In this document: piece after piece, positions 1-64,000 of the stretch | Position numbering within the stretch: the stretch's first letter is position 1 | How the letters are laid out: every line of letters begins with the position of its first letter | Origin: Parafrankia elaeagni | Lineage (GTDB): Bacteria; Actinomycetota; Actinomycetes; Frankiales; Frankiaceae | Direction: 5' to 3' | DNA length: 64,000 nt | Assembly (NCBI RefSeq): GCF_000374165.1 | Contig: NZ_KB893672.1 | Span: 115,002 to 179,001 of the forward strand | The notes under the pieces: generated by a model | Database searches by the model: none | What the model saw: the letters and a program-made list of their open reading frames with translations, nothing else | Told to the model about the DNA's origin: nothing | Translations under genes and position numbers: made by a program

Positions 1-88
1 TGGTCAGGAAGTCCCAGGCCCGCTGCTTGAGCGACCCGTCGATGTCCAGCCGCCTGCGGAACTGCCGGGACATGGTGATGTTGCTCAT
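1..88 (-). CDS. Partial CDS whose 3' part lies beyond the window; its start overlaps the stop of the upstream helicase gene (ATGA). It is the fourth gene of the coupled DISARM-like operon; product unknown (a DrmC/PLD-like role is possible but cannot be seen in 29 aa).
   Basis: On the minus strand an ATG at 88..86 is preceded by GGAGGAAC (reverse complement of 91..99). The reading frame MSNITMSRQFRRRLDIDGSLKQRAWDFLT continues past position 1. Its start overlaps the TGA of the 2287-aa ORF by 4 nt. Confidence 0.45.
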   Translation of the reverse strand, partial: MSNITMSRQFRRRLDIDGSLKQRAWDFLT

Positions 89-3000
89 CGGGTTCCTCCC
101 GTTGCCAGCAGGGCGGCGACCTGCGCCGGGTCGGGGTCGGCGATCCGCCATCCGTCGCCGGTGAGCTCGGCCCGCAGGTCCGCGTCGACATCCTCGGGGT
201 GCACGAGGACGGCGACCCGCGCGTCCGGCCAGGCGAGGTCGAGCGGGTAGCCGCCGGCTGTCTCGTGGCCCTGCTCGGGCAGCGGCACGCCGGCCTGGGC
301 CAGCCCGCGCAGCAGGTTCTTCTCGGCGTCGTCGAGCGCGTTGAGGACGAGGTCGGCCCACGGCGGCGAGAGAGCATCCGCCCGCGGCCGCACCGCTGTG
401 GTCTCCTCGGCCGTCCCGTCCCGGCCGGCCCCGTCAGCGCCGTCGGCGCTGTCGGCCCCGCGGGTTCCGGTCACGGCCCCGCCGGCCCCGGCCCCGGCCC
501 CGGTCCCGGTCCTGGGCTCGGGCAGCTCCACGGCCGCGGTGCCCGCCGCGTCGCCCGCCTCGGTGCCCGCCGCGTCAGCTGCCTCGATGCCCGGCTGGAC
601 GCCGTCCGCGGCCTGCTCGCCGGCGCACTGCGACAGCGCCAGCGGACGGGCGGTGCGGCCGGCATGGCCGCGGCCCAGATGGCCGAGGATGTTCGACAAC
701 GCCAGCCAGCTCCGCCAGGCCCGCACGCCGGCCTCGCTCGCCAGGCTCTCGTCGCTGTCGTCGAGAACGAGCACGCAGTCGAGGTCGTAGGGCGCACGAG
801 GCCAGCCGGCGGAGGCGACGGCGAGCCCGCCGCGCCGCCAGACCCAGCCCCGCAGGTCACCGGCCGCGGTGTGTTCCGGCGCGTCGTCGGACGGGTCGAG
901 CGCGGCCGCGGCGAGCCCGGCCAGGGCCGAACGGCTCCGGATCGGGGCTGGCCGGGCATCGACCAGCGCGAACGGCAGCCCGTCGGCGAATCTGTGCCAG
1001 GCCTGCGGACGCTGTGGCTCCATCACCCAGTCGAGAAGCTGGGTGACGGCGTCCGCGGTGGCCAGCCCGTCGGAAGCCGAACCCGCCGGGATTCCGCCAG
1101 CACGCGCCCGGACGAGCCGGCGCCGGACGTCGTCGTCGTACCAGGCGGCACCGGCCGCCGTCGCCCGCTCCCCGCGGGCCAGCGCCTCGAAGACCGCGAC
1201 GTCGTCGTCGGTGACCGCCCACACCACATGCCCCGCCTCGCGCAGCGCGGCCCGTTTCGCCGCGTCGTCGGCGATCCGGTTGTGGGCGGGGGTCGCGTGC
1301 CAGGTCCGGCCGTCGGTGAAGATGTAGACGCGCGGCACCTGTGGATCCTCGCAGAGCAGCTCGAAGTCGGGCCGGCAGCCGCTGACCCGGACCTGCGGAC
1401 GCAGCGTCCAGCGCCGGTGGACGGTGCCCGGCACCCCGAACCGCAGCTCCGTCCCGGTGAGCTGCGGGATCTCCCGCACGCTCGCCCCGCGGGCGCGCAG
1501 CGCGTCGGTGAACGTCCGCCGGAACCGCAGTTCCAGCGCACTGTCCAGGGACGGCAGCGGGATGTCGGCGACCGACCGCAGCCCGACCGGTTTCCATCTG
1601 TCGCCGAGCACCTCGGTGAGCATCTGCTCGGCCCGCGCGCGGGACGTCCGTTCGACGAGCCCCGGCGGGCTGAACGGCAGCAGGCACCGGGAGCAGGCCA
1701 GCAGCCCGTCCTCGGCGCACCCGCAGCCGGCGACCACGGCCAGGGCGGCGGTGAGCAGCTCGCGGACCCGGCCCGGCCGGGCCAGGTCGGCGAGGTAGCC
1801 GGTACCGCCGGGGACCCGGTCGTGCAGCAGCAGCGCCGTCCGCTCACTGCCGCCGACCGGCATCCGCACCTCCAGGACGTCGAGGTGATCCGGCGCGCCG
1901 CCGAGCAGCTCACGCAGGCCGAGCAGCAGCGCCGCCCGGAACGACGGCCCGGCGAACTGGTCCAGGGTGAACTGCGGCGGCAGCAGGATCCGCACCCCCT
2001 GGGTGCGCAGCGACCGCCCGAGCGCCAGCTCCCGCCACGGGACGTCGAGGCGGGTGCGGTGCGGGCACCAGGCCCGGTGCCGGGCCTGCTGCGGGTCGCG
2101 CACCCCGAGCTGCGCCGCCGGCACGATCCCGCAGCCGGGGCAGAGCAGGAACAGCGGCGCCCGCACCGCGGTGCCGGCCAGCATCCGCTCCGGCCCCTGC
2201 TCGACGGCGCGCCCCACGTTGACCCAGCGCACCTCCAGCTGGCGGACGTACTCGGCGCCGAACGGGTAGCCGCCGAGATGCCAGGCGTCGCTGATCTGCT
2301 CCGGGTCGACGTCCGCGGCGGCGACGACGGTGAACGGCAGCCGTTCGCGATCGTCGTGCGAGTCGGAGATGGTCGCCGCGTCCCGCGACACCTGCGCGGA
2401 GACCTTCTCCAGCGGCAGCACCGGCAGTGCCTGCCCGGTGTCGGTGATCCCGGCGTCGCCGCAGCGCGGGCAGGTGGCCGGCACCGCCGGCTCGTCGCCC
2501 TGGGAGTGCCGGTGCACCCGCGACCAGCCGCAGGACGGGCAGACCCGCCAGGTCTGCAGCAGCCCGTCGAGGTCGGTGCCGACGCTGACGGCGTCGATCC
2601 GCACGGCTGTCGCCTGGGCGTAGAAGGTGGCGCCGGGCGCCCACTCGGTGAGCGCGAGCGCGCTGCCGCGCTGGTAGCTGCGCGGCTCCTCGTGGTACTC
2701 GTGGGTGTCCTGGTCCATCCACTGCAGGGCGACGTCGAGGGTGACGGTGTCGTCGAGCAGGGTGTAGTTCGGCAGCACCCCGCGTTCCTCCAGCGCGCTG
2801 ACCCAGAACTGGGTGGCCAGCGCCTGCCGCCGGTCGCGCAGGAACCGCAGCTCGGCCTTGGCGAGCCGGTGGGCGGTGACGTCGTCGGCGGTGGCCGTCA
2901 GGCGGTTCGCGGCGACGGCCAGCTCGGGCAGGCTGTCCTGCAGGGCGCCCCGCCGGTGCCCCAGCTCGTCGGCCTCCCGGCGGTACTCGACCGCCGCCCG

Positions 3001-6000
3001 CCGCAGCAGCCTCGCCAGCCCGGAGACCGCCTCGCCCTCGTTCGGCCCGGAGGCTGTGCCCGGTGCCGCGCCGGCCCAGGTGCGCAGGTGGTCGGCGGTG
3101 TCCGGGCGTACGGCGGCGCCGAACAGGGCCAGGAACTCCTCGGTGTACGCCGCCGCGTTCGCCTCGGCGTCGGCGAGCAGATCGCCGAGCCAGGTGCCCG
3201 GCGCCCAGCCCGCCTCGGGGAACACCCCGGCGGCGGTCTGCGGATCCTGGGCGCCGGCGCGGGAACGCCGGTCCACCAGCCAGGCCACGTACTGGCGCTC
3301 CAGGATCTCCACCGCGTCCAGGTAGGTCGCCGGCGGCCGGACATCGCCGTCGATGAGCGCCAGCGGGTCGGCGAGGCGCTGCGTGTCGTGCCCCCGGCCC
3401 TTCACATAGGCCAGGACCAGCGCGTTCCCCGTCAGCCGCCCGGCCCGCCCGACCCGCTGCACATAGGAGGCGACGGTGCGCGGCAGCGACCCGAGCATCA
3501 CCGTCGACAGGTCGCCGATGTCGATGCCCAGCTCCAGCGTCGGCGTCGCCGCCAGCACGTTCGGCACCGCCGGCCCGCCACCCTCGCGGAACTGCCGCTC
3601 CACGTCGAGGCGGACGGCGTCCGGCAGCAGCGAGGTGTGCTCGTGCGCCACCACCCGGCGCATGTCGACGCTGCGGTACAGGTGCCGGTAGTAGTCGTCG
3701 CCGCGCGGGGCCCGGCGCAGGTGACCCGGGCAGGCCTGGCGCAGGCAGGCGGCGTCCGCCAGGTCGTCGACGGTGCGCCGGGTGCCCGGGGTGAGCGTCT
3801 GGCAGACGTCGCAGCGCAGCGCCAGCGCCCCCGCCGCCAGCCCGTCCGGGTCGGCCGCGCTGACCACGACCTGCGCCGGGTCGAGCAGGAAGACCGTCGC
3901 GTTCGTCTCCGTGCGCCGCCGCGACAGCCAGCCCGCGTCGGCCATCTCCTCCAGCAGCGCCCGGGTCACCAGCCCGCCGTCGCGTGCCGTCAACCGCAGC
4001 TGGCGCTGCGCCCAGCGGGCGTACCAGGAGGCCGGCCCGGTGATGCTGTCGAACGTCGCCGTCCGCTCGGACGTCCGCCCCGTCGTCGGGAACGTCGGCG
4101 CCGGCCGGCCCGGCGGGAACGCCGGCAGCCCCTCACCGCGCGCCGCCCGCCGGCCCCCGGTGAGGAACCAGCGGTTCCCGTCATGCTCGACGAACGACTC
4201 CAGCCAGCGATGCCAGATCCCGCCCTGCACCCGGACCCGCTCCAGCACACCCCGCGCCCACGCCACCAGCCGGGCGTCGTCGAGCGCCGCACCGAGAGCC
4301 TCGTCGTTCTCCGCCGACAGCGAATGCTGCTGGCGGGCCCGCGCCACCGCCCGGCCCGCGACCCGGGCCAGCGCCTCGCCGTGGCCGGTGTCGACCTCGG
4401 CGACGGCCGCCCCGGTCAGCTCCAGGGTGCGCCCGGTACGGGCGTTGAGCCCGAACTCCAGCGCCGCGTCGAACGCGAGGCGCCGCTCGACGAACTGCCG
4501 GGCCCGGTTCTGCTCCGGCCTCCCGCCGCCGGGCTGCCAGTAGCCGCGGAACGCCGCCCACTCCGCCAGCGCCGGCGGCACCAGCCGGTAGCGGCGCACC
4601 GGGTCGTCCCCGGCCCGCTCCATCGCCTCCCGGGCCAGGTCGGCGACGGTCAGCGGCCCGCCGTGCTCGATCGTGTCGAACAGCGCCGCCCGCAGGCTCA
4701 GCGCATGCGACCGGGCCTGGACGAACCCCGCCGTGTGCGCCGCGTCCTGCACACTGTCGGTGAACAGCAGCGTCTTCTTCTCCGCGGTGTCCAGATGCGC
4801 CGACCCGAACAGCGCGGACAGCGTCACCGACGTCAGCGTCGACACCCCGCTGCCGAGGAAGCGGATGCCGTCCGGCTGCCGGCACGACGGGCAGGTCTGC
4901 GCCCGCGCCCCGGTGTCGTCATCCCAGGCGGTCAGCACCGGGATGTGGGTGCTCTCGTCCGGCTCCCCGTCGGCCGCCGGCTGCGCCGTGAGAATCAGCG
5001 TCGACGTGTCCAGCCACAGCAGGCCCTCGACGGACGTCGCCCCGCCCCCACTCGCTGCTCCGTCGGCTGTCCCGCCGGCCGTTCCGGCCCCTTCCGCGGT
5101 GTCGGCGTCGGCGGCGTCGGCGGCGTCGGCGGCGTCGGCGGTGCCGGCGGTGCTTGCGTCGGCACCGGCGGTGTCGGCATCGGCGGTGTCGGCATCGGCG
5201 ATCACGGCGGCGGCCTCGCCCGGGGCGTGCAGCAGCGCCCGGAACCGCTGGTCACCGGCCCGCGAGGCCCGCCGGACGGTCGTCTCCGAGGCATCGACCG
5301 CCCGCCCCACCAGGGTGCGCAGCGCCCCCCACCCGGCCCGGCCGCAGTGCCGGCAGTACAACGCCGGCAGGTACAGGTCGAGATCGGCGTGCGCCCCGTC
5401 GTCCGACCAGCGGAACGCCGCGGTGGGCGACACCCGCCGGTCGATCCGGGTCACCTCCCGCACCCACAGCTGCGTGTCCACCCCCAGCAGCCGGCGGCCC
5501 ACCGCCGGCTCGGCGTTAGCCCGCGCCCGCGCCTGGGAGAGCAGCCCGAGGTAGGCCTCGACGACGGCCATCCCATCCGCCCGCCCCGCACTGGTGTCGT
5601 CGGGCAGCATCTCCCTCGCGAGGTCCCGCATCGACGCCGGACGCAGCGCCGCGGCGAGCAGCCCCTCGGTCAGCGGGTGCGCCGCCAGGACGGCGGGAAG
5701 CCGGTCACCGCGGCGCAGCCGGCGGATCTCGGCGGCGGAGAACTCGGCCCCGTCGCCGTCCCGGGCGACCAGCGCGCCGAGCAGCGCGTCGGCGACCTGC
5801 TCCGGGCCCTCCGCAACGGCCGCACGGACAGTCCCGGCGAGCAGCCGGGTGTCCGGCAGCCGCCGGATCGACACATCGGGCGTCGGACGGCTGTGCTCGC
5901 GGCGCCAGTCGTCCGGCGCCATCCGCTGCTCGACCACCACCGCGTCCGCCTCGAACCGGCGGCCGAAGACAGTCTCGGCGAACACCCGCATCGCGGCGAA

Positions 6001-6948
6001 CGCCCCGTCCGCCCCGCCGTCCGCGCGCTCGCCCTCGCCCTCCGGCGCGGTCTCGTCAGTGTTCTCGGCGTCGTCCGGGTCCGCGGCGCTGTCGGCGCTC
6101 CCGGCACCGAGCGTCGCGGAGGTGGCGACCGGCACCACGTCACCCAGCGGCGCACCGGCCCGCGCCACACCCAGCATCGACCCGAGCCGGCGCAGCAGCA
6201 TCGCCACATCGGTGCCCTGCGCACCGTCGTAGGTGTGGAACTCGTCCAGGCACACGTAGGCGAGGGACGCCTGCGCGCCGTCCCACAGGCCGCGGTCGTT
6301 GGCACGCAGCAGCAGATGATCGAGCATCTTGTAGTTCGTCAGCAGGATGTCCGGCGGATCGGAGCGCATCACCTCCCGGGAGGTGATCAGGCCTGCCTGG
6401 CTGACCTGCGTGCGCTGGCCCTGCTGCTCCCCGGTGTAGATCCCGGCGGTCAGCCCGCCCAGGCGCGGGTCACCGGTCAGCATCCCGGCGAGCCGGCCCG
6501 CCTGGTCGTTCGCCAGCGCGTTCATCGGGTAGAGGATCAGCGCCTTCACCCCGCGCTGCCCCTGCCGCCGCATCCGCAGCGCATGATCGATGATCGGGAC
6601 GAGGAACGCCTCCGTCTTGCCCGACCCGGTGCCCGTCGTGACGATCGTCGGCCGCGGCCGCCCGTGCTTCGACGACAGCCGCTCGAACGCCTGCGCCTGA
6701 TGCACATACGGGACGAAGTCCCGCGGCCACCAGTCCAGCGGCTCCGCCCACGCCCCGTCCGCCGGCCGGAACGGCAGCCGCAGCCGGGCATACGGACCGC
6801 GGAAAATACCCTCCTCCGGGTCACCGAGGAACGTCGTCAACGCGGCGCGGACGTCGTCGTCGGTCAGCGCGAACGTGGTCGCCAGATAGTCCGTCAGGGC
6901 ACGGCGCAGGTCAGCCGCCTGCAGCGACGGCAGCAGCGGGGCGGTCAT
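85..6948 (-). CDS. Giant superfamily-2 DExH helicase carrying a DUF1998 (MrfA/YprA-type) Cys4 zinc ribbon, with a C-terminal extension containing two DUF559/Vsr-like (PD-(D/E)xK-like) endonuclease-like modules. DrmA/DrmB-like or Lhr/BrxHI-like.
   Basis: Walker A 'TGTGSGKTEAF'; DExH box 'LDEFHTYDGAQG'; helicase-C-like region 'LELGIDIGDLSTVML...RVGRAGR'. Cys4 cluster 'CPSCGW...CPRCG' typical of DUF1998. 'PDFELLCED..RVYIFTDGRTWH...DDAAKRAALREAGHVVWAVTDDDV' matches the DUF559 endonuclease pattern, and a second degenerate copy 'LDLAWPDARVAVLV...LTGDGWRI' lies at the extreme C-terminus. Low-complexity linker (ADTADADTAG...; PGPGPG). Confidence 0.8.
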   Translation of the reverse strand: MTAPLLPSLQAADLRRALTDYLATTFALTDDDVRAALTTFLGDPEEGIFRGPYARLRLPFRPADGAWAEPLDWWPRDFVPYVHQAQAFERLSSKHGRPRPTIVTTGTGSGKTEAFLVPIIDHALRMRRQGQRGVKALILYPMNALANDQAGRLAGMLTGDPRLGGLTAGIYTGEQQGQRTQVSQAGLITSREVMRSDPPDILLTNYKMLDHLLLRANDRGLWDGAQASLAYVCLDEFHTYDGAQGTDVAMLLRRLGSMLGVARAGAPLGDVVPVATSATLGAGSADSAADPDDAENTDETAPEGEGERADGGADGAFAAMRVFAETVFGRRFEADAVVVEQRMAPDDWRREHSRPTPDVSIRRLPDTRLLAGTVRAAVAEGPEQVADALLGALVARDGDGAEFSAAEIRRLRRGDRLPAVLAAHPLTEGLLAAALRPASMRDLAREMLPDDTSAGRADGMAVVEAYLGLLSQARARANAEPAVGRRLLGVDTQLWVREVTRIDRRVSPTAAFRWSDDGAHADLDLYLPALYCRHCGRAGWGALRTLVGRAVDASETTVRRASRAGDQRFRALLHAPGEAAAVIADADTADADTAGADASTAGTADAADAADAADADTAEGAGTAGGTADGAASGGGATSVEGLLWLDTSTLILTAQPAADGEPDESTHIPVLTAWDDDTGARAQTCPSCRQPDGIRFLGSGVSTLTSVTLSALFGSAHLDTAEKKTLLFTDSVQDAAHTAGFVQARSHALSLRAALFDTIEHGGPLTVADLAREAMERAGDDPVRRYRLVPPALAEWAAFRGYWQPGGGRPEQNRARQFVERRLAFDAALEFGLNARTGRTLELTGAAVAEVDTGHGEALARVAGRAVARARQQHSLSAENDEALGAALDDARLVAWARGVLERVRVQGGIWHRWLESFVEHDGNRWFLTGGRRAARGEGLPAFPPGRPAPTFPTTGRTSERTATFDSITGPASWYARWAQRQLRLTARDGGLVTRALLEEMADAGWLSRRRTETNATVFLLDPAQVVVSAADPDGLAAGALALRCDVCQTLTPGTRRTVDDLADAACLRQACPGHLRRAPRGDDYYRHLYRSVDMRRVVAHEHTSLLPDAVRLDVERQFREGGGPAVPNVLAATPTLELGIDIGDLSTVMLGSLPRTVASYVQRVGRAGRLTGNALVLAYVKGRGHDTQRLADPLALIDGDVRPPATYLDAVEILERQYVAWLVDRRSRAGAQDPQTAAGVFPEAGWAPGTWLGDLLADAEANAAAYTEEFLALFGAAVRPDTADHLRTWAGAAPGTASGPNEGEAVSGLARLLRRAAVEYRREADELGHRRGALQDSLPELAVAANRLTATADDVTAHRLAKAELRFLRDRRQALATQFWVSALEERGVLPNYTLLDDTVTLDVALQWMDQDTHEYHEEPRSYQRGSALALTEWAPGATFYAQATAVRIDAVSVGTDLDGLLQTWRVCPSCGWSRVHRHSQGDEPAVPATCPRCGDAGITDTGQALPVLPLEKVSAQVSRDAATISDSHDDRERLPFTVVAAADVDPEQISDAWHLGGYPFGAEYVRQLEVRWVNVGRAVEQGPERMLAGTAVRAPLFLLCPGCGIVPAAQLGVRDPQQARHRAWCPHRTRLDVPWRELALGRSLRTQGVRILLPPQFTLDQFAGPSFRAALLLGLRELLGGAPDHLDVLEVRMPVGGSERTALLLHDRVPGGTGYLADLARPGRVRELLTAALAVVAGCGCAEDGLLACSRCLLPFSPPGLVERTSRARAEQMLTEVLGDRWKPVGLRSVADIPLPSLDSALELRFRRTFTDALRARGASVREIPQLTGTELRFGVPGTVHRRWTLRPQVRVSGCRPDFELLCEDPQVPRVYIFTDGRTWHATPAHNRIADDAAKRAALREAGHVVWAVTDDDVAVFEALARGERATAAGAAWYDDDVRRRLVRARAGGIPAGSASDGLATADAVTQLLDWVMEPQRPQAWHRFADGLPFALVDARPAPIRSRSALAGLAAAALDPSDDAPEHTAAGDLRGWVWRRGGLAVASAGWPRAPYDLDCVLVLDDSDESLASEAGVRAWRSWLALSNILGHLGRGHAGRTARPLALSQCAGEQAADGVQPGIEAADAAGTEAGDAAGTAAVELPEPRTGTGAGAGAGGAVTGTRGADSADGADGAGRDGTAEETTAVRPRADALSPPWADLVLNALDDAEKNLLRGLAQAGVPLPEQGHETAGGYPLDLAWPDARVAVLVHPEDVDADLRAELTGDGWRIADPDPAQVAALLATGGTR
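5095..5210 (-). repeat. 9-nt tandem repeats (gcggcgtcg)n encoding an Asp/Ala/Thr-rich low-complexity linker inside the helicase gene.
   Basis: gtcggcgtcggcggcgtcggcggcgtcggcggcgtcggcggtgccggcggtg... On the coding strand this gives 'DAADAADAADADTAEGAGTAG'. Confidence 0.7.
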
Positions 6949-9900
6949 CCGGGCAGCTGCCCGTGTGCCTCGGCCTGCGCCTTCTTCGCCTCCCGCTCGG
7001 CGGTCAGTCGGCTGAAGTGCTCGTGCGCGATGCGCAGGTCCGTCTCCCGGTTCACCCCGCTGAACGGCCCGGCATAGTTCCGGTCGGGCCCGTTGAGCGT
7101 GTGGACCCGCTCTCCGGCCGCGGTCGCCTTGTCGAGCTGCTTCGCGAGATCAGCCGGCAGCTGCCGCCCGAACGAGTCGTACCGCGCCTTGCGCTCATAG
7201 TCCTGCAGCACGGGGAACTGTGTCCGGTAAACGGTAACCAGCTCGTCCGCGGTGAGGCCGAGCATCACGGCCACGATTGCGTCGATCTCCACCAACGCCT
7301 GCCGCCGATCCGCCGCCCGCCGCAGCGGAGTCCCCCACTCCCACTCCGCCGAGACCTCCCCGATCTCCGCCCGCTCCCGGTAGGCCACCCCGACCCCAGG
7401 CACCCACCGGTCCTCCCGCCACGCGGGATCCCAGAGCTCCGCCCAGAGCGGCGCGTACGGCCGCACCAGGCAGTTCAACCGCAACGTCCGCAGCACCAAG
7501 TCTGCCTCCAGTGCATGCCCTCGCACATGCGGGAACCGGCGTATCAGCCCCTGATTCACTTCCGAGCCGGCGCATTTGACAAAAAAATCGGTTGTCAGGG
7601 AACACCACGTTCCGACAGCCATAATCAAATCTACTGGGTCGGGTATCGAGAGTGTCAGGACTGTGTTCACGTGGCTAGGTCCGGGAGGGATCAAAGCTGC
7701 GTGCAGGCTTCTGACGGTGGCGGGGTCGGTCATGCGTCGCCAGGCTAGTCGGAAGCTGTCGCTACTCGGACGGCCATTCCACTGCGGATAGGCGGCGTGG
7801 TACTCGGGGGCGGGTTTGGATCGCTGATATGTTGTTCTCGGAACGAAGTTCTCGGAAATCTTTTCCAGATTGATGGATTCGATATCTTGTCTTTTTACGG
7901 AGATCTCGGTAGGTTGCTGAAAAAGTGGTGTTGCGACCGATATATGAGGTCCTTGTAGGATTGTATTTGACCATGTTGCTGGTATGCTCGGGCGGCGCTC
8001 GAACCATCCGCGCTGGCGGTCCGCTGATTCGTGCCACCCCGCGGTCCAGGAGATTTCGAGCCTGCCGAGTCGAGGTGCGTTGGCGAGCTTTGCGAGTACT
8101 GCTGCGCTGGAGGTGTTGACCGGGAACAGCATCCTGGCCTGTTCGTACGATGTCCCTGGTTCGTCGAGAAGATCGGCCCAGGTCTGGAGCGCCTTCCTGT
8201 CGACCTTCGTTATCCGGGCTTGGTGGGGTCGGGTATCCCAATCTCCGTGCTCATCGCGAACGCCTGGCTGTGGGCCCGAACTGTCGTGGGAGAGCGACCG
8301 ATCGATTACCTGAGGTTCGTATAGCCAGCTGGCGTGAAGGAACGTGACATCTCGTGGTGAGCCGTATACGTGTGTGCCGAAGGTGCGCGTATGTTGAATC
8401 TCCGGAAAAAGTTTCCGTTCGTTGCGGTACTGCCAGTGGCGGCGTAGTTGCCGATATGTAGCAAGCCGTAGGCTTGCTGCCCGTGTTTCGGTGAAGTGAG
8501 ATTCTGGATGAATCAGAGATGTTATTCCTCGGGGGTTCATGGATTTCCAGGTGCGGTCCATGAAGCAGCGGTAGAGGTCTGGCTGAAGGCCGTGGAGGAG
8601 CGGTCGTTCGATTGGACTGCCGAGGTGGGCGTTGAGACCAGCCTGCTCGGCGCGTTGGTCGATGTACCAGGTCTCGGCGGCGGGCAGGTGGAAGGTGCGC
8701 TTACGGCGCTCGGTCTTTTCTTGCTCGGCCGCAGTGGGCACGAGACACCACCACGGGTCGTGCTCGGCGAGCACCCCGGCTTCGTCCCAGTCGGGGCGGA
8801 CCCAGGGAGGGTTTCCGACCTGGAGGTCGAAGCCGCCGTGTGTGAAGACCTGGGGGAAGTCGAGTTCCCAGTGGAAGAAGCCTTGGCGGTCGGAGATCTC
8901 CTCCGCCACCCGGAGCCAGGGGATGTCGTGTAGGGCCTCGTCGACGGGTCTTGCGGCGGCGAAGGTGCGGTCGAGTTCTTCGGCGTCGTCGAGGCCGGCC
9001 CACGAAAGGTCGTCGGCGAAGGCGGACTGGCCGTTCTTCTCGTTCCGTCCCGGCTTCGTGGCCTTGCCGAGCAGGGCCTCCAGACCGGTGAGCCATGCGT
9101 CCAGGTCCGGGGCGGGAATCTCAGTGGTCACAGGCCAGGACCACAGGGCGCACCAGGCGTCCATCGCGCGGCGCAGGCGGCGGTAGGCGCTGTTCGGATC
9201 GTTGAGAACCTTCTCGACCTGCTCGCGGGTCACCGGCTCTGTCGACGGTTCCGCGGAACCGTCCGCGCCCCAGACCGGGGTGGTGCGGCGGATACCGGCC
9301 TCGGCGATCTGCAGGCGGCGCCGGGAAAGTTCCCAGAGCACCTCGACCCGCTGAGCCAGGCGTGCCAGCCGGTTCTGCTGCTCCTTGCCCGGGGTGCGCA
9401 GCACGCCGGCCCGCCAGGCCCGCAGCCGCTCGCGTGCCTCAGGTGCGTACGTCTTCGCCTCAGCGGTGTCGACGACCGCGCCCCAGCCCGCCGCCGGCAG
9501 CAGGAAGTGGTGGATACCGGCGCCTACCGGAGGAACTGAGTCGTCCGGCAGCGCTGGGTCGTGCAGGGGGACGTCCGTCGGAACGGTGGTGAGCCATTCC
9601 TTCTTCTTCAGCAGCGCGGGGGCGTAGACGGCGCGGCGGGCGCCGATGAGGCTGTTGCCGCGGCGCAGGTGCAGGCCGAACCAGGGGGCGGCCAGGCCGG
9701 CCTGCATGGTGTCGAGCCACAGGGAGACCTCGGCGAGTTCGACGGCGGTGGCGTTCAGGTCCACCCCGTACACCTGGTGCAGCGCCAGATACGCCTTCAC
9801 CCGCTGCAGCTCGGCCGGGTACTGCTCGGCGGGAATGCGCTCGTCGCGTTCGTCCTGCGCCCGGGCGAGGTAGGCGGCGGCGAGCTGGCGGACGGCCTCG

Positions 9901-11654
9901 ATCGCGAACGCGCCCGATCCGAGGGCCGGCTCGCAGATGGTCATCTTCAGGATGTCCGCGGCTCGGGTGGTAGTGCCGTCCTGGTCGAGCAGTTCCTCCA
10001 GCGCGTGGTGGACGACGGAGCGGGTGAGGACCTCTGGCGTGTAGTACGACGCAGACTGCTGCCGCTCCCGCCCGGCGAGGCGGTAGACGAACGACCCTCG
10101 GGGGTGCAGCCGCGGCTTCGGTTCGCCGGTGTTCTCGTCGCGGTCGAGGACGAACGAGTCGGCGGGCACGTCGTTGACGCGCTCGGCGGGCAGCAGCCAG
10201 GTGCCGCCGGAGGGGTCGCCGCCCTTCGCGACCTCGTACAGGTCGGTGTCGGCGATGATTCCCGACCAGGACATCAGCCCCTCGTAGACGGCGCCGAGCT
10301 GGTTGATGCCGAGTTCGCCGTAGGAGATGAACCCGCGGTCGCTGCCCTTCTTCACTTTCGTCAGCAGCAGGTGGCGCAGCACCCGCTGCAGTGCCTCGTT
10401 GCCCAGGCCCACCTCGTCGATGAGGGCCGTGGCATCCGCGGCGAACAGGTCGGAGCGCAGCGGCTGGAACACCAGCCCGTCCCCGGCCGGCGCCCCTGAC
10501 TCCGCGTCCGCGGTCTCGTCCGCAGCTGTGGTGTGGCCCTTGTCGACGAGGACGAACAGCTTGTGCAGTGACTCGTACAGGTGCCGGCCGCGGCGGGCCC
10601 GGTCCGACGACAGGTCGGTGAGGATCAGGTCCCGCAGCCGGTCCAGCCCGTAGCCGGCCTGGTACTCCGGTGCCTGGACGGGCAGCACCTCCAGCTGCGG
10701 CGACGCCTCCGCGTACAGCAGGAACAGGATCCGGTAGAGGAACCGCAGCGACTGCCGGGTCAGATCACGGCCCAGGTTCGGGACGTCGATGACGTCCAGC
10801 CCGGCCGCCTGCCGCCGCGCCACCACCTCGTTCGCGATGATCTCCACCGACAGGCGGACGCCCTCGCGCAGGTCCGCGGAGACGCCGACGGTGTGCTGCA
10901 CCGACTTCTCCAGCAGGCCCAGCCACGGGGCCACCCCGTCGTCGGCGGGCAGCAGCAGGTCCGGCCCGGCCATCGCGGCGACGTGCTCCAGCTCGCCGGC
11001 CGCCCGGACGTCGCGGCGGTCGACGACGACACCCAGGTCGACGGCGAGCCAGCGTCCCTCCGGCCACCGGCTGCGCTCGGCGAGCAGCACCCACCTGCCC
11101 GCCTGTACCAGCACGAACGGCGGGGCGTCGTCGGTCAGGAAGACGCTGGAGACGGCCTTCGCGACGGAGGCCTGCGGCTTGCCGTCGACGACCGCCGGGT
11201 CGAGGAGCTGCCCGATCCGCGGGCCGGCCGCGTCCGGCGTGGTCAGGATGTCCTCGACCGCCCCGGCGGGGGTTGCTTCCAGGATGAGCAGTGCCGTCCC
11301 GGTGGGGGAGGGGTGCACCGCCGCGGCGGGCAGCCGCACCTCGTCCCCGGAACGGTCCGACACCCAGGGCGTCGGCTCCCGGTCGAGCCGCAGCGCCCGG
11401 CGTACCTCCCGGTGCACCTCGCGGACGTCCTCGTCGGACGGCTGCTCGCCCAGCCCGCCGAACAGCCGGGCCAGCGGGGTGGCCGCGTCGCGCAGCGCCG
11501 AGCGGGCGGTGAGGTGGCCCTCGTCCTCCTCGGCCTTCCAGCGGGTGCGCAGGGCCAGCACCTCGGCGAGGAAGCTGCCGGTGCGGGCGTCCGAGGTCAG
11601 GTAGTGCTCGGAGATCCACGACTCGCCGACGATCACCGCGTCGAAGCTGGGCAT
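6945..11654 (-). CDS. Large N6-adenine DNA methyltransferase (type IIG / PglX / DrmMI-like), 1569 aa.
   Basis: Catalytic motif IV 'VGNPPWVRPDWDE' (NPPW). Size and architecture fit BREX PglX and DISARM DrmMI. The stop overlaps the helicase start (ATGA) and the start overlaps the SNF2 stop (TGATG). An internal low-GC patch at about 7.76–8.56 kb falls in the C-terminal, putative target-recognition part. Confidence 0.85.
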   Translation of the reverse strand: MPSFDAVIVGESWISEHYLTSDARTGSFLAEVLALRTRWKAEEDEGHLTARSALRDAATPLARLFGGLGEQPSDEDVREVHREVRRALRLDREPTPWVSDRSGDEVRLPAAAVHPSPTGTALLILEATPAGAVEDILTTPDAAGPRIGQLLDPAVVDGKPQASVAKAVSSVFLTDDAPPFVLVQAGRWVLLAERSRWPEGRWLAVDLGVVVDRRDVRAAGELEHVAAMAGPDLLLPADDGVAPWLGLLEKSVQHTVGVSADLREGVRLSVEIIANEVVARRQAAGLDVIDVPNLGRDLTRQSLRFLYRILFLLYAEASPQLEVLPVQAPEYQAGYGLDRLRDLILTDLSSDRARRGRHLYESLHKLFVLVDKGHTTAADETADAESGAPAGDGLVFQPLRSDLFAADATALIDEVGLGNEALQRVLRHLLLTKVKKGSDRGFISYGELGINQLGAVYEGLMSWSGIIADTDLYEVAKGGDPSGGTWLLPAERVNDVPADSFVLDRDENTGEPKPRLHPRGSFVYRLAGRERQQSASYYTPEVLTRSVVHHALEELLDQDGTTTRAADILKMTICEPALGSGAFAIEAVRQLAAAYLARAQDERDERIPAEQYPAELQRVKAYLALHQVYGVDLNATAVELAEVSLWLDTMQAGLAAPWFGLHLRRGNSLIGARRAVYAPALLKKKEWLTTVPTDVPLHDPALPDDSVPPVGAGIHHFLLPAAGWGAVVDTAEAKTYAPEARERLRAWRAGVLRTPGKEQQNRLARLAQRVEVLWELSRRRLQIAEAGIRRTTPVWGADGSAEPSTEPVTREQVEKVLNDPNSAYRRLRRAMDAWCALWSWPVTTEIPAPDLDAWLTGLEALLGKATKPGRNEKNGQSAFADDLSWAGLDDAEELDRTFAAARPVDEALHDIPWLRVAEEISDRQGFFHWELDFPQVFTHGGFDLQVGNPPWVRPDWDEAGVLAEHDPWWCLVPTAAEQEKTERRKRTFHLPAAETWYIDQRAEQAGLNAHLGSPIERPLLHGLQPDLYRCFMDRTWKSMNPRGITSLIHPESHFTETRAASLRLATYRQLRRHWQYRNERKLFPEIQHTRTFGTHVYGSPRDVTFLHASWLYEPQVIDRSLSHDSSGPQPGVRDEHGDWDTRPHQARITKVDRKALQTWADLLDEPGTSYEQARMLFPVNTSSAAVLAKLANAPRLGRLEISWTAGWHESADRQRGWFERRPSIPATWSNTILQGPHISVATPLFQQPTEISVKRQDIESINLEKISENFVPRTTYQRSKPAPEYHAAYPQWNGRPSSDSFRLAWRRMTDPATVRSLHAALIPPGPSHVNTVLTLSIPDPVDLIMAVGTWCSLTTDFFVKCAGSEVNQGLIRRFPHVRGHALEADLVLRTLRLNCLVRPYAPLWAELWDPAWREDRWVPGVGVAYRERAEIGEVSAEWEWGTPLRRAADRRQALVEIDAIVAVMLGLTADELVTVYRTQFPVLQDYERKARYDSFGRQLPADLAKQLDKATAAGERVHTLNGPDRNYAGPFSGVNRETDLRIAHEHFSRLTAEREAKKAQAEAHGQLPG

Positions 11655-14600
11655 CAGACGTTCCCCCCGTCGCTTTCGCTGCCGGAACCGCTGGTGGCCG
11701 CCGGGATCACGACGGCGGGGATCACGACGGCGAGCGGGCGCAGCAGCCGCTGGCTGGCGCGCAGCGAGCGCGCGATCTCCTCCTCGAGGCTGACCTGCTT
11801 CGACAGGCGGCGAACCTTCGCCAGCCCCGGCCCGGTCATGTCGAGTTCGAGCCGGGCGGCCTGCTCCCGCCAGCGGGTCCGCCGGTTCGACCAGCCGGCC
11901 AGCCGCCGTTCCAGGTCGGAGTGCTGGATGTCCTCGGCCATGTCGAGGGTGCGGGCCGCCGCGTCGATCGCGGCCGGCACCAGCGCGCGCAGCTCGTCGC
12001 TGACCGCCGCCGGGCCCGGGTTCACCGCCGGTTCCCGCTCGCCGGGCCCGGGGATCAGCCCGGTGCCCGCGAACAGCTCCAGTCCCTCGACGACCTGCGC
12101 GAGCGGCAGGTCGGCCCGGCCGGTCGGGAACTCGACGGCGACCATCTGGCGGGTCACGACCTGGCCGCGCCGGTTCATCAGCGTCGCGATCACCAGCACC
12201 CGCGGGGCGTCCACCGGCCCGCGCACCAGCGGCACCTCGTTGCGGCCGCCGGCCGCGAGCACCTTGTCCGCGGCCCAGTCGAGCACCGGGTGCAGGGGGG
12301 AGAGGAAATGAGCCTCCGGCCAGGTGGACGGGGTGGGCGCGGCGACCTCGCGGGCCTTCGCGGGACGTCCCGCGCGCTTCGCCGGGGTGAGACCCTTCGG
12401 CCCGCTCGCGGTCACCAGGGCCGACTGGGCCGGGGCGCCGCCGGCCTGCCCCTCGCGGGCCGCGCGTAGGCCGTCCAGCGCGACCGACGGGGTGACGGCG
12501 AGCAGCAGCTGCTCCCGGATCCCGCGCTCCGCGACGTACGACGCCGGCAGCGCGTCGAGGCGCACCCGCAGGTCGCGCGGCGGGCGCAGCGCGATCAGGC
12601 TCTTGTCCCGGAAGACCTTCCAGCCGACACCGCCGCGGGCCGGGTCCTTGTCGTCCGGCGCTCGGGTGGGATCGTCGTACACCTCGGCGACCGCGTCGGC
12701 GAGGAAATCGGCGTCGGTGGGGTACAGCGACTCACGCGGGCGGTCCGGGGGAACGGGCGGCAGGTCGTCACCGGCGGCGGCGAAATCCTCGTCGAAGAAG
12801 GAGTCGAAGAAGTCGTCGGCTCCGTGCCCCGCACCGGGGTCGGGCACGACCTCGTCCAGGTTCTGCCCGCGGGCGAGCGCGTCCCGGATCGCGTCTTCCT
12901 CGCCGCTCGCCGAATGCAGGTGCATCAGCGTCGCCGCGTCGCCCAGCGTCGTGTGGGCGAGGTGTTCCTTGGCCAGCAGGCGCTGCAACACCCGGATATC
13001 GCCGCTGAACCGGTCGTCGGAGGGCACCAGCGCCAGCGCCGTGATCCGCGGCGGGTGCTTCTGCCCGTACCGGTCGATCCGCCCGTTGCGCTGCTCGATC
13101 CTGATCAACGACCAGGGGATGTCGACGTGGATCAGGTGGTGGCACTGTGCGTGCAGGTTGACGCCCTCGCTGGCGACGTCCCCGGTGATCAGCAGCCGGA
13201 CGGGGCTCGCCGTCGTCTTGAAGTCGTCGACGATGCGCTCCTGCTCGACGTCCGGCAGGCCGCCGTGCATGACGGCGATCTGGTTGCGGGCGAGGCCCAG
13301 GAGGTCGGGCAGCTCGCGGGCGAGCCAGCGCAGGGTGGCGACCCGCTCGGCGAACAGCACCGCGCGGGTCGTCGAGCGGGCGCCGACACCGATGGTGCGC
13401 AGGTACTCGGCGAGCGCGGTGAGCTTGGCGCTCTCCCCGGCCAGGGCCAGCTCGGTGAGGTCGCGCAGCCGCTCGAGGGCCTGCCGTTCCGGCTCGTGAT
13501 CGCCGCCGCGCTGGGCGCCGCCGCCCTGGGCGGTGAGCCGCTTGAGGCGGGCCTCGGTGGTCTCCAGCAGCGCGGCGGGGGAGGAGAGGAACGCCTTCGC
13601 CAACGTCCACGGGAACAGCGCCGACCCGCGGCCCGCGACCGGGGACGGGCCGTCCTGCGGGTACAGCCAGGTCCGGGAGATCTCCGTGGCGATCGCGTCC
13701 TCCGCCGGCGAGGCGGCCACCGGGATCACCTCGGGCTCGGGGCGCAGCGCCCAGTCGGCGCCGACTTCCGCGGCGACCTCGGGGGAGTGGCGGTGCCGGC
13801 GGATGAACAGCCGCTCCACATCCGCGACGTCGTACTCGCCGTCCGGGCCGACGGCCGTCGGGTCGAGCAGCCGCAGCAGCTCCGCGAACGACTCCTTCTT
13901 CCCGTTGTGCGGTGTCGCCGACGCCAGGACCAGCGCCTCCGTGTTCGGCGCGAGAACCCGCGCGAGCTCGTTGTTCAGCGTGCCGGTGTTCGTCAGGTTG
14001 TGCGACTCGTCGATGACAACGACATCCCACCGGTGCCGTTCCAGAAAAGATCGGTACCGCGGCGATTTCAACGTGTCGATCGAGACGATGATGCGGCGGT
14101 AGAACGTGAACGGGTTCCGGCTCGCCGGCAGGTTCTGCCGCACCCGCTGCAGCCCGTCGCTGTCGAGCCGGACGAGCGGCAGCCCGAACCGGCACCACAG
14201 TTCGTGCTGCATCTGCTCCAGGACGTGCCGGGGCGTCACCACCAGCACCCGGTCGGCCCGCCCGCGCCGGGTCAGCTCCGCGAGGAGCATCCCGATCTCC
14301 AGGGTCTTGCCGAGGCCGACGGCGTCCGCGATGAGCACCCGGGGCCGCAGGTTCGCCGGGGACAGCGCGTGGGCGACCGCCCGTCGCTGGTAGTCGAGCC
14401 GGTCGACCAGCATCCCGTCGGCCACGGTCAGCGAGGTCTCGCCGGCCGGCATCGGCGTCCGGCGCAGGGTGGCCTCCAGCCACAGCCGGGTGCGCCGGTG
14501 CCGCGGGGAGCCGTCCGGGAGCAGCTCCGCCTCGCGGGGGTCCAGCAGCTCGATGTGGTCGAGCCCGCTGAAGAAGGTCGCCGTGGTCTCCCGCACGAGC

Positions 14601-14713
14601 TCACCGAGGCCGACCACCTCCAGCCGCCAGCCGTCCGTGCCCTGCTCGGCCCCTGTGACCAGCCACTCCTCGTCCCGGACCACCACGATCGAACCCGGCG
14701 CGAACGTCGTCAC
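11654..14713 (-). CDS. SNF2-family helicase/ATPase (DrmD-like).
   Basis: Motif I 'ADAVGLGKTLEIGML'; motif II 'VVIDESHNL'; 'LASATPHNG'; C-terminal helicase motifs. A GTG at 14713 is preceded by GAGGAG; the ORF track extends to 14755, so the alternative is a longer N-terminus. Confidence 0.85.
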   Translation of the reverse strand: MTTFAPGSIVVVRDEEWLVTGAEQGTDGWRLEVVGLGELVRETTATFFSGLDHIELLDPREAELLPDGSPRHRRTRLWLEATLRRTPMPAGETSLTVADGMLVDRLDYQRRAVAHALSPANLRPRVLIADAVGLGKTLEIGMLLAELTRRGRADRVLVVTPRHVLEQMQHELWCRFGLPLVRLDSDGLQRVRQNLPASRNPFTFYRRIIVSIDTLKSPRYRSFLERHRWDVVVIDESHNLTNTGTLNNELARVLAPNTEALVLASATPHNGKKESFAELLRLLDPTAVGPDGEYDVADVERLFIRRHRHSPEVAAEVGADWALRPEPEVIPVAASPAEDAIATEISRTWLYPQDGPSPVAGRGSALFPWTLAKAFLSSPAALLETTEARLKRLTAQGGGAQRGGDHEPERQALERLRDLTELALAGESAKLTALAEYLRTIGVGARSTTRAVLFAERVATLRWLARELPDLLGLARNQIAVMHGGLPDVEQERIVDDFKTTASPVRLLITGDVASEGVNLHAQCHHLIHVDIPWSLIRIEQRNGRIDRYGQKHPPRITALALVPSDDRFSGDIRVLQRLLAKEHLAHTTLGDAATLMHLHSASGEEDAIRDALARGQNLDEVVPDPGAGHGADDFFDSFFDEDFAAAGDDLPPVPPDRPRESLYPTDADFLADAVAEVYDDPTRAPDDKDPARGGVGWKVFRDKSLIALRPPRDLRVRLDALPASYVAERGIREQLLLAVTPSVALDGLRAAREGQAGGAPAQSALVTASGPKGLTPAKRAGRPAKAREVAAPTPSTWPEAHFLSPLHPVLDWAADKVLAAGGRNEVPLVRGPVDAPRVLVIATLMNRRGQVVTRQMVAVEFPTGRADLPLAQVVEGLELFAGTGLIPGPGEREPAVNPGPAAVSDELRALVPAAIDAAARTLDMAEDIQHSDLERRLAGWSNRRTRWREQAARLELDMTGPGLAKVRRLSKQVSLEEEIARSLRASQRLLRPLAVVIPAVVIPAATSGSGSESDGGNV

Positions 14714-15117
14714 GTAGCTCCTCGCCCCCCGATCCCCCATGCGCGAACGGCACAAGGGCGAGAAGTCACCCTATAGAGCCATCTATTTGCGCGAGTCGGG
14801 CCTGCCGATGGGGTGCGGAGAGCGACGGGGGCGGTCGGGTGAGGTCGCGGGCCGCCGGTGCATAGGCGCCGCATAGGCGCATAGCGGTCTGGGGCCCCTT
14901 CGTCGCACTCTGTGTGGGAGGTGGCATAAGGTGCCCGAAGGTGGGCGTACGCGGCAGCGCGTACGGGAGTGCCGATGGTGGGGGAGACGGTTCGGGCGGC
15001 AACGCCCTGCGCGTCGCCACGGCAGGCTGCATCCCACGACGAGGGGCACCGCGTCACCCCCGTGCCTGCCCCGAGGCCGCGGCACGCGGCGTCGGGTGGA
15101 GTGAGGGGGCGGGCGCG

Positions 15118-18100
15118 ATGGGGGCGAAGATCGTCGTCCATGGTCCGTGGAGCGGGCCGGGCGAGGAGAAGACCGCGGTCTACCTGCGCGATCATCTGGA
15201 CGAGCGGTGGACGGTCGTCTGCGGCCGCCAGCTCGTCGCCGGCTCGGGTACCCGTGACTCCGACTTCATCGTGGTCGGGCCGAACAGCGTCACCGTCATC
15301 GAGGAGAAGTCCTGGCGGGTCGACCTGATCGGCACCGAGGAGCGCTGGTACGAGCGCAGGACCATGGAGGAGCGGGGCAACCCGATCAACCAGGCCGTCG
15401 GTGTCGCCCGGATCCTCGCCGGCAACCTCACCCGCTATGACCGGCAGCTCGCCTCCGCGCTCAGGAGCGCCGCGCCGCCTGGCCAGAAGCAGCTGCACCT
15501 CGTCCACTCGCTGGTCGTGATGTCCTCACCCGAGGTCACCTTCCAGATCGAGGACCCGCGGGCGTCGAGCCAGGTCGTGCGGCTCGACGGCTGCGAGAAG
15601 CGCCTGCGCGAGATCGACCGCTCGGTCGCGGCGCACTTCGACCTGGCCCCGTTCCGCGAGGCGGTCCTGTCCGTCGTCACCGGTCTGCGGCCGCGGCCGG
15701 AGCTGCCGAAGATGCTCGGCGCCTACGAGATCGTCGGCAACCTCGAGCCGACCCCGCGGGGCCCCCGCTACGTCGGCAGGCATCCGGACGGCTCGGTGCG
15801 GGTGCTGCTCACCTACGAGCGCCAGGGCCTCACCGAGGCCGAGCTCAAGGCGAGCGACGAGCTGATCCTGCGCGAGTACGAAGCGATGCGGCGCCTCGCC
15901 CACCTGCATCGGGTCTTCCCCGTCGACCCGTACTTCGGCGTCCACGACGACCAGATGTGGGTCGCTCCGATGCGTCCGCCGGGCCCGAGCCAGAAGACGC
16001 TGCGTTATCTGATCCGGGCCGGGCGGCAGCCGTCGGCCGCCACCTTCGCCACCATCGCCGCGGACGCGTTCGCCGGGCTCGCCGACATCCACGCGGCGGG
16101 CATCACCCACCGGGCGCTGAACCCGAGCCGGATCCTGGTGACCCCGGAGACCAGCCGGGTCGTGTTCTCCGACTTCCTGATCGCGAAGATCGCGGACGAG
16201 CGCACGGTGATCGACGCGGACGACGTCGACCACGACGGCGGGCCGTTCCGGGCCCCGGAATGCCGACGCACCGCGCACCTGGCCATCCACCCGTCGGACG
16301 TCTACTCGCTGGCGCTGTGCCTGCTCGGCTGGTGGGAGCTGCGCCAGTCCGACCCGCCGCGCGAGCCGCAGGCGCCGCCGTCCCTGCCGGACCGGGTCCG
16401 CGCGGCGCTGAACGAGTGCTTCGCCGCGCTGCCGCAGGACCGCCCGTCGGCCCGCGAGGTGGCGGACCTGCTGGCCGCGCACCTGGCCGAGGAGCGCAAG
16501 CGCCTGGTGCGCCCCGCGCCGGGCGTGAAGATCGGCAAGTACGAGCTGGTGCGCCAGCTCGGTGACGGTGCCACCGCCACCACCTGGCTCATGCTCGACC
16601 GCGCGTTCGACGTCCACCACACGCTCAAGATCATGAAGTCGGCCGAGCTGGTGGACAACCTGCGCGGCGAGTTCGTCCTGCTGCACAAGCTCAAGCACGA
16701 CCGGATCGTCCGGGTGCACGACTACCTGCTCGAACCGCCCGGCCCGGCACTGATCTCCGAGTACGTCGAGGGCCGCACCGTCGCCCAGCTCGCGCCCCGG
16801 CTGCGCGGCAGCCTCGGCGCCGCCCGCCGGATCCTCGCCGACATCCTCGACGCGCTCGCGTATGCCCACCACCGTGATGTGCTGCACCGCGACCTGTCCC
16901 CGAACAACATCATCGTCGACGCGGACGACCGGGCGACCCTGATCGACTTCGGGGTGGCCTCCCGCGCGGAGGGCGAGGCGCACAGCCTGGTCGGCACGCT
17001 GCCCTACCAGGCGCCGGAGATCGCGGCGGACGGCGCCTGGTCGCCGGCGGCGGACCTGTACTCGCTGGCCGTGCTGGTCTTCGAGGCGCTCGTCGGCCGC
17101 CTGCCCTACGCGGTCGACGGAGCGCAGCGCAACAAGTACCTTCTCGTCGCCCCGTCGCCGGAGGAGATCGCGGCGGCGGGCACCGCCGGCACCATGTTCC
17201 TGGACGTCCTGGCCCGCGCCAGCCACCCGGACCCGGCGACCCGCTTCCCCTCCGCGGCAGCGTTCCGGGACGCCGTCGAGGCCGCGTTCGAACCGCCGCC
17301 CCTGCCGCCCCCGCAGGCGCTGCCGTTCCCGCCGGCCCTGTCGTTCCCGCCGGCCCCGCCGTCGACGCCGGCCGGGGCGGCCCTGCCAGCGGAGAGCGCG
17401 GAGACCGTACGGCTGGCCGTCCCCGCGCAGACCGACGCGGAGGCGCCGTCGTCCGCGGCTACGACAGCACCGGCAGCAGTGACAGCACCGGCAGCAGTGA
17501 CAGCACCGGCAGTGGTGGCGGTGCCGGCAGTGGTGGCGGTGCCGGCAGCGGCGGTGCGACCGACGGCGGTGGGGACGCCCGCCGACCAGGCGCAGCGTGA
17601 GCTGGTCGTCAACCCGGCCGTCGACGAGATCCGGCAGCTGTTCCGCAACAGCAGACTCGGCAACCGGGGCAACCGGGGACTGGACTCCGAGTTCGCCGAC
17701 CAGACCTACATCCCGACCCGTCTCGACGACAGGCTGATGCCGCGGATCATCGACCATCGGCCCCGGCTCGTCGTCTTCAGCGGGAACCCGGGTGACGGGA
17801 AGACTGCATTCTTGGAACGGCTCGGTGTCGAGCTGCGGCGCCGCGGCGCGCGCGTCCTGGAGAGCGACGCGGCCGGCTGGCGGATGACGCTCGACGGGCA
17901 CGAGTTCGCCTCGGTCTACGACGCCAGCGAGTCGCACGAGGGCATCTCGGCGGACCAGCTGCTGCGCCGTGCGCTCGACCCGCTCAACGACCAGGCCAGG
18001 GACGGTCGCTACACCGCGCTGCTGGCCGCGAACGACGGCCGCCTGCTCGACTTCTTCGACCGCGAGGCCCACCGTTACCCGCGGATCACGCAGGTGCTCG

Positions 18101-19341
18101 GCGGTGGCGCCGGGACCGACGCCGACGCCGGGGGCGGCGCAGAGGCCGAGGCCGGTGCCGGTGGAACCGGGAACGCCGCGGGTGTGCTGCGGATCGATCT
18201 CAAAGGCCGGTCGATGGCGTCGGTGGGCCTGGCAGCAGGCTCGCTGACGGTGCGCATGCTCGACGCGCTGCTGACCGACGAGCTGTGGGCGGCGTGCGGC
18301 GGCTGCGCGGCCGAACACCGCTGCCCGATCGCGGCCAACGCCCGCGGCCTGCGTGACGGGCGGGTCCAGGAGCGGCTGCACCGGCTGGTGCTCACCTCGC
18401 ACCTGCGCCGCGGCCGCCGCCCCACGATCCGTGATCTGCGTTCGGCGCTCGCCTACCTGGTGACCGTCGACCTGGGCTGCACCGACATCCACGCCGAGTT
18501 CGGTGACGGTTTCGGGAATCCCGCCCGCCCGGAGCGGCACTTCAGCGCGGCAGCGTTCGGTGCCGAGGCCGGGCGCGACCGGCTGCTCGACGAGTGGCGC
18601 AGCCTGGACCCCGCAGCGGTGCCGGCGCCGCGGGTGGAGCGGTGGCTGGCACCCGGCACCCGTTCCCCGGCGGACATCGCCCGCGCCAAGCGGCTCCGGT
18701 ACTTCACCGCGACCGACGCGGAGCTCGCCGCCGTCGACCACCTCGGCCCGTACCAGCATCTCGACGAGTTCCGCGCCCTGCTCGCCAAGCCCACCCCCGG
18801 CCCCGGCGGTGCCGACGCAGGCCCCGGCGCGGCAGGCCCCGAGGCGGCAGGCCCCGGCGCGGCAGGCCCCGGGGCGGCGGGGCACCGGGTCGCGGTGGTG
18901 TCGAAGCTGCTGCGCGGCCTGTCACGCTGCATCGGGCCGGTCGGCTACGACGGCGACGGGGTCGCGGTCTCGGTGGGCGAGCCCTCCGAAGAGGGCGGCG
19001 CGGTCGTCAAAGTGCTGCCCACCGACGAGTTCGACGTCGTCGTGGCGGACGTCGACGACCGGTTCGTCGAGACGGCGGCCGACATCGTCATCCTCCGGCA
19101 CCGTTCCGGGCAGGTGAGCCTGCCGGTCGACGTCGACCTGTTCGAGCTGCTGATGCGCGCGAACGCCGGCTTCCTGCCGACCAACCCCGAGGTCGCGCCG
19201 CTGCTGGAGGAGCTGGGCCTGTTCCGCTCCGGCCTCACCCTCCAGCCAGCCAGCCGGGTGATCATCATCGAGCCTGACGGCCGGCGGAACGTCATCAGGG
19301 TGACCGGAACGACCATCGAGCTGCTGCGGGACGTCCGATGA
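15118..19341 (+). CDS. Multidomain NERD nuclease-like domain, degenerate (pseudo)kinase, active Hanks-type Ser/Thr kinase, Ala/Pro-rich linker and P-loop NTPase protein; PglW-like.
   Basis: NERD-like 'EKTAVYLRDHL...DSDFIVVGPNSVTVIEEKSW'. Kinase 1 is degenerate ('ITHRALNPSRILV', 'SDF'). Kinase 2 is canonical ('LKIMK', 'VLHRDLSPNNIIVD', 'DFG', 'GTLPYQAPE'). C-terminal Walker A 'VVFSGNPGDGKTAFL'. An ATG at 15118 follows a GAGGGGG Shine-Dalgarno; the upstream 68 ORF codons are Gly-rich junk. The stop overlaps the next start (ATGA). Confidence 0.8.
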   Translation: MGAKIVVHGPWSGPGEEKTAVYLRDHLDERWTVVCGRQLVAGSGTRDSDFIVVGPNSVTVIEEKSWRVDLIGTEERWYERRTMEERGNPINQAVGVARILAGNLTRYDRQLASALRSAAPPGQKQLHLVHSLVVMSSPEVTFQIEDPRASSQVVRLDGCEKRLREIDRSVAAHFDLAPFREAVLSVVTGLRPRPELPKMLGAYEIVGNLEPTPRGPRYVGRHPDGSVRVLLTYERQGLTEAELKASDELILREYEAMRRLAHLHRVFPVDPYFGVHDDQMWVAPMRPPGPSQKTLRYLIRAGRQPSAATFATIAADAFAGLADIHAAGITHRALNPSRILVTPETSRVVFSDFLIAKIADERTVIDADDVDHDGGPFRAPECRRTAHLAIHPSDVYSLALCLLGWWELRQSDPPREPQAPPSLPDRVRAALNECFAALPQDRPSAREVADLLAAHLAEERKRLVRPAPGVKIGKYELVRQLGDGATATTWLMLDRAFDVHHTLKIMKSAELVDNLRGEFVLLHKLKHDRIVRVHDYLLEPPGPALISEYVEGRTVAQLAPRLRGSLGAARRILADILDALAYAHHRDVLHRDLSPNNIIVDADDRATLIDFGVASRAEGEAHSLVGTLPYQAPEIAADGAWSPAADLYSLAVLVFEALVGRLPYAVDGAQRNKYLLVAPSPEEIAAAGTAGTMFLDVLARASHPDPATRFPSAAAFRDAVEAAFEPPPLPPPQALPFPPALSFPPAPPSTPAGAALPAESAETVRLAVPAQTDAEAPSSAATTAPAAVTAPAAVTAPAVVAVPAVVAVPAAAVRPTAVGTPADQAQRELVVNPAVDEIRQLFRNSRLGNRGNRGLDSEFADQTYIPTRLDDRLMPRIIDHRPRLVVFSGNPGDGKTAFLERLGVELRRRGARVLESDAAGWRMTLDGHEFASVYDASESHEGISADQLLRRALDPLNDQARDGRYTALLAANDGRLLDFFDREAHRYPRITQVLGGGAGTDADAGGGAEAEAGAGGTGNAAGVLRIDLKGRSMASVGLAAGSLTVRMLDALLTDELWAACGGCAAEHRCPIAANARGLRDGRVQERLHRLVLTSHLRRGRRPTIRDLRSALAYLVTVDLGCTDIHAEFGDGFGNPARPERHFSAAAFGAEAGRDRLLDEWRSLDPAAVPAPRVERWLAPGTRSPADIARAKRLRYFTATDAELAAVDHLGPYQHLDEFRALLAKPTPGPGGADAGPGAAGPEAAGPGAAGPGAAGHRVAVVSKLLRGLSRCIGPVGYDGDGVAVSVGEPSEEGGAVVKVLPTDEFDVVVADVDDRFVETAADIVILRHRSGQVSLPVDVDLFELLMRANAGFLPTNPEVAPLLEELGLFRSGLTLQPASRVIIIEPDGRRNVIRVTGTTIELLRDVR

Positions 19342-21017
19342 CACTGCGCATACCCAGGGAGCTGCGCTCCTACCAGTTCGACCGGCTGACCGGCGTCGAG
19401 CTGAACGACTTCGACGTCGACCGGTTCCTGCCCGTGCTGTTCGAGATGGTGGAGACGAAGGGCCGTCGGTTGGCCCGGTCGAACGCCGACGCGACGGATC
19501 CGGACAGGTACGTCGAGGCGCTCGCCGCGCACCCGAACCTGCACGGCTTCGACGACGAGCACGGCCGCGCGGTGCTGACACAGTGGGTCAACAGCAGCGT
19601 CGTCCGGCTCGGCCACAGCGGCCGTGGCCACCGGGACGTCCAGCTGGCCGCCGTCCAGCCGATCCACATCGGCGCCTACCGCGCCGGCCTGCCGGTCGAG
19701 GGCACCCGGCACCGCAAGGTGCACCTGGTCGTCTACCGGCTGCTGAAGGACGCGCTGCTGCGCCGCGGCGCCACCGACCCGGAGCAGACGCTGCAACGGC
19801 TGTTCCGGGAGGCGTTCGGCCGCGGTGTCACGATCGACTCGCAGTTCGTCCCCGCCTTCGACGGGAAGACCGACGACCTCGACGCGAACGTCCTGCTCAG
19901 CCTCTACTACCTGGAGGGCTTCCAGCCCGGCAAGGTGCTGACCCGCCGGACCGAGCTCGACTGGAGCCCGGTCATGCCCGGGTTGATGATCTCCCTCGGC
20001 GACCTGCTGCTCGACTTCCTCACCGTCTACCGCAACCGGCTGCCCACGACCGCGCTGGCGCGTCACCTGGCCGCGCTGCTCAACATCGGCCTGTTCACGA
20101 TGACGCTGCGGCTGTTCAGCGTGGTCGGCGAGCTGTGCCGCGGCGGGGACGGCGGGGGCGGCGGCGACGGCGAGAACCGGCCGCTGCCGGCCGACCTCAG
20201 CCGCGACCTGCATCCCGCCCGCACCGAGATCTACGTCGACTTCACCCGCCAGACCGGCGGTGACTCCGACCGGCTGGCCGGCGAGTGCGTCGCCCGCGAC
20301 CTGGAACGGCTGCCCGCCTACTTCGAGGACATGATCCTGCTCAAGACCCTCGACCGGTACGCGAGCAGCGAGCAGAAGCTCCGGCCGTACGTGGAGGGCC
20401 GGCGCGGCCCGGACTGGCTGGTCGCCCTGGTCGGGATCCGCGACCTCGAATACGTCGAGTGGCGCGCGGGCCTGGACCTCGAACGGATCGTCGACACGAC
20501 CCGGGCCGAGCTGCGGACGTCCGAGGAGGACGCCCGGGCGGAGCTGGCCGGCCTCGCGCCCGGCGGGTCGCAGCTGGACGTCCTGCTCGCGGCACTGCGC
20601 CAGTCCCAGGCGTCGAAGGCGGTGACCAGCGCCGGTAGCTGGCTGTGGAACACCGGTGGCCTGCGCAAGCAGGCAGGGCTGCTGCGCGGGAACCTGCACG
20701 GCCGGCGGGCGTGGCGGTACGCGATGACCGACGAGCTGCTCACCACCATGCTGTTGACCACCCTGATGGACCGGGCGGCCGGCGCCCCGGCGCCCCGGGT
20801 GCGACTGGCCGACCTGCTCGACACCCTGGAACACCGCTGGGGCCTGCTGATCCACCGTCCACCCGCCGCGCGCGACGACGCGTCCGCGCGTGCGGTCGCG
20901 AGCCAGAACCTGGCGGCCTTCACCGGCCGGCTGCACCAGATGGGCTTCTTCGCTGACCTCGCCGACGACTTCAACGCCCAGTATGTGATCAACCCCCTTG
21001 CCGGAGCGCGGCGATGA
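19338..21017 (+). CDS. Hypothetical 559-aa protein, middle gene of the kinase operon; no recognisable domain.
   Basis: Its start overlaps the upstream stop (ATGA) and its stop overlaps the downstream start (ATGA). GC3-rich codon usage on this strand. Confidence 0.6.
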   Translation: MTLRIPRELRSYQFDRLTGVELNDFDVDRFLPVLFEMVETKGRRLARSNADATDPDRYVEALAAHPNLHGFDDEHGRAVLTQWVNSSVVRLGHSGRGHRDVQLAAVQPIHIGAYRAGLPVEGTRHRKVHLVVYRLLKDALLRRGATDPEQTLQRLFREAFGRGVTIDSQFVPAFDGKTDDLDANVLLSLYYLEGFQPGKVLTRRTELDWSPVMPGLMISLGDLLLDFLTVYRNRLPTTALARHLAALLNIGLFTMTLRLFSVVGELCRGGDGGGGGDGENRPLPADLSRDLHPARTEIYVDFTRQTGGDSDRLAGECVARDLERLPAYFEDMILLKTLDRYASSEQKLRPYVEGRRGPDWLVALVGIRDLEYVEWRAGLDLERIVDTTRAELRTSEEDARAELAGLAPGGSQLDVLLAALRQSQASKAVTSAGSWLWNTGGLRKQAGLLRGNLHGRRAWRYAMTDELLTTMLLTTLMDRAAGAPAPRVRLADLLDTLEHRWGLLIHRPPAARDDASARAVASQNLAAFTGRLHQMGFFADLADDFNAQYVINPLAGARR

Positions 21018-24000
21018 CCGATCTCAGCCCCCTGCTGGCCACCCGGGTCGCCCACCGGCTGGTGACCGACTTCCTGCAGGCAGCACCCCCCGGCCGCTGC
21101 CTGCGGCTCGATCACCTTCGCCTCGACGACTGCCATGCGGTACGCGACGCGGCGATCGCCGCACTCGCCGAAACAGCGATGGGCGCCGGCTGCGTGGTCG
21201 CCGTCCTCGGCACCGACGTCAGCGCCAGCGACGCGATCGTCTCCCCCGAACGCGCGATCGAGCTGCGTAACCGCAAATCGACCGCGCTCCTGCTGCTCGT
21301 GCCCGCGGGCACCGACAGCCCGGCGGCCAGCAGCCTGGACAACTCGTTCGAGTCGATCGACATCGAGGACCTGTTCGGGAAGATCATTCGGGACGCGCTG
21401 CAGCCGCTTGACCGGCCCCTGCGAGAGCTGTTCGCCGAAGTCCAGGCGGCGGCGCGCGGCAACGCGTTCCCACGCTCACGCCAGGCCCGGGCCGAGTACC
21501 TGCTCGCCGTCGGTGCCACCGCCGCCGACCCGGTCGCGGGCGGCCTCGCGGCCGCGCAGCACGTCGCCGGAACGCACCTGCACCTGTTCGGCCTGATCCC
21601 GGACCAGGGCGGCGCGTCATTCGTCTCCCGGCTCGCCGCGAACGCCCAATGCGTCAAGGAACTGGTCAAACCGGCCCGCTCGCAGACGGACGCACGCACC
21701 CGGCTCGCGGAATGCCCGCTGCGCCAGGACGACGAGCGCTACCGCGAGATCGAGCGGTACCTCGTCGCACTGCCCCGCCTGTCCCAACGGGCGTGGCTGC
21801 GCGACCTGGCCTCCGACGACAACGCCGACCTGGCCTTCAACCGCTGGCCGCTGGACCTCCCCACCGACAGCGACCTGATGGCGCTGCAGGTCGAGCCGTT
21901 CGCCAACGCCGAAGGGATCATCGCGGCGAGCACCGGCCTGCGCGCCGGCGCGGACGGCGAGGCACCCACCTGCTCGGCCCGCGGCGGCTTCGTGAAGATC
22001 ACCTGGACGACGGAACCCGCCAAGCCGAAGGACGTGGCCCGCTGGCAGGTGGAGATCATCCCGTCGGAGGAGTTCTACGGCGCCGAAACCGATTTCGACG
22101 TCACCCTGCCCGCGGCGAAGGTAGCCGGCAGCAGGCACAGCCACCGGCTGACGGTGAACGTCGACACCGAAGAGGCCGAACGGGTGCCGGCGCTGGTGAC
22201 CGTCCGGGTCAGCGCCCTGGACCGCAACAACCAGGTGCTGCGGCTGCGTGACGGTGCCCCCGCCCAGGCCACCAGCAAGGAGTTCGCGCTCGACGACGCG
22301 CCGCCGCCGGAGAGCACCGCCGTCCGGCGCGACACCGCGGTCTCCCTGCCGGTGGCGCGGCTGCGCGCCGAACAGGCCGGCGCGGACACCGACATCGAGA
22401 CGCCCGAAGGCTGGCAGACCGCCGACCTGGCCTACCTGCAGCTGCGCTTCGGCCGGGGCAGCAGGACACACCTCACCCGGATCGGAGTGAGCGCACCGCT
22501 GCGCGAGCTGTCCACGCGCGTACTCGCCGAGCCGGAGACCGTCGGCAGGTACGAAGCCGAGGTGGGCGGCGGCCAGCTGCTCGCCGCGGCGACCGCCACC
22601 GCGGCCGGCCCCGACTGGCCATCGGGCGCGGGCCGGGCGTTCCTCGCCGCCCGCCGGGAGTTCTTCGAGGCGGTCCGCGCCCAGCCCGGTCGCGGCCTGC
22701 TCGAAGTCGCCGCCGTCTCCGACGAGCTGGCCGCGCTCGGGGCGAAGTACACCGCTGCCTACGGACGGATCCTGCGCCGGGACTCCAGCGCCCCCGACCC
22801 GCGGGTGCTCACCTCGATCGACACCCTTCGGCTGCGCATCCGCCTCGGCCGGCGCCACCCGGTGGACGCCCTGATCATGCTGCCCACCCATCCGCTGCGC
22901 GTTGCCTGGTACCTCGGCTACCACGCCGAGCTGGAACAGTGGCGCACGAAAATGCGGACACTGGCGGCGAAGGACCGCCGCGACGACGCCGACCTCGACC
23001 TGCTCGCCAGGCTGTCACCCGCCCGGCTGCCGTTCCTGCTCGCCGGCCCGGACGGCGCGCCCCACGTGTTCGCGCAGAACCTGCGGCTGCTCTACGGGCT
23101 GTACCTACCCGTGGACGAGGCTGACCCGGCGACGGCTGTCAGCGAGACGGTGACCGTGCTCGGCCTGCCGAGCGCCGATGCCAGCGTCGGCGAAGTGCCG
23201 CCCGCCCGGCTCGCCGACCGCATCCGGCTCTACCGGAACACTCACCGCAGCCCCGAGCGGCTGCGGATCCTGGCGACCAACCCGGGCAGCGGCGAGTTCC
23301 TCGGTGAGGCCCTGCGCGTCGTCACCGCCGACACCGGCGATCTCGCTGACACGGGCGACCCCGCCGGCACCGGCACCGGCACCGGCACCGGCACCGGACG
23401 CGAGCTCGGCGAGGACGAGGCCGTCACGGCGCCACACGTCTGGATCGAGGTGTTCGGCGAGGGCGCCTCGGAGACGAACCCGCTGCCCGGCCTGCGCCAG
23501 CTGCAGCGCGACATCGCCGACAACCGCACCCGACGGAGCAGCGACTTCCTCGACCCGGCGCTGGAGATCTCCGCCGCCCCCTTGGACGCGATCGAAGCAG
23601 CCCGGGACGCCCATCTGGCGGTGCTCGCCGACATCAGCCGCCCCCAGCTGCACATGAGCGTCGCCGAAACCAGCGGCGGCAGCGTCTCCTTCCGTGGGCT
23701 CATTACCCAGCTGGTTACCCGACGCGACCCGACCGAGCTCGCCTGGGACGTGGGGATCGAGTTCCCCACGGCGCGCGGCGCGGACTCCACACCCGTCACC
23801 GACCTGCACCGTCGCTTCGCCGAAACCGTCTCAAGCCTGTTCACCGCCGGCGGGGACGAGACGACGAGCGGAGACCGTACGGCGGCCAGCGCCGACCCGG
23901 CTGACCCGGCTGACCCGGCTGACCCGGCGAGGGACGACCGGGCCATGCGGACGGCCCGGATCCGAGTCCAGGTCGACGGCGACACCCGACGGGTGCTCGG

Positions 24001-26248
24001 CCTCGCGCATGACCGGTGCGACTGGGTCGTCGTCCTGGACCGTTTCCTCGGCCTGGACCTGTTCGACGACCCGTCGCGGCGATCCTTCGACGGGCGGCGC
24101 TACATCCTCGACTACGCGCCCGAGTTCCTCGACGGCCTCGGCCACCAGATGGCCATCACGACGGCGCACCGGGCCGACGTCGAGAAGATGTTCCTGCGGG
24201 CGATGACCGAGCTCGGTTTCGAACAGCCCGGTGAGTCGGTGTCCTCGGTGGTCGACGAGCTGCTCCTCGTCTCCGGCCGGCTGATCCTCGCCGCGACCGG
24301 CAACGACAAACGCGCCAAGGAGGCAGTCGCGCTCGCCGCCGTCGTCTCCCATCTGCGCCGGCGCGGCGAACTCGCCGACACGATCATCATCCCGGTTGAC
24401 GCGCACCTCGACCTGTTCGGGCCGCGCGCCCACCGCGGCGGCGCCCACGGCGAGAAAGCGCGACGCTGTGACCTGCTGCTGGTGCGCTTCCCGGGACGCC
24501 GGCTGCACATCGAGGCCGTCGAGGTGAAATCACGCGGGATGCTCGACAGCGAAGACCTCGCCCGCGGCATCGACGCTCAGGCCCGGGCGACCATCGACGT
24601 CGTCCAGCGGCTGTTCTTCGCCGAGCCGGCGCGCATCGACCAGCCGCTGCAACGGACCCGGCTCGCCACCCTGCTCCGGTACTACCTGCGGCGCGCGGCG
24701 CGACGCGGGCTGATCACCGACGCGGCGACGTTCGGCCGGATGCAGGAAGGCATCGACCGGCTCGACACCGCCGACCCCTCGGTCTCCTACCAGCAGAGCG
24801 GCTACATCCTCGTCCAACGAGGCGACGGCGTGGACGAGTTCACCATGGGCGAGACGCGCATCCACCCACTGACAGCCGCGGACCTCGGGGTCGAGACTCC
24901 CGCTGCGGACACCCCCGCGGACACCCCTGCCCTGGACGTGGACGGAACGCCTGAGTCGCCTGAGCGGCCGGAACTGCCTGAGCGGCCGGAACTGCCGGAG
25001 TCGTCGGGATCATCGGAACCGTCGGAACCGTCGGAACCGTCGGGATCGTCGGGATCGTCGGGATCGTCTGAGGGTGAGCGGTCCGGGCAGTCCGACGCCT
25101 CCGACGCCTCCGACGTGGCACCGGCCGGTGGCGAGACGTCCAGCCCGACATCCGTCCCGGAGACCGGCGGAGCCTCCGTGCGTCGTGCTTCTTCTGGCGC
25201 GCTGGAAGTCGTCCGGGTGCCGGTCGGACGAACACTGCCCCCGGAGGAGGACGTCGTCTGGGAAGTTGCCACGATCGGCAGCCCCCACCTGTTCATCCTC
25301 GGAATTCCCGGGCAGGGGAAGTCGGAGACGACGATCCGGCTGCTGCAGGGCGCCGCCGGGAGTGGCCTGCCCGCGCTGGTCATCGACTTCCACGGCCAGT
25401 TCAGCTCCGACCCACGCCGTCCTCGGTCACTGCGGGTGCAGGACGCGGCGGCCGGGCTGCCGTTCTCACCGTTCGAGCTGACCGAAGCCGGCGGACGGCA
25501 CGCGTACAAGATGAACGCGCTGTCCATCTCGGAGATCTTCGCCTACGTCTGCGGACTGGGCGACATCCAGCGCGACGTGGTCTACCAGGCTCTGATCAGC
25601 CGCTATGAGGCGCACGGCCACGGTCAGCTCGCGCCGCCGCAGGGCATCCCCACACTGGACGAGGTACGCGACGCCATCGCGGCCCTGGAGAAGGAACGCG
25701 GGGTGGCGAACGTCCTCGCCCGCTGCCGCCCATTGCTCGAATACGGCCTGTTCACCGACAACACCGGTGTGAAGGTGCAGGACCTGATCCGCGACGGCCT
25801 GGTGGTCGACCTGCACGGCTTCGCCGAAGTGGAACAGGCGCAGGTCGCCGCCGGTGCGTTCCTGCTCCGCAAGATCTACAAGGACATGTTCACCTGGGGC
25901 CAGAGCGGGGAGCTACGGCTCGCCATCGTCCTCGACGAAGCACACCGCCTCGCCAAGGACGCGACCCTGCCCCGGCTGATGAAGGAAGGCCGCAAGTTCG
26001 GCGTCGCCGTCGTCGTTGCCAGCCAGGGCATAGACGACTTCCACCCCGACGTCCTCGCCAACGCCGGCACCAAAATCATCTACCGGGTCAACTACCCGCA
26101 GTCCCGCAAGGCAGCCGGATTCCTGCGCACCCGCACCAGCAAGGACCTCTCCGAGGAACTCGAGCAGCTCCCGGTCGGCAACGCCTACGTCCAGACCCCG
26201 AACATGGCTGTCGCCCGCCGCACCCGCATGCTCCGCCCCGAGACGTGA
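21014..26248 (+). CDS. 1744-aa protein with a C-terminal HerA/FtsK(DUF87)-like P-loop ATPase domain; the N-terminal 1300 aa are uncharacterised.
   Basis: Walker A 'ILGIPGQGKSETT'; Walker B 'LAIVLDEAHRLA'; 'VVVASQGIDDFHPDVLANAGTKIIYRVN' is typical of HerA/DUF87 ATPases. An acidic/Pro/Ser linker 'ESPERPELPERPELPESSGSSEPSEP...' and a (GT)5 repeat are present. Confidence 0.7.
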   Translation: MTDLSPLLATRVAHRLVTDFLQAAPPGRCLRLDHLRLDDCHAVRDAAIAALAETAMGAGCVVAVLGTDVSASDAIVSPERAIELRNRKSTALLLLVPAGTDSPAASSLDNSFESIDIEDLFGKIIRDALQPLDRPLRELFAEVQAAARGNAFPRSRQARAEYLLAVGATAADPVAGGLAAAQHVAGTHLHLFGLIPDQGGASFVSRLAANAQCVKELVKPARSQTDARTRLAECPLRQDDERYREIERYLVALPRLSQRAWLRDLASDDNADLAFNRWPLDLPTDSDLMALQVEPFANAEGIIAASTGLRAGADGEAPTCSARGGFVKITWTTEPAKPKDVARWQVEIIPSEEFYGAETDFDVTLPAAKVAGSRHSHRLTVNVDTEEAERVPALVTVRVSALDRNNQVLRLRDGAPAQATSKEFALDDAPPPESTAVRRDTAVSLPVARLRAEQAGADTDIETPEGWQTADLAYLQLRFGRGSRTHLTRIGVSAPLRELSTRVLAEPETVGRYEAEVGGGQLLAAATATAAGPDWPSGAGRAFLAARREFFEAVRAQPGRGLLEVAAVSDELAALGAKYTAAYGRILRRDSSAPDPRVLTSIDTLRLRIRLGRRHPVDALIMLPTHPLRVAWYLGYHAELEQWRTKMRTLAAKDRRDDADLDLLARLSPARLPFLLAGPDGAPHVFAQNLRLLYGLYLPVDEADPATAVSETVTVLGLPSADASVGEVPPARLADRIRLYRNTHRSPERLRILATNPGSGEFLGEALRVVTADTGDLADTGDPAGTGTGTGTGTGRELGEDEAVTAPHVWIEVFGEGASETNPLPGLRQLQRDIADNRTRRSSDFLDPALEISAAPLDAIEAARDAHLAVLADISRPQLHMSVAETSGGSVSFRGLITQLVTRRDPTELAWDVGIEFPTARGADSTPVTDLHRRFAETVSSLFTAGGDETTSGDRTAASADPADPADPADPARDDRAMRTARIRVQVDGDTRRVLGLAHDRCDWVVVLDRFLGLDLFDDPSRRSFDGRRYILDYAPEFLDGLGHQMAITTAHRADVEKMFLRAMTELGFEQPGESVSSVVDELLLVSGRLILAATGNDKRAKEAVALAAVVSHLRRRGELADTIIIPVDAHLDLFGPRAHRGGAHGEKARRCDLLLVRFPGRRLHIEAVEVKSRGMLDSEDLARGIDAQARATIDVVQRLFFAEPARIDQPLQRTRLATLLRYYLRRAARRGLITDAATFGRMQEGIDRLDTADPSVSYQQSGYILVQRGDGVDEFTMGETRIHPLTAADLGVETPAADTPADTPALDVDGTPESPERPELPERPELPESSGSSEPSEPSEPSGSSGSSGSSEGERSGQSDASDASDVAPAGGETSSPTSVPETGGASVRRASSGALEVVRVPVGRTLPPEEDVVWEVATIGSPHLFILGIPGQGKSETTIRLLQGAAGSGLPALVIDFHGQFSSDPRRPRSLRVQDAAAGLPFSPFELTEAGGRHAYKMNALSISEIFAYVCGLGDIQRDVVYQALISRYEAHGHGQLAPPQGIPTLDEVRDAIAALEKERGVANVLARCRPLLEYGLFTDNTGVKVQDLIRDGLVVDLHGFAEVEQAQVAAGAFLLRKIYKDMFTWGQSGELRLAIVLDEAHRLAKDATLPRLMKEGRKFGVAVVVASQGIDDFHPDVLANAGTKIIYRVNYPQSRKAAGFLRTRTSKDLSEELEQLPVGNAYVQTPNMAVARRTRMLRPET
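23366..23397 (+). repeat. (GGCACC)5 hexanucleotide repeat encoding a (GT)5 linker in the 1744-aa ATPase protein.
   Basis: ggcaccggcaccggcaccggcaccggcaccgga. Confidence 0.85.
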
Positions 26249-26250
26249 CC

Positions 26251-26289
26251 CCGGTGCGGGCCGCTTTCGGCAGCAGCGGCCGGCACCGG
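26251..26289. terminator. GC-rich inverted repeat between the convergent genes; candidate bidirectional terminator.
   Basis: ccggtgcgggccgc-tttcggcagca-gcggccggcaccgg, directly after the TGA at 26246–26248. Confidence 0.4.
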
Positions 26290-26327
26290 GATGGCCGGTG
26301 GTCGCCGACGGCTTGTGGACGGACGCG

Positions 26328-27137
26328 TCAGGTGTGTTTCCCGTCGACATAGACGTCGACCTTCTCGTCGTAGAAGCAGACCAGGCCGGCGATGCGGATG
26401 CTCTCGGGCAGTGGGGTGCGGTAGAGCCAGACGACGTCCTCGTGGATCTTGTCGTTGACCTGGACGGAGAAGTAGCCGGCGGTGCCCTTGTAGGGGCAGT
26501 GGGTCGCGGAGTCGGAAGGCACCAGCAGTTCTGTCCGCACGTCGGTCAGCGGCAGGTAGTAGCGCGGGCGGATGCCGGACTCGAACAGCGCGACCGGGCG
26601 GACGGAGTCGGCGACTGTCACGCCGTCGATCTCCACGCGGACGTGTCGGGAGCTGGAGAGGGCATCGATGCGGTGGTAGGGGTTGCGCGCGTGCCCGTAG
26701 ACGATCTCGTCCTCCTCCAGCCATACGTCCATCGCGTCCCAGTCGAGCCGGACGAGGCCGCGCAGCTGCGGGATGGGGGAGTCGGGGTAGGTGCCTGCGG
26801 CGTCCGGCGCTGTCCGGTCGGCGATGACCACGTCGTGGCGGACGGCGTCGCCCCGGCTCGGCGAGCGCGTGGTCTTCCCGTTCGGTTCGAGGGTCGCGCG
26901 GACGTCCTCGGCGGGCAGATAGTAGACGGGGTAGTGCGGGCCTTCCCAGACCAGTACGGGGCGGATCGTGTCCACGACGACATGGCCGCCGAGCAGTGCT
27001 CTGACCCGCTTGTTCGCCTGCTCGGCGTGGACCCGCCCCCGGCCGGTGGTGGCTGCCGGCTTCACCGACCCGGCCGCCGGAAGGGCGGCCGCACCCGCGG
27101 GTGCGGGTGTGGTGCTGGTGGGAGGAGGTGTTGTCAT
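26328..27137 (-). CDS. DUF427 domain-containing protein (tandem DUF427 repeats).
   Basis: Two copies of 'YYLP..DV' and the 'CPYKGTAGYFSV' signature; Pro/Thr/Ala-rich N-terminus. Confidence 0.7.
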   Translation of the reverse strand: MTTPPPTSTTPAPAGAAALPAAGSVKPAATTGRGRVHAEQANKRVRALLGGHVVVDTIRPVLVWEGPHYPVYYLPAEDVRATLEPNGKTTRSPSRGDAVRHDVVIADRTAPDAAGTYPDSPIPQLRGLVRLDWDAMDVWLEEDEIVYGHARNPYHRIDALSSSRHVRVEIDGVTVADSVRPVALFESGIRPRYYLPLTDVRTELLVPSDSATHCPYKGTAGYFSVQVNDKIHEDVVWLYRTPLPESIRIAGLVCFYDEKVDVYVDGKHT

Positions 27138-27285
27138 GGCGTCTTGTTCCTTCCGCCGCGTCCGCCCACGTCTGCCCGCGTGTGCGGTTTTCCGTCAGGC
27201 CATTCGATCGCGTGCCAGGCGCCAGGTCCAGCGGAACGTCGCGCCGAGGGCGCGGGTGGCGGGAGGCTCGCCGTGCCGGCCGGGT

Positions 27286-29667
27286 TCACCGAGTCGGGTC
27301 AGAGTGGCCGGGGCCGGGGCCGGGGCCGGGGTTGGGTTCGGGGAGCTGGCGAATCCCTGCCCACACGGTGTCACGAGCCCGCGTGATCGCCACGTACAGC
27401 TGTCGGCGTTCCAACCGGGTGCGTTCATGGAACGCGTCGGCAGCCTCGGAAGGGCGCCGGGGGCCGGGGAAGAGATTACGGTCGGGTAGGCAGACATGGG
27501 CGAAGTCGAGGGCCTTGGCGCGGTGGTACGTTCCGACCTTGACGCCTTCACCGTTGGTTCCGTCGTAGTCCATCAGCGATATTGCCGGAATTCCGTGCCC
27601 AGCGAGCACCCGCAGCCAGTGGAACTCTGCCTCGTTCGTCGACACGAGCACGGCCATGTCGCCATACCGGATATCTCTGTCGGCATGCAGCTCCGTGAGA
27701 TGCTTGCACAGTGCCGTGTCCTGCGCGGCGGTGTCTGGCACGGTGACTTCCGTTATCTCACCTCCGGGGCGCTCGATGTCGACGTCGCGCTGTCCGCGTT
27801 CCGGGGTGCCGTCGAGATCGTCGAAGCTGTCGTCGGCGATCACTGTCTGGGCGTGGTGCAGGATCTCCGCCCGGTTACGGTAGTTTCGCGTCAACACCGT
27901 GGAACGTCCCACGACGGGGACACCTGCCTCGGCGAGGGTGAATCCGCCCGGGTAGATGGACTGCTGACCGTCGCCGACGACAAGCAGGCCGTCGGGCTTG
28001 TCTCCGACGAAGGCGTGCAGCAGTTGGAGGCCGACACACGTCAGGTCCTGCACCTCGTCGACGATCACCGCGTCGTAGCGGGTCTCGGAACTTTCGCGAA
28101 CCAGGTCACGAGCCAGGAGCAGCACATCGTCGCGGTCGAGGACACCGCGTTCCGTTCGGAGCTGCTCGTACCGTTCGTAGAGATCCCAGACCGCGCGTCG
28201 GTGGGCCGGTTGCAGCGGCGTACTGCGTCCTACTCGCGCCAGTCCGGCGTACTGCGAGTAGGAGGTGAGGCCCCGGCCCTTGATGACGATCGCGATCTCG
28301 TCCTGCCAGTACTGGGGGCCGAGACCGAGTCCGAGGCCGGGCAGGACCGAGTGCTGTCCAACCTGCGCCCAGGCCCGTGAGAAGCAGGTGTCGGCGATGT
28401 CCTGCAGGTGCCGGCCCGCCAGGTCGTGATCGCGAAGACAGCGGGCGGCGACGGCGTGGACGTTGATGAACTCGATGCGCTCGACATGATCGGGCGCCAT
28501 CCGGGTCAGCAGAGCGCGGTAGACCGGACCAAGCGTGCGCACCTTCGACGTGAACAGCACCCGGTCTCCGCGGGTGGCCAGGAACTTGGCGCGATGTAGC
28601 GCGACGACCGTCTTGCCGGTGCCCGCCGCGCCCCGGACACGTGCCGGACCAGACCACTTCCGGCCGGCAAAGCGCGCCTGCGCCGGGTGCAGCCAGGTCA
28701 TCCATGTCTCGATCGGTTCACGGGCGGCGGCGTTGAGCAGCTCCTGCCACAGTTCGTCGCGACTCAGCAACGAGCCCTGACCGGTCAACGGACCTTCACC
28801 CGGTTCACCGGCCTCCGAGAGGTCGGGCCGGGCCGACGGCCCTGGGGCGGACGTCCGCCTGCCGGCGGGGGGCGGATCTTCCCGGCGTGCCAGCGGGTGT
28901 CCCGCCGGCCGGGAGGTCAGCACTACCTGGTGCGCGGCGCGGGGCATCGGAGGACATCCACGCTCCAGTTCGTCCAGTAGCCGTTCGACGAGGTCAGGGG
29001 TCAGGCGAGCGCCCCGACGCGCCAGCTCCCTGGCGAGGTCGTGCTCCCCGAGCACGGTCACCGCGTCGATCGGTTCCCGGATGTTCCTGCGCCCGGCCAG
29101 GGCGAGCAGCGCCACCACCTCGGTCGGTGGCAGGCCCGCATCTGCCAGCACCTCCGCCACCGCGGCGGCCTGATCCACAAGCTTGCGAATGTCGTCATCC
29201 GCATCGGCGTCGCCGCGCCACAAACGGCCGCGCTCGACGGAGGCCTCCCGCCAGTTCTTCACGTCCACGACGAAGACCCCGCCGGGCCCCACCAGGATCA
29301 CGTCGATGTTGGCCCTGCGGGTGCCCGGCCACTGCCTGTCCGGCAGCACATGCCACCCGGCATTCTCCATAGCTATCAGCGCCCGGGTCACGTTCTGCTC
29401 GGCCCGGCCACCGGCTTCCCACCGCTGGCGATGGCGGTTCAGCTGGTGCTGGGTGTCGTTCAGATGCTGGATCTGCCGCTCGACTCCGGCGATCTCCATG
29501 CCGAGCAGCACGGCCTGACCGAGGGCGGACGGCTCCGGCAGCGAGCGGATGCCCCTCGCTGCTCTGGCGCCCGGGAGCGCCGCGGTGGTGCGGGGCCGCG
29601 GCCTCTCTGCATCGACGGTCGGAACAGCAGTGTCGGGGAGCATCGACGGTGATTCGTGGGCACGCAC
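27286..29667 (-). CDS. NERD-domain protein fused to a UvrD/REP-like superfamily-1 DNA helicase.
   Basis: NERD 'NIDVILVGPGGVFVVDVKNWRE'; Walker A 'GAAGTGKTVVALHRA'; Walker B 'DAVIVDEVQDL'; C-terminal helicase motifs 'DFAHVCLPD...YVAITRARD'. Confidence 0.8.
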   Translation of the reverse strand: MRAHESPSMLPDTAVPTVDAERPRPRTTAALPGARAARGIRSLPEPSALGQAVLLGMEIAGVERQIQHLNDTQHQLNRHRQRWEAGGRAEQNVTRALIAMENAGWHVLPDRQWPGTRRANIDVILVGPGGVFVVDVKNWREASVERGRLWRGDADADDDIRKLVDQAAAVAEVLADAGLPPTEVVALLALAGRRNIREPIDAVTVLGEHDLARELARRGARLTPDLVERLLDELERGCPPMPRAAHQVVLTSRPAGHPLARREDPPPAGRRTSAPGPSARPDLSEAGEPGEGPLTGQGSLLSRDELWQELLNAAAREPIETWMTWLHPAQARFAGRKWSGPARVRGAAGTGKTVVALHRAKFLATRGDRVLFTSKVRTLGPVYRALLTRMAPDHVERIEFINVHAVAARCLRDHDLAGRHLQDIADTCFSRAWAQVGQHSVLPGLGLGLGPQYWQDEIAIVIKGRGLTSYSQYAGLARVGRSTPLQPAHRRAVWDLYERYEQLRTERGVLDRDDVLLLARDLVRESSETRYDAVIVDEVQDLTCVGLQLLHAFVGDKPDGLLVVGDGQQSIYPGGFTLAEAGVPVVGRSTVLTRNYRNRAEILHHAQTVIADDSFDDLDGTPERGQRDVDIERPGGEITEVTVPDTAAQDTALCKHLTELHADRDIRYGDMAVLVSTNEAEFHWLRVLAGHGIPAISLMDYDGTNGEGVKVGTYHRAKALDFAHVCLPDRNLFPGPRRPSEAADAFHERTRLERRQLYVAITRARDTVWAGIRQLPEPNPGPGPGPGHSDPTR

Positions 29668-30504
29668 GTAGCGATCTCCTCACCTGGTGTCACAGATGAG
29701 GATAAGTCGGTAGGCTGATGTTTGCCTCTGTTTAGGGCGAATGAGGTCGCTCGAAGCTCGGCGAGAGACTTTTAGCGTCGAAAGCGCCGATTCGCATCAA
29801 ACAAATGTTCGAGCATGCCGCTGCGATGCGCGCCTCGCGCCGGATGGGGCTGGCGCAGCTGCCTGGGGCAGGCGGGACCACGGCGTGATCACAATCTTGC
29901 CGTGGACGTGGCGTCCGGGCTCGCGTCGGCGCCGCCGGTCGCGCGCACGCCATCGGAGGCATTGGGCCCGGCTGCGCTTGCCCCGGCGATCGCCTGTGAG
30001 TGCTGGGGCGACACGGCTGACGGCGACGACTTCAGTGAGGTCGCTCGGCGGGCACTCGGCGGACTCTCGGCGAAGTGCGGGCGCCAGGGCCTTCTGTCGA
30101 TGGCCGCCGGCTGGGGCGGACGGAGGCCTTCCGAAGTCTTCAGGGCGTGCGGGAAACCGGTCCTGCAGTTCACGGACTTCACGTCATGCCGGGTTCCCGG
30201 TGGGAATCCGAATCGGCGATCTCGTCGGACCTGCCGCGGCGGTTGGCCGGATCCGGAACAACCCCGTCAGGAAGGCGATAGCGGGGAGGGGCCCCGGGTC
30301 CGGCGTGTTCCAATGCGTGGGAAGTCGGGGCGGCGGTCACCACCGCCGGTGTTTCTGATCGGAGCTCTGTGCCATGGCATCCTCGGTCACGTCGGAATCT
30401 GATTTTCGCCAGATGGCGGGGTTTTCCTGGTCCGTGACGCCTGGCCTCGTCCGGAACCGTGAGGTGGTCGGCGTGAATGCGGATCGACGTCACTGCTGAT
30501 CGCT

Positions 30505-30945
30505 GTGCATTCCTCCGCCGATCCGCCCGGTGCGGCACTGTTCGATCGCGTCGAGCTGGGCGCGTCCTTCCGCGTGGCGCTGGCCGTTGTGGCGGTCGCG
30601 CTGGCGCTGGTGGGCGTCTGGCTCCTGGTCCGTCTGCTGCTCTTCCCGCTGCGCAGGCTGCGTGGGCTGCGGGGGCGCGGGGTGGCCTCCTCCCGCACCG
30701 AGCTGACGGGTCGGGTGTGCGTCATCCGCACCGGCCGGGTGGGCCCTGAGTTCGGCCAGGCGGAGGTCAGGGCGGCCGACGGGTCGTCCGCGCTGGTCCA
30801 GGTGCGACATCCGAACCTCAACCCGTTGCTGCAGGCGGGCAGTTCCGCCGTGATCTACAGCTATGACCCTGCCGGCGAGTTCTTCTGGGTGAGCCCGCTG
30901 GACTTCACCCGTGAGCTGGACCGCGACCTCCCCGCGGCCGACTGA
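30505..30945 (+). CDS. NfeD-family membrane protein (OB-fold partner of SPFH/flotillin).
   Basis: N-terminal transmembrane segment 'VALAVVAVALALVGVWLLVRLLL' followed by a β-rich OB-like region 'GRVCVIRTGRVGPEFGQAEVRAADGSSALVQVRH'. Lies immediately upstream of the flotillin gene. GTG start. Confidence 0.6.
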   Translation: MHSSADPPGAALFDRVELGASFRVALAVVAVALALVGVWLLVRLLLFPLRRLRGLRGRGVASSRTELTGRVCVIRTGRVGPEFGQAEVRAADGSSALVQVRHPNLNPLLQAGSSAVIYSYDPAGEFFWVSPLDFTRELDRDLPAAD

Positions 30946-30961
30946 GAGCGTAGGAAAGCAG

Positions 30962-33040
30962 ATGAGCCTCGTTGCGATAGTCCTGGGCGTGTTGTTCGGT
31001 GTCGTCATTCTCGTCGCGCTGGGCGCAGTCGTCGCGGTCAGCCGGCTGTCCCGCCGGGTGGAACAGGGAAAAGCTCTTATCATCTCGCGGTCCAAGAAGG
31101 TCGACGTCACCTTCACCGGTGGGATCGTGTTGCCGATCCTGAACCGCGCGGAGGTGATGGACATCTCCGTCAAGACGATCGAGATCCGGCGGACCGGCCG
31201 GGAGGGGCTGATCTGTCGGGACAACATGCGGGCGGACATCCGCATCACGTTCTTCGTCCGGGTCAACAAGACAGTCGAGGACGTCATCAAGGTGGCGCAG
31301 GCGATCGGCACCGCGCGGGCCAGTGACCAGACGACACTGCAGGAGCTCTTCAACGCCAAGTTCTCGGAAGCGCTGAAGACCGTCGGCAAGCAGTTCGACT
31401 TCGTCGACCTCTACACGAAGCGCGAGGACTTCCGAGACCAGATCATCCAGGCCATCGGCCGCGATCTGAACGGCTACAGCCTGGAGGACGCCGCCATCGA
31501 CTTCCTCGAGCAGACCCCGATGAGCCAACTCGACCCGGCCAACATCCTCGACGCCCAGGGCATCCGGAAGATCACCGAACTGACCGCGATCGAGCATGTC
31601 CGTACCAACGAGTTCCAGCGCCAGGAGGAGAAGGAGGTCACCCGCCAGGACGTCGAGGCGCGGGAGACGATTCTCGAGCTCGAGCGGCGGCAGGCCGACG
31701 CCGAGACCAGGCAGGAGCAGGAGATCGCGACGTTGCGGGCCCGGGAGGAGGCGGAGACCGCCCGGGTGCAGGCCGAGGAACGGCTGAAGGCGACCTCCGC
31801 GGCGCTGCGCGCCGACGAGCAGCTCGGCATCCAGCGGGAGAACCAGGCCCGGGAGATCGCCGTCGCGGAGAAGAACCGGGAGCGGGTCATCGCCATCGAG
31901 ACCGAGCGGATCGAGAAGGACCGCCAGCTCGAGGTCGTCGCCCGTGAGCGGGAGACCGAGCTGTCCCGGGCCGCCAAGGACAGGGAACTGGAAGTGCAGA
32001 AGCAGGCGGTCGCCGAGGTGCTCCGTGACCGGATCGCCGTGGAGCTGACGGTCGCCGAGCAGGAGGAGGGCATCAAGCGACTGCGGGCCGTCGAGGATGC
32101 GGAGCGGCTGCGGCAGGCTCTGGTGATCGAGGCGGAGGCCGAGGCCCAGCAGGCTCTCGTCAAGGACATCAAGGCGGCCGAGGCCGCCGAGGAGGCCGCC
32201 GGCCACCGGGCGCGGGAGACGGTGGTCCTCGCCGAGGCCCGGCAGCGGGCCGCCGATCTGGACACCCGCGCCAAGATCCAGCTGGCCCAGGGCCTGCAGG
32301 CCGAGGCCGCCGCCCAGGGACTGGCCGCGGCCACGGTGCGGGAGCGGGAGGCGGAGGCGATCGAGAAGGTCGGTCGGGCCGAGGCCGTGGTCGACCGGGA
32401 GAAGGCACTGGTCGCCGCGGCGGCGATCCGGGAGCGGCTGCGGGGCGAGGCCGACGGCCTCACCGAGAAGGCGGCGGCGATGGCGGCGTTGGACGAGGCG
32501 AGCCGGGGCCACGAGGAGTACCGGCTGCGGCTGGAAGCCGAGAAGGAGATCCGGCTCGCCGGCCTCGACATCCAGCGTCGGATCGCCGAGTCCCAGGCCG
32601 TGGTGCTGGCGGCCGGACTGGAGAACGCCGACATCGACATCGTCGGCGGCGAGAGCATGTTCTTCGACCGGCTGCTGAGCTCGGTCACCATGGGCCGGGC
32701 GGTGGACGGCTTCGTCGACCACTCCACCGTCGTCGGGGGCCTGGCGGGCAACTGGCTGGACGGCTCGGCGGACTTCACCGCGGATCTGACCCGGATGCTC
32801 GGTTCGCTGGGCTCCGGTGACGTCCAGAACCTCACGGTGTCGGCGCTGCTCCTGCAGATCCTCAAGGGGGGCGGGCTGGACGCCGCCAGGCTGCGGGAAC
32901 TGGCGGACGTGGTGGCCGGCACGGCGCAGCCGGAGACCACGCCCGCCGCGGCGACGAGGTCCGCCGCCACCGCGAAGCCCACGGCCACCGCGAAGCCCAC
33001 GGCCACCGGTGGTGCCACCGGCCGTGGCACCACCCGCTGA
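30962..33040 (+). CDS. Flotillin / SPFH (band-7) family protein with a long coiled-coil.
   Basis: N-terminal transmembrane 'MSLVAIVLGVLFGVVILVALGAVVAV'; SPFH core 'VDVTFTGGIVLPILNRAEVMDISVKTIEIRRTGREGLICRDNMRADIRITFFVRVN'; extended E/R/A-rich heptad region; AGGAAAG Shine-Dalgarno before the ATG at 30962. Confidence 0.85.
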   Translation: MSLVAIVLGVLFGVVILVALGAVVAVSRLSRRVEQGKALIISRSKKVDVTFTGGIVLPILNRAEVMDISVKTIEIRRTGREGLICRDNMRADIRITFFVRVNKTVEDVIKVAQAIGTARASDQTTLQELFNAKFSEALKTVGKQFDFVDLYTKREDFRDQIIQAIGRDLNGYSLEDAAIDFLEQTPMSQLDPANILDAQGIRKITELTAIEHVRTNEFQRQEEKEVTRQDVEARETILELERRQADAETRQEQEIATLRAREEAETARVQAEERLKATSAALRADEQLGIQRENQAREIAVAEKNRERVIAIETERIEKDRQLEVVARERETELSRAAKDRELEVQKQAVAEVLRDRIAVELTVAEQEEGIKRLRAVEDAERLRQALVIEAEAEAQQALVKDIKAAEAAEEAAGHRARETVVLAEARQRAADLDTRAKIQLAQGLQAEAAAQGLAAATVREREAEAIEKVGRAEAVVDREKALVAAAAIRERLRGEADGLTEKAAAMAALDEASRGHEEYRLRLEAEKEIRLAGLDIQRRIAESQAVVLAAGLENADIDIVGGESMFFDRLLSSVTMGRAVDGFVDHSTVVGGLAGNWLDGSADFTADLTRMLGSLGSGDVQNLTVSALLLQILKGGGLDAARLRELADVVAGTAQPETTPAAATRSAATAKPTATAKPTATGGATGRGTTR

Positions 33041-33050
33041 GGCCGGCAGC

Positions 33051-36000
33051 GTGGCCCCGACCCCGACCCCGACTTCGACCCGGCCGGCCGTGACCGAGCG
33101 GCGGGCCGTGACCGAGCAGCAGGCTGCGACCGAGCAGCAGGCCGTGACCGAGCAGGGTGTGACCGAGCAACAGGGCGCGACTGACGGGGACAGCTACGAG
33201 GTGCTGCGGGCCCGGTTGGCCGAGCAGGCAGCGGAGCTGACCCGCCGGGCCGACATTCTCAACGCCCGCCGGCTGGCGGTGTTCGGCGGCAGTGGGCTCC
33301 GCCTGCTCGGCGCCGAGCAGGTCAGCACCCGGCGTCCCTGCGTGCCGCAGGACATCGTGGCACTCGGTGAGTACCTGCTGCTCGGCAGCAACCTGCCCAC
33401 CGGCCTGCCTGCCGCCCTCCCCACCGCGCTCCCCGTCGGTTCGATGCCCGGCGGGGAGGAACCTGCGGAGGTCACCGACGCCCTGTCACTGCACCGCCTG
33501 GTCCGAGCCGTCGGCGGCGGCGGGGACACGGAGGCCGGCGGCTCCCGCTTCCGGTTCGACGACGCGGGCCCGGACGGGGACGTCCTGCCCGGCGTCCTGC
33601 CCGGCGTCCTGCATGACCCGACGCTGCACCGTGACTTCCGCGAGCTCTACCGGTACTACCGTGACACCCGGCTGCTCCGGCTTCGGCGCCTCGACGACAG
33701 AGTGCTCGCCGTCTTCCAGACCGGCCGCCGGCCGGAGGACATCCGGGTGCTGCGGTGGTGGACCGGCACCCGCGGCACCGTCGACTACCTGGACAATCTT
33801 GGCGAGCGGGACCATGTCCTCCCGCCGGCGCACGACCTCGACTGGATCGCCGCCAGCCGCGACGATCACGTGCTGGGACGACACCCGCACGTCTCGGTGC
33901 AGGGGGCCGTGTTCGTCTCCACCGTCGGCGGGGCCCTCACCGTCAAGACCGAGAACGACACCGAAAGCGCCGACGGGATCTACCGCGAGCCCGTCGACGA
34001 GCCGCTGCAGAGCCTGGCCGACGCCGACATCCAGCATGCCCGGGTCGGGCCGCTGGTCCTGCTGCGGATCCGGCCGTACAAGGAGACCGGGTGGCGGCAC
34101 CTGGTGTTCAACACCCGCAACGCCCGGATCGTGCGCCTCGACGGGATCGGGCAGGGATGCCGACGGCTGCCCGCGGAGCAGGGGATCATCTTCGCCGACG
34201 GCTACCACCTGGCCACCGGCACCGTCCGCACCTTCGGCACCCTCGGTACCGACTCGTCCGACCTGGAGTTCGACCTGGAGTTCGACCGGGTCGTCCACGC
34301 GCCCGGCGGGGAGGACGTGCTCTACGTCTTCCACGCCCGGAACACGGGCCGGTTCCTCCTGCTGCCGTACAACGTGATCCGCCAGGATGTCGCCACGCCG
34401 CTCGCCTGCCATGGCTACGCCCTGTTCGGCGACGGCACCCTGGTCCTGCTGCGAACCCCGCCTGCCGCGCCCGCTCGCACCCACGCCGTGCAGATCTGGC
34501 AGACGCCGTACGGACACACAGCCGAATCCACGACCGCGACCGTGACCGTGACCGGGCCGCTGGAGCGGATCGGCAACGCGGACCTGGTGCAGGGGATCTC
34601 GGACTGCATCTCGGTGGCACGCCTGGTGGCGGAGATGACGCCGTCCCGCGCCGTGCTCGAGGCGCTGATCGGGGCCTGCGGCCGGGCGTTCGACCGGTAC
34701 CACTGGCTGGGCGACCCGGCCCTCGGTGACCCCGGTGACCCCGGCGCCCCCGGTGACCCCGGCGCCCTCGGCGATCTCGCTGACCTCGGCGCGCCGCTCG
34801 CCGAGGTCCGGGCCACCGCCGAGCGGATGCTCGCGGAGTTCGAGACGGTCCAGGTACTCGCCGAGGCAGCCCGGGCCACGCTCGCCACCGCCGCCGCCGA
34901 GGTCGACACCCTGCTCCGGCGCGTCCGCGACGAGACACCGCGGACCGCCGGCGCGGCCGTGACGGCGCTCGCCGACCTGCGCCGGGCCCAGGGCCGCCTG
35001 GTCGCGCTGCGCGACGTCCGCCACATCGACCTGGCGCGGATCGACGCACACGCGGCCGAGCTGGACGCCGGGATCACGGCCGCCGGCCGGCGCGCGGTGG
35101 AGTTCCTGCAGGGCGACGGTGCCTTCGCCGACTACCACGCGGAAACCGAGCAGCTGGCCGCGCAGGCGGCAGCCATCGCCAGCGCCGCGGCCGCGGCACC
35201 GATCGCCGAGCGGCTCGCCGCACAGACCGCCGGCCTGGAAACCGTCGTCGAGATCGTCACCGGCCTCGACATCGTCGACACCGCCGTGCGCACCCACCTC
35301 CTGGACCGGATCGGCGAGGTCTTCGCCGACGCCAACAGGGTGCGGGCCATCCTGGACGCCCGCCGCGGGCAGCTGTTCGACACCGAGAGCCGGGCCGTGT
35401 TCGCGGCCGAGTCCGCGCTGCTCGGCCAGGCCGTCACTGCCGCGCTGACGATCGCCGACACCCCTGAGCGCTGCGACGAGCAGCTGGGACGACTGCTCGT
35501 CTCGCTGGAACGCCTGGAAGCGCGCTTCGGCGACTCCGACGACGCCGGCGCCGAGCTCGCGGCCCGGCGGGCCGACCTCTACGACACGTTCTCCGCCCGC
35601 CGCCAGGAGCTGGTGCAGGCGCGGACGCGGCGGTCCGGCCGGCGAGCCGACTCCGCCGGACGGATCCTGACCGGCATCCGCCGCCGCTGCGTCGGCCTGC
35701 GCTCCCTCGACGAGATCAACACCTACTTCGCGACCGACCCGATGGTGACCACGCTGCACGGCATCGTCACCGAGCTGCGTTCCCTCGGCGAGCAGATCCG
35801 CGCGGACGAGATCGCCGGCCGGGTCGAGGCGGCGCGCCTGGACGCCCGCCGGGCCCTGCGCGACCGGGCCGACCTCCACGAGGGCGACGCGGTCCTCCGC
35901 CTCGGGCGTCACCTGTTCACGGTCAACACCCAGCCGGTCGACCTCGCTCTCGTCCCCGACGGGGACGACCTGGCGTTGGTGGTCACCGGGACGGACTACC

Positions 36001-38351
36001 GCCGCCCCGTCCGCGCCGCCTCCTTCGCGCAGACCAGGGCGTTCTGGGATCAGCCGCTGCCGTCGGAGTCACCCCAGGTGTACCGGGCCGAGTACCTGGC
36101 CACGCGGATCCTCGCCGACGCCGTGGCCGGAGCGGGTGGGTTGTCCGTCGCCGCGCTGGCCGAGGCGGCGGACACCGGGAACGATCTGCTCGAGCTGGTG
36201 CGCCGGGCGGCCGGGAGCCGCCACGACGAAGGGTACGAGCGCGGCGTCCACGACCGGGACGCCGCCAGGATCCTCGCCGCGCTGGCCCGGTCCTACCGGC
36301 AGGCGGGGCTGCTGCGTTACCCGCCGGCCGTCCGGGCCGCCGCGCAGCTGTTCTGGGCCTGCGGCACCGACGACGCCGGCCGCGCGGCCTGGGGCCGCCG
36401 GGCCGCGTCGCTGGCCCGGGCGCGGGCCGCGTTCCGCCCCACCCGGCAGACCGGGCCGAAACAGATCGACGACCTGTGCGCCGAGCTCGCCGTCGCCGTC
36501 GCGGAGTTCCTCACCGGCACCGGCACCGGCACCGGCACCGGGACCGGGACCGGGACCGGGACCGGGACCGGGACCGGGACTGGGACTGGCACTGGCCGCG
36601 CGCACCCGACCGCTCTCGCCGACCTGACCGCCCTCGTCGAGGAGCTCGGCGGCGTCGACATCGTCGGGGAGTACCTGTTCGAGGAGCTCGCCGGCGAGCC
36701 CGCCGGGTTCGTGACCAGCGCCGCCGCGCGCGAGCTGCACACCCGCTTCCGGCGGGCGCTCGGAGAGCTGGGCGTCGGCGACAGCTTCGACCACGATCTG
36801 CGGGCCTTCGACGACGACCTGACGGCCCGCTACCAGCTCGCGGCAGCCTGGCTGGGCACCTTCCACCCGGCCAGCGGGCCCGACGCCGGAAACACCGCGG
36901 ATATGGAGGACACCTCGAGTACGACGAACGCCGCGGGCCCCCAGGACGCCGCGGGCGGCGTGGCCGACATCCCGGAAGCGGTCGCCGTACTGGTCTGCGG
37001 CTCGCGGCTGCCCCGGCACGACTCGTCGGCCCACCTGGCAACCAGCGTCGACGGCCTGCTCGGCAGCCATCCGCGCCTCGAGGGCGGACGGCTTGAGCTG
37101 CGCCTCGACGAGACCCTGGCACGCACCCACCGATTCCACACCGAACGGGTCCCCGCCCACCGTGCCTACCGGCGGGCGCGGGACGAGCTGATCTCCCAGG
37201 AGCGCCGGCGGCTGCGGTTGGACGAGTACCAGGCGACGGTGCCGGCCAGCTTCGTCCGCAACCGGCTCGTCGACGAGGTCTACCTGCCGCTCGTCGGCGC
37301 GAACCTGGCTCGCCAGCTCGGCACCGCGGGCGACGGCAGCCATCCCGACCGGATGGGCCTGCTGCTGCTCGTCTCGCCGCCCGGCTACGGCAAGACCATG
37401 CTGATGGAGTACGTGGCGAGCCGCCTCGGCCTGGTGTTCGTGAAGGTCGACGGCCCGGCGCTCGGCGGCGCCGTCACCTCGCTCGACCCCGCCGCCGCAC
37501 CCGACGCGGCCGCCCGCCGCGAGATCGAGAAGATCTCCTTCGCGCTCGAGCTGGGCAGCAACGCGCTGCTCTACCTGGACGACATCCAGCACACCGCGCC
37601 CGGACTGCTGGAGAAGTTCATCCCGCTGTGCGACACCCAGCGTCGGATGGACGGTGTCTGGGACGGCCAGGCCCGCACCTACGACCTGCGCGGCAAACGC
37701 TTCGCCGTGTGCATGGCGGGCAACCCCCACACCGAGTCCGGCGGACGGTTCCGCGTCCCGGACATGCTCGCCAACCGCGCCGACGTGTGGAACCTCGGTG
37801 ACGTCCTCTCCGGCCGGGACCAGCTTTTCGCCCGCAGCTATCTGGAGAACGCGGTCACGTCCAACCCGGTGCTGGCCCCGCTCGCCGGCCGCGAGCACGC
37901 AGACCTGGAACTCCTGATCCGGCTGGCGGAGGGCGACCCCTCGGCGCAGCCCGACCGGCTCAGCTATCCGTACCCGCAAGCCGAGCTGGACCAGATTCTG
38001 GCCGTGCTGCGCAAACTGGTGCGTGTCCAGCAGGTCGTGCTCGCCGTCAATCGCGCCTACATCGCCTCGGCCGGGCAGGACGACGCGGCCAGGACCGAAC
38101 CGCCCTTCCTGCTGCAGGGCTCCTACCGGAACATGAACAGGCTGGCGGAGCACATCGTCCCGGTGATGAACGACGAGGAGCTGGACGCCCTGATCCACGA
38201 CCACTACCTCGCCGAGGCGCAGACCCTCACCTCCGGCGCTGAGGCGAACCTGCTCCGGTTCGCCGAGCTGCGCGGATCGCTGACCCCGGACCAGGCCACC
38301 CGATGGGCCGAGGTGAAGGCCCGCCACCAGCGGAGCCGGGACACCCGCTGA
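33051..38351 (+). CDS. Giant protein (about 1770 aa) with a C-terminal AAA+ (AAA_5/MoxR-like) ATPase module, flotillin-associated; start uncertain.
   Basis: Walker A 'LLLLVSPPGYGKTMLMEYVA'; Walker B 'ALLYLDDIQH'. N-terminal TEQQA-type repeats. (GT)13 linker encoded by a hexanucleotide repeat at 36516–36594. A GTG at 33051 is the first start after the flotillin stop. Confidence 0.65.
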   Translation: MAPTPTPTSTRPAVTERRAVTEQQAATEQQAVTEQGVTEQQGATDGDSYEVLRARLAEQAAELTRRADILNARRLAVFGGSGLRLLGAEQVSTRRPCVPQDIVALGEYLLLGSNLPTGLPAALPTALPVGSMPGGEEPAEVTDALSLHRLVRAVGGGGDTEAGGSRFRFDDAGPDGDVLPGVLPGVLHDPTLHRDFRELYRYYRDTRLLRLRRLDDRVLAVFQTGRRPEDIRVLRWWTGTRGTVDYLDNLGERDHVLPPAHDLDWIAASRDDHVLGRHPHVSVQGAVFVSTVGGALTVKTENDTESADGIYREPVDEPLQSLADADIQHARVGPLVLLRIRPYKETGWRHLVFNTRNARIVRLDGIGQGCRRLPAEQGIIFADGYHLATGTVRTFGTLGTDSSDLEFDLEFDRVVHAPGGEDVLYVFHARNTGRFLLLPYNVIRQDVATPLACHGYALFGDGTLVLLRTPPAAPARTHAVQIWQTPYGHTAESTTATVTVTGPLERIGNADLVQGISDCISVARLVAEMTPSRAVLEALIGACGRAFDRYHWLGDPALGDPGDPGAPGDPGALGDLADLGAPLAEVRATAERMLAEFETVQVLAEAARATLATAAAEVDTLLRRVRDETPRTAGAAVTALADLRRAQGRLVALRDVRHIDLARIDAHAAELDAGITAAGRRAVEFLQGDGAFADYHAETEQLAAQAAAIASAAAAAPIAERLAAQTAGLETVVEIVTGLDIVDTAVRTHLLDRIGEVFADANRVRAILDARRGQLFDTESRAVFAAESALLGQAVTAALTIADTPERCDEQLGRLLVSLERLEARFGDSDDAGAELAARRADLYDTFSARRQELVQARTRRSGRRADSAGRILTGIRRRCVGLRSLDEINTYFATDPMVTTLHGIVTELRSLGEQIRADEIAGRVEAARLDARRALRDRADLHEGDAVLRLGRHLFTVNTQPVDLALVPDGDDLALVVTGTDYRRPVRAASFAQTRAFWDQPLPSESPQVYRAEYLATRILADAVAGAGGLSVAALAEAADTGNDLLELVRRAAGSRHDEGYERGVHDRDAARILAALARSYRQAGLLRYPPAVRAAAQLFWACGTDDAGRAAWGRRAASLARARAAFRPTRQTGPKQIDDLCAELAVAVAEFLTGTGTGTGTGTGTGTGTGTGTGTGTGTGRAHPTALADLTALVEELGGVDIVGEYLFEELAGEPAGFVTSAAARELHTRFRRALGELGVGDSFDHDLRAFDDDLTARYQLAAAWLGTFHPASGPDAGNTADMEDTSSTTNAAGPQDAAGGVADIPEAVAVLVCGSRLPRHDSSAHLATSVDGLLGSHPRLEGGRLELRLDETLARTHRFHTERVPAHRAYRRARDELISQERRRLRLDEYQATVPASFVRNRLVDEVYLPLVGANLARQLGTAGDGSHPDRMGLLLLVSPPGYGKTMLMEYVASRLGLVFVKVDGPALGGAVTSLDPAAAPDAAARREIEKISFALELGSNALLYLDDIQHTAPGLLEKFIPLCDTQRRMDGVWDGQARTYDLRGKRFAVCMAGNPHTESGGRFRVPDMLANRADVWNLGDVLSGRDQLFARSYLENAVTSNPVLAPLAGREHADLELLIRLAEGDPSAQPDRLSYPYPQAELDQILAVLRKLVRVQQVVLAVNRAYIASAGQDDAARTEPPFLLQGSYRNMNRLAEHIVPVMNDEELDALIHDHYLAEAQTLTSGAEANLLRFAELRGSLTPDQATRWAEVKARHQRSRDTR
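36516..36594 (+). repeat. Hexanucleotide tandem repeat (GGCACC/GGGACC), about 13 copies, encoding a (Gly-Thr)13 linker.
   Basis: ggcaccggcaccggcaccggcaccgggaccgggacc...gggactgggactggcactggc. Confidence 0.9.
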
Positions 38352-38377
38352 TCCGTCCAGCTCTCGGGACGGATCAG
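38348..38377. terminator. Perfect 11-bp inverted repeat spanning both stop codons of the convergent genes; bidirectional terminator candidate.
   Basis: ctgatccgtcc-agctctcg-ggacggatcag. Confidence 0.45.
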
Positions 38378-38871
38378 TGCGGGCGTATCGCCGTCCGATG
38401 GGCGGATTCGAGGCGTTCGAGCGGGCCGGGGCCTCCGGTGCGGGGCTTCGGTGCGGCGCCGAGGTGGCGGGCTCGGAGCTCGTCCATGAACGCCTCGATG
38501 AAGGGCCTGCCCTCGGCCCGCATGAGCTCCTGGCGTGCCCGGAGCTCGGGGTCGCCCGTGCGCCAGTCGAGCCCCCAGTCGCCGAGTGCGTACAGGATCG
38601 GGAGCGTCTGGATGCCGGCCTCGGTGAGGCTGTAGCGGCCCCGCTGCCCGCGGGGGGCATCCTGCTTCGACAGGATGCCCGCGGTGACGAGCTTCCTGAG
38701 CCGGGCGGCGAGGATGTTCGAGGCGATGCCCTCGAGGGAGCCGGCGAGCAGTTCCCGGAAGTGGCGGCGGTCGCCGAAGATGATGTCTCGCAGCACGAGG
38801 AGCGACCACTGGTCGCCGAGCGCCTCGACGGCGGCGTTGATCGGGCACCCCGAACGCGGTGCGGCATCCAT
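38374..38871 (-). CDS. HxlR-family winged-helix transcriptional regulator.
   Basis: 'CPINAAVEALGDQWSLLVLRDI' matches the HxlR signature (CP[IV]..A...[GS]..W..LIL). Confidence 0.8.
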   Translation of the reverse strand: MDAAPRSGCPINAAVEALGDQWSLLVLRDIIFGDRRHFRELLAGSLEGIASNILAARLRKLVTAGILSKQDAPRGQRGRYSLTEAGIQTLPILYALGDWGLDWRTGDPELRARQELMRAEGRPFIEAFMDELRARHLGAAPKPRTGGPGPLERLESAHRTAIRPH

Positions 38872-38932
38872 CGGCTGCCCCCCTCCAGTGCTTGCAAACT
38901 ACCACCACCTCGATCTAGGCTCGGACCGAAGT

Positions 38933-38945
38933 GCTTGCATAATGC
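38933..38945. promoter_or_regulatory. Palindrome TTGCAT-A-ATGCAA, plus an upstream repeat of AGTGCTTGCA, in the HxlR/DHFR divergent intergenic region; candidate HxlR operator.
   Basis: 13-bp perfect palindrome. 'agtgcttgca' occurs at 38885–38894 and 38928–38937. Confidence 0.4.
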
Positions 38946-38963
38946 AATCGGTAGGAGGCTGCG

Positions 38964-39574
38964 TGGCCGGTCGATTTGTGTACTGGATGAACGTCTCCCT
39001 CGATCTGCTGATCGAGCGCGCGCCGGGCGAGGATGGTGGCGGCGACTGGCTTCGCATCGGCGACGCCCTGCATCGCGAGTTCAACGCCCGCGCCCGTGAG
39101 CTGACGCTCATGGTGCAGGGACGCACCACGTTCGAGATCATGGAGAAGTTCTGGCCCGCGGCGCGGGCCGATGCCTCGTTGCCCGACTACATGCGCGAGT
39201 ACGGCGAGATCTGGACCTCGAAGTCAAAGATCCTCGTCTCCCGCACCCGGGCGGAGGCCGGGCACAACACGCGGGTGGTCGGCGGGAACGACGCGATCGA
39301 GCAGCTCGCGGAACTCCGGGCACGCACCGACGGCGCGATCGGCGTCGGCGGCGCGACCCTCGCCACCGGCCTTCTGCGCGCCGGGCTGCTCGACGAGCTC
39401 CTGCTCTTCACCCATCCCGTCATCCTCGGGTCCGGCCGGCCGCTGTTCGACGCGGACGACCGCGAGCTCGGCCCAGGCCTCGACGTCGACCTCGACCTGC
39501 TTGAACATGCTTCGTTCGAGGCCGGCGTCACCATGCACCGCTACGCCGTGCGCGCTGCCACGGCAACGCCCTGA
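38964..39574 (+). CDS. Dihydrofolate reductase family protein (RibD C-terminal domain-like / YwjB-like).
   Basis: 'YWMNVSLDLLIERA...', 'GRTTFE', 'KILVSRT...VVGGNDAIEQLAELRARTDGAIGVGGATLATGLLRAGLLDELLLFTHPVILGSGRPLF'. TAGGAGG Shine-Dalgarno before the GTG at 38964. Confidence 0.7.
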
Positions 39575-39715
39575 CGCCGCGGCCCGGCGAGTACTGGCTC
39601 CGGCTCGCCCGGAGTGGGGGCCGGGGTGGGGAGGAGGGCGGCGGGGGCATGGAGGGGTGAATGCTGCTGCCTGTTGGCCGCCAGTTAGCGCCAGAAAGCG
39701 CTGTATGATGAAAGG

Positions 39716-40288
39716 GTGAATCTCAAGGACTGGGCTGCGGCGAACGGGGTCGGGTACTCGACCGCCCGTCAGTGGTTCCTTGAGGGCAGGCTGCCCGTGC
39801 CCGCGCGCAGGGTCGGTGGGCTGATCCTGGTCGACGAGCCGGCCCGGCCGGCGGCGGTGGAGACGGTCGCGGTGTACGCCCGGGTCTCGTCCGCCGACCA
39901 GCGATCGGATCTTGACCGGCAGGTCGCGCGGGTCACCATGTGGGCGGCTGGGCAGGGCCTGCCGGTCGGCCGGGTCGTGACCGAGGTCGGCTCCGCGCTG
40001 AACGGGCACCGCCGGAAGTTCCTCGCCCTGCTACGCGACCCGGCCGTGACCACGATCGTCGTCGAGCACCGGGACCGGTTCGCCCGGTTCGGCGCCGAGT
40101 ACGTCGAGGCCGCGCTCGCCGCGAACGGCCGGCGCCTGCTGGTCGTCGACCCCGCCGAGGTCGATGACGACCTCGTCCGGGACATCACCGAGATCCTCAC
40201 GTCGATGTGCGCTCGGCTCCACGGCCGCCGGGCCGCGGTGAACCGCGTCCGGCGCGCGGTCGCTGCCGCGACCGAGGCTGCCGAATGA
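39716..40288 (+). CDS. tnpA: IS607-family transposase TnpA (serine recombinase).
   Basis: 'YARVSSADQRSDLDRQ' (catalytic Ser region); 'VVEHRDRFARFG'; N-terminal MerR-type HTH. Confidence 0.85.
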   Translation: MNLKDWAAANGVGYSTARQWFLEGRLPVPARRVGGLILVDEPARPAAVETVAVYARVSSADQRSDLDRQVARVTMWAAGQGLPVGRVVTEVGSALNGHRRKFLALLRDPAVTTIVVEHRDRFARFGAEYVEAALAANGRRLLVVDPAEVDDDLVRDITEILTSMCARLHGRRAAVNRVRRAVAAATEAAE

Positions 40289-41613
40289 CGACGACGCAGG
40301 CGTTCCGGTTCGCGCTCGACCCGAACGACGCCCAGCTTGCCGGCCTGCGCCGCCACGCCGGGGCGGCCCGGTTCGTCTACAACTGGGGCCTGGGCTTCGT
40401 GAAGGCCGCGCTCGCGCAGCGCGACGCGGAGCAGAGCTACGGCCTGGCCGGTGATGCGCTGACCGTGGTGCCGTGGACGCTGCCCGCGCTGCGGCTGCGC
40501 TGGAACCAGGTGAAGAACGACGTCGCGCCGTGGTGGGGCGAGTGTTCGAAGGAGGCGTTCTCCGCCGGACTCGACCAGTTGGCCCGCGCGTTGAAGAACT
40601 TCTCCGACTCGAAGAACGGGAAGCGCGGGGGACGGCGGGTCGGTTTCCCCCGGTTCAAGAAGCGAGGGAAGGCCCGCGACTCCTTCCGGTACACGACCGG
40701 CGCCTACGGCCCAGCCGGCGACCTGCACGTCAGGCTACCCCGGATCGGCCGCGTCAAGGTCCACGAACCGATGGGAGCGCTCACCGGCCGGTTGGCCGAG
40801 GGGCGGGGACGGCTGCTCGGCGCGACCGGGTCCCGCACGGCGGGCCGCTGGTTCGTGTCGTTCACCGTGCAGGCCGAACGGGAGGTTCCCGAAGCGCCGT
40901 CACCACGGCAGCGGGCCGGCGGGCCGGTCGGTGTCGATGCCGGCGTGAAGCACCTCGCGGTCCTCTCGACCGGCGAGCAGGTCGACAACCCGAAACCACT
41001 CGCCCGCTCCCAGCGGAAGCTACGGAAGGCGTCCCGGGCCTACTCCCGGTCGAAGCCGGGCAGCGCCGGCCGCCGGCAACGCGCCGCCCGGCTCGGAAAG
41101 ATCCACGCGCACGTCGCGAACCAGCGACGCGACGGCCTGAACAAGCTCACCACCCGGCTCGCCACGAACCACGACGTGGTCGTCGTCGAGGACCTGCACG
41201 TCGCCGGCATGGTCCGCAACCGGCGCCTCGCCCGCGCCGTCGCCGACACCGGGATGGCCGAAATCCGCCGCCAACTCGACTACAAGACCCGGTGGTACGG
41301 CTCACGGTTGCACATCGCGAACCGCTGGTACCCAAGCTCGAAGACCTGCTCCGGCTGCGGCTGGCGAAACCCAAGCCTGACGCTGTCGGACCGCACGTTC
41401 CACTGCCAGTCCTGCCACCTGGTGATCGACCGTGACACCAACGCGGCGGTCAACCTGCGCAACCTCGTCGCCGCCAGTACATCGGAGACGCACAACGCCC
41501 GTGGAGCCGACCATAAGACCCCGCTCGCGGGGCCGGTGGCTGTGAAGCGGGAACCGGGCACGGCCGCGGCCGGTCAGACCCGGGGTGCCCCACCGCAAGG
41601 TGAGGCGGCATGA
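40285..41613 (+). CDS. tnpB: TnpB (OrfB, IS605/IS607 family; RuvC-like RNA-guided nuclease).
   Basis: 'FRFALDPNDAQ' N-terminus; RuvC-like 'VGVDAGVKHLAVLSTG' and 'VVVVEDLHVAGM'; zinc finger 'CSGCGW...CQSCH'; 'NAAVNL'. The ωRNA is expected across the 3' end and downstream of the gene. Confidence 0.85.
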   Translation: MTTTQAFRFALDPNDAQLAGLRRHAGAARFVYNWGLGFVKAALAQRDAEQSYGLAGDALTVVPWTLPALRLRWNQVKNDVAPWWGECSKEAFSAGLDQLARALKNFSDSKNGKRGGRRVGFPRFKKRGKARDSFRYTTGAYGPAGDLHVRLPRIGRVKVHEPMGALTGRLAEGRGRLLGATGSRTAGRWFVSFTVQAEREVPEAPSPRQRAGGPVGVDAGVKHLAVLSTGEQVDNPKPLARSQRKLRKASRAYSRSKPGSAGRRQRAARLGKIHAHVANQRRDGLNKLTTRLATNHDVVVVEDLHVAGMVRNRRLARAVADTGMAEIRRQLDYKTRWYGSRLHIANRWYPSSKTCSGCGWRNPSLTLSDRTFHCQSCHLVIDRDTNAAVNLRNLVAASTSETHNARGADHKTPLAGPVAVKREPGTAAAGQTRGAPPQGEAA

Positions 41614-41618
41614 CAGCG

Positions 41619-41837
41619 CTATCCAGCACTGTCATGCAACGGGAGCAGGTGGTTCTCGCCGGGGACGATGGTGGTGCGGGTGTCGGGGAGCATCGTGGCG
41701 AGGTGGTCGACCAGTTCCGGGTGGTCGAGCGCCAGCTGTAGCGCGAACACGCAGCCGGAGGAGTGCGCGAGCACCCGGGCCCGCTCGATCCCGAGGCGGC
41801 GCAGCAGATCCGCGGACTCGGCGGCGTGGGCGGCCAC
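41619..41837 (-). pseudogene. Remnant of an α/β-hydrolase gene (nucleophile elbow joined directly to the C-terminal His region); probably non-functional.
   Basis: 'LAHSSGCVFALQLALDHPELV' (GxSxG-like elbow) is joined within about 50 aa to 'IVPGENHLLPLHDSAG'. The N-terminal 90 aa and the cap/core are missing. Abuts the tnpB end. Confidence 0.35.
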
Positions 41838-41904
41838 CGACAGCGGCTCGGCGGGCGCGGGGTCGGAGTACCCGGTGCGGGTGACGCGGATTCGGATCGG
41901 CTGG

Positions 41905-42288
41905 TCAGTCGGCGTAGAGGCGGATCTCGATGCCGTCGGGGTCGTGGAGGCCGACGAGAACGGTGCCGCCGTGGTGGCCGGTGACGATGCCGCCGTGTTT
42001 CTGGTCCAGGGCGACCAGGTGGTCGGCCCAGGCGTGGATGCCGTCGCGGGTCGGCACGCCGAGTGCGACGAGGTCGAAGCCGGCGAGGGCGGCGGCGCGC
42101 TCGGGATCCTGCCGGAGCGCGATCTGGGTGGTGCCGTCCGGGGCCTTGAGGGCGACGCCGCGGAGCTCGCCGTCCTCGGTGAACTCGATCGCCACCTCGA
42201 GGTCGAATACCTGCCGGTACCAGTCGCGGCTGGCGCGGACGTCGCTGACCGGGATCTTCACGTGGTGGATCGGTGCGAGGTCAGGCAT
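41905..42288 (-). CDS. VOC-family (glyoxalase / bleomycin-resistance / dioxygenase fold) protein.
   Basis: 'IHHVKIPVSDVRASRDWYRQVFDLEV'; 'GIEIRLYAD'. AAGGAG Shine-Dalgarno 6 nt before the ATG at 42288. Confidence 0.7.
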   Translation of the reverse strand: MPDLAPIHHVKIPVSDVRASRDWYRQVFDLEVAIEFTEDGELRGVALKAPDGTTQIALRQDPERAAALAGFDLVALGVPTRDGIHAWADHLVALDQKHGGIVTGHHGGTVLVGLHDPDGIEIRLYAD

Positions 42289-42303
42289 GCTCTCTCCTTT
42301 GGT

Positions 42304-42317
42304 TAGAGTCAACTCTA
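42304..42317. promoter_or_regulatory. Perfect palindrome TAGAGTCAACTCTA in the 56-bp VOC/TetR divergent intergenic region; candidate TetR operator.
   Basis: 6-bp arms with a 2-bp spacer, centred between the two start codons. Confidence 0.45.
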
Positions 42318-42344
42318 GTGACTCATTGGAGTAGTCTCTAGCGA

Positions 42345-43019
42345 GTGGGTGATGTCGTCAAGGACGAGCAGAGTCGGGTCAGGGACAAGCCGAGCCGGGC
42401 CGAGAAGACCAGGCTCACCAGGCGGCGGATCATCGCCGCGGCGGCGGACCTGTTCCTCGGCCAGGGCTATGGAGCGACGACGCTCGACCAGGTCGCGGGG
42501 CGCGCGGGCGTCGCCGTGCAGACCGTCTACTTCCACTTCGGGAACAAGGCGACACTGCTCAAGGAGGCGCTCGACGTGGCCGCCGTCGGCGACGACGAAC
42601 CGGTCGCACTCCTTGACCGCCCGTGGCTCGAGGAGATGGCCGCCGAACCCGACCCGGTCCGGGTGATCGAGCTCTGGACGGCCGGTGGTCGCGAGATCAT
42701 GGAGCGGGTGGCGCCGCTGCTCGCCGTCGTCCGCGGCACCGTCGGCACCGACCCGGACCTCGCGGCGCAGTGGAACGTGAACGAGAACCAGCGCCGCACC
42801 GCGTTCCGCGCCCTCGCCGGCCTGCTCGCCGACCGCACGGCCCTGCGCCCCGGACTCACCGTCGAGGACGCCGCCGAACTTGCCTTCCTGATCACCAGCG
42901 CCGAGAACTACATCGTCGCCACCGGCCCCCTCGGCTGGGCGCCCGAACGCTGGCAGCGGACCACGACCACGCTCCTGGTCCGGGCCCTGCTCGACGGGAC
43001 GGAAGGATCGGCTGGCTGA
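42345..43019 (+). CDS. TetR/AcrR-family transcriptional regulator.
   Basis: HTH 'TTLDQVAGRAGVAVQTVYFHFGNKATLLKEAL' preceded by 'RLTRRRIIAAAADLFLGQGY'. GTG start. Confidence 0.85.
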   Translation: MGDVVKDEQSRVRDKPSRAEKTRLTRRRIIAAAADLFLGQGYGATTLDQVAGRAGVAVQTVYFHFGNKATLLKEALDVAAVGDDEPVALLDRPWLEEMAAEPDPVRVIELWTAGGREIMERVAPLLAVVRGTVGTDPDLAAQWNVNENQRRTAFRALAGLLADRTALRPGLTVEDAAELAFLITSAENYIVATGPLGWAPERWQRTTTTLLVRALLDGTEGSAG

Positions 43020-43147
43020 AACGCCCAACCGGTACTGACAGCGAACCTGCGCCCCACGGGGACGGAGCGTCGCTGACCCGGCCGGAACGGCGCGCACGGC
43101 GGGGTAGCCGTCGGCTGCATCAGATCGCCGTTCGGCTGAGCCATCCC

Positions 43148-44452
43148 GTGAAGCTCGTCGTACTCGGATTCCTGGCGACGGTCGCCGCCGCGACCGTCCT
43201 CCTGCTGCTGCCGGTCGCCGCGGAACCCGGTGTGGACACCACTTTCCGGGAGGCGCTGTTCACCGCTACCGGCGCTTCCAGCGGGGCGCTGGCCATCGTC
43301 GACACATCGACCCACTGGTCGGCTTTCGGCGAGGTCGTGGTGATGACCGCCGTCGCGCTCGGCGGCCTCGGGTTCATGACGTCGGCATCCCTGCTGGGGC
43401 TGCTGGTCTCGCGCCGGCTCGGGCTGCGGATCCAGGTGCTCACCGCGGCCGAGACCCGGTCTCTGGGGCCGGGCGATGTCCGGCGGGTGCTGCGCGGGGT
43501 CGCCGCGACCACCTTCTCCATCGAGGCGGTGACCGCGCTCGTCCTGTTCGGACGCCTGTGGTCCGGTTATGACGAGCCGGTCGGCCGGGCCGCCTATCTC
43601 GGGGTCTTCCATTCGATCACGGCGTTCAACAACGCCGGCTACGCGCTCTACCCGGACAATCTCATGGGGTTCGCGACCGACCCGGTCATCATTCTCGCGA
43701 TCGGTCTCGCGGCGATCCTCGGTGGTCTCGGCTTCCCGGTGCTCTTCGAGTTGCGCCACGAACTGCGCACTCCGGGGGCCTGGTCGACGCACACCAGGAT
43801 GACCTTGCTCGGCTACGGGATCCTGCTGGTCGGCGGAGCGGTCGCCGTCGCGGCGCTGGAATGGCGGAACCCGGCGACGCTCGGCCCGCTGGGCTACCCC
43901 GGGAAAGTGCTGAACGGCTTCTTCGGGAGTGTCACGGCGCGTACCGCCGGCTTCAACGCGATCGACTACGGCCAGGCCGATCCGGCCACCCTAATCGTCA
44001 CCGACGTGCTGATGTTCATCGGCGGCGGCAGCGCCAGCACGGCCGGCGGCATCAAGGTCACCACGTTCATGATTCTCTTTTTCGCGATCATCGCGGAGGC
44101 GCGCGGTGACGAGACCGTCGACGCGTTCGGCCGGCAGGTCCCCCACACGGCGCTGCGCCAGGCCATCGCGGTGGCCCTGCTCGGGATCGCGATCGTCGTC
44201 CTCGGGACGCTGAGCATCCTGACCGTCAGCGACCACTCTCTCGATCAGGTCCTCTTCGAGGTCACGTCGGCCTTCGGCACGGTCGGGCTCAGCACCGGGA
44301 TCACCGCGCAGCTGCCGGCGTTCGGCCAGTACGTGCTCGTCGTCCTCATGCTCGTCGGCCGCATCGGTCCCATTACCCTGGCCTCGGCGCTGGCCCTGAG
44401 GGAACGGCGCCGGCTCTACCGGCTGCCCGAGGAACGCCCGATCGTCGGGTGA
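43148..44452 (+). CDS. trkH: TrkH/KtrB-family potassium uptake membrane protein; start uncertain.
   Basis: Multiple membrane-pore-membrane repeats with 'GGLGF' and 'GFN' selectivity-like motifs: 'ALGGLGFMTSASLLGLL', 'RTAGFNAIDYG', 'GGGSASTAGGIKVTTF', 'GTVGLSTGIT'. There is no ATG between the TetR stop and the conserved core; GTG at 43148 is used. Confidence 0.75.
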   Translation: MKLVVLGFLATVAAATVLLLLPVAAEPGVDTTFREALFTATGASSGALAIVDTSTHWSAFGEVVVMTAVALGGLGFMTSASLLGLLVSRRLGLRIQVLTAAETRSLGPGDVRRVLRGVAATTFSIEAVTALVLFGRLWSGYDEPVGRAAYLGVFHSITAFNNAGYALYPDNLMGFATDPVIILAIGLAAILGGLGFPVLFELRHELRTPGAWSTHTRMTLLGYGILLVGGAVAVAALEWRNPATLGPLGYPGKVLNGFFGSVTARTAGFNAIDYGQADPATLIVTDVLMFIGGGSASTAGGIKVTTFMILFFAIIAEARGDETVDAFGRQVPHTALRQAIAVALLGIAIVVLGTLSILTVSDHSLDQVLFEVTSAFGTVGLSTGITAQLPAFGQYVLVVLMLVGRIGPITLASALALRERRRLYRLPEERPIVG

Positions 44453-44546
44453 CGGCCGGGCCCTGACCGACCTGGCCGGGCCCTGACCGACCTGGCCGGG
44501 CTACCTGCGAACCGGGCTACTACGAGCAGGAGTGGGGTGACGAAGG

Positions 44547-45227
44547 GTGGGGCGGGACAGGCATCCGAACGCCGTGCTGATCATCGGGCTGGGGCGGTTC
44601 GGGGGCACGCTCGCCGAGGCACTGCAACGCCAGGGCCAGCACGTGGTGGCCGTCGACGAGAACCGTGAGCTCGTCCAGGAGTGGTCGGGAACGCTGACGC
44701 ACGTCGTCGAGGCAGACGCGACGAACGAGGCGGCGCTCCGCCAGCTCGGTGCTGACGGTTTCGAACGGGCGGTCGTCGCCATCGGCACCGGCATCGAGGC
44801 GAGCCTGCTGGCCACCGGCGTGCTGCTCGACCTGGGCGTGACCGAGGTCTGGGCGAAGGCGATCACCCGTCAGCATGGCCGGATTCTGGAGCGGATCGGC
44901 GCGTCGCACGTCGTCTACCCCGAACGCGACGCCGGCGAGCGGGTCGCCCACCTGCTCTCCGGCCGGCTCACCGACTTCGTCGAGTTCGACCAGGGGTTCG
45001 CGATCGCCAAGCTGCGCGCCCCGCGGTCGATCTGTGGCAGCACACTGCGGGACCTGGCACTGCGCAGCCGCTTCGGCGTGACGGTCGTCGCGGTGAAACG
45101 ACCTGGCGGCGAGTTCGGCCCGACCGAGTCGGCCACCGCCCTCAACCGCGACGACATGATCGTCGTCACCGGCCGCACCGAGCACATCGAACGCTTCGCC
45201 ACCGAGACCGGGACCCGCGCCCACTGA
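44547..45227 (+). CDS. trkA: TrkA/KtrA potassium transporter regulatory subunit (RCK N- and C-domains).
   Basis: Rossmann 'VLIIGLGRFGGTLAEAL' (GxGxxG) followed by a TrkA-C-like domain 'DFVEFDQGFAIAKLRAPRSICGSTLRDLALRSRFGVTVVAV'. Confidence 0.85.
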   Translation: MGRDRHPNAVLIIGLGRFGGTLAEALQRQGQHVVAVDENRELVQEWSGTLTHVVEADATNEAALRQLGADGFERAVVAIGTGIEASLLATGVLLDLGVTEVWAKAITRQHGRILERIGASHVVYPERDAGERVAHLLSGRLTDFVEFDQGFAIAKLRAPRSICGSTLRDLALRSRFGVTVVAVKRPGGEFGPTESATALNRDDMIVVTGRTEHIERFATETGTRAH

Positions 45228-45253
45228 CCCGTTCGCCGGGCTTCGGCAACACG

Positions 45254-45640
45254 TCAGCGGGCGAGCGCGACTCGTTCCTCGGCTTCCACGCTGCGGTTCC
45301 ATTCGCCCTTGGACTCCTGCCAGCCGTCCTCGTCCGCGCCGAGACGCCAGTAGCCGGAGATCGACAGCTGCCGCGGTGTCAGCCCGCGCTCGACCCGCAG
45401 AATGCGCCGCAGCTGCTTCACCATGGTGGCTTCGCCGTGCACGAACGCCTGGCCGGTGCCGGACGGCAGGTCGAGAGCGGCGACGGCCCTGACCGCCAGC
45501 TCGCCGACCTGACGCTGGCCGCGGTGGAGCCAGGTGACGACGGCGCCGGCCGGCGCGTCGAGCGGGATCTCCTCGTCGCTGCCGCCGACCTCGACGAACA
45601 CGTGGACCGGCACGCCGGTCGGGGTCCGCTCCAGCGACGC
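45254..45640 (-). CDS. Siderophore-interacting protein (SIP/ViuB family), C-terminal NAD(P)-binding half only; truncated or split gene.
   Basis: 'VHVFVEVGGSDEEIPLD...VTWLHRG...QAFVHGEATMVKQLRRILRVERGLTPRQLSISGYWRLG' matches the SIP C-terminal domain. The FAD-binding half is not found. The upstream region is occupied by an iron box. Confidence 0.45.
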   Translation of the reverse strand, partial: ASLERTPTGVPVHVFVEVGGSDEEIPLDAPAGAVVTWLHRGQRQVGELAVRAVAALDLPSGTGQAFVHGEATMVKQLRRILRVERGLTPRQLSISGYWRLGADEDGWQESKGEWNRSVEAEERVALAR

Positions 45641-45698
45641 CGTGTCTCCTCGCGGTCGGAGTGGAAGAGCAGGTGCCGGCCGACGTGAGCCGGATACT

Positions 45699-45717
45699 TT
45701 AGGTAAAGATAACCTAC
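45699..45717. promoter_or_regulatory. IdeR/DtxR-type iron box in the low-GC divergent promoter region.
   Basis: TTAGGTAAAGATAACCTAC matches the consensus TTAGGTTAGGCTAACCTAA at 15 of 19 positions and is palindromic. It sits in the only AT-rich stretch of the region, between the SIP remnant (minus strand) and the YihY gene (plus strand). Confidence 0.65.
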
Positions 45718-45872
45718 CTTGTCTATCGGGACGTATCCATCGCACCACCGACCTGGAGGCCCACCGTGACCACTCCCGCGCACCCCGGCCGCAGACTGTT
45801 CGTCTGAGTCCGTGTCGCCGGCAATCCGCATCGGAGGGTGCGGGGCGGCGTTCCGCCGGAGACGCTGTCGGT

Positions 45873-46973
45873 ATGGAAGGCGCCTCGACAGGAGTGGCCC
45901 GGCAGCTCGTGGCACTGGGCCGGGAGGTCGTCGACGGCCTGCGTGGCCACGATCTCGCGCTGATATCCGCCGGAGTCACCTACTACGCCGCGATCGCGCT
46001 GGTCCCGGGCGTGCTGGTCGCGATCAGTCTGATCGGCCTGTTACTCGGCGAGGCGCGCGCCCACGAGCTCGGCAGCTCGCTGGCCGAGGCCCTGCCCGGC
46101 GGTCTGGGCGCGCCCGCGGTTGTCGACACGGCGTTCCAGGCCGCGACGACGATGTCGCCGCTGGTCGTGGCGGGTGCGGCGGTTCCGGCCACGTTCTATG
46201 GCGAAGGGCTGCGCCGGGCGTTCGTGCGGCTCGCCGGACAGCGCGAGGATCTGGTCGGATGGCGCGGCCGCCTCAGCGTGCTGCCGCTTCTCGCCGCCGC
46301 GCCGGTGCTGCTGCTCCCGGTGCTGCTCGTGACACCGGTGCTGGCGCGGCTGTTCGCCGACAGCGGCCTGTCGGCGGCCCTCGGTGTGGTCGTCGCGTTC
46401 ACGGTCGACTGGCTGGTACTGACCGCGACCCTGACCTTCGTCTACCGGGTGGTCGGCCCAGGCCGGCCGGCCTGGGCGGCGACGCTGTGCGCGGCGGGAG
46501 CAACCGGATCCTTCGTCGCCGGGTTCGTGCAGGGCTTCGTGCTCTTCCTGTCGTTCACCCTGGATCTCGGTCTGCCGTTCGGTGGTTTCCGGCCGGTGGG
46601 GGCGGCCGTCGCGGTCGGCTTCTGGCTCTTCCTGCTCCACCTCATCGTCCTGGTCGGGTACGGACTCGCCCTGCGCCTCGGCGAGCACGACGGCGGGTCG
46701 GTGTCCCTGCGTCGCCTGGTGCCATCCATCCGCCACCGAAAGCGCGTCAGGGCCGCTGGCACACAATCCTGTCGGCGGAACTCGGAGGAGGCACGATGTG
46801 CGAGGGCGCGGACGAGACCAACTGGGCCGGGAACATCGTCTACCGGGCAGGCCGGCGCGTCGCGCCCACGTCCGTCGAGGAGCTCTGTGAGATCGCGGCC
46901 GGCTGCGGTCGGGCCCGGCCTGTCGGCACGCATCACTCGTTCAACACGATCGCGGACACGGCGGGGACGCTGA
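45873..46973 (+). CDS. YihY/BrkB (virulence factor BrkB / ribonuclease BN-like) family membrane protein; C-terminal extent uncertain.
   Basis: 'LISAGVTYYAAIALVPGVLVAISLIG', several transmembrane segments, 'LTFVYRVVG...'. The frame stays open to 46973 and overlaps the next gene by 179 nt. Confidence 0.6.
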   Translation: MEGASTGVARQLVALGREVVDGLRGHDLALISAGVTYYAAIALVPGVLVAISLIGLLLGEARAHELGSSLAEALPGGLGAPAVVDTAFQAATTMSPLVVAGAAVPATFYGEGLRRAFVRLAGQREDLVGWRGRLSVLPLLAAAPVLLLPVLLVTPVLARLFADSGLSAALGVVVAFTVDWLVLTATLTFVYRVVGPGRPAWAATLCAAGATGSFVAGFVQGFVLFLSFTLDLGLPFGGFRPVGAAVAVGFWLFLLHLIVLVGYGLALRLGEHDGGSVSLRRLVPSIRHRKRVRAAGTQSCRRNSEEARCARARTRPTGPGTSSTGQAGASRPRPSRSSVRSRPAAVGPGLSARITRSTRSRTRRGR

Positions 46974-48067
46974 TCTCGACCGCCCGGCTGCCCGCCGTGT
47001 TCCGGGTCGACGCCGACGCGCGTGAGGTCACCGTGAGTGCCGGGACCCGCTACAGTGCTCTCGCCCGCGAGCTGGACGCGCGGGGCTGGGCGTTGCGGAA
47101 CCTCGGCTCGCTGCCCCACATCTCGGTCGCCGGTGCGTGCGCGACGGCGACGCACGGCTCCGGTGACCGCAACGGGAATCTGGCGACTTCCGTCGTCGCG
47201 CTCGATCTCGTCACCGCCTCCGGCGACATCGTCACCGTTCGCCGGGGCGTGGACGGCGACTTCGCCGGTCACGTCGTCGCACTCGGCGCGCTGGGGGTGG
47301 TGGTGGCGGTGACGCTCGCCATCGTGCCGGCATTCCGTGTCCGGCAGAACGTCTACCAGGGCCTGACACGCGCCGCGTTGCTGGAGCATCTCGACGACAT
47401 CTTCGCCGCGGCCTACAGCGTCAGCGTCTTCACGACCTGGCGCCCCGAGTCGTCCCTGCTGTGGGTGAAGCGACGGGTCGCGGCGACCGACGAGGCCGTT
47501 CCGGCGCCGGCGGAGATGTTCGGAGCCCGGGCACTCGACCATCCGGTCCACCCGGTATCCGGCCTCGACCCGATCCACACGACGCAACAGCTCGGCGTTG
47601 CCGGTCCGTGGCACGAACGACTGCCGCACTTCCGGTCAGGCTTCACCCCCAGCGCCGGGAACGAGCTGCAGTCGGAGTACTTCGTCTCCCGCGACCGCGC
47701 CGCCGCGGCGGTTGAGGCGATCCACCAGATCGGCGAGCAGATCCGGCCAGCCCTGCACGTCAGCGAACTGCGCTCGATCGCCTCCGACGATCTGTGGCTC
47801 AGCCCGACCCACAGCCGTGAGTCGATCAGCCTGCATTTCACCTGGCGGCCGGCCGAAGCCGCCGTCACCCGCGCCGTGGCCGTGGTGGAACGCCAGCTGG
47901 CACCCTTCGAGCCCCGCCCGCACTGGGGAAAGATCTTCGCCCTGCCGCCGGAGACCATCCGCGCCTCCTACCCGCGAGCCGCGGACTTCACCGCGCTGGC
48001 CGGACGCCGCGACCCGACCGGCGTCTTCCGCAACACGTTCCTGGCGAACACGTTGGGCCTGGCGTGA
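46795..48067 (+). CDS. FAD-linked oxidoreductase of the alditol/xylitol oxidase – gulonolactone oxidase (VAO/PCMH) family.
   Basis: 'TNWAGNIVY' N-terminal signature; 'HISVAGACATATHGSG' FAD-binding; C-terminal 'HWGK' ALO-type region. GGAGGAG Shine-Dalgarno before the ATG at 46795. Confidence 0.75.
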
Positions 48068-48113
48068 TCAGGTAAGACGCACGACGCCTGACCGGGGTGC
48101 GGCGCCTGGTCGA

Positions 48114-48678
48114 TCAGGACGGTTCGCGTGGACTGGGGTCGGACGCGACGAACGTCGCCACCCCGCCGACGAGCTCCACCCGGTGGTTGGCGAAAGCCGC
48201 GCCGAGTGCTCGGTCCAGAGCTTCCGCCTGGTCGTCGACGTTGTGAAAGACGCCTTTCCGGTTGTAGAAGGCGAGCAATGTCCGTGCCGGCCTGGACAGC
48301 TTCGCCGCGGTGGCCAGGATGGTCGAGCCGAACAGCACCGCCTGGGGCGACATGGCCGGCCGGATCGAGGTCAGCAGCCGGCCTGTCTTGGTTTCGAGGT
48401 CACCGGGCATGCAGTGCAGCAGGTAGTTCACGCCGACCGAGTCGAACGGCGCACCGGGTAGCTCACCCACCGGTTCGAGTGCGTTGTGGACCGCGGTTCT
48501 CGGGGCGAACCGCCTGATCCTGGCCGAGGCCGTACGCAGGGCATTCTGGTTGAGGTCCACCAGCGTCACAGCTGGGTTCGGGGTGGGCCACCGCGCCTTG
48601 TCTAGGCGGCCTGACCGGCGAGCACGTCGGCGGAAAGGTCTTCGGATCCGGACCCGTGACTGTCGGCGGTTGACGTCA
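48114..48678 (-). pseudogene. Small class I SAM-dependent methyltransferase apparently split by a frameshift near 48600.
   Basis: Downstream frame: 'AVTLVDLNQNALRTA...FDSVGVNYLLHCMP' (post-motif I and motif II). The upstream frame 'MTSTADSHGSGSEDLSADVLAGQAA*' ends in a stop where the glycine-rich motif I is expected. Confidence 0.35.
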
Positions 48679-48842
48679 TGCGGAAAGTCTTGTCTGTCTG
48701 GTCGCGGTGCGCGAGCAGTGTCGGGCGAAGAACCTCACCGCCGAGGAGAGCCGAGGAGACATGACGATCGGCAGCAGTGCCGGCCGCTGGCCGGCTGAGT
48801 ACCGTCGGCAGATGCGACGGGTCCCGTCGGTGTCCAACCCGT

Positions 48843-50363
48843 TCACCGGCTCGTCGAAGGAGGAGCCGGCACGCTCGCGTTCTGATCGGTTCCGCCCATG
48901 AGTCGTCGATCGTGGGGGAGGCCGGCCGCCGCTTCAAGCGCGCCCAGCTCGGCCTCGACGAGTTCCGGCAGCCGTGTCCCGTCCCGCACCGACTCGTCCA
49001 TCGTGAAACCGATGCACGCCTGACCGTCCAGCCCGCCGAGCAGGACCGCCAGGCGCTGGCCTGCGGGGAGCGGAGGGGTGGGCAGGGCGGCGATGACCGG
49101 TCGACCGAGGATCTCCATCGGGCCGGTCAGACCACCCGGGTTGGACGCGGTCAGCGCGAAGATGTGGGACATGATCCCGGTGGACAGCGCGGCCGGTCGC
49201 AACGGTGCGGGAACCGCCCCGAGGAAGAGGCGTTCCGCGACGCCTGGAGTCCCGCCCCGCTTGTGCCGGACGGTCTGCCGGCGGATCGCCTCCACGCGGC
49301 GGTGGACCGACGCCTCATCGTGAGGCAGCGCGATCCGCACGGTGGTCAGGTAGTTGCTCACGTGGTCCCGCTCGGCCGCCCGGCGAGTGCTGACCGGCAT
49401 CGCGGCGTGCAGCCGGCCCCGGCCAGTCCGGCCAGTCCGGCCAGTCCGGCCAGCCCGGCCGGCGCCAGGGCCGGACTGGCCGGACTGGCCGGAGCCGAGG
49501 CGTGGCCAGGCACGCAGAGCGCCGGCGAGCGCCGCCAGGAACACGTCGTTCACGGTTACCGCGTGGGCGCGGCTGATCGCCCGTAGCCTGGCCAGATCCA
49601 CCTCCAGCCAGAAGTGGCGCGGGTATCCCGTGGGCGCCGCCGAGAGCGGGCCGATCGTGGCCGTCCGGGCGAGCCATCCGAGTGAGTGGGCGGTGGCCCG
49701 GCAGACAGCTCGAGGGCCGGGCCGACGGTCCGGCGACCTCCGCGGAGGTTCACGCTCCGATCCCGGGCCGGACAGGCCGAACAGCTTTCCCAGCACCAGG
49801 TTCAGCGCCGTCCCGTCCATCCACACGTGGCTGGCGCGGTACAGCAGGGTGAAGCCGCCATGGTGGGGGCCGTGGAGCAGCCAGAGTTGCCACGGCGGTG
49901 CATCCAACGAGATCTCGACCGCTGACAGCCGTCCCACCGCCTCGCGCAGCCCGGTGAGCCCCGGTTCCGCGGGGAGCCGGTACTCGTGGACGTGCCGGGC
50001 CGGGTCGAAACCGACGTCTGCCACCCAGGCCAGTCGGCCGCGTCCTGTCGAGGCGATCCGGTGGGTCAGTGGAGGAAAGTCGCGTGCCCGGTCCGCGACC
50101 AGCTCGCGCAACGCCTGGACCTCGGGCGCGGGGCCGTCGGCGACCAGCAGGTAGCCGACCGTGAGTGGCGTCCTGGGAAATGCTCGCTGGTATCCGAGTA
50201 CGAGCGCGTCCGTCGGGGTGAGTGGCCGGGCGGGAACATCGGCGCGGTAACCGCTGTGTGTCGCATTCCGTTCCTGCGTCTGCGCTGCCCCGTCGCTTTC
50301 CTCGCAGGGGTGACGTGCCTGGTCCACGCGCGAGGCCTGCCACCAGAAACCCGGGCGCGTCAT
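48843..50363 (-). CDS. Wax ester synthase/diacylglycerol acyltransferase (WS/DGAT)-like O-acyltransferase; start uncertain.
   Basis: N-terminal 'LTPTDALVLGYQRAFPRTPLTVGYLL'; active-site-like 'YRASHVWMDGTAL' (HHxxxDG variant); about 470-aa size. Confidence 0.55.
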   Translation of the reverse strand: MTRPGFWWQASRVDQARHPCEESDGAAQTQERNATHSGYRADVPARPLTPTDALVLGYQRAFPRTPLTVGYLLVADGPAPEVQALRELVADRARDFPPLTHRIASTGRGRLAWVADVGFDPARHVHEYRLPAEPGLTGLREAVGRLSAVEISLDAPPWQLWLLHGPHHGGFTLLYRASHVWMDGTALNLVLGKLFGLSGPGSEREPPRRSPDRRPGPRAVCRATAHSLGWLARTATIGPLSAAPTGYPRHFWLEVDLARLRAISRAHAVTVNDVFLAALAGALRAWPRLGSGQSGQSGPGAGRAGRTGRTGRTGRGRLHAAMPVSTRRAAERDHVSNYLTTVRIALPHDEASVHRRVEAIRRQTVRHKRGGTPGVAERLFLGAVPAPLRPAALSTGIMSHIFALTASNPGGLTGPMEILGRPVIAALPTPPLPAGQRLAVLLGGLDGQACIGFTMDESVRDGTRLPELVEAELGALEAAAGLPHDRRLMGGTDQNASVPAPPSTSR

Positions 50364-50850
50364 GGTATGCCGCCCTGACCGGCGTCGATGAGTCGTTGCG
50401 ACATTGTCACAGTCGGCTCCCTGGATGGATGAGAAAAGTGATTACGTCCGAAACGCTGTGCCGTGTCGCGGTAAATTGGGCGCGAGGTGGCCCGTAAGCC
50501 GAATGGCAGGGCCGAACATACGCGCGGGTCGCCGCCGGAATACCAGGGAAACGCCAGGGCCTGGGCCCGGTTTTTCTGGCTGGCATCCGCTCGGATGCCT
50601 GATGGCCGCCGGGAGCGTGCCTGATGGCACCGGGAGCGGCCGAGGAACGGCCGAGGAACGGCCGAGGAGCGACCGGCGGGTCGGCGGGCCGGCGCCGATC
50701 TCCGGCATCGGATCCACCACCCGTGGCGACGCATGGTTGTCATGTGGGCACGTTTTGCGACCATCTGGCGGTGGCGTGACCCTGTAGGGGTGAGAGGGGC
50801 AGGCCGGGCCCACCCGATGGACACCGGCGAGCACAAGGGGAGGAGCGCTC

Positions 50851-52287
50851 ATGTCGGCACAGGTGCTCACACTGGGAGGCCAGCGCCAGACGCTCTCGGA
50901 CGAGACGGTCGAGGAGATCCGTACGATCTTCCACGGGCAGGTTCTGACCTCGGGCGACGTCGGGTACGACGACGCGCGAGTCATCCAGAACGCCATGCTC
51001 GACCGCAGACCGGGTCTGATCATCCGGTGTACCGGCGCCGCCGACGTCGTTGACGCCGTCCGTCTCGCCGCAACGCGGGACCTGCTCGTCGCCGTCCGCG
51101 GCGGCGGCCACAGCATCGCCGGGGCCTCCACGGCCGACGACAGCCTGATGATCGATCTGTCGGGGATGCGGGGTGTCTGGGTCGACCCGGAACAGCGGCG
51201 TGTGCGGGTGGCAGGTGGCGCGACCTGGGGTGACGTCGACCGTGAGACGCAACTGCACGGGCTCGCGGTACCCGGGGGAATAGTGTCGACCACGGGTGTG
51301 GCTGGTCTGACGCTCGGTGGCGGGATCGGCTGGTTGCACCGCAGGTACGGGCTGGCCTGCGACGCGCTGCGTGCGGCCGAGGTCGTCACGGCCAGCGGCG
51401 AGGTCGTGCGGTGCAGCACCTCCGAGCACGAGGACCTGTTCTGGGCGCTGCGCGGCGGGGGCGGCAACTTCGGCGTGGTGGTGACCTTCGAGTTCGAGGC
51501 GTATCCGCTCGGCCCGGTGGTCTGGAACAGCGTGGTCGTCTACCCGATCGACGCCGCTGCCGAGGTGCTTCCCCGCTGGCAGGACTGGACGTCCACCGTC
51601 CCCGAAGAGGTCACCGGCCGTGCCCTGCTGTGGTCGCTGCCGGCGGTGCCGGCACTCCCGCCCGCTGTACACAACCGCGACGTGTTCATCGCGGCCGCCC
51701 TGTACGCGGGCGACCCGGACAAGGGCCGGCGGGCGTGTCGGGCGCTTGCCGAGTTCGGCTCGCCGCTCGCTGACATGAGCCAGGCCCTGCCGTACCGGAC
51801 AGCGCAGTCCTCCTTCGACCCCTTCTTCCCGAAGGGCGGGCTGCAGAGTTACTGGAAGTCCGTCTACCTGGACCGACTCGACGAGGAGGTGACCGCGTTC
51901 GTGGTCCGCGTCGGCCAGGACCGCCCGCACCCGATGACCATGGTGCACATGCCTCTCCTGGGAGGCGCCATGTCGCGGGTCGGGGCGGCGGAAACCGCGT
52001 TCGGCGATCGCAGCGCCCGACACATGCTGAGCCTCGACGGAAACTGGCTGGACCCGGCCGACAACGCCGCGAACATCCGTTGGGTGCGCGAGGCCTACGA
52101 CGAGGCCGTCACGCTGCGGGCCGCGTCGGGCACCTACCTCAACTTCGGCGGCGACGCCGATCTCGACGACGCCGACCGGGCACGGGCCTGGGGACGCAAC
52201 GTCGAGCGTCTTCGGCAGGTCAAACGCAGCTACGACCCGGAAAACCGCTTCCGGCTCAACCCCAACATCCCTCCCGCCAAGGGCTGA
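50851..52287 (+). CDS. FAD-binding oxidoreductase, berberine-bridge-enzyme-like (PCMH plus BBE domain).
   Basis: 'LIIRCTGAADVVDAVRLA...VAVRGGGHS' FAD-binding; C-terminal 'YDPENRFRLNPNIPP' BBE signature. AAGGGGAGGAG Shine-Dalgarno. Confidence 0.85.
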   Translation: MSAQVLTLGGQRQTLSDETVEEIRTIFHGQVLTSGDVGYDDARVIQNAMLDRRPGLIIRCTGAADVVDAVRLAATRDLLVAVRGGGHSIAGASTADDSLMIDLSGMRGVWVDPEQRRVRVAGGATWGDVDRETQLHGLAVPGGIVSTTGVAGLTLGGGIGWLHRRYGLACDALRAAEVVTASGEVVRCSTSEHEDLFWALRGGGGNFGVVVTFEFEAYPLGPVVWNSVVVYPIDAAAEVLPRWQDWTSTVPEEVTGRALLWSLPAVPALPPAVHNRDVFIAAALYAGDPDKGRRACRALAEFGSPLADMSQALPYRTAQSSFDPFFPKGGLQSYWKSVYLDRLDEEVTAFVVRVGQDRPHPMTMVHMPLLGGAMSRVGAAETAFGDRSARHMLSLDGNWLDPADNAANIRWVREAYDEAVTLRAASGTYLNFGGDADLDDADRARAWGRNVERLRQVKRSYDPENRFRLNPNIPPAKG

Positions 52288-52528
52288 GTCGACGCATTGG
52301 GGCTGACGGACGCCATGACCGGTGGCGTGCGGTCTGATCCTCTGCTGCCTTCAGGGCCGCATGCGCGCCGAGGCCCACCGGGCGCGGCATCGTGCCCGCG
52401 CGGCCGACACCGTGACGATACGGTCTGTGCGCCAGCGTGAGATGTCGAAGAACAGGACGGGGCACGCGGGTGGCCGCCGGCGGCATGGTCGGCGGGTCGG
52501 TTTCCGCCGGTCAGATCGAGGAGTAGCC

Positions 52529-52990
52529 GTGGACCCGTTGTCGCTGCAGAAACTGATCGACTCCGAGGAGTTCGCACTTGATCACGCCGGCCTCGCCGTG
52601 CTGCCGTTCGATGTGTGCATCCGGCTGCTGGGGACGGTGCCGGTGGGCCGGGTGGCCTTCGTATCGGACGGCGAGGTGGTCCTGCTGACCGTCAACCACG
52701 CGATGGACGGCAACAGTGTGGTCTTCCGGTCGGCCGTCGGCTCCAAGCTGTCGGCGGCGGTGAACCATGACCTGGTCTCCTTCCAGGCCGACTGCTTCGA
52801 CCCGGTGACCAAGGCGGGGTGGAGCGTCCTGGTCACCGGTGCGGCCAGGGCCGTCGTCGAAGGTGCCCAGACCGCGGCACTGGAGCGCCTGGGCCTGGAG
52901 CCCTGGGCGGACGTCATCGAGCGGCCCTACTGGATCCGGATCGTCCCGCGGTCGGTGACCGGGCGGGCGGTCGTGCGCTCGGAAAGCTGA
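52529..52990 (+). CDS. Pyridoxamine 5'-phosphate oxidase-family (PPOX / F420-dependent-like) small protein.
   Basis: 'CIRLLGTVPVGRVAFVSDGEVVLLTVNHAMDGNSVVFRSAVGSKL...GWSVLVTGAARAV'. GAGGAG Shine-Dalgarno before the GTG at 52529. Confidence 0.6.
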   Translation: MDPLSLQKLIDSEEFALDHAGLAVLPFDVCIRLLGTVPVGRVAFVSDGEVVLLTVNHAMDGNSVVFRSAVGSKLSAAVNHDLVSFQADCFDPVTKAGWSVLVTGAARAVVEGAQTAALERLGLEPWADVIERPYWIRIVPRSVTGRAVVRSES

Positions 52991-53316
52991 CCTTCGACCC
53001 GGCCGCGCTGGCGAGCCGGCCGCGGGCCTCGAACGACTGCGAGCATCAGGGAGTCACCGGCTGGAGTCACCGGCTGCCGAAGCCGCCGAGGCCATCGCTG
53101 GGCAGCCTCGAACGGAAGGTGCTCCACCCGCGCGGTGCCGGCGACCCGGCGAAGTGCCAGCGCCCCGGCGAGGGCCAGCCCCACGGCAACGGCCACGACG
53201 AGGTCGACCACCAGTGTCACCGCGCCCGTCAGTACCATCACGGCCAGTTCACCGCGTCCGGCACGGGCCAGGGCCCGGACGGCGTCGGTCTCCACCATGC
53301 GGATCGCGGTCGCCAC
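52927..53316 (-). pseudogene. Fragment resembling the C-terminal membrane part of a SulP-family anion transporter (no STAS domain).
   Basis: 'ELAVMVLTGAVTLVVDLVVAVAVGLALAGALAL'. Only about 129 aa; overlaps the PPOX gene end by 64 nt. Confidence 0.3.
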
Positions 53317-53584
53317 CAGGACACCGGCGAGCCTCGGTCACGGACCTGCCGCTGCAGCCCGGCATCAGCCCGTTCGGCCTGGCCGCCGCCGAGATGATGT
53401 ACGCCGGGGTCGTGACCCGGATCGGCGGTGGCGTCGACAGTCCCCAGAGGGGTCCAGACCCTCACGAGGTCGGCCATGCGCGGTCGGGTCCAGTGCGGGT
53501 CAACGATGGTTTGTGCACCCAACCAGCACTAATGCGAACCTGAACCTGCAGGTGGGGGGCGCGGATCCTGGCCAGGACGGGATC

Positions 53585-53605
53585 TTGACGTTATGACTAC
53601 GTCAA
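53585..53605. promoter_or_regulatory. Inverted repeat TTGACGT-N7-ACGTCAA overlapping the first ATG of the Fic ORF; candidate operator.
   Basis: ttgacgt tatgact acgtcaa. Confidence 0.4.
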
Positions 53606-54756
53606 TCTATCGTCGATGTATGTTGTTCCCCACTCCCGCTCTCAAGCCTGCCGACGATCAGGTGCTCAGGGAGATCGATGGCATGCGGGGCGGGTTGCGG
53701 CACCAGATCGGGTCCACGCCGGCGAAATGGACTGAAGGGCTCCGGAAGTTCCTGACCGCCGATGCCGTCGCGGCGTCGAACTCCATCGAGGGTTTCAAGG
53801 TGGCCACGATCGACGTCGAGGATCTGATGGCCGGTGAGCGCGATGTCGAGGTCTCGGACGAGAACCGGGAGGAGACTCTCGCCTATCAGCGGATGATGAC
53901 GTACGTCCAGACCCTCCACGACGCCGAGGACTTCAGCTACAGCAAAGGCCTGCTCAACGGGTTGCACTGGATGTTGCAGGGCCACCGTCACACCGGGCGT
54001 AGGCCGGCCGGGCAGTGGCGCCGCGGCCCCGTCTACGTCACCGACGCCCGCGATCCCAGCATCGCGGCCTACACGGCCCCGGGCGCCGATTCCGTCCCGG
54101 TGCTGATGGAGGAACTCGTCGACTGGCTCAGCACCGACGACGACACCCACCTGCTGGTGCGGGCGGCGATGGCACATCTGCACCTGGTGTCCATCCACCC
54201 CTGGGCCGACGGGAACGGCCGGATGTCCCGTTCGCTGCAGACGCTCATGATTGCCCGCGAAGGTGTTCTGGCCCCGGAGTTCTCGTCCGTCGAGGCGTGG
54301 CTCGGCCGCCCCGGCAACACCTGGGAGTACTACCGCGAACTCGCCGACCGGGGCCCGACGTACCTTCCCGACCAGGACGTCTCCAGCTGGATCAGGTTCA
54401 ACCTGACCGCCTACCACCAGCAGGCCCAGACCGTTGCGGGCCGGCTCGACCGCTCCGGGCGAGTATGGCGCGCACTCTCCGAGTTCGCCGAGACCACCGG
54501 TCTGGACGAGCGCGTGGTCACGGCCCTGCACGACGTGGCCATGGCTGGGCGCGTCCGTCGCTCACGCTACGAGCAGGCCGAGAGCCTGAGCCTGCAACAG
54601 GCGCAACGCGACCTCCGCGACCTCACCACCGCACAGGTCCTGGAACCGGTCGGGCGAACCCGAGCCCGCTACTACACGGCAGGCCCCCGCTTCCCCCAGC
54701 CGGCGCTTGACATCGCACGCACGCCCATGACCCTGAGAAATCCATACATCAGCTGA
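53593..54756 (+). CDS. Fic/DOC-family protein (class II, with an N-terminal inhibitory helix); the start may be the ATG at 53620.
   Basis: Fic motif 'HPWADGNGRMSR'; inhibitory-helix motif 'SNSIEG' ([ST]xxxE[GN]). Confidence 0.8.
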   Translation: MTTSIYRRCMLFPTPALKPADDQVLREIDGMRGGLRHQIGSTPAKWTEGLRKFLTADAVAASNSIEGFKVATIDVEDLMAGERDVEVSDENREETLAYQRMMTYVQTLHDAEDFSYSKGLLNGLHWMLQGHRHTGRRPAGQWRRGPVYVTDARDPSIAAYTAPGADSVPVLMEELVDWLSTDDDTHLLVRAAMAHLHLVSIHPWADGNGRMSRSLQTLMIAREGVLAPEFSSVEAWLGRPGNTWEYYRELADRGPTYLPDQDVSSWIRFNLTAYHQQAQTVAGRLDRSGRVWRALSEFAETTGLDERVVTALHDVAMAGRVRRSRYEQAESLSLQQAQRDLRDLTTAQVLEPVGRTRARYYTAGPRFPQPALDIARTPMTLRNPYIS

Positions 54757-55355
54757 CAGGTAACCCGGCGATCCGCAGGCCGACGTCGACTGGTGATCGG
54801 GTGAGCTTCCACGAGTACATCCCGCCGATTCGGAGGGTCCGCTCATCCCCGTCGCCGGCGACCGTCGTGATCCGCCGGAAGCGCGGCGGGAAGATCGGCA
54901 CCTGATCCCGTCCAGCCACCCTGCTGCACATCGGCCCACCCGCCCCTCTACGCACCGTTCGACCCGCCGCCGTCGGAGGATCCAGCCACTGACTCCGACC
55001 CCGGCCGACGCGGCCCGTCCGCCGGGGTCGGAGTTCGCTGCTTTCGCAGCTCACGGGCTCGGCGGGAATACCCGTGCCCGCGCCGCCGCGGCTCGGCCGC
55101 CGAAGACCGGCACGGCCGGCCCGGAAGGCCCGGGGATAACTTTGCGTGACTTTCCGCAAATGACTCCCCTTCGGGATGGGGGTTCCTTAATCTGTTGTTC
55201 GACGGGTTTTCGTGGATCGTCTCGGGTGCGGCTTGTGTGCCCGTGGCGAACCCCTCTGTGTGCAACGGGAACCGTCGCCGTCCCGCCGCTTGCCTGGGAG
55301 CAGGTAACGGCGCCGGAGGCGCGTGTCCCGCGTTTCGTCCTGACGGATCGCGGCT

Positions 55356-56048
55356 GTGTTGGGGGACATCGTGGCGCCGGAGGAGTTCAACCTGAAGTTG
55401 GGTCCGAAGGGCAGGCCTGAACATTTTTTCCGTGGTCTCGACGATGTCGAGATCTCCAAGAAGAAGATCGGCCTCACGTACCACCATATAGTGCCGTACA
55501 GCAAGCTCAGGGACTTCTGGAACAAGCTCGTCGAGAGCAGGGACATCGAGAAGCTCGAATTTCTCCCACACCTCCGAGGCGGTATCAGTGGAGGAACTTA
55601 CGTCGATGTTCTCTCTCCCGTCGGGAAGCTTGGCGGCGCCGACGCGCTGCAGGCGGCCGACCTGGTCTCGAAGATCTATTCGGGTGCGATTCGCCATGGC
55701 TCGGAAGCCAAGTTGCGTCCCACTGGATGGGACAATCTCATGGGCGTCTACGCCTGGATCCCCGGAAACCTCTTCGTGGGCCCTCAGAATCGATTCGACG
55801 ACCCCCGTGACAAGCTTGACGAAGCAGCCTCCAGTGTAATAGGCAGCGTCAGGGGGAAGCGCTACGACAAGCTTTCCGAAGCCTACACGCAGATCCTTCG
55901 ATACCTGGAAGGGTCGTCCGGCAGAAAATTCGCCCTACCCGCTTCGAACGCGCTGCGTGAGGTGGTCACGCGCGTGGGAATCCAAAGGTACAACGACAAG
56001 GACTGGACCTGGATCGAGGGCAGGGAAGGGCCGCAGATCCAGAGGTGA
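55356..56048 (+). CDS. Hypothetical protein encoded by a distinctly lower-GC (about 55 %) gene; no recognisable family.
   Basis: GTG start; Lys-rich, with AAG/AAA and GAT codons unusual for this genome; 'YHHIVPYSKLRDFWNKL', 'YAWIPGNLFVGPQNRFDDPRD'. Confidence 0.45.
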   Translation: MLGDIVAPEEFNLKLGPKGRPEHFFRGLDDVEISKKKIGLTYHHIVPYSKLRDFWNKLVESRDIEKLEFLPHLRGGISGGTYVDVLSPVGKLGGADALQAADLVSKIYSGAIRHGSEAKLRPTGWDNLMGVYAWIPGNLFVGPQNRFDDPRDKLDEAASSVIGSVRGKRYDKLSEAYTQILRYLEGSSGRKFALPASNALREVVTRVGIQRYNDKDWTWIEGREGPQIQR

Positions 56049-56192
56049 CGGTGGGCGGTGGGTGTGATGCCGTCGGTCGGTCCCGGTGTGGCGGTGGCGC
56101 TGGCTGTGCCCCGTGCCGGCCGGAAAAAGACATGCCGTGGTTTTCGAGAAAGTGCCTGGACGTAAAAGACCCTGATCCGAGAGAGGGGTTCA

Positions 56193-59100
56193 GTGGATCT
56201 CGATGCCCTGAAAACGCATCTCCTGAGCCTGGGTGATCCACCGACGCTACGGGCCGCGGACACCGCGCTCCCCACGCGGCTGCGCGCCATCCTGGCCACT
56301 TTCCCGGACGGTGTCTGCCCGGCCGCGGCGGGCACCGGGCGACCGGAGGTGGACGCCGGGCGGACGACGCTTTCGCTCTCGCTCAGCTGGGCGTCGCCCG
56401 CCTGGCCCGTCGGCGCCGCCGTGACCATGGCTGTGACGGGTGTGTCGGTGGCCGTGACGAGCCAGGGCCTGGTCACCGCCGCGCTCAGCGGCACGTTCGA
56501 CACGGTTGAGGTCGTGTCGACGATCACCGCGGACGACCTCGGGCGCCTCGCCGTCGCCGTGCGGCCGGTGCGTCCCGAAGCCTTCGCCGCCGAGCTGGAG
56601 AAGCTCGGCCGGCGCCTGGCCGGCGACACCGTCTGGCAGGAGGCGGCAGCCGGGCTGAGCGCGGTCGACTTCAACCCCGCGGATATTGCCGGCTTTGATT
56701 ACCGCCTGGTCGAGAAGGCGGCTGCCGAACCGGTGGCCTATGCGGTGGACGCCATGGCGATCGTGGCCTCGCTCACCATCAGGAAGCTGCCGCTCGACAT
56801 AGCCGTGTGGTTTCCGCGGCTGGCCCTCACCGGCACACTGGCGGATACGCGACCGGTCCTTGTCCGGTCCCTGCTGGAGTCGTTCGGCCTACCCGGGGAC
56901 GAGGTTCCCGCGGACTGTGCCGTCAGCGAACTGTCGTTCGCCGCCGTCCTCGGGGACGAGTACCTCCTTCGGATGGCGGCCACAGGTGAGTGGTCGATCG
57001 GCCCCCTCGCGCTCAGATCCCTGTCCCTGTACGTCTACTACGCGAACGGCGGGGGATTCACGGCCCGGGTCGGGGGCACGGTGTCGATCGGCTCCGCGCT
57101 GAGTATCGACATCTCGGCCGGGAAGGAGGGCGGCGCGCAGGGCGGCTGGGCCTTCAGCGGCGGCCTCACTGCAGGCGAGACCCTCGGCATGGCGGAGGTG
57201 ATCGACGCGCTGGGGCTGACCGACGTGCCCGGGCCGGTCAGGTCTCTCGAACTCACCACCCTGACGCTCTCGCACACCACCGGTTCGGCCACCCTCGACT
57301 TCGTCTGCGAGGGAGACCTGGCCGTCGCGGACGGGGTCACGGCCACGTTCCGCGTGACGGTGACCCGCGACGGCTCGGGTACGCGGTACGGCGGAACACT
57401 CGACATCGACGGCTTCGTCTTCGAGGTCGACTTCGACGAGGAGAGATCCGGCGCCGACATACTCGTCGCCACGTATCACGGTGCCGCGGAGGGCACCGAG
57501 ATCGTGCTGCGGGACCTGGTCGCGCATTTCTCCGCCGACCTGGCGGCCGACGTTCCCGACAGCCTGCGGATCGGGCTGAAGGACGCCAAGTTCGTGCGGG
57601 TGAAACCCGCGGGTGGTCCGGCCCGGTTCTGCGTCGGTGTGGACCTCTCGGCGGGTTTCGACCTTGCCCAGCTTCCGCTCGTCGGCGGGTTCCTGTCGAC
57701 GTTCGGGACGGTGAGTGTGGAGAATCTGCAGGTCCTCTACAGCTCCGGAGTCCTCGACGCCCAGACGGTCGCCGCGGTCAACCGGCTGCTCGGGCCGGCC
57801 AAGGTGGTGGTCCTTCCGCAGGCCGGGCTGGCGGCGGGCGTCGCCGCGCTGGCCGAGCTGCGGATCGGGACGGAGACCACGTCGGTCGCTCTCGGCGTGC
57901 CACCCTCGAACGCCGGCGGCGGCGAGCTCCCCGGAGGATCCGGCGCCGCCAGCACCCCGAGCGCCGCCAGCACCTCCAGCACCTCCAGCACCTCCAGCAC
58001 GTCCAGCGCCCCGAGCACGTCCAGTACGCCTGACACGTCCGGGACGGGTGCCTCCAGCGTCCACTGGGTGTCGGTGCAGAAGCAGCTCGGCATCGTGCAC
58101 GTCAACCGGGTCGGGGTGATGTACCAGCACAACGTGCTGCTGGTCGCGCTGGACGCGTCGGTCGCCCTCGGCCCGCTGGCCCTCTCGCTCGACGGCCTGG
58201 CGGTCGGCTCCCGGCTGGACAGGTTCGCGCCGACGTTCCGCCTCGACGGCCTCGGGATCGGCTACAGCGCCGCTCCGGTGGAGATCTCCGGCGCGCTGCT
58301 GCACCTGCCCGACGACCAGCTTCCCGACACGGTGGCGTTCCAGTACGACGGCACGGCCACGGTCGGCCTGCAGAGCTTCTCGCTGGCGGGTCTCGGTTCG
58401 TACGCGCAGCTGACGGACGGCGCACCCTCGCTGTTCGTCTTCGCCCAGCTGGAGGCGCCGCTGGGCGGGCCGCCGCCGGTCATCGTGACCGGACTGATGG
58501 CCGGGTTCGGCTTCAACCGGGAACTGACGCTGCCGAGCCCGAGGGAGGTCTCCGGCTTCCCGCTCCTGAGCCTGCACAAGCAGGGCCCCGGCTCCGGGCA
58601 CAAGCCCTCCCACGTGCTCGACGTCCTGGAAGGGCGTGAGCCGGCCGTGGCCGGCAGCCAGCCGCGGCGGTGGATCGCCCCCCGCGAGGGCGCGTACTGG
58701 CTGGCCCTCGGGGTGGAGTTCACCGTGGCCGAGGTGGTGAACGCCAAGGTGCTGCTGGCCGCGGAGATCGGCGCGGAGCTGGCCCTGGCCGTGCTGGGCC
58801 TCGCGACGATCCAGCTGCCGCTGCCCACCGAGTCCGCCACCACCACCTACGTGTACGCGGAGCTGGGCGTGGAGGCCGTCATCCGGCCCCTCCAGGGCAG
58901 CGCCGAGATCGCCGCGCAGCTCTCCCCGGCCTCGTACGTGCTGACGCCCGCCTGCCACCTCACCGGCGGGTTCGCCGCGGCGACCTGGTTCGGGAACAAT
59001 CCGCACGCCGGGCAGTTCGTCGTCACCCTCGGCGGCTACCACCCCGCGTTCCGCCGGCCCTCCTACTACCCCGACGCGCCGCGGCTGGGGATCGACTGGG

Positions 59101-60314
59101 CGGTCAGCGGCAGCGTGTCGATCAAGGCCCAGGCGTATCTGGCCGTCACGCCGTCGTGCGCGATGGCGGGCGCGCGGCTGGAGGTCCTCTTCCACGAGGG
59201 CCCCATCCGGGCCTGGTTCACGGCGCAGGCCGACGTGCTGCTGTCCTGGCGGCCGTTCTTCTTCGACGCGCGCATCTCGGTGAGCATCGGCGCGTCCGGC
59301 AGCGTCAACCTGGGGATCCTGCACGTCACGATCAGCGGTTCGATCGGCGCGACCCTGCACCTGTGGGGGCCGCCGACCGGCGGTTCGGTCACCGCGCACT
59401 TCCCCCTCATCGACGTGACCGTCAGCTTCGGCGGCTCCCGCGGGGGAGCCGGGACCGAGGCGCTGGGGTGGGACGTGTTCGCCAGCCTGCTCCCGAAGCC
59501 GGCGGACGTCGTCACCATCGCGCCGGTCTCCGGCGTCGACAGCGCCGTGGAGGACCCCGGCACAGGAGCCCAGGGCACAGGAGCCCAGGGCACAGGAGCC
59601 CAGGGCGCGGGCGCCCAGGGCGCGGGCGGCAAGGTGTGGCAGGCGCGTGCCCGGGACCTGCGGCTGTTCACCCAGTCCGCGGTGCCGGCCAGCCACCTGC
59701 GGACGGGCGACGCGCCCCTGGCCTCGTCCGAGCCCGGGGACGGCCCCCTGGTCGACGTGCGTCCCATGGACCGCACCGGCCTGGTCGGCGAGCACCGGCT
59801 GAGACTCTTCTACGCGAACAGCGCCGCGTCGACGGACGGCTGGACGTTCACCGCCCGCACCCGGGGCGTGCCCGCGTCGTTGTGGGGCGCCCCGCCGACC
59901 CCGTTCAGCCACACGCCGTCGGGACCCAGCGCCGAGGTGCTGGCGGACCGGCCGGTCGGCTTCGATGTCCAGGCGCCGCGGCCCGAGCTGGCCGTCTCGC
60001 GCGGGGTCTTCCCGCTCAGCGAGTACAGCGAGGACGAGCTGCCGCCCGGCCTGTCGCCGCTGCCCCGGGAGCCGGCCGCCAACCGCGACGTCGTCGGCGT
60101 GCCCGACCCGTCCTGCGTGGACCTTCTCGGACGCCTCGACCGTGGCGACGCGAGGAACGGGCGCGACGAGATGTACGCCGCCCTGGCCGACGCCAAGCTG
60201 CTCACCGACCTCCACGACAGCACCCTGGCGGGCCTCGCGGCGGGCGCGGCCCACTTCTACAGCCAGGCACCCATGATCCAGAGCACCGCCCAGGACGCGG
60301 GGAGCCGCGGATGA
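56193..60314 (+). CDS. Very large (1373 aa) uncharacterised protein, first gene of a coupled three-gene operon.
   Basis: A GTG at 56193 sits 8 nt after AGAGAGGGG. GC3-rich on this strand. Ser/Thr-rich linker 'STSSTSSTSSTSSAPSTSSTP'. 15-nt repeat encoding QGTGA ×3. The stop overlaps the next start (ATGA). Confidence 0.6.
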   Translation: MDLDALKTHLLSLGDPPTLRAADTALPTRLRAILATFPDGVCPAAAGTGRPEVDAGRTTLSLSLSWASPAWPVGAAVTMAVTGVSVAVTSQGLVTAALSGTFDTVEVVSTITADDLGRLAVAVRPVRPEAFAAELEKLGRRLAGDTVWQEAAAGLSAVDFNPADIAGFDYRLVEKAAAEPVAYAVDAMAIVASLTIRKLPLDIAVWFPRLALTGTLADTRPVLVRSLLESFGLPGDEVPADCAVSELSFAAVLGDEYLLRMAATGEWSIGPLALRSLSLYVYYANGGGFTARVGGTVSIGSALSIDISAGKEGGAQGGWAFSGGLTAGETLGMAEVIDALGLTDVPGPVRSLELTTLTLSHTTGSATLDFVCEGDLAVADGVTATFRVTVTRDGSGTRYGGTLDIDGFVFEVDFDEERSGADILVATYHGAAEGTEIVLRDLVAHFSADLAADVPDSLRIGLKDAKFVRVKPAGGPARFCVGVDLSAGFDLAQLPLVGGFLSTFGTVSVENLQVLYSSGVLDAQTVAAVNRLLGPAKVVVLPQAGLAAGVAALAELRIGTETTSVALGVPPSNAGGGELPGGSGAASTPSAASTSSTSSTSSTSSAPSTSSTPDTSGTGASSVHWVSVQKQLGIVHVNRVGVMYQHNVLLVALDASVALGPLALSLDGLAVGSRLDRFAPTFRLDGLGIGYSAAPVEISGALLHLPDDQLPDTVAFQYDGTATVGLQSFSLAGLGSYAQLTDGAPSLFVFAQLEAPLGGPPPVIVTGLMAGFGFNRELTLPSPREVSGFPLLSLHKQGPGSGHKPSHVLDVLEGREPAVAGSQPRRWIAPREGAYWLALGVEFTVAEVVNAKVLLAAEIGAELALAVLGLATIQLPLPTESATTTYVYAELGVEAVIRPLQGSAEIAAQLSPASYVLTPACHLTGGFAAATWFGNNPHAGQFVVTLGGYHPAFRRPSYYPDAPRLGIDWAVSGSVSIKAQAYLAVTPSCAMAGARLEVLFHEGPIRAWFTAQADVLLSWRPFFFDARISVSIGASGSVNLGILHVTISGSIGATLHLWGPPTGGSVTAHFPLIDVTVSFGGSRGGAGTEALGWDVFASLLPKPADVVTIAPVSGVDSAVEDPGTGAQGTGAQGTGAQGAGAQGAGGKVWQARARDLRLFTQSAVPASHLRTGDAPLASSEPGDGPLVDVRPMDRTGLVGEHRLRLFYANSAASTDGWTFTARTRGVPASLWGAPPTPFSHTPSGPSAEVLADRPVGFDVQAPRPELAVSRGVFPLSEYSEDELPPGLSPLPREPAANRDVVGVPDPSCVDLLGRLDRGDARNGRDEMYAALADAKLLTDLHDSTLAGLAAGAAHFYSQAPMIQSTAQDAGSRG
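59559..59630 (+). repeat. 15-nt tandem repeat (ggcacaggagcccag ×3, plus degenerate copies) encoding QGTGA/QGAGA repeats.
   Basis: ggcacaggagcccagggcacaggagcccagggcacaggagcccagggcgcgggcgcccagggcgcgggc. Confidence 0.8.
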
Positions 60315-62782
60315 GCCCGAGCCCGCAGCACCCCGCCCGCGACACGATCCCCCTCGGGGACCTCGAGCTGCACGACCACTATCTGCCCGCCCTGCCCGCC
60401 GGCGACTACCGGATCGAGGTCACCCACACCCTGCGCGGCGGGGCGCAGGGCGGCGCGCCGGTCGTCGGCGGGCCGTTCACCGCCGTCCAGACGTTCACCG
60501 TCCGTGGCCCGCAGGTGCGGATCGACGCCGACGCGGTTGTCGCCAGACAGCCTCCCGACGCCTCGAGCGGCAGGTTCGCGGAGGTCCTGCCGCACGTGGT
60601 GCTCGGTGACCCCATGCTGCCGTGGGAACGCCCACTGACCGGGGGGTCGCGCGACACCCCGTGGCTGGCACTGCTGGTGCTCACCGACGATCAGCTCGTC
60701 GGTGGCACCACCGCCCCGACCCGCACCATCTCCGCCACCGTGGCGGACTTCCTGGCCGACGACCCCGCTGTGCTCAAGCCCGCGCTGACCAGGGAGTCCG
60801 ACGTCAGCCTCGGCGACCCGTGCGTGTACATCCAGGTCGCGGCGGCCGAGTTCCAGGCCGTGGCGCCCCGGCTGGACGAGCTGCGCTTCCTCGCCCACTG
60901 CCGCGGTGCCAACACCGGGGACCGGCCCATCCTGGGCCTGACGGAGGACGGACTGTTCTCCGTCGTCGTCGCCAACCGCTTCCCGACCGCCGCCCCACCC
61001 GGCTCCGACCCCGGGACGGGCACGAAGAACATCGTGCATCTCGTCTCCCTGGAGGGCCACGAGCGGATCCTCGTGGACGCGCCAGACCTCCGGGGCCACT
61101 CCTCGGTGGCGCTGCTGTCCCTGTGCAGCTGGTCGTTCCAGGCCCAGCCCGACCGCGAGGCGGACTTCGCCGACCTCGCCGAGGGACTCACCCGCACGCC
61201 GTCCGGCTCCCGGGCCGGACGCGAGGAGATGTGGCTCCGGCTGCCCGCCCCGCCGCAGGGCACCGCCGCCGGCACCGCCACCGCCGGCACCGCCACCGCC
61301 GGTACAGCCACCGCCGCCGGGCGGCAGGTGGCCCGGCGGCTCGGCGACGGGTACCTGCCGTTGCCCTACCTGACCCGTTCGGGCGAGGCCACCTACGGCT
61401 GGTACCGCGGGCCGCTCACCCCCGTGCTGCCCGCAACCACCGACCAGGCGGCGCGGGCCACCACCGCCGACGCGCTCATCGCCTACGACCCGGCCTGGGG
61501 CAGTTTCGACCTGTCGCTGGCCGCCGCGTTCGAGACCGGCCGGGCCCTCGCCCTCGCCGACGCCCCCTTCGCCCAGCACCTGCTCGCGTTCAAGCAGGCC
61601 ACCCGGCACCTGGTGGACACCCTGCACCACCAGGCCACCAGCACCCACCTGCAGCAGGACGGCAGTGGGCGTACGGGCACGGGCACACGGCCGGGGACGG
61701 CGCGCGCGGCGTTCGGCGCGCTGCTCGACGGCCACCTGCTCACCGCCCTCGGCACGCAGCCGGGCCGGCCCCGCGCCGCGTGGTCCCCGCCAGCACCCGC
61801 CGTGCCGCCCGCCGACCCGGCCGGCGGGCTCGAGGCCGTGCTGCGCTCCGACGCCACCCGGGCCGCCCTCGCCGCGGCGATGGACGCCGACGACGGCCTC
61901 GGGGAACACCTCACCCGGGTCGCGGACTGGCTCGGCCGGCTCCTGCTGCTCCACCCCGTGCCGTTCACCCACCTGGTGCCCGACGAGCGGATGCTGCCGC
62001 GGGAGTCGCTGCGTTTCTTCCACCTCGACCCCAGCTGGCTGGACGCCGTGGTCTCCGGCGCCCTCAGTATCGGCGCGCAGTCCAGCCGGGACACCCTCCA
62101 GGACCAGATCGTCGCCGCCACCATCCGGGCCGCGGCGGCGCGGAAGGCGGCCGGGTACCGCGCCACGCAGCGCGGCACCGCGACGGGGGAGTCCACGCCC
62201 GAGGGGCCCACGTCTGGTGCCGCCGTGTCCGGTGCCGCCGTGTCCGGTGGCACCGCGTCCGGTGGCGACTCCGTTCTCGGGCCGGTCTCCGGTCTGCTGC
62301 TGCGCTCGGCGCTCGTCTCCGGCTGGCCGAACCTGGCTGTCCGCGCCAGCGACGCGGCGGGTGAGCCGCTGCCCATCCTGCGGATGGACCACCTGTCACC
62401 CACCGTGCTGCTGTGCCTGTTCGGCGGCCTGCCCGCGGCCGTCGAGCTCAGGGAGCCCCAGGAGGGCTTCCGGTTCGGCGTCGAGGACCACGGACTGATC
62501 CCGCTGCGGAACCTGCTGGCCCCGCCCCGCTCATCCGGGGGCCGCCCGCTCGGCGAGCAGCTCGGCCCCGACGTCACCTTCCCCGTCCTGGACCACCTCA
62601 GGGCCGGTGCCGGCGGCGGACGGATCCTGGACCTCGGTTCGCTCATCCCCGCGCTGACAGCGGCTCTGGACGCCGCGCACGGCACCGCCGTCGGCCCCGT
62701 CGGCCCCGCCGACCTGGCCCTGCAGATGGTCAAGGTCCCCGAGGCCATCCGCTTCACCGGCCCGAACGGAGACCGAGGTTGA
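60311..62782 (+). CDS. 823-aa uncharacterised protein, second gene of the operon.
   Basis: ATG at 60311 overlapping the upstream TGA. (AGT)(ATAGT)-type low-complexity region 'AAGTATAGTATAGTATAAG'. The stop overlaps the next putative start (TTGA). Confidence 0.55.
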   Translation: MSPSPQHPARDTIPLGDLELHDHYLPALPAGDYRIEVTHTLRGGAQGGAPVVGGPFTAVQTFTVRGPQVRIDADAVVARQPPDASSGRFAEVLPHVVLGDPMLPWERPLTGGSRDTPWLALLVLTDDQLVGGTTAPTRTISATVADFLADDPAVLKPALTRESDVSLGDPCVYIQVAAAEFQAVAPRLDELRFLAHCRGANTGDRPILGLTEDGLFSVVVANRFPTAAPPGSDPGTGTKNIVHLVSLEGHERILVDAPDLRGHSSVALLSLCSWSFQAQPDREADFADLAEGLTRTPSGSRAGREEMWLRLPAPPQGTAAGTATAGTATAGTATAAGRQVARRLGDGYLPLPYLTRSGEATYGWYRGPLTPVLPATTDQAARATTADALIAYDPAWGSFDLSLAAAFETGRALALADAPFAQHLLAFKQATRHLVDTLHHQATSTHLQQDGSGRTGTGTRPGTARAAFGALLDGHLLTALGTQPGRPRAAWSPPAPAVPPADPAGGLEAVLRSDATRAALAAAMDADDGLGEHLTRVADWLGRLLLLHPVPFTHLVPDERMLPRESLRFFHLDPSWLDAVVSGALSIGAQSSRDTLQDQIVAATIRAAAARKAAGYRATQRGTATGESTPEGPTSGAAVSGAAVSGGTASGGDSVLGPVSGLLLRSALVSGWPNLAVRASDAAGEPLPILRMDHLSPTVLLCLFGGLPAAVELREPQEGFRFGVEDHGLIPLRNLLAPPRSSGGRPLGEQLGPDVTFPVLDHLRAGAGGGRILDLGSLIPALTAALDAAHGTAVGPVGPADLALQMVKVPEAIRFTGPNGDRG

Positions 62783-64000: not shown

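What the first reader, a model, noticed from the sequence alone, without database searches (positions are those of the whole stretch)
15700..17150. Tandem kinase with a degenerate first domain (HRA/SDF) followed by a canonical catalytic domain
The first kinase-like domain has Ala in place of the catalytic Asp ('HRALNPSRILV') and SDF in place of DFG. The second domain keeps VAIK-like 'LKIMK', HRD 'HRDLSPNN', DFG and the APE-like 'PYQAPE'. A pseudokinase-plus-kinase tandem suggests regulated or decoy-based sensing, analogous to PglW and to plant tandem-kinase immune proteins.
Basis: seen in the sequence. Interest (0 to 1): 0.55.

Follow-up and report, generated by a model that had tools for sequence, protein, structure and literature searches.

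The report
MAD6 defence kinase with pseudokinase domain

Summary
The motifs are all at the stated coordinates. They lie in one 1407-aa gene (15118..19341, +). Its order is NERD nuclease, kinase-like domain 1, kinase domain 2, Ala/Pro linker, DndF/SspF-like P-loop, variable C-terminus.

Domain 1 is a real protein-kinase fold (Pfam above threshold; AlphaFold pTM 0.86; all top PDB matches are kinases). It has Ala at the catalytic Asp, Arg at the catalytic-loop Asn, Leu at the beta3 Lys and no Gly-loop. None of 91 relatives from four or more phyla has the catalytic Asp.

Two corrections. The DFG Asp is retained (the motif is DFL, not SDF). Domain 2 keeps Lys/Glu/Asp/Asn/Asp in 90 of 91 relatives but has Ser for the HRDxK lysine, which is Bud32/RIO-like rather than strictly canonical.

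The gene passes NCBI's MAD6 model (502 bits, cutoff 460). It is translationally coupled to MAD7 (443, cutoff 410) and a 1744-aa DndH-like HerA protein. That triad recurs in about 80 of 85 related loci.

The NERD-pseudokinase-kinase cassette is collinear with PglW and was described for DndF and PglW in 2024-2026 papers. The role of the pseudokinase remains untested. Verdict: already known, low interest.

The parts
15118..19341 (+). MAD6 / DndF-family gene, 1407 aa. The mechanical ORF opens at GTG 14914; the likely start is ATG 15118.
   Evidence: ORF listed. Homologues align from residue 1-3 of the ATG-15118 product. A purine-rich GAGGGGG lies upstream. NCBIfam NF047741 MAD6 scores 502.4 bits against a cutoff of 460.
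15160..15522 (+). NERD (PD-(D/E)xK-type nuclease) domain, aa 15-135.
   Evidence: Pfam NERD 51.6 bits, cutoff 22.1. D49 and K64 are conserved in 91/91 and 90/91 relatives, and E62/E63 are conserved acidic positions.
15709..16512 (+). Kinase-like domain 1, a pseudokinase (aa 198-465). Motifs HRA (H331-R332-A333, nt 16108) and DFL (D352, nt 16171).
   Evidence: Pfam scores. Alignment to PknA. AlphaFold model pLDDT 85.8, pTM 0.86. All top Foldseek PDB hits are protein kinases, TM 0.65-0.79. The catalytic Asp is absent in 91/91 relatives.
16531..17352 (+). Kinase domain 2, predicted active (aa 472-745). K504 (nt 16627), E518, H590-R-D592 (nt 16885), S594 in place of the catalytic-loop Lys (nt 16897), N597, D610-F-G (nt 16945), APE (nt 17008).
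   Evidence: Pfam Pkinase 126.7 bits. K, E, D, N and D are conserved in 90/91 relatives; position 594 is S48/T21/K21.
17353..17604 (+). Ala/Pro-rich low-complexity linker with in-frame 18-bp tandem repeats (17463-17548).
   Evidence: Tandem Repeats Finder. dN/dS is about 1 against Frankia homologues. The length is variable among homologues.
17605..18507 (+). DndF/SspF-like P-loop (nucleotide-kinase-like) domain. Walker A GNPGDGKT at nt 17782-17805. Walker-B-like hhhhND (AANDGR).
   Evidence: PADLOC SspF hits at 1.5e-18, 3.5e-16 and 1.8e-14. Walker A Lys-Thr (K895, T896) and the N972-D973 pair are conserved in at least 90/91 relatives. An Asn in Walker B is the stated hallmark of DndF (PMC10853773).
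18508..19341 (+). Variable C-terminal region of the DndF-like half, including an in-frame 15-bp repeat at 18817-18889.
   Evidence: The SspF profile hits extend into this part. No Pfam or PDB match. Repeats.
19338..21017 (+). MAD7 (DndG/SspG-like) gene. Its start overlaps the MAD6 stop by 4 bp.
   Evidence: NCBIfam NF047733 scores 442.8 bits, cutoff 410. PADLOC mad7 9.4e-12 and SspG 4.6e-07. Present directly downstream in 81/85 related loci.
21014..26248 (+). DndH-like / MAD8-like 1744-aa protein with a C-terminal HerA/FtsK ATPase. Its start overlaps the MAD7 stop by 4 bp.
   Evidence: PADLOC DndH 1.5e-25 (aa 1393-1678 on profile 1334-1643 of 1715) and mad8 1.9e-17. PDB hits to HerA and DptH 7ES4. 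The NCBIfam MAD8 model reaches only 52 bits against a cutoff of 175. Present in 78/85 related loci.
85..14755 (-). Divergent three-gene operon, a candidate modification/helicase arm. It comprises a DrmD-like SNF2 helicase (11654..14755), a type IIG-like restriction-methylase fusion (6945..11654) and a 2287-aa DEAD+MZB helicase (85..6948).
   Evidence: PADLOC and Pfam hits. The same arrangement sits beside the triad in Parafrankia, Frankia nepalensis and Georgenia. Functional linkage is inferred, not shown.

Best explanation
The flagged region is the centre of a MAD6 protein. MAD6 is the DndF-family subunit of a MADS / DndFGH-type DNA-restriction module, here in a Parafrankia-like actinomycete.

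Shown here. The protein reads NERD nuclease, pseudokinase, kinase, disordered linker, DndF/SspF-type P-loop nucleotide-binding domain, variable C-terminus. It is translationally coupled to MAD7 (DndG-like DNA binder) and to a DndH-like giant protein with a HerA/FtsK motor. Domain 1 has a full kinase fold but lacks the catalytic base, the catalytic-loop Asn, the beta3 Lys and the Gly-loop. This state is ancient, fixed across the family, and still under purifying selection. Domain 2 keeps the Lys-Glu-Asp-Asn-Asp set.

Inferred, partly by analogy:
- MAD6-7-8 form a complex like DndFGH. The HerA motor and nuclease domains act on DNA that lacks the host's mark.
- The DndF-like half of MAD6 senses a nucleotide or an invader factor.
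- Domain 2 autophosphorylates or phosphorylates partners, as shown for PglW. This either licenses restriction or acts with NERD as a backup effector that sacrifices the infected cell (abortive infection).
- The pseudokinase is a non-catalytic regulatory or scaffold partner of domain 2, as in the JAK JH2-JH1 pair.
- The host mark may come from the divergent type IIG-like methylase operon.
For: Motifs and domain scores.

Catalytic-residue mapping. Domain 1 has no Asp at the HRD position in 91 of 91 relatives (A70/G15/S4/N1/L1). Domain 2 keeps K504, E518, D592, N597 and D610 in 90 of 91.

Fold: the tandem model has pLDDT 84.4 and its best PDB hit is the TYK2 pseudokinase-kinase 4OLI. Domain 1 alone has pTM 0.86 and all top hits are kinases, including the STK40 pseudokinase.

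Selection: dN/dS is 0.42-0.64 for domain 1 and 0.22-0.43 for domain 2, against about 1 for the linker.

Family membership: MAD6 scores 502.4 (cutoff 460) and MAD7 442.8 (cutoff 410). A Frankia homologue is named MAD6 by NCBI. SspF profiles hit the C-terminal half, and the Walker B Asn matches the DndF description in PMC10853773.

Operon: 4-bp start/stop overlaps. The triad is conserved in 81 and 78 of 85 loci across Actinomycetota, Chloroflexota, Planctomycetota and Acidobacteriota.

Literature:
- mad6, mad7 and mad8 are each required for defence in P. aeruginosa. The PADLOC hit table in that preprint's supplementary file 3, apparently the row for the operon's kinase gene, lists PglW (8.7e-70) together with SspF (4.3e-23) and weak DndF hits (bioRxiv 10.1101/2023.03.30.534895 and supplements).
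- The PglW kinase autophosphorylates and is required for Pgl (PMC4365076).
- NERD plus inactive plus active kinase is described in DndF and PglW.
Against: - There are no experimental data for this protein or this lineage.
- Domain 2 lacks the HRDxK lysine (Ser594). The equivalent K677A mutation abolishes PglW autophosphorylation, so activity is predicted, not certain.
- The NCBIfam MAD8 model is far below its cutoff on the third gene (52 against 175).
- Mad1-5 homologues are absent from the window.
- A DNA methylase lies within 10 kb in only a minority of related loci: N6_Mtase in 3 of 16 sampled, and the window's own methylase type in about 6 of 85. The 'methylation-associated' logic may therefore not apply to this clade.
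- The inter-domain geometry of the tandem is not confidently predicted (pTM 0.52).
Confidence: 0.8

Rival explanations
1. The protein is PglW, the kinase subunit of a type 2 BREX (Pgl) system.
For: The N-terminal 750 aa are collinear with PglW profiles. NERD, domain 1 and domain 2 map to positions 47-164, 223-414 and 512-771. The domain order is the same as published for PglW.
Against: The NCBIfam PglW model scores 127 bits against a cutoff of 990. The C-terminal half is an SspF/DndF-like P-loop with an intact Walker A, not the three wHTH plus inactive STAND domain of PglW. No pglX, pglY or pglZ is present in the window; the methylase hits the PglX models at only about 24 bits. The downstream genes are MAD7 and DndH-like.
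Confidence: 0.03
2. It is the DndF subunit of a classical phosphorothioate-dependent DndFGH/SspFGH restriction system. The self mark would be PT made by dnd/ssp genes elsewhere in the genome, and the neighbouring methylase operon would be an unrelated defence system.
For: SspF, SspG and DndH profile hits. The Walker B Asn is typical of DndF (PMC10853773). A methylase is absent from the flanks of most related loci. The literature states that DndFGH is often decoupled from its modification genes.
Against: No dnd or ssp modification gene was detected among the larger ORFs of the 64-kb window that were scanned. DndF profiles themselves are not significant (E about 0.06). The curated MAD6 and MAD7 equivalog models pass their cutoffs. 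The same methylase-plus-SNF2 operon sits beside the triad in distantly related actinobacteria (Georgenia, Frankia).
Confidence: 0.12
3. Domain 1 is not dead. It would be an atypical active kinase or ATPase using non-canonical residues, as WNK, CASK or Bud32-like enzymes do.
For: It keeps the DFG Asp in 67 of 91 relatives, the alphaC Glu in 82 of 91, and the His-Arg of HRD in at least 90 of 91. Of the 91 relatives, 22 have Lys at the beta3 position. It is under purifying selection.
Against: The catalytic Asp is absent in 91 of 91 and the catalytic-loop Asn in 90 of 91. There is no Gly-rich loop. In this protein the beta3 position is Leu. For PglW, only the second domain has a predicted ATP site, and mutating that domain alone abolishes autophosphorylation.
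Confidence: 0.07

Closest known systems
MAD6 of the Methylation-Associated Defence System (MADS; Pseudomonas aeruginosa SMC4386; bioRxiv 10.1101/2023.03.30.534895)
   Same: It passes NCBI's curated MAD6 equivalog model. It is followed by MAD7 and a HerA-type third protein. The PADLOC hit table in the MADS preprint's supplementary file 3, apparently for the operon's kinase gene, shows PglW-like hits together with SspF/DndF-like hits, which implies the same overall architecture.
   Different: The accessory genes differ. There is no Mad1 (HTH), Mad2/Mad5 (type I-like methylase and specificity subunit), Mad3 (OLD/Toprim-like) or Mad4 (DUF4276). Instead there is a divergent operon with a type IIG-like methylase fusion, an SNF2 helicase and a DEAD+MZB helicase. 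The third gene scores below the MAD8 cutoff and looks like full-length DndH.
DndF/SspF variants with N-terminal NERD plus inactive plus active S/T/Y kinase (Rakesh, Aravind and Krishnan, NAR 2024; PMC10853773)
   Same: The domain order is exactly the one described: NERD, inactive kinase, active kinase, P-loop kinase with intact Walker A and Asn in Walker B, variable C-terminal domain. The operon with DndG-like and DndH-like (HerA) proteins also matches.
   Different: No PT modification genes are nearby. Sequence similarity to canonical DndF profiles is marginal; the SspF profiles hit better.
PglW of type 2 BREX / Pgl (Streptomyces coelicolor; PMC4365076, PMC12839542)
   Same: The N-terminal cassette (NERD, atypical or inactive kinase, Hanks-type kinase) is homologous and collinear. 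PglW provides the only biochemical evidence, namely autophosphorylation needed for defence.
   Different: The C-terminal half and the partner genes are different. PglW has the catalytic-loop Lys (K677, essential), whereas this protein has Ser there.
JAK-family JH2-JH1 (for example TYK2, PDB 4OLI) and plant tandem-kinase resistance proteins
   Same: A pseudokinase lies immediately N-terminal to an active kinase in one chain. TYK2 JH2-JH1 is the top structural match of the tandem model.
   Different: These are an analogy only. Sequence identity is about 15%, the inter-domain rmsd is 25 A, and there is no evidence of common descent of the tandem or of the same regulatory logic.
Mokosh MkoA variants carrying the same cassette (P0019 / L089)
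   Same: NERD, pseudokinase and kinase lie at the N-terminus.
   Different: The C-terminus is a further kinase plus a Upf1-type helicase (PADLOC MkoA, 840 bits) instead of the DndF core. This shows that the cassette is a mobile module.

Membership tests
MAD6 (MADS) | Score at or above the curated cutoff of NCBIfam equivalog NF047741 (460 bits). | tested here: met
   502.4 bits, E 1.8e-150. The model covers NERD, domain 1 and the N-lobe of domain 2.
MAD6 (MADS) | Encoded directly upstream of MAD7 (NF047733, cutoff 410). | tested here: met
   442.8 bits for 19338..21017, with a 4-bp overlap with the MAD6 stop.
MAD6 (MADS) | Followed by MAD8, a HerA-type ATPase (NF047742, cutoff 175). | tested here: inconclusive
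   Only 52 bits on the N-terminus. However, PADLOC mad8 scores 1.9e-17 and DndH 1.5e-25 on the C-terminal HerA domain.
MAD6 (MADS) | Operon also carries Mad1-5 (HTH, N6 methylase, OLD-like, DUF4276, specificity subunit). These are accessory in the authors' detection model. | tested here: not met
   No such hits among the window ORFs scanned. A type IIG-like methylase operon is present instead.
MAD6 (MADS) | Required for phage defence. | not testable with these tools
   Shown only for P. aeruginosa mad6.
DndF/SspF (DndFGH, SspFGH) | Derived P-loop kinase core with intact Walker A and Asn in Walker B. | tested here: met
   GNPGDGKT and AANDGR; the Walker A Lys-Thr and the N-D pair are conserved in at least 90/91 relatives. 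The feature is as stated in PMC10853773.
DndF/SspF (DndFGH, SspFGH) | Significant match to family profiles. | tested here: inconclusive
   SspF profiles at 1.5e-18 to 1.8e-14, but DndF profiles only at E about 0.06.
DndF/SspF (DndFGH, SspFGH) | Operon with DndG/SspG-like and DndH-like partners. | tested here: met
DndF/SspF (DndFGH, SspFGH) | Linked phosphorothioate modification genes (dndABCDE or sspABCD). | tested here: not met
   None detected among the larger ORFs of the 64-kb window that were scanned. They may lie elsewhere in the genome.
PglW (BREX type 2) | N-terminal NERD plus inactive kinase plus active kinase. | tested here: met
   Collinear hits to PglW profiles.
PglW (BREX type 2) | Score at or above the NF033442 cutoff (990 bits), and a C-terminal triple wHTH plus inactive STAND domain. 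| tested here: not met
   127 bits. The C-terminal half is SspF-like with an active-looking Walker A.
PglW (BREX type 2) | Neighbouring pglX, pglY, pglZ, brxD and brxHI. | tested here: not met
   Not found; there are only weak PglX and BrxH similarities in the divergent operon.
Pseudokinase (domain 1) | Protein-kinase fold. | tested here: met
   Pfam scores above gathering cutoffs. pTM 0.86, and all top PDB matches are kinases.
Pseudokinase (domain 1) | Loss of at least one of the beta3 Lys, the HRD Asp or the DFG Asp. | tested here: met
   The HRD Asp is Ala (0/91 relatives have Asp). The beta3 Lys is Leu here. The DFG Asp is retained.
Active Hanks-type kinase (domain 2) | Beta3 Lys, alphaC Glu, HRD Asp, catalytic-loop Asn and DFG Asp all present. 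| tested here: met
   K504, E518, D592, N597 and D610, each present in 90/91 relatives.
Active Hanks-type kinase (domain 2) | HRDxKxxN catalytic-loop Lys. | tested here: not met
   Ser594; the family census is S48/T21/K21. This resembles Bud32/RIO loops, with NCBIfam Bud32 at 4.7e-11 and Pfam RIO1 at 8.6e-05.
Active Hanks-type kinase (domain 2) | Phosphotransfer activity. | not testable with these tools
   Needs an in-vitro assay.

The most novel reading that the evidence does not exclude
In the Frankia/Parafrankia lineage, and in Georgenia, the MAD6-7-8 restriction triad may have exchanged the type I-like Mad2/Mad5 marking arm for a DISARM-class-1-like operon: a DrmD-like SNF2 helicase, a type IIG-like methylase fusion and a DrmA/DruE-like DEAD+MZB helicase. 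That would make a hybrid MADS/DISARM system. Within it, the conserved pseudokinase would act as an allosteric switch or integrated decoy that gates the NERD nuclease and the Bud32-like kinase when a phage factor binds.
Probability: 0.15. Interest if true: 0.55.

Novelty: already known. Interest (0 to 1): 0.22.

Why it matters
There is little new in kind. The tandem pseudokinase-kinase in NERD-bearing DndF/MAD6 and PglW proteins is published, and NCBI already has curated models that name this gene and its neighbour.

The check does add three things:
- a clean residue-level census, showing that the first domain never has the catalytic Asp in 91 relatives, and that most second domains have Ser or Thr instead of the catalytic-loop Lys that is essential in PglW;
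- evidence that the pseudokinase is under purifying selection;
- the observation that this lineage pairs the triad with a DISARM-like methylase/helicase operon.

What the kinase pair does in MADS, DndFGH or Pgl immunity is still unknown. Any such locus could serve for that experiment, but this one offers no special advantage.

Tried and rejected
- A profile of domain 1 alone, searched against the 5.8-billion-protein set, returned only short generic Ser/Thr kinases. No PglW or MAD6 appeared. This confirms that domain 1 is kinase-derived but says nothing about its relationship to PglW.
- tblastn of the N-terminal 750 aa against plasmids found only generic kinases matching domain 2. No plasmid-borne MAD6 or PglW was recovered for direct alignment.
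- A regular-expression census for N6-methylase motifs in the flanks missed the window's own methylase, so it was discarded as insensitive. It was replaced by a Pfam batch scan of flanking ORFs.
- The promoter and terminator scan of the divergent intergenic region found nothing. The sigma-70 consensus is probably not informative in this 72% G+C actinomycete.
- PDB sequence searches with the DndF-like half and with MAD7 gave no significant match.
- A conserved Thr in the domain-1 activation loop, seen in the 13-sequence alignment, did not hold up in the 91-sequence alignment because of loop misalignment. It was dropped.
- Kwon et al. 2019 on pseudokinases is not in the library.
- Rejected readings: a PglW/BREX-2 identity, and an artefact or chance motif match.
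Full report
**Observation.** The window is about 72% G+C. A single + strand ORF spans 14914..19341. Homologues align from the ATG at 15118, which follows a purine-rich stretch. The protein is therefore taken as 1407 aa, 15118..19341. Residue numbers below use that start.

**Is domain 1 kinase-like?** Yes.
- Scanned alone, aa 198-465 scores 35.2 bits on Pfam Pkinase (cutoff 31.7) and 39.1 bits on PK_Tyr_Ser-Thr (cutoff 23.1).
- It finds 488 PDB kinase sequences at E-values up to 1, the best being PknA at 2.5e-06.
- An AlphaFold model built from 11 homologues has pLDDT 85.8 and pTM 0.86.
- All top Foldseek PDB hits are protein kinases aligned over the whole domain (TM 0.65-0.79), including the STK40 pseudokinase.
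- The two-domain model (pLDDT 84.4) has the TYK2 pseudokinase-kinase 4OLI as its best hit. The inter-domain geometry is not reliable (pTM 0.52, rmsd 25 A).

**Which residues are lost?** Three independent alignments agree: phmmer against PknA, BLASTP of domain 1 against domain 2, and the family alignment.
- HRALNPSR lies on HRDxKPxN, so the catalytic Asp is Ala, the catalytic-loop Lys is Asn and the catalytic-loop Asn is Arg.
- FSDFLIAK lies on xxDFGxAx. The DFG Asp is therefore retained and only the Gly is lost.
- The Gly-rich loop is absent, and the beta3 Lys position is Leu here.

I added 73 full-length homologues recovered from one-genome-per-species contigs to the first 18 sequences, giving 91 distinct sequences.
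- The HRD-Asp position in domain 1 is A70/G15/S4/N1/L1, never Asp.
- The catalytic-loop Asn is present once in 91.
- The DFG Asp position is D67/N16.
- The beta3 position is K22/L17/R17/M15.

The degenerate state is therefore ancient and fixed, not a local decay. His331, Arg332, Phe353 and the SDVYSLA helix are nearly invariant in domain 1, and the APE motif is largely conserved. Against Frankia homologues, dN/dS for domain 1 is 0.42-0.64. The values are 0.22-0.43 for domain 2 and about 1 for the Ala/Pro linker. Domain 1 is thus a conserved, selected pseudokinase.

**Domain 2.** K504, E518, D592, N597 and D610-F-G are each present in 90 of 91 relatives, so catalysis is predicted. It is not fully canonical, because the HRDxK lysine is Ser594 (family census S48/T21/K21). 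This HxDx(S/T)xxN loop resembles Bud32/RIO-type kinases. It probably explains the secondary hits to Bud32, RIO1, Kdo and APH models. In S. coelicolor PglW, the 'invariant lysine' K677, described as lying in the catalytic-loop core, is essential for autophosphorylation and for defence (PMC4365076). The substitution is therefore worth testing.

**What the whole protein is.**
- N-terminal to the kinases is a NERD nuclease domain (51.6 bits). Its active-site Asp and Lys are essentially invariant, and the E62/E63 positions are conserved acidic residues.
- C-terminal to a repeat-containing Ala/Pro linker is a P-loop domain. It has Walker A GNPGDGKT and a Walker-B-like AANDGR, conserved in at least 90 of 91 relatives.
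- That half hits PADLOC SspF profiles at 1.5e-18 to 1.8e-14, and DndF profiles only marginally.
- An intact Walker A together with an Asn in Walker B is exactly how Rakesh, Aravind and Krishnan describe the DndF core. They also report DndF variants with successive wHTH, NERD, inactive and active S/T/Y kinase domains (PMC10853773).
- The 2026 BREX survey states that PglW and a subset of DndF proteins share the identical tripartite NERD, inactive kinase, active kinase arrangement (PMC12839542).
- Here NERD, domain 1 and domain 2 hit the PglW profile collinearly. The whole-protein PglW score is 127 bits against a cutoff of 990, so this is not PglW.

**Family and operon.**
- NCBI's curated equivalog for the MADS kinase MAD6 is passed (502.4 bits, cutoff 460).
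- The next gene (19338..21017, 4-bp overlap) passes MAD7 (442.8 bits, cutoff 410).
- The third gene (21014..26248, 4-bp overlap) is a 1744-aa protein. Its C-terminal HerA/FtsK ATPase matches DndH (1.5e-25), mad8 (1.9e-17), and solved HerA and DptH structures. It stays below the MAD8 cutoff.
- The closest proteins are from Parafrankia (89% identity) and Frankia. One of them is already named 'methylation-associated defense system protein kinase MAD6'.
- In P. aeruginosa, mad6, mad7 and mad8 are each required for defence. Mad7 was linked to DndG and Mad8 to HerA. The PADLOC hit table in the preprint's supplementary file 3, apparently for the operon's kinase gene, lists PglW together with SspF/DndF. 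That points to the same architecture as here.

**Distribution and context.**
- One scan of 185,579 species genomes gave 195 relatives, most of them full length. They come from Actinomycetota, Chloroflexota, Planctomycetota, Acidobacteriota and other phyla.
- Among 85 loci, a MAD7-like gene follows directly in 81 and a DndH-like gene in 78. The exceptions are mostly loci cut short by contig ends (confirmed with called genes).
- A UvrD-like helicase of about 525 aa ends at the MAD6 start in 30 of 85 loci, but not here.
- In this window the upstream neighbour is a divergent operon. It holds a DrmD-like SNF2 helicase, a 1569-aa type IIG-like restriction-methylase fusion (PADLOC 1330 bits) and a 2287-aa DEAD+MZB helicase.
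- The same operon flanks the triad in Parafrankia, F. nepalensis and Georgenia. Other methylases occur in some loci.
- In a Pfam batch scan of the flanks of 16 diverse loci, only 3 had an N6_Mtase hit.
- No Mad1-5 homologue and no dnd/ssp modification gene was found among the window ORFs scanned.
- The modification arm of this clade is therefore variable and partly unknown.

**Mechanism.** The domain anatomy, the loss pattern, the conservation and the operon are shown. The rest is inferred:
- By analogy with DndFGH (a reading from the literature), MAD6-7-8 act as one restriction complex driven by the HerA motor.
- The DndF-like half senses a nucleotide or an invader factor.
- Domain 2 autophosphorylates or phosphorylates partners as PglW does. 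This licenses restriction or, together with NERD, serves as a backup effector that sacrifices the infected cell.
- The pseudokinase regulates or scaffolds domain 2.

I put the identity and architecture at about 0.9 and this functional sketch at about 0.4.

**Rivals.**
- A PglW/BREX-2 identity fails its membership tests.
- A phosphorothioate-dependent DndFGH reading cannot be excluded without knowing the rest of the genome, but the curated models and the conserved methylase neighbour disfavour it.
- An active, atypical domain 1 is unlikely given 0 of 91 catalytic Asp.

**Novelty.** The finding is correct but already known. The architecture is published for DndF and PglW, and the gene family has curated NCBI models. 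The residue census, the Ser-for-Lys catalytic loop and the DISARM-like partner operon are modest additions.

Noticed in passing
window 85..14755 (- strand): A divergent three-gene operon resembling class 1 DISARM without DrmC. It holds a DrmD-like SNF2 helicase (11654..14755), a 1569-aa type IIG-like restriction-methylase fusion (6945..11654; PADLOC PDLC03611, 1330 bits) and a 2287-aa DEAD+Helicase_C+MZB(DUF1998) helicase closest to DruE/DrmA (85..6948). The same set flanks the MAD6-8 triad in Parafrankia, Frankia nepalensis and Georgenia.
   Followed up: partly
window 16897 (Ser594 of the MAD6 protein): The catalytic-loop lysine of the 'active' kinase domain is Ser here, and Ser or Thr in 69 of 91 relatives. 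This gives a Bud32/RIO-like HxDx(S/T)xxN loop. The equivalent lysine (K677) is essential for PglW autophosphorylation.
   Followed up: partly
window 27286..29667 (- strand): A NERD plus UvrD-type helicase (PADLOC 'NERD+UvrD' C3a187, GajB-like) lies just beyond the triad, after a DUF427 gene (26328..27194). In 30 of 85 related loci, a UvrD-like helicase of about 525 aa sits immediately upstream of MAD6 instead.
   Followed up: partly
window 30911..38351 (+ strand): An SPFH/Band-7 protein (709 aa) overlaps the start of an 1844-aa DUF3686 + DUF7902 + AAA ATPase. This may be another defence-island gene pair. There are no PADLOC hits.
   Followed up: no
window 17463-17548, 18817-18889, 23364-23397, 24943-25115: In-frame tandem repeats (units of 6 to 30 bp) lie in low-complexity linkers of MAD6 and the DndH-like gene. 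They account for the length difference from Parafrankia homologues (1407 against 1327-1370 aa). The MAD6 linker evolves neutrally (dN/dS about 1).
   Followed up: partly
L089:1091-6775 (protein P0019): The same NERD-pseudokinase-kinase cassette is fused to a Mokosh MkoA-like third kinase plus a Upf1-type helicase (PADLOC MkoA, 840 bits). The cassette is therefore a mobile module shared by PglW, MAD6/DndF and MkoA-type proteins.
   Followed up: partly
window about 18286-18324 (aa 1057-1069 of MAD6): A nearly invariant W-x2-C-x2-C-x5-C cluster sits in the DndF-like half. It may be a small metal-binding element.
   Followed up: no
window 40207..41613, 53593..54756, 56193..60314: An IS605-family OrfB/TnpB-like gene (Cas12f-like TNB domain), a Fic-domain protein and a 1373-aa DUF6603 protein lie further along the window. 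Ordinary TrkH/TrkA and metabolic genes sit between them.
   Followed up: no

Follow-up and report, generated by a model that had tools for sequence, protein, structure and literature searches.

A candidate stand-alone nuclease-helicase with an ArmD-like motor beside the defence locus of Parafrankia elaeagni

Introduction

NERD domains belong to the PD-(D/E)xK superfamily, most members of which are DNases. The Nhi-like helicases are SF1B enzymes (AAA_11/AAA_12, Upf1/DNA2-like). Nhi-like proteins have been listed in a review as bearing the Pfam NERD domain (PMC10952713), and a 2026 preprint described the NERD domain of ZwsA as an RNA endonuclease with the essential residues E535/D567/E580/K582 (E, D, E-x-K). 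An effector joined to a UvrD-type motor is known from ARMADA type II, where ArmD, consisting of a RelE-like RNase and a GajB-like UvrD helicase, is needed for defence (Koonin-lab preprint PMC12458937). MAD6-8 define the MADS system; MAD1-5 are its accessory components, and it includes no UvrD helicase.

Here we describe a gene for a fused NERD nuclease and UvrD-type helicase (NERD-UvrD), together with a neighbouring tandem-DUF427 gene, in a 64,000-nucleotide stretch of Parafrankia elaeagni DNA (hereafter the window). No experimental work on the NERD-UvrD family was found in the literature searched.

Domain Architecture and Classification of NERD-UvrD

The protein is divided into a nuclease module, a linker and a helicase core:

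27286..29667, minus strand: NERD-UvrD nuclease-helicase gene, 793 aa, GTG start, alternative ATG at 29643
28933..29538, minus strand: N-terminal module, residues 44-245, delimited by Pfam and predicted secondary structure (pLDDT 73-96)
28777..28935, minus strand: linker, residues 245-297, Pro/Ala/Arg-rich, disordered and poorly conserved (pLDDT <50, gappy alignment block)
27310..28776, minus strand: compact SF1A (UvrD-type) helicase core, residues 298-786

Pfam placed NERD at residues 86-185 (nt 29113-29412; E=1.6e-13, 51.6 bits against a gathering cutoff of 22.1) and also detected UvrD-helicase (9.7e-13), UvrD_C (2.6e-13) and AAA_19 (3.5e-10), all above their gathering scores. A preliminary description of the locus, made from the sequence alone, had named a NERD-SF1 helicase and a tandem-DUF427 protein here; profile searches bear out both genes, including the NERD domain on which that description depended. 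Where the gene starts is not certain: P0001, its nearest homologue, begins at an ATG nine codons in. In the AlphaFold model (mean pLDDT 83), disorder is predicted for residues 1-43.

The N-terminal module comprises a long helix (48-103), the NERD PD-(D/E)xK core and a helical tail that terminates in an invariant CPP motif. In 60 aligned sequences, no variation is seen at D110, N120, D122, D135, K137, W139 or C238-P239; conservation of E90 is at least 90%. The NERD active-site pattern E...D...(D/E)xK is matched by E90, D122 (nt 29302-29304) and D135-x-K137 (nt 29257-29265), which are putatively catalytic. In the helicase core, with its Walker A sequence GAAGTGKT (nt 28609-28632) and DEVQD (nt 28045-28059), the motifs GTGKT, DEVQD, GDGQQ, NYRN, VKVGTYHRAK and TRARD are invariant or almost so in the same number of sequences. 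All catalytic motifs are present in intact form, and 1587 homologues have this architecture. A Pfam search detected no RNA-binding domain in the protein.

Helicase motifs I-VI and a UvrD-like fold place the core in the SF1A UvrD/REP group. Foldseek matched it best to UvrD/PcrA/Rep (E about 1e-19) and next to the repair nuclease-helicases AdnB, AddA and RecB, while single-sequence phmmer against PDB gave 34.5 bits for PcrA and 27.8 bits for UvrD and, at E<=0.01, no helicase besides PcrA, UvrD and Rep. The NCBIfam scores were 64.4 for pcrA (cutoff 911), 49.4 for uvrD (1144), 44 for rep (951) and 24.8 for HelD (419); those for pcrA, uvrD and rep amount to about 5% of the equivalog cutoffs. A housekeeping UvrD/PcrA gene with core-genome synteny, which the preliminary description had named as the case that would speak against it, is not what we found: every equivalog cutoff, that of HelD included, was missed by far, and the neighbourhood is not kept across 80 species (see below). 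We accordingly rejected assignment to housekeeping UvrD, PcrA, Rep or HelD. No Pfam match to AAA_11 or AAA_12, the hallmark of the SF1B Nhi-like helicases, was obtained.

The best PADLOC match was PDLC01087 'C3a187 NERD+UvrD' (1.6e-23), but only the C-terminal helicase part of the profile (positions 316-539 of 559) is aligned. An ArmD orthologue without NERD scores as well over these positions (1.3e-25), so the match is not proof of membership. Because a full-length match including the NERD part was lacking, we did not assign NERD-UvrD to this PADLOC family.

Relationship to ArmD

BLASTP of NERD-UvrD against ArmD of an E. coli plasmid, the product of the fourth gene of the ArmA-ArmB-ArmC-ArmD operon, gave 186 bits (E about 7e-53), and the core is 31-33% identical to plasmid ArmD proteins over about 485 aa. 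For P0329, a solo RelE-like-UvrD protein, the score was 305 bits and the identity 43% over 494 aa. When 122 helicase cores were placed in a neighbour-joining tree with midpoint rooting, NERD-type and RelE-type proteins formed the two main groups; some members of each group have an N-terminus of unassigned type. The best 150 cluster representatives comprised 78 NERD-type, 21 RelE-type and 51 other or fragmentary proteins, and none of them matched both NERD and RelE queries. BLAST of the NERD-UvrD N-terminus against five RelE-type N-termini likewise gave no match. The family of ArmD-type proteins, in which an effector is joined to a compact UvrD motor, contains about 960 clusters at 50% identity (E<=1e-30). 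By sequence comparison, the motor of NERD-UvrD is sister to the ArmD helicase, with NERD in place of RelE. Such a swap of the N-terminal effector on a conserved motor would, in our opinion, be typical of conflict systems.

The Adjacent Defence Locus and Its Boundary

To the left of the two genes lies the kinase operon, which is MAD6-7-8, the core of MADS, a known defence system. Next to it, arranged back-to-back, is an operon resembling ARMADA type II. The products of this operon are homologous over their full length to ArmA/B/C from an E. coli plasmid, and it apparently has a fourth gene of its own, from about position 88. The earlier claim of a defence neighbourhood is thus well founded. NCBIfam identifies the product of 14914-19341 (plus strand) as MAD6 (502 bits; cutoff 460). 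This protein carries NERD at residues 83-203 (1.5e-13), about 14 kb from the NERD domain of NERD-UvrD. With no more than 31% identity over 72 aa, the two domains are independent and do not stem from a recent duplication, in agreement with the report of two independent NERD proteins within 15 kb.

26249..26327, no strand: boundary of the variable defence segment, from blastn breakpoints; P. colletiae synteny ends at 26327
29668..30504, no strand: upstream non-coding region of the NERD-UvrD gene, site of strain-specific insertions

In the sister species Parafrankia colletiae, blastn homology to the window runs from 38353 to 26327 and ends one base past the DUF427 stop. This genome retains NERD-UvrD, DUF427, SPFH and DUF3686 at 94-95% identity without the MADS/ARMADA cargo seen here; past 26327 it carries a different, ARMADA/DISARM-like cargo with a DrmA-like protein (1e-210) and an ArmD orthologue. 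Because synteny ends at this point and other cargo follows, NERD-UvrD and DUF427 are conserved flank, not island cargo, and, contrary to what was first proposed, the defence-island view gains no support from the second NERD protein. The locus as a whole is a defence hotspot with exchangeable anti-phage cargo, the two genes lying just outside that cargo. NERD-UvrD was also rejected as a MAD protein or a gene co-varying with MADS: the MAD6 model aligns with its NERD stretch only (23.9 bits against 460), and these MADS genes are missing from P. colletiae, which does have the helicase.

Parafrankia sp. FMc2 has the same NERD-UvrD/MADS/ARMADA arrangement as the window, with an extra endonuclease V gene in the boundary (L002:6137-6928, Pfam Endonuclease_5 7.7e-67). 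Upstream of NERD-UvrD, an IS110 transposase is inserted at about 30198-30204 in FMc2, and TetR and Zn-ADH genes at about 29837-29970 in P. colletiae. Neither an ORF with coding-like GC3 nor an Rfam match was found in 29668..30504.

The Tandem DUF427 Gene

26328..27137, minus strand: tandem DUF427 (PF04248) gene, ATG start, 269 aa, two stretches, E=5.6e-51
27033-27137, minus strand: Pro/Thr-rich leader, about residues 1-35, not conserved
roughly residues 44-143, minus strand: DUF427 domain 1 (our estimate)
26364-26642, minus strand: DUF427 domain 2, residues 166-258
27138..27285, minus strand: intergenic spacer from NERD-UvrD to DUF427, 148 bp

Membership in DUF427 is clear (170.8 bits against a cutoff of 22.1, over two stretches). 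The gene and the final member of the kinase operon are convergently oriented, their stops at 26328 and 26248 being 80 bp apart. A ribosome-binding site, GGAAGGAA, lies upstream of its ATG, and no terminator-like or promoter-like site was found in the spacer; as far as sequence can suggest, the gene may possibly be co-transcribed with NERD-UvrD.

Homologues are numerous (n=4701; 62-88% identity across Actinobacteria) and about 250 aa long, covering 87-89% of the query. The protein is thus a typical member of the tandem-DUF427 class common in Actinobacteria, and differs only by its leader. The Pro/Thr-rich extension pointed out earlier does exist, but it is not conserved: this low-complexity segment of about 30 aa varies even in Frankia homologues, which are 263-286 aa long. 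Nor is the fold uncharacterised, as had been stated, for a solved structure is available (PDB 3DJM, matched at 6.8e-8) and the fold has been described as a beta-tent (PMC4287342). DUF427 lies beside the helicase in only 3/80 loci, all near-identical Parafrankia, and other DUF427 genes sit in lipid or aromatic catabolic clusters. PADLOC returned no match for DUF427. The gene is an ordinary, widely conserved actinobacterial bystander, unrelated to the helicase.

Distribution and Genomic Context of NERD-UvrD

The NERD-UvrD loci of 80 species show no conserved neighbourhood. The largest cluster of neighbouring genes recurs in nine loci, none shares flanks with more than eight others, and 18 share flanks with none. 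Local synteny is kept within Frankia cluster-1 species; at genus level or above there is none, and the Streptomyces loci, from roughly 40 species, are no exception. The lack of a common neighbourhood, a GC3 of 0.81 (against 0.88-0.95 in most window genes) and the two frameshifts in the P. soli copy mark NERD-UvrD as an accessory gene.

Identity roughly tracks taxonomy, from 80-98% in Parafrankia through 62-75% in other Frankiaceae and about 55% in Streptosporangiaceae to about 42% in Streptomyces, a gradient such as vertical descent with loss might be expected to leave. Each recovered locus holds a single chromosomal copy, and the gene is chromosomal in this genome. The plasmids and phages searched held essentially no full-length homologue, the one plasmid match being a 3.1-Mb Embleya replicon. 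Several Frankiaceae lineages are missing from the best 80 loci, which is weak evidence given the pattern-based scan.

Defence genes were found near NERD-UvrD in at least 16 of the 80 loci (a raw count and lower bound) and are rare in Streptomyces. Among the neighbours in other genomes are AIPR, Mrr, TIR, DUF559 and PemK, as well as TIR-NB-ARC, PIN, a NERD-AAA_19 protein, an SNF2 helicase and an HNH protein; matches to Hhe, PDC-S37 and DarG lie within two gene positions of the helicase. Large Upf1-like SF1B helicases occur in two families (five loci each, about seven loci overall), and PDB 7CLG homologues in four loci. In the Streptomyces-dominated half of the loci, most of the 124 closest neighbouring genes encode terpene synthases, transporters and regulators, and no more than a handful gave strong PADLOC matches. 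Defence genes were absent within 10 kb at two of the seven loci annotated gene by gene with Pfam; the neighbourhoods of loci L087 and L089 are ordinary, as is that of P0329, the closest RelE-type relative examined. Co-occurrence with defence genes is thus recurrent and far from universal. Outside the three Parafrankia loci, the other 77 contained no homologue of ArmA/B/C, MAD7 or MAD8 (tblastn E<=1e-8), and MAD6 found three generic kinase matches only (27-28% identity).

Discussion

We consider the chances evenly balanced that NERD-UvrD is a single-gene nuclease-helicase immunity protein, a candidate tied to MADS by position only. Its association with the kinase operon is positional, not operonic. 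The gene encodes an intact stand-alone nuclease-helicase, with an N-terminal NERD nuclease, a disordered linker of about 50 residues and a C-terminal UvrD-type SF1A motor, and we infer that it serves in nucleic-acid surveillance or immunity as a single protein. If it behaves like other UvrD-family motors, its helicase would engage structures of invading or replicating foreign DNA (3' tails, forks, nicks) and be driven 3'->5' by ATP; cleavage by the tethered NERD nuclease would follow, according to the logic of Nhi and RecB/AddA. More tentatively, the actinobacterial proteins may be a solo, domain-swapped sister lineage of ArmD that acts as a single-gene anti-phage or anti-plasmid nuclease-helicase. 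If so, ArmD-type proteins, which join an effector to a compact UvrD motor, would form a modular immune family, found both solo and in multi-gene systems.

It is also conceivable, though on balance unlikely, that NERD-UvrD is a lineage-specific repair, recombination or replication-fork enzyme, a one-polypeptide analogue of RecB/AddA/AdnB that is inherited mostly vertically, often lost and without a role in immunity. The taxonomic identity gradient, the single chromosomal copies with no phage and one plasmid record, the ordinary neighbourhoods in Streptomyces and at L087/L089, the local synteny of Frankia cluster-1 and the rank of AdnB, AddA and RecB in Foldseek all fit such an enzyme. Against it stand the lack of synteny from genus level upwards, the frameshifted P. 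soli copy, the Frankiaceae lineages missing from the scan (a weak point), the swapped N-terminal effector between sister clades, and nearest relatives that are ArmD-type proteins of a validated defence system rather than repair helicases. We think it improbable that the protein is an abortive-infection-type effector whose helicase senses foreign DNA while NERD cleaves RNA, as ArmD's RelE-like RNase would. The sister clade does carry a predicted RelE-like RNase at the same N-terminal position, and the essential ZwsA residues correspond in their arrangement to E90, D122 and D135-x-K137; but PD-(D/E)xK domains are mostly DNases, no RNA-binding domain was detected, and ZwsA is a single preprint's example with a very different architecture.

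The two readings that tie NERD-UvrD to its present neighbours fare worse. The preliminary description implied that it belongs to the adjacent MADS/ARMADA island, for instance as a second ArmD-like effector helicase, and its distance of at most 1.1 kb from the end of the MAD8 gene, the NERD domain type it has in common with MAD6, the presence of an ArmD-like core and an ARMADA II-like operon in one window, and the repeated arrangement in FMc2 could be taken that way. We nevertheless regard this as very unlikely, given a P. colletiae breakpoint exactly after DUF427 and flank genes there without the cargo, the 77 loci devoid of ArmA/B/C, MAD7 and MAD8, the opposite strand, the intervening DUF427, the ARMADA operon's apparent fourth gene, and a MADS definition with no UvrD helicase. 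That NERD-UvrD and DUF427 form a two-gene module we find barely credible. The two share a strand, a 148-bp gap with no predicted terminator and, in three Parafrankia genomes, adjacency, yet they are not adjacent in the other 77 loci. In Frankia sp. CcI49 and P. inefficax, DUF427 orthologues (82-88% identity) are found in catabolic clusters that lack the helicase, and so is a 66% identical homologue in Nocardia. DUF427 has no PADLOC match, and it is much better conserved, at about 66% identity between Frankia and Nocardia, than the helicase, at about 42% between Frankia and Streptomyces.

Comparison With Known Systems

The candidate immunity protein resembles several described systems in part. 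PDLC01087 has nominally the same architecture. RecB/AddA/AdnB and UvrD/PcrA/Rep have the SF1A fold and motifs in common with it, and RecB and AddA couple a helicase to a PD-(D/E)xK nuclease as it does; in NERD-UvrD, by contrast, the nuclease is N-terminal and of NERD type, and the core is compact, at about 490 aa. GajB of Gabija is likewise a UvrD-family helicase (several PADLOC GajB models match partially, best 1.2e-20), but NERD-UvrD has a fused nuclease domain. No GajA/OLD-family (ATPase-TOPRIM) partner was found beside it, the neighbours being DUF427 and a 146-aa ORF without a Pfam or PADLOC match. Like Nhi and Nhi-like proteins, it is a stand-alone gene that combines a nuclease domain and an SF1 helicase in a single polypeptide, although its helicase is SF1A and UvrD-type. 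The resemblance seen here is one of architecture.

ArmD is the closest of these. We did not assign NERD-UvrD to ArmD proper, since the helicase core agrees but the RelE-like N-terminus and the position after ArmA-ArmB-ArmC do not. Its N-terminus is a NERD PD-(D/E)xK nuclease, and it is a solo gene without a methyltransferase partner, about 20 kb from ArmC and beyond the MADS genes. Both proteins nevertheless begin with a region of about 200-240 residues that carries a nuclease or toxin domain and continue into a helicase core, in which they have the unusual motifs PIExWMxxLHPxQ, VIKGRGL and GDGxQxIYPGGF in common.

The NERD-UvrD Protein and Its Neighbor

The preliminary description recognized a fusion of NERD to a UvrD-type helicase and, beside it, a tandem-DUF427 protein, and both annotations hold. 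The two genes, and the parts of the AlphaFold model of the larger product (mean pLDDT 83), are as follows:

26328-27137, minus strand: tandem DUF427 ORF, 269 aa; DUF427/PF04248 matched twice, 5.6e-51
27286-29667, minus strand: NERD-UvrD ORF, 793 aa; Pfam NERD, UvrD-helicase, UvrD_C and AAA_19
NERD-UvrD residues 1-43: disordered tail
NERD-UvrD residues 44-245: long helix, then NERD core and helical tail
NERD-UvrD residues 245-297: disordered linker
NERD-UvrD residues 298-786: compact helicase

The HMM search placed NERD at residues 86-185 (1.6e-13), and this domain and the three helicase domains each exceed the Pfam gathering score. Residue conservation was read from an alignment of 60 NERD-UvrD homologues, in which D122, D135-x-K137, and E90 are invariant or nearly so; we take these residues to be a putative PD-(D/E)xK site. 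The helicase motifs Walker A (GAAGTGKT), DEVQD, GDGQQ, NYRN, VKVGTYHRAK, and TRARD are likewise near- or fully invariant, and the gene looks functional. Foldseek on the helicase returned UvrD, PcrA, and Rep first and AdnB, AddA, and RecB next. The protein is not a housekeeping UvrD/PcrA, scoring only ~5% of the cutoffs for the equivalogs pcrA, uvrD, and rep. Within a window of 66-77% GC, its gene has a GC3 of 0.81, as against 0.88-0.95 in most neighboring genes. An Rfam scan of 25500-31500 gave no match except one chance miRNA (E=0.81). No promoters were predicted in 26000-30600, where three weak terminator-like sites all lie on the plus strand and none falls between the helicase and DUF427 genes.

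The tandem DUF427 protein has 4701 homologues, of which the 120 listed share 62-88% identity across Actinobacteria and are typically ~250 aa long. The Pro/Thr-rich N-terminal extension noticed earlier is present (~30 residues) but lies outside the region conserved among homologues. The fold had been called uncharacterized; it is in fact solved (3DJM) and has been classed as a beta-tent. Neither PADLOC nor NCBIfam matched the protein. Around close homologues from Frankia sp. CcI49 (88% identity), P. inefficax (82%), and Nocardia (66%), the neighboring genes encode acyl-CoA dehydrogenases, thiolases, ligases, MarR regulators, and Rieske oxygenases, and the NERD-UvrD gene is not close to any of the three; adjacency to it is limited to three near-identical Parafrankia loci. 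Given the solved fold, wide conservation, and catabolic-type neighbors, we rejected the ideas that DUF427 is a partner in defence or has a novel fold; it is a bystander.

The Helicase Family in Other Genomes

At the protein level, the helicase shares 98% identity with its counterpart in Parafrankia sp. FMc2 and 95% with the copies in P. colletiae Cc1.17 and Frankia sp. Cpl3. A protein search gave 1587 homologues, with the same architecture in nearly all of the 120 listed, and the family occurs broadly across Actinobacteria, among them Frankia, Streptomyces, and numerous soil MAGs. Our locus scan took one genome per species and used the best 80 of 201 loci, which come from Frankiaceae, Streptosporangiaceae, Kineosporiaceae, Nanopelagicales, Catenulispora, Nocardioides, and ~40 Streptomyces species. 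No core-genome synteny is conserved among them: the most frequent neighboring-gene cluster occurs in 9/80 loci, and by tblastx a locus shares flanks with at most 8 others. Of the two outcomes that the preliminary description said would refute it, neither was seen: the HMM supports NERD, and the protein stands far from housekeeping UvrD/PcrA, with no conserved synteny. Carriage mainly by mobile elements was dropped because plasmid and phage searches gave nothing beyond relatives of the helicase core and a single 3.1-Mb Embleya replicon. The Parafrankia soli copy (L033 8958-11099) has two frameshifts, falls in three reading frames, and has no counterpart of residues ~354-417; barring an assembly error, it is probably a pseudogene.

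Operons of the Defence Island

On the plus strand, the operon at 14914-26248 encodes the core of the defence system MADS, MAD6-MAD7-MAD8. The first two proteins exceed their cutoffs (MAD6, 502 bits against 460; MAD7, 443 against 410), and the third is MAD8-like or a DndH/HerA-type ATPase. Model matches to this third protein (21014-26248, 1744 aa) are limited to its two ends, the N-terminal ~200 residues resembling NCBIfam MAD8 under its cutoff and the C-terminal ~350 a HerA/DndH-type ATPase; the long middle contains low-complexity repeats (PADPADPADP, PERPELPERPELPES, GSSGSSGSS, TGTGTGTG). Back-to-back with the MADS core lies an ARMADA II-like operon (85-14755, minus strand), each product of which shows full-length homology to its counterpart on an E. 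coli IncY plasmid (29-35% identity):

11654-14755, minus strand: ArmA-like SNF2 helicase
6945-11654, minus strand: ArmB-like methyltransferase
85-6948, minus strand: ArmC-like YprA-like helicase

Gene order here agrees with that reported for ARMADA type II (PMC12458937). PADLOC names ArmB 'REase_MTase_IIG' (E=0) and finds ArmC DruE-like. A fourth minus-strand ORF opens near position 88, its start codon and the ArmC stop overlapping as ATGA, and has a ribosome-binding site GGGAGGAA; it begins 'MSNITMSRQFRRRLDIDGSLKQRAWDFLT...' and leaves the left edge of the window after a 29-residue fragment. From its position, this ORF is predicted to be ArmD. The ARMADA preprint (PMC12458937) makes no mention of MADS or kinases, so the ARMADA II-like and MADS composite may be undescribed.

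The Island Boundary

By blastn, the P. colletiae locus is homologous to the window without a break from 38353 to 26327, stopping one base past the DUF427 stop codon. Past the breakpoint (L003 13336-22379), P. colletiae encodes a DrmA-like helicase (PADLOC 1e-210), a 760-aa UvrD-type protein, and small membrane proteins. Cargo left of 26327 therefore differs between these sister strains, which indicates a defence hotspot with swapped cargo, bounded by the DUF427 gene. The conserved flank consists of the NERD-UvrD, DUF427, small ORF, SPFH, and DUF3686 genes, in which PADLOC matches nothing besides the helicase.

The defence island ends at 26327, and NERD-UvrD and DUF427 are not to be counted as its cargo. 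A second NERD protein had been read as reinforcing the island; it belongs to the flank. The preliminary description was right, and fairly routine, as annotation, and partly mistaken as inference. Its two NERD proteins are independent, as it stated, the NERD domain of MAD6 and that of the helicase sharing only 31% identity over 72 aa, which rules out a recent duplication. Their proximity (~14 kb) is mostly a by-product of MADS insertion beside an older gene.

Strain-specific insertions flank the helicase-DUF427 pair on both sides. Upstream of the helicase, a spacer of 838 bp (29668-30504) holds no convincing ORF and in relatives has received insertions at different points, an IS110 transposase in FMc2 (L002 739-2206) and a TetR gene with a Zn-dehydrogenase/alcohol dehydrogenase in P. 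colletiae (L003 8235-9831). In FMc2 an endonuclease V (nfi) gene (L002 6137-6928) also separates DUF427 from the MAD8 end of the MADS operon; it is absent from window 26249-26327. Farther upstream, 30505-38351 holds a conserved trio with no PADLOC match, encoding a small product of 146 aa, a 709-aa SPFH/flotillin-like protein, and a giant 1844-aa DUF3686/DUF7902/AAA ATPase. In Streptomyces sp. NPDC046939 an SPFH and DUF3686 pair likewise lies ~6 kb from the helicase homologue (L047). An IS607/IS605-like element at 39716-41613 has two ORFs, the first (190 aa) weakly matching an HTH (PADLOC mad1, 1.6e-4) and the next encoding a 468-aa TnpB/Cas12f-like protein (PADLOC Cas12f, 1.9e-125).

A Predicted Sister Family of ArmD

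The most informative new point concerns the motor. Tblastn against plasmids matched the helicase core only (residues ~308-771, ~30% identity). Two such matches were inspected, each encoded directly after a giant (~2100-aa) DEAD/DEAH helicase, and the wider region on the E. coli plasmid proved to be a complete ArmA-B-C-D operon. ArmD, which joins a RelE-like domain to a UvrD helicase, is essential to ARMADA II defence (PMC12458937). The 760-aa protein of P. colletiae aligns with the plasmid ArmD over its full length (35% identity, 7e-117) and is an ArmD orthologue.

An exhaustive search of cluster representatives gave 959 clusters at E<=1e-30; among the best 150 representatives, 78 have a NERD N-terminus and 21 a RelE-like N-terminus resembling that of ArmD. 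One of the latter, the solo RelE-UvrD protein P0329, shares 43% identity with the window protein across the helicase core (305 bits) and is encoded in an ordinary neighborhood. A neighbor-joining tree of 122 helicase cores, midpoint-rooted, has two main groups, a RelE-type group with the plasmid and P. colletiae ArmD and a NERD-type group with the window protein; proteins with unassigned N-termini occur in both. On this sequence evidence, NERD-UvrD is a predicted sister family of ArmD in which the N-terminal effector has been exchanged.

Ten proteins of ~650-680 aa (P0330, P0361, P0347, P0364, P0369, P0366, P0336, P0341, P0305, and P0324) are nested in the NERD-type clade; their N-termini gave no BLAST match to NERD or RelE queries and may represent a third kind of effector or a NERD domain that has diverged. 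GajB-like helicases were rejected as nearest relatives of the core, the single-sequence PDB search (phmmer) having returned PcrA, UvrD, and Rep families only (PcrA, 34.5 bits; UvrD, 27.8 bits). Also set aside as evidence of membership was the PADLOC 'NERD+UvrD' match, which spans the helicase C-terminus only and is shared by the NERD-less ArmD orthologue.

Defence Genes Near the Helicase

Co-occurrence with defence genes, the check proposed in the preliminary description, was assessed in two batches of genes lying at most two positions from the helicase. In the Frankiales/MAG half, the 116 neighbor proteins included seven AAA_11/AAA_12 helicases, three strong PDC-S37, three Hhe, one DarG, and three Vsr-like (MTES_1575) endonucleases. 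The 124 of the Streptomyces-dominated half were chiefly terpene synthases, transporters, and regulators, and strong matches to defence models were few. Pfam searches gene by gene found AIPR, Mrr, TIR, DUF559, and PemK in a Parafrankia locus (L083), TIR-NB-ARC and PIN in Frankia QA3, and a NERD-AAA_19 protein, a SNF2 helicase, and an HNH protein in L088; L087 and L089 had nothing defence-like. Upf1-like SF1B helicases are recurrent large neighbors (two families, five loci each, ~7 loci overall). Homologues of PDB 7CLG lie near the helicase in four loci; the record title says only 'putative helicase', and we take the entry to be the type IV restriction enzyme SauUSI. Judged on raw counts, the association is real but partial.

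Possible Functions

We give roughly even odds to NERD-UvrD being a stand-alone nuclease-helicase that serves in surveillance or immunity, with an ArmD-type SF1A motor that would bring the tethered NERD nuclease to nucleic acid that is foreign or aberrant. Kinship with ArmD and the defence genes around Frankiales and MAG loci are consistent with this reading. The main rival, a dispensable repair or recombination enzyme under vertical inheritance, is possible, if doubtful; the Streptomyces neighborhoods would suit it. A mechanistic variant, in which NERD cuts RNA, seems improbable, its parallels being the RelE domain of ArmD and the RNase activity reported for the NERD domain of ZwsA. It is very unlikely that the protein is a functional member of MADS/ARMADA, near which it lies but on the far side of the breakpoint, and a module with the adjacent DUF427 protein, a pairing confined to Parafrankia, is hardly credible.

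If the immunity reading is true, the protein is a single-gene immunity candidate that is compact and easy to test, and it would help explain the still-mysterious role of ArmD in ARMADA as that of a motor delivering an exchangeable nuclease or toxin. Interest is modest, the chief value lying in the ArmD link and the fixed island boundary.

In the Parafrankia locus L083 (9.4-Mb genome; an 80%-identical orthologous locus), a DUF559/MTES_1575 (Vsr-like) endonuclease gene (12367-13449) stands directly downstream of the helicase, its start abutting the helicase gene end, a pair reminiscent of the helicase and Vsr architecture of Hhe. ArmD itself differs at the N-terminus, which is RelE-like, whereas that of the window protein is NERD.

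Follow-up and report, generated by a model that had tools for sequence, protein, structure and literature searches.

Introduction

The closest described counterpart of the locus analyzed here is an operon type that Ravi et al. (2024, mSystems 9:e00847-23; PMC11237479) characterized by comparative genomics as an envelope-stress (phage-shock-protein-linked) module. Its order is a CesT/Tir-PspA dyad plus YqiJ-YuaF, Band-7+coiled-coil+flotillin, and beta-propeller+coiled-coil+AAA-ATPase, exemplified by the neighborhood of Dokdonia donghaensis ANH61663.1; abbreviated versions lacking the CesT/Tir-PspA dyad are widely distributed, and the system was proposed to act in assembly and dynamics beneath the membrane. 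E. coli YqiJ-YqiK and B. subtilis YuaF-FloT (YuaG) are NfeD2-flotillin pairs of the SPFH2 subfamily (Hinderhofer et al. 2009, PMC2636767).

Compared with the published description of the Ravi et al. operon, the Parafrankia locus has the same gene order, the same domain architecture in its three proteins and the abbreviated, PspA-less state. It differs in having no PspA or CesT/Tir gene within the window (the whole 64-kb stretch of DNA that was analyzed) and no phospholipase D gene, in a small protein with one transmembrane (TM) helix instead of three, and in an ATPase without the C-terminal tail. The first-pass annotation had spoken of a machine of unknown function; the operon type was in fact already known from PMC11237479, and the Parafrankia locus is, by gene content, its PspA-less abbreviated form. 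As in YqiJ-YqiK and YuaF-FloT, the gene directly 5′ of flotillin encodes a small TM protein whose C-terminus forms a beta domain, and the flotillin itself is TM-anchored and has a long coiled coil. The E. coli operon, however, stops after yqiK without an ATPase gene, and the Parafrankia flotillin is longer than YqiK (692 vs. 553 aa).

Results

The locus is a real three-gene operon for a small membrane protein, a flotillin and a 1,766-residue ATPase, and is kept in several bacterial phyla. Its three co-directional open reading frames are as follows.

30505-30945, + strand: small membrane protein, 146 aa, YqiJ/YuaF-like ("NfeD2-like") partner of flotillin
30962-33040, + strand: flotillin-family SPFH protein, 692 aa (Pfam Band_7; BLASTP to YqiK)
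33051-38351, + strand: giant cytosolic AAA+ ATPase, 1,766 aa, of the Pfam DUF3686/DUF7902/AAA family

Their GC3 values of 0.85, 0.93 and 0.92 are coding-like (the genome is ~72% GC), bearing out the three-gene module initially proposed. Hydropathy places TM anchors in the small protein and the flotillin and none in the giant ATPase, whose GTG start at 33051 lies 10 nt past the flotillin stop.

An IS607-type element adjoins the module in the window. Also beside the module is a defence-island-like cluster that includes a DrmD-like SNF2 helicase, a NERD-UvrD helicase, a mad6/PD-T4-6-like NERD-kinase, and mad7/SspG-like and DndH/mad8/HerA-like proteins.

The small protein consists of one TM helix (segment aa 16-50 by hydropathy) and a C-terminal beta-rich domain of ~70 aa. 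Its orthologues lie directly 5′ of flotillin in other genomes, a small YqiJ-like gene being present upstream in nearly all loci, and have in common the motif FVG..C.IRTG....FGQAEV...DGS...V.VR. The aligned orthologues are multi-TM proteins of 183-236 aa, and the Frankia version is N-terminally shortened to a single TM helix. The protein had been called a canonical NfeD, a label that did not hold: Pfam NfeD matched neither the protein nor six orthologues, Pfam YqiJ_N scored 0.019 in one of seven family members, and the only signal was that the family profile weakly matched YqiJ of E. coli (hhalign probability 52%, E 1.4e-4). It is a weak YqiJ/YuaF-like relative rather than a canonical NfeD.

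The best start of the flotillin gene is ATG 30962, which has AGGAAAG ahead of it and is preferred over GTG 30911. The product runs from an N-terminal membrane anchor (TM segment aa 1-31 by hydropathy) through Band_7 and a long E/A/R-rich coiled coil to a C-terminal region that finishes in a T/A/P-rich low-complexity tail. Pfam Band_7 matched with E 6.7e-10 at aa 32-175 from ATG 30962, the search having been run on the 709-aa translation from GTG 30911 (aa 49-192 in that numbering), and BLASTP gave 30% identity to E. coli YqiK over 439 aa (E 5e-34). ATPase-linked flotillins scored 223-565 bits, compared with 157 bits for YqiK. These matches bear out the initial annotation of the SPFH protein as a true flotillin.

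The giant ATPase has more than 3,357 homologues. Homologues 1,600-2,036 aa long cover 96-100% of its length in alignments, with one exception (32%) among the 120 listed, and its dN/dS against Parafrankia orthologues is 0.19-0.42. Judged by these alignments, the protein of about 1770 aa first described is the product of a single intact gene, kept over its full length, and the dN/dS values indicate purifying selection within Frankia. Where exactly the gene starts is uncertain, since sequence conservation sets in only near aa 46. The following features were located within the gene.

33086-33174, + strand: 18-bp tandem repeat, 5.1 copies, in frame, encoding a TEQQA-type low-complexity N-terminus (TRF)
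33234-34703, + strand: DUF3686 region, aa 62-551, predicted beta-propeller (Pfam PF12458, E 3.1e-168)
34710-34792, + strand: 9-bp tandem repeat, in frame, GDP/GAP-type low complexity (TRF)
35121-35369, + strand: DUF7902, aa 691-773 (Pfam), within a helical-bundle stack at ~aa 510-940
36513-36586, + strand: hexanucleotide microsatellite ACCGGG, 12.3 copies, in frame, encoding a (TG)~13 linker (TRF)
37362-37733, + strand: AAA+ ATPase core, aa 1438-1561 (Pfam AAA 4e-5, AAA_5 4.6e-5)
37374-37397, + strand: Walker A SPPGYGKT, aa 1442-1449 (family alignment)
37569-37592, + strand: Walker B LYLDDIQH, aa 1507-1514 (family alignment)

The AAA module had been considered the only recognizable domain, but Pfam also matches DUF3686 and DUF7902, and the predicted fold places an N-terminal helix, the DUF3686 beta-propeller and spectrin-like helical bundles ahead of a single C-terminal AAA+ module. 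AF2 models were made for aa 46-1150 (mean pLDDT 79.5) and aa 1196-1766 (75.1). Model residues 39-440, the propeller region, contain ~27 beta strands, and for this region Foldseek against the PDB returned Sec12 (E 9.8e-6, prob 1.00), FBXW8, the clathrin terminal domain, TolB and other propellers. Among solved structures, none related to the giant ATPase was found outside the P-loop region.

The TEQQA repeats and (TG)~13 linker noted earlier are real in-frame DNA repeats that fall in low-occupancy stretches of the family alignment. With the ATPase aligned to 123 homologues, column occupancy is 0.40-0.69 in the TEQQA region, where few homologues have residues, 0.50 in the GDP/GAP-type repeat between the propeller and the helical region, and 0.4-0.6 in the linker that joins the helical region to the C-terminal module. 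The Frankia ATPase is without a conserved C-terminal tail present in most family members.

The AAA+ motifs, including the two quoted in the first-pass annotation, are essentially invariant in 67 full-length representatives, which share 31-60% identity with the Parafrankia ATPase in their N-terminal (DUF3686) regions. The usual Walker B is DE; in the whole family it is DD, followed on the 3′ side by a beta-hairpin and a GNPxTES sensor-1 region. The AF2 model is of low confidence in the region relevant to AAA+ pore-loop features. The AAA_5/MoxR-like assignment made earlier is not specifically supported: AAA_5 is marginal (23.9 bits against a cut-off of 22) and classical AAA scores equally (24.5 bits), while Foldseek with the core returned generic AAA+ proteins only, namely RuvB, Skd3, NorQ, MCM and ClpA at E 0.02-0.1 (the first four at E 0.02-0.05). 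The post-Walker B layout (beta-hairpin, then GNPxxE...R) is similar by eye to that of MoxR-type proteins, but no vWA partner is encoded in the neighborhood and the giant ATPase is about five times longer.

In 20 of 21 loci, Actinomycetota, Acidobacteriota and Gammaproteobacteria included, the gene immediately 5′ of the ATPase encodes a flotillin, so the pair is indeed co-conserved across several phyla. In all 11 loci with upstream DNA (among them Parafrankia, Nonomuraea, Actinomadura, an Acidimicrobiales MAG, Alkalilimnicola ehrlichii and an Acidobacteriota MAG), the flotillin orthologue is immediately 5′ on the same strand, and it is also immediately upstream in Micromonospora, Nocardiopsis and Umezawaea. 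The order persists in six of seven remote representatives (31-47% identity). The gap between the two genes ranges from an 8-nt overlap to ~190 nt. Across loci, flotillin identity drops in parallel with ATPase identity (flotillin/ATPase 97/86, 90/76, 74/57, 65/56, 62/50, 54/46, 48/43, 35/34 and 29/31%). A Victivallales locus has the ATPase without a flotillin neighbor, and the ATPase can therefore exist apart from flotillin, at least in gene order.

PspA occurs near the module in three of ~21 loci, with DUF2170 alongside in two of those, and the PSP connection is therefore occasional. One locus (L021) has PspA_IM30 directly 5′ of the triad; another (L026) has a DUF2170 + PspA dyad directly 3′, adjoining the DUF3686 ATPase, and matches the full form of Ravi et al.; in Alkalilimnicola the dyad is ~4 kb away.

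Discussion

Given the flotillin identity, the single ATPase gene and their co-conservation, the membrane-associated machine envisaged in the first-pass annotation is the right general idea. We think it somewhat probable that the module is a PspA-less envelope-associated operon whose ATPase would be recruited to the flotillin scaffold and remodel membrane-bound assemblies. By comparison with known SPFH/NfeD complexes, the flotillin and the small OB-domain membrane protein would form an oligomeric scaffold or cage at the cytoplasmic membrane face, and near-obligate gene linkage and parallel divergence suggest recruitment of the soluble ATPase to it. The ATPase may oligomerize through its single AAA+ module, in keeping with general AAA+ behavior, and the invariant Walker A/B and sensor motifs point to ATP hydrolysis, the energy of which could remodel, assemble or disassemble membrane-bound assemblies. 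The substrate could be the flotillin scaffold itself, a PspA/ESCRT-III-like polymer whose gene adjoins the operon in some genomes, or client membrane proteins caught by the N-terminal beta-propeller. The arrangement resembles Vps4-ESCRT-III/Snf7 and PspA-associated AAA+ systems in that an AAA+ gene adjoins that of a membrane-remodelling scaffold, and the ESCRT-III relative PspA adjoins the triad in some genomes; however, Pfam detected no MIT domain in the giant ATPase, and its constant partner is flotillin, not PspA.

SPFH assemblies partnering AAA+ machines, such as HflK/C-FtsH, are an established theme, and a lesser but real possibility is quality control of the FtsH/HflKC or p97/erlin kind, in which an SPFH-caged or SPFH-recruited AAA+ hexamer would act on damaged membrane proteins, extracting or unfolding them, and would not remodel the scaffold or PspA. 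Beta-propellers such as the N-terminal one typically bind peptides or proteins, FloA-NfeD of S. aureus is reported to stabilize unfolded proteins (PMC11222466), and the Nocardiopsis module lies directly 3′ of dnaK-grpE-dnaJ-hspR-clpB. Such a heat-shock neighborhood was seen only once, however, and the operon contains neither a protease domain nor a partner protease. HflK/C-FtsH and prohibitin/m-AAA likewise combine an SPFH scaffold anchored in the membrane with an AAA+ ATPase, but the analogy is one of principle only: the giant ATPase has no TM anchor or protease domain, it includes a beta-propeller and ~450 residues of helical region, and the Parafrankia SPFH protein is of the cytoplasm-facing flotillin type rather than HflK/C.

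The link to phage defence drawn at the outset fared poorly, and we regard as unlikely a system in which the flotillin scaffold senses phage membrane perturbation and the giant ATPase acts as effector or switch. PSP-type systems were first noticed via phage stress, and the defence-island-like cluster and IS607-type element beside the module would fit such a role, but none of the three proteins matched PADLOC, even at E 0.01, and Pfam found no nuclease, protease, TIR, Sir2 or pore-forming effector domain in the operon proteins. Flanking genes differ between genomes: the defence-island flank is common only to the closest relative, Parafrankia colletiae, and flanks elsewhere are housekeeping genes (purA/purD, dnaK-grpE-dnaJ-clpB, cobW, prs/rplY). 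The best 120 homologues, moreover, are spread over many actinomycete genera at near-uniform 56-60% identity (one Frankia at 86%).

An SMC/Rad50/SbcC-like coiled-coil ATPase acting on DNA, its flotillin linkage incidental or a membrane tether only, would suit the long helical or coiled-coil region and the NCBI and Pfam names for the DUF3686 + DUF7902 + AAA family ("DNA repair ATPase", "ATPase involved in DNA repair"), but is highly improbable, since the sole P-loop is in the C-terminal AAA+ module with no N-terminal Walker A or split ABC head, Pfam matched no SMC_N, AAA_23, nuclease or DNA-binding domain in the protein, the conserved partners are two membrane proteins rather than nucleases, and no mention of DUF3686, PF12458 or "DNA repair ATPase" with flotillin was found in the literature; the name appears to have been carried over from coiled-coil similarity.

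The module is thus most likely a machine for membrane remodelling or a chaperone machine, anchored by flotillin and driven by ATP, and the likely setting of its action would be envelope stress. Because the Frankia ATPase is without the tail and its small partner without the N-terminal TM helices, the Frankia system may differ somewhat from the typical one.

Gene structure and integrity of the module

In this window of ~72% GC, whose best protein matches are from Frankia and Parafrankia, three co-directional ORFs form the module. Their positions, with those of three repeats inside the giant gene, are as follows.

30505–30945, + strand: small membrane protein gene, 146 aa
30962–33040, + strand: flotillin gene; ATG at 30962 is the most plausible start, with an AGGAAAG Shine-Dalgarno sequence before it
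33051–38351, + strand: giant ATPase gene, GTG start, 1,766 aa
33086–33174, + strand: in-frame tandem repeat, 18-bp unit × 5.1, encoding TEQQA-type repeats
34710–34792, + strand: in-frame tandem repeat, 9-bp unit, encoding a GDP/GAP-type stretch
36513–36586, + strand: in-frame tandem repeat, ACCGGG × 12.3, encoding a (TG)~13 linker

The small gene stops 16 nt before the flotillin start, and the flotillin stops 10 nt before the giant gene. GC3 is of the coding type in all three (0.85, 0.93, and 0.92, respectively), and dN/dS values of 0.19–0.42 for all three genes within the Frankia clade indicate purifying selection. The exact start of the giant gene is uncertain, because its first ~45 residues are of low complexity and it is only from about residue 46 that the family is conserved.

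The first-pass annotation had described the giant ORF as one gene of about 1770 aa, and this description holds. Among the best 120 of more than 3,357 homologues, query coverage was 96–100% in all but one, identity was 56–60% (the closest listed, from a Frankia strain, reaching 86%), and lengths were 1,609–1,775 aa. An exhaustive search of the N-terminal region against 1.84 billion cluster representatives returned 633 matches, and as the complete ones are all 1,600–2,036 aa long, the architecture is fixed. The protein is conserved continuously, save for a few insertions present in few aligned sequences. With near-full-length homologues and continuous conservation, we rejected the possibility that several genes had been fused or frameshifted into one ORF.

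The TEQQA repeats and the glycine/threonine linker noticed earlier are present, as in-frame DNA tandem repeats. All three micro-/minisatellite expansions are restricted to poorly conserved linkers, and their length may differ between strains. In two draft genomes, Parafrankia sp. EUN1f (locus L008, 10001–15231) and Alkalilimnicola ehrlichii AK92 (L009, 10001–14772), the ATPase match is split over two reading frames, a pattern that either a sequencing error or a pseudogene could explain; in Parafrankia sp. EUN1f the break falls ~50–60 residues beyond the site of the (TG)n repeat. The Frankia and Parafrankia ATPases terminate in RSRDTR followed by the stop codon (window 38300–38351, and the equivalent ends of L001, L002, and L008). 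They are missing the C-terminal tail of most family members (20–280 aa), which opens with a conserved G..DDP..R..G.L..L motif, and no remnant of it was seen in other reading frames at these gene ends.

Conserved linkage of flotillin and ATPase

Scanning genomes, one for each species, yielded 13 loci. Upstream DNA was included in 11 of them, and in every one of these 11 (among them an Acidimicrobiales MAG, the gammaproteobacterium Alkalilimnicola ehrlichii, and an Acidobacteriota MAG) the gene just upstream of the ATPase is a flotillin orthologue. The small gene was detected by tblastn in nine of the 11, and as an ORF also in Alkalilimnicola; the Acidobacteriota locus has a probable 260-aa counterpart, with a short match of 34 residues only. 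Individual homologues in Micromonospora, Nocardiopsis, and Umezawaea belong to the same triad, as do six of seven remote representatives (31–47% identity), the exception being a Victivallales contig with an ATPase and no flotillin neighbor. Overall, the ATPase is directly downstream of a flotillin in 20 of 21 loci, and the co-conservation on which the first-pass annotation had staked the module is borne out. Flotillin and ATPase identities drop in parallel, from 97/86% to 29/31%. Conservation does not extend to the flanks of the triad, where most genes are housekeeping genes.

Two loci show additional features. In the Acidobacteriota MAG, a further ORF (L011, 7219–7797) separates the gene of the presumed small protein from that of the flotillin; its 192-aa product is SPFH-only and matches the flotillin N-terminus at 37% identity. 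In Nocardiopsis gilva (L015, 1–6153), the triad is directly downstream of dnaK-grpE-dnaJ-hspR(MerR)-clpB, a single sighting that may be coincidence.

Domain architecture of the giant ATPase

The giant protein had been thought to be almost free of domains outside its ATPase module. Pfam searches instead revealed DUF3686 at aa 62–551 (E 3e-168) and DUF7902 at aa 691–773 (E 7e-25), and structure prediction added a putative propeller and a helical region; no transmembrane segment was found. An AlphaFold2 model of aa 46–1150, built from a 76-sequence alignment (mean pLDDT 79.5), resolved the N-terminal region into a helix, a beta-rich domain of ~27 strands, long helices over ~430 residues, and then a small beta unit followed by further helices. 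Foldseek matched the beta domain to Sec12 (E 9.8e-6, prob 1.00), FBXW8 (prob 1.00), the clathrin terminal domain, and TolB, with E values of 1e-5 to 1e-4 for the Sec12 and FBXW8 propellers. In the predicted structure, this domain is a beta-propeller, and a long helical/coiled-coil region lies between it and the ATPase.

The C-terminal model (aa 1196–1766, pLDDT 75.1) shows an AAA+ alpha/beta core with a helical lid/C-domain. It contains the only P-loop of the protein, a Ser-initiated SPPGYGKT at aa 1442–1449; the pattern [AG]xxxxGK[ST] matches nowhere in the 1,766 aa. The module had been called AAA_5/MoxR-like, a call that is not specifically supported. Pfam AAA (24.5 bits) and AAA_5 (23.9 bits) score alike over aa 1438–1561, both marginal yet above their cut-offs. 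In sequence searches of the PDB, whether with the single protein or with a 76-sequence profile, matches were confined to the P-loop region of classical AAA/RuvB proteins (E 1e-4 to 1e-2). Foldseek gave weak matches to RuvB, Skd3, NorQ, MCM, and ClpA (E 0.02–0.1), and no vWA gene was present in any neighborhood examined. Because the AAA+ matches are weak and clade-neutral, we do not endorse “MoxR-like”; placement as either MoxR-like or classical AAA was dropped, since the best Foldseek E value of 0.02 does not discriminate between clades.

Across 67 full-length representatives, with N-terminal regions 31–60% identical to the query, the Walker A SPPGYGKT and an unusual form of Walker B, LYLDDIQH, are essentially invariant, as are GNPxTES, PDMLANRAD, and LQGSYRNMN. 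Such invariance argues for a working enzyme. In a Halioglobus MAG (L013, 9806–11116), a stand-alone ORF of 436 aa corresponds to just the AAA+ module (53% identity to query aa 1307–1678), with neither propeller nor helical region. This ORF is a fragment or else a short form in its own right.

Flotillin and its small membrane partner

The assignment of the middle gene to the SPFH/flotillin family proved sound. Its product matches Pfam PF01145 (Band_7; E 6.7e-10, 39.7 bits vs. a cut-off of 23.6), carries an N-terminal hydrophobic anchor (aa 1–31), and is 30% identical to E. coli YqiK over 439 aa, through the coiled coil (BLASTP, E 5e-34). The Pfam Flot model did not match it, and it had no PDB match by sequence. 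Flotillins linked to the ATPase resemble each other more than they resemble YqiK. A small gene like those of the YqiJ/YuaF (NfeD2) type, encoding a TM segment and a beta domain, is directly upstream of the flotillin here and likewise in orthologous loci.

That upstream product had been labeled a canonical NfeD. It has no match to Pfam NfeD (PF01957) at E ≤ 0.01, nor do it and six orthologues at E ≤ 1; neither the protein nor its family profile matched PDB sequences. E. coli YqiJ gave a weak hhalign match to the family profile (probability 52%, E 1.4e-4), aligned over 143 columns that cover most of both proteins, and YqiJ_N was detected in one of seven members (E 0.019). The six aligned orthologues are 183–236 aa long with several hydrophobic segments, whereas the Frankia protein has one (aa 16–50) and lacks their N-terminal 60–90 residues; what remains in the Frankia and Parafrankia proteins is the final TM helix together with the conserved, beta-rich domain at the C-terminus. 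The three TM helices (“3TM” of Ravi et al.) were not found in the Frankia protein, the orthologues having extra hydrophobic stretches. With no NfeD match, a weak YqiJ match, and a lost N-terminus, “canonical NfeD” is therefore overstated, and a truncated YqiJ/YuaF-like partner of flotillin would be the accurate label. None of the three proteins of the module has an NCBIfam match.

Relation to PspA-containing operons

PspA is encoded near the triad in three loci: in L021, PspA_IM30 immediately precedes it; in L026, a DUF2170 + PspA dyad immediately follows it; and in Alkalilimnicola the same dyad is ~4 kb away. In the 64-kb window, neither of two PspA queries nor a DUF2170 query gave a tblastn match; the locus thus represents the abbreviated form, a triad without this dyad.

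An operon combining the CesT/Tir (DUF2170)-PspA dyad with three further components has been described (Ravi et al. 2024, mSystems 9:e00847-23, PMC11237479), and a supplementary table gives the Dokdonia donghaensis order as YqiJ-YuaF, Band-7 + coiled-coil + flotillin, and beta-propeller + coiled-coil + AAA-ATPase (PMC11237479). Compared by description, architecture and gene order are those of our locus, and L026 links the full form, with DUF2170-PspA, to the DUF3686 family. Comparative genomics had already cataloged the operon type in 2024, within the wider phage-shock-protein envelope-stress network (PMC11237479); the Frankia copy represents a trimmed variant of it that lacks PspA. An earlier SPFH survey covers NfeD-flotillin pairs and “giant” flotillins, with no ATPase partner (PMC2636767), and E. 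coli yqiJK, unlike the triad, has no such ATPase gene. Our literature searches found nothing on DUF3686 or PF12458, nor on “DNA repair ATPase” coupled with flotillin; those on SPFH/NfeD/AAA+ and flotillin operons returned general SPFH papers only, and no experimental work on any family member was found. The finding itself is real and its synteny striking; the domain statements first made about it needed correction.

Proposed function

From gene structure, architecture, conservation, and linkage, we infer as most likely, with moderate confidence, that the ATPase is recruited by a flotillin scaffold and remodels membrane-bound assemblies when the envelope is under stress. Together with its small partner, flotillin would form a membrane scaffold facing the cytoplasm and bring in the soluble ATPase, which would oligomerize via its AAA+ module and spend ATP on remodeling under envelope stress. 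Candidate targets are the flotillin scaffold, PspA polymers, or propeller-bound clients. A close variant, which we regard as possible but doubtful, is quality control, in which the ATPase would extract or unfold proteins at flotillin microdomains.

A bolder suggestion, and a rather unlikely one in our estimate, is that the ATPase is a dedicated ATP-driven assembly/disassembly factor for flotillin cages, in which case its relation to the SPFH scaffold might be equivalent to that of Vps4 to ESCRT-III. In its predicted outline, a propeller continued by a long helical stalk, the protein is reminiscent of membrane-coat proteins; among the Foldseek matches are also the clathrin terminal domain + linker, IFT-A, and Elp1, with low TM-scores. 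Near-obligate linkage and parallel divergence of the two sequences fit a cage factor without proving it. If true, it would be the missing energy-consuming step of bacterial flotillin microdomain dynamics and would offer a handle on flotillin function.

Defense-like neighborhood

An anti-phage role draws on the surroundings of the Frankia module, which is flanked by a defense-island-like cluster and an IS607-type element. Another large protein of the window, encoded at 56166–60314, is listed with them.

85–7149, − strand: ~2,354-aa ORF with DEAD/Helicase_C and MrfA Zn-binding (MZB) domain, a giant helicase beside the defense-like cluster
11654–14755, − strand: DrmD-like SNF2 helicase
14914–19341, + strand: NERD + Ser/Thr kinase + STAND-like protein, resembling PD-T4-6/mad6/PglW
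19338–21017, + strand: 559-aa protein with mad7/SspG-like C-terminus
21014–26248, + strand: 1,744-aa DndH/mad8/HerA-like ATPase
26328–27137, − strand: DUF427 protein
27286–29667, − strand: NERD + UvrD helicase
39716–41613, + strand: IS607-type element, serine resolvase + TnpB/OrfB_IS605 with Cas12f-like TNB domain
56166–60314, + strand: 1,382-aa large uncharacterized protein with DUF6603 domain (E 2e-142)

The stretch 11654–29667 looks like a defense island, and its genes together may constitute a MADS/Dnd-Ssp-like system. The IS607-type element lies ~1.4 kb downstream of the giant gene, beyond HxlR and RibD_C genes. However, the defense-like flank is common only to Parafrankia colletiae, the closest Parafrankia relative, and PADLOC-DB 2.0 gave zero families for all three triad proteins at E ≤ 0.01. 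Because its flank is shared so narrowly, we rejected a functional link between the triad and the upstream cluster; the phage-defense connection raised earlier is not supported, and an anti-phage role is improbable.

A role in DNA repair, after the database name “DNA repair ATPase”, is highly improbable and the name unsupported: the sole P-loop sits in the C-terminal AAA+ module, both partners are membrane proteins, and neither an SMC/Rad50/SbcC-type split ABC head nor any SMC or ABC match (Pfam) was found.

Implications

Bacterial flotillins are widely studied. The subfamily described here nearly always has, as its genomic companion, a gene for a single very large and highly conserved AAA+ ATPase. 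We observed this pairing across Actinomycetota, Acidobacteriota, and Gammaproteobacteria, and according to the literature, Bacteroidota also carry it. Judged from sequence, such pairing points to an energy-dependent flotillin machine. The window itself adds little new; the practical gain is that the annotation “DNA repair ATPase” is corrected and that genetic work in a tractable actinomycete has a defined set of three genes to target.

Follow-up and report, generated by a model that had tools for sequence, protein, structure and literature searches.

We analysed a 64-kb stretch of the Parafrankia elaeagni genome (hereafter the window; 72% G+C), which carries a putative iron box in the neighborhood of two genes. 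On the plus strand lies a YihY/BrkB-family membrane-protein gene (45864..46973) whose core is intact: it matches Virul_fac_BrkB (PF03631, E = 2.7e-28) over profile positions 3-255 of 259, a full-length domain, and its product is 87-90% identical to Frankia homologues. A long C-terminal tail brings the YihY ORF to 369 aa, whereas homologues have 290-306 aa. On the minus strand, an ORF of 241 aa (45254-45979) spans the iron box and is annotated by NCBI as a "siderophore-interacting protein" (SIP; WP_084691989.1). Its sole Pfam match is SIP (PF04954), at profile positions 18-119 of 119, and its first 113 residues match no Pfam family. FAD_binding_9 was absent from every frame at the SIP locus, confirming the original prediction that this gene retains only the NAD-binding half of a ferric-siderophore reductase. 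The further suggestion that the FAD half is encoded elsewhere did not hold for the rest of the 64-kb window, where tblastn with a full-length SIP protein from a close relative (Parafrankia sp. FMc2) found none.

The putative IdeR/DmdR/DtxR-type iron box, TTAGGTAAAGATAACCTAC, occupies 45699..45717 (no strand assigned). Scored by consensus matching only, the plus strand of the box fits the IdeR/DmdR consensus TTAGGTTAGGCTAACCTAA in 15 of its 19 bases, exactly as had been predicted, and its reverse complement agrees with the DtxR consensus at 16/19 on the minus strand. Agreement with the degenerate consensus TWAGGTWAGSCTWACCTWA is also 16/19, and with up to three mismatches allowed this site is the sole match in the 64-kb window. 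At the same threshold, the number of matches expected by chance was 0.00 (100 dinucleotide-preserving shuffles), and, calculated analytically, about 0.009 matches of at least 15/19 are expected per window when both strands are counted. Like the boxes of IdeR (Mycobacterium), DmdR1 (Streptomyces) and DtxR (Corynebacterium), the site is 19 bp long with arms TTAGGT...AACCTA; its centre reads AAAGATA, compared with TAGGCTA in the consensus, and its last base is C. The box was originally described as palindromic, which is right insofar as it forms an imperfect palindrome, but only 12 of its 19 positions are self-complementary. It is a genuine and statistically exceptional match, and a putative operator. 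By analogy with the IdeR/DtxR family, we infer that IdeR would bind this box and confer iron-dependent repression.

A scan of genomes with TrkA, encoded next to the locus, returned two orthologous loci (TrkA 96% identity), in P. colletiae Cc1.17 (L004) and Parafrankia sp. FMc2 (L005), the two nearest genomes identified. Both have, following trkA, a gene for a full-length SIP (276 aa) in which FAD_binding_9 and SIP domains are each matched at E about 1e-37. The iron box is present at both loci (TTAGGTAAGGGTAACCTAC in P. colletiae and TTAGGTAAAGGTAACCTAC in FMc2), 64 nt upstream of the SIP ATG in FMc2 and at the equivalent position in P. colletiae, in keeping with its description as a high-quality IdeR/DtxR-type site. 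Among the three Parafrankia species the outer arms of the box are identical, and variation is found at central positions 9 and 11 only. The flanking leader is conserved to a similar degree (91-94% identity), so conservation of the box is weak evidence of selection.

The next gene upstream of SIP in P. colletiae and FMc2 encodes an AraC/DJ-1 regulator, which is co-directional with SIP and whose stop codon lies approximately 90-100 bp beyond the box. Since the box sits in this short intergenic region and the neighboring gene runs in the same direction as SIP, it can serve only SIP in these two genomes. At both loci the box is thus found in the promoter or leader region of an iron-acquisition gene; in the window it is followed by the same leader, which now precedes a truncated SIP. 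Beyond the AraC/DJ-1 gene, the order in P. colletiae is an NmrA-like NAD-binding gene, a gene of the glyoxalase/bleomycin-resistance family (a family given by the Pfam assignment of the P. colletiae ORF), an ORF without a Pfam match, a histidine kinase gene paired with that of a LuxR-type response regulator and, lastly, the YihY upstream region. In this genome, the box is approximately 6 kb from YihY, with six ORFs between them, five of which have Pfam matches. In the window, the same box is 146 bp upstream of the YihY ATG.

Alignment with the two relatives revealed three deletions in P. elaeagni, whose breakpoints could be placed at single-base resolution. The first removed part of the SIP gene. 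P. colletiae and FMc2 both contain two copies of CGACGC 450 bp apart, one just upstream of the SIP ATG and the other at codons 149-150, whereas P. elaeagni retains a single copy at the junction (45635..45640, unstranded); flank mapping against FMc2 shows that exactly 450 bp were lost. This in-frame deletion extends from the SIP ATG to about Ser150 and took the entire FAD domain and also WHLFVGDESALPAIAAS, with which the NAD(P)H domain begins. What remains is a SIP pseudogene remnant on the minus strand (45254..45634, codons Leu151 to Arg276 plus the stop codon; Pfam SIP positions 18-119), which shares 94% identity with the 276-aa FMc2 protein over the latter's residues 149-274. The remnant has no start codon, FAD-binding domain, first NAD(P)H-domain strand or GDESALPA motif, and its NAD(P)H-binding domain is incomplete, the WHLFVGDESALPAIAAS segment of the relatives being deleted. 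The native SIP 5' untranslated leader survives at 45641..45698 on the minus strand, where it aligns base for base with the leaders of P. colletiae and FMc2 at the 91-94% identity given above. Its Shine-Dalgarno sequence GAGGAG (45651..45646, minus strand) is also retained; the ATG that formerly stood 3' of it is missing, and the leader now reads directly into CTG GAG CGG (Leu151-Glu-Arg), so that the frame has a CTG in place of its own start codon. Because the remnant frame is open and a Shine-Dalgarno sequence precedes the CTG, low-level synthesis of a fragment of 119-126 aa may occur.

The second deletion junction, between 45721 and 45722, lies within 45713..45722 (unstranded) and is marked by the microhomology CCTACCTTG / CCTGCCTGG. 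The window aligns with FMc2 up to its position 5310 as far as 45721 and from FMc2 position 7343 onward starting at 45722, giving a loss of 2032 bp relative to FMc2 and of 2545 bp relative to P. colletiae. This deletion took the AraC/DJ-1 regulator and NmrA-like genes. It is followed on the plus strand by a remnant of the glyoxalase/bleomycin-resistance-family gene (45722..45803), comprising its upstream region, a GGAGG sequence, a GTG at 45766 and the first 12 codons. The remnant is 84-86% identical to FMc2 7343-7425 and P. colletiae 11189-11252, both of which lead into the glyoxalase ORF. The upstream region of the FMc2 glyoxalase gene showed no consensus promoter.

The third deletion junction lies between 45803 and 45804. 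From there, the native YihY upstream region (45804..45863, plus strand) aligns with P. colletiae 14552-14620, located directly after the response-regulator gene (13753-14556), and the former stop codon of that gene, TGA, is kept at 45805-45807. Approximately 3300 bp are missing relative to P. colletiae, corresponding to most of the glyoxalase gene, the ORF without a Pfam match, the histidine kinase and the response regulator. The deletion joined glyoxalase codon 12 to the end of the response-regulator gene, creating a mini-ORF of 13 codons (45766-45807) that stops on the TGA of the regulator. Overall, approximately 6.3 kb are missing compared with P. colletiae.

A Logan contig from run SRR3925119 is 100% identical to the window over 12,360 bp across all three junctions. 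As this contig was assembled separately, the deletion structure is not an artefact of one assembler. The polarity of the change is also clear, as deletion alone can produce a glyoxalase stub of 12 codons and a SIP that has neither start codon nor flavin domain. The P. elaeagni SIP gene is, on this alignment, a deletion pseudogene. Of the explanations offered originally for the missing FAD half, a decayed gene is what the locus shows, whereas a split gene is not, given that the in-frame 450-bp deletion took the FAD half and the ATG together. Lineage-specific substitutions in the remnant amount to 1 synonymous and 3 non-synonymous (2+3 and 3+3 in the relatives), which are too few for statistical power.

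The 240 bp flagged originally are a patchwork of three intergenic remnants, with the box inside a mosaic of 220 bp. Its pieces are the SIP leader and operator (45641-45721), the glyoxalase upstream region with 12 codons (45722-45803) and the native YihY upstream region (45804-45863). It is because the stretch is a mosaic of intergenic leftovers that local G+C drops here. On a 40-nt scale, the box site has a GC of 0.40, the fifth-lowest in the window, and similar dips occur at 44052 (0.43) and 42298 (0.40), 1.6 and 3.4 kb from the box. The statement that this is the only AT-rich stretch for kilobases therefore holds roughly, within approximately 1.6 kb, but not as far as these two dips. An Rfam scan of 45200-46200 with E up to 1 found no RNA family.

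The mosaic also accounts for the N-terminal part of the annotated protein. In the 241-aa ORF, residues 1-113 are translated from the SIP leader and iron box, from the antisense strand of the glyoxalase remnant and from the antisense 5' end of YihY, and the DNA pieces that encode them are not contiguous in P. colletiae or FMc2. The original prediction had named a full-length SIP frame reading through the box as evidence against it. The 241-aa ORF does cross the box, but with its N-terminal 113 residues read from non-coding or antisense DNA it does not restore SIP. We also considered whether "PAHVGRHLLF", in another minus-strand frame, is a decayed WHLL(A)GDE motif displaced by a frameshift with a small internal deletion; this reading was rejected, as alignment with P. 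colletiae and FMc2 identifies the stretch as the native SIP 5' leader.

Taken together, these data make it very probable that the box is the leftover iron box of a ferric-siderophore reductase (SIP) gene killed by deletion, that is, an orphaned operator. Where the arrangement is intact, the 19-bp operator immediately preceding the SIP leader would be occupied by an iron-loaded IdeR/DmdR repressor. Under iron-replete conditions, the repressor would block SIP transcription; under iron limitation, repression would be lifted and the ferric-siderophore reductase would be made. In P. elaeagni, the 450-bp deletion between the CGACGC repeats killed SIP by removing its first 150 codons, start codon included, and the second and third deletions took the six ORFs that part the box from YihY in P. 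colletiae. The loss of approximately 6.3 kb is the reason why the box and YihY are now adjacent, and this adjacency is, as far as the alignments tell, a recent accident of gene loss.

The pairing of the box with SIP is supported by three further observations. SIP homologues in GCA_000722215.1 and GCA_000820785.2 (L002 and L003) are preceded by iron boxes, at 23 and 17 nt from the ATG, respectively. In Corynebacterium glutamicum, the SIP gene cg0767 is among the DtxR-repressed genes and is tabulated beside cg0768, a siderophore ABC-transporter ATPase gene (PMC2807442). For Streptomyces, a 19-bp iron-box consensus and repression by DmdR1 have been described (bioRxiv 10.1101/163170). The gene cg0767 is a SIP-family member controlled by an iron repressor of the DtxR family, the pairing suggested by the intact SIP genes and boxes of P. 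colletiae and FMc2. It belongs to another genus and is not an orthologue of the Parafrankia SIP gene, which lies between trkA and the AraC/DJ-1 regulator gene. Like the Streptomyces iron boxes (bioRxiv 10.1101/163170), the Parafrankia box occurs in a high-GC actinobacterium just upstream of an iron-acquisition gene. Unlike in the IdeR, DmdR1 and DtxR systems, the target gene in P. elaeagni is destroyed and the operator, recognized here from its sequence, is orphaned. A search of the Frankia siderophore literature returned no paper naming IdeR in its title.

Among proteins of solved structure, the intact Parafrankia SIP has its best relative in FscN of Thermobifida fusca (PDB 4YHB; E = 1.2e-40, residues 11-251), a SIP-family ferric-siderophore reductase with which it shares the two-domain layout of FAD and NAD(P)H domains. 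Compared with FscN, the P. elaeagni copy is reduced to residues 151-276 and has no flavin domain, which the reaction requires.

The proposal that the divergent YihY gene is under iron control, which would be a new association, finds no support in the relatives. The P. colletiae box, at its distance of approximately 6 kb with six intervening ORFs, faces SIP. YihY orthologues (79-87% identity) in three other Frankia assemblies, two AgPm24-like and QA3, have different neighbors, and no iron box (at least 14/19 to the degenerate consensus) was found within 10 kb of YihY in any of the three. A narrower form of the proposal is that regulatory capture occurred in P. elaeagni alone, where the orphaned box beside the leftover glyoxalase promoter region would make YihY iron-responsive. 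The geometry permits this, as the box lies directly beside what is left of the glyoxalase upstream region (45722-45765), oriented towards YihY, and YihY has lost any upstream promoter that lay within the histidine kinase and response regulator genes. However, no promoter-like site was found on the plus strand, and the arrangement is unique to the P. elaeagni strain, given the P. colletiae spacing and the box-free surroundings of YihY in the three Frankia assemblies. Such control would also be a deletion accident rather than a selected association, and we consider it unlikely.

We regard it as more improbable still that the locus encodes a functional stand-alone protein, either the 241-aa ORF with a novel N-terminus or an NAD(P)H half of 119-126 aa with an FAD partner elsewhere. 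The ORF is open from 45979 to 45254, carries the NCBI name siderophore-interacting protein and has many short SIP-only predicted proteins as company in the databases; moreover, the SIP leader, its Shine-Dalgarno sequence and a promoter-like match of the E. coli type (TAGACA-18-TAAAGT, minus strand), which overlaps the box, all face the remnant. That match is specific to the window: it is absent from FMc2 and was rejected as the ancestral SIP promoter, its -35 hexamer deriving from the junction of the second deletion and its -10 hexamer from a 1-nt insertion. The short SIP-only proteins do not stand as a family of half proteins either, since the two that were inspected, in GCA_000722215.1 and GCA_000820785.2, are frameshifted full-length genes. 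Against a novel N-terminus, the first 113 residues have no family match and come from DNA pieces that are not contiguous in the relatives; against a functional NAD(P)H half, the ATG and the first 17 SIP profile positions, including GDESALPA, are deleted, and the 1 synonymous and 3 non-synonymous substitutions are too few to show constraint. Finally, there is next to no chance that the box is a fortuitous match, even though the AT-rich site departs from the consensus at four positions, given that the shuffles gave 0 and the same box precedes SIP genes in four other genomes, or that the short P. elaeagni state is ancestral with insertions in the relatives, because a SIP without start codon or FAD domain and a glyoxalase stub ending on the stop codon of another gene are products of deletion only.

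With an orphaned operator as the preferred reading, the finding is one of ordinary gene decay and is mainly a correction. The annotation of WP_084691989.1 is better replaced by that of a deletion pseudogene read through non-coding DNA, and the pairing of the iron box with YihY appears to be an artefact of the loss of approximately 6.3 kb. If YihY were nevertheless under iron control in P. elaeagni, the locus would be a natural case of a regulon gaining a member, a membrane protein of an envelope-integrity family, via gene loss. A well-known operator-gene pairing is seen here in a new putative instance, caught after destruction of the gene, which would not surprise specialists. With the sites that precede the unbroken SIP genes of P. 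colletiae and FMc2, Parafrankia gains a first candidate IdeR operator. The locus also adds a set of cleanly mapped deletions, flanked by microhomology, from a decaying region of a genome of the Frankia group.

NCBI annotates the 241-aa ORF at 45254-45979 on the minus strand as a siderophore-interacting protein (SIP; WP_084691989.1). Residues 1-113 of this product gave no family match, and they correspond to translation of the SIP leader, the predicted iron box, the glyoxalase remnant in antisense and the YihY 5' end, also in antisense. The Logan gene caller reports only a 119-aa product for the SIP remnant, starting from a GTG at 45613. ORF 45254-45979 should be annotated as a pseudogene.

The SIP genes of two other assemblies are split between reading frames. 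In GCA_000722215.1 (positions 5421-6351 of the SIP locus) and GCA_000820785.2 (positions 5552-6330 of its locus), two reading frames share the coding sequence, and a predicted iron box lies directly before the ATG of both genes. Either these genes are frameshift pseudogenes or the draft sequences contain errors; the two cases explain two of the short "SIP-only" database proteins.

An alpha/beta-hydrolase remnant of 72 aa (41619-41837, minus strand) covers only positions 54-103 of the 245-position Pfam profile, and its P. colletiae orthologue has 264 aa. The region lacks ~354 bp and ~155-190 bp relative to the orthologous loci of P. colletiae Cc1.17 and Parafrankia sp. FMc2, and therefore this neighbouring gene has likewise been shrunk by internal deletions. 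At 43056, the window is also without 200-204 bp that are found in both of these loci; the TrkH ORF comprises 527 aa in P. colletiae versus ~434-450 aa in the window. The 43056 gap has the TetR gene on one side and the core of TrkH on the other. A methyltransferase-like ORF of 151 aa (48114-48569, minus strand) matches the Methyltransf_12 profile only at positions 24-98 of 98, with a score under the curated cut-off, and may be a further truncated gene.

The YihY ORF (45864-46973, plus strand) encodes 369 aa versus 290-306 aa in its homologues. Its conserved core stops at approximately LALRLG and is followed by an Arg- and Ser-rich tail of ~90 residues, which runs into the beginning of the FAD/ALO oxidase gene located downstream. 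This long overlapping tail suggests that the stop codon was lost or that a frameshift arose late in the gene. Among the homologues listed, none reproduces the 369-aa ORF exactly, and the best is 90% identical.

An IS607-like unit occupies 39716-41613 on the plus strand; its two products are a 190-aa serine resolvase and a 468-aa OrfB_IS605/TnpB (Cas12f-like TNB) protein. The ~3.3 kb at 38353-41641 have no counterpart in P. colletiae.

The divergent intergenic region between a glyoxalase gene (minus strand) and a TetR gene (plus strand) at 42287-42330 is AT-rich, with a GC content of 0.40 on the 40-nt scale. It contains TTTGGTTAGAGTCAACTCT, which agrees with the DmdR consensus at 13 of 19 positions and is judged more likely to be the TetR operator. 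The most AT-rich part of the window is 7570-8500, where GC content on the 40-nt scale reaches a minimum of 0.30 at 7857, far below that of the iron-box site at 45699-45717. Two 9-bp tandem arrays of 4.7 and 2.8 copies (49419-49493), located within the WS/DGAT acyltransferase gene (48843-50363, minus strand), code for GRT/SGQ-type tripeptide repeats.
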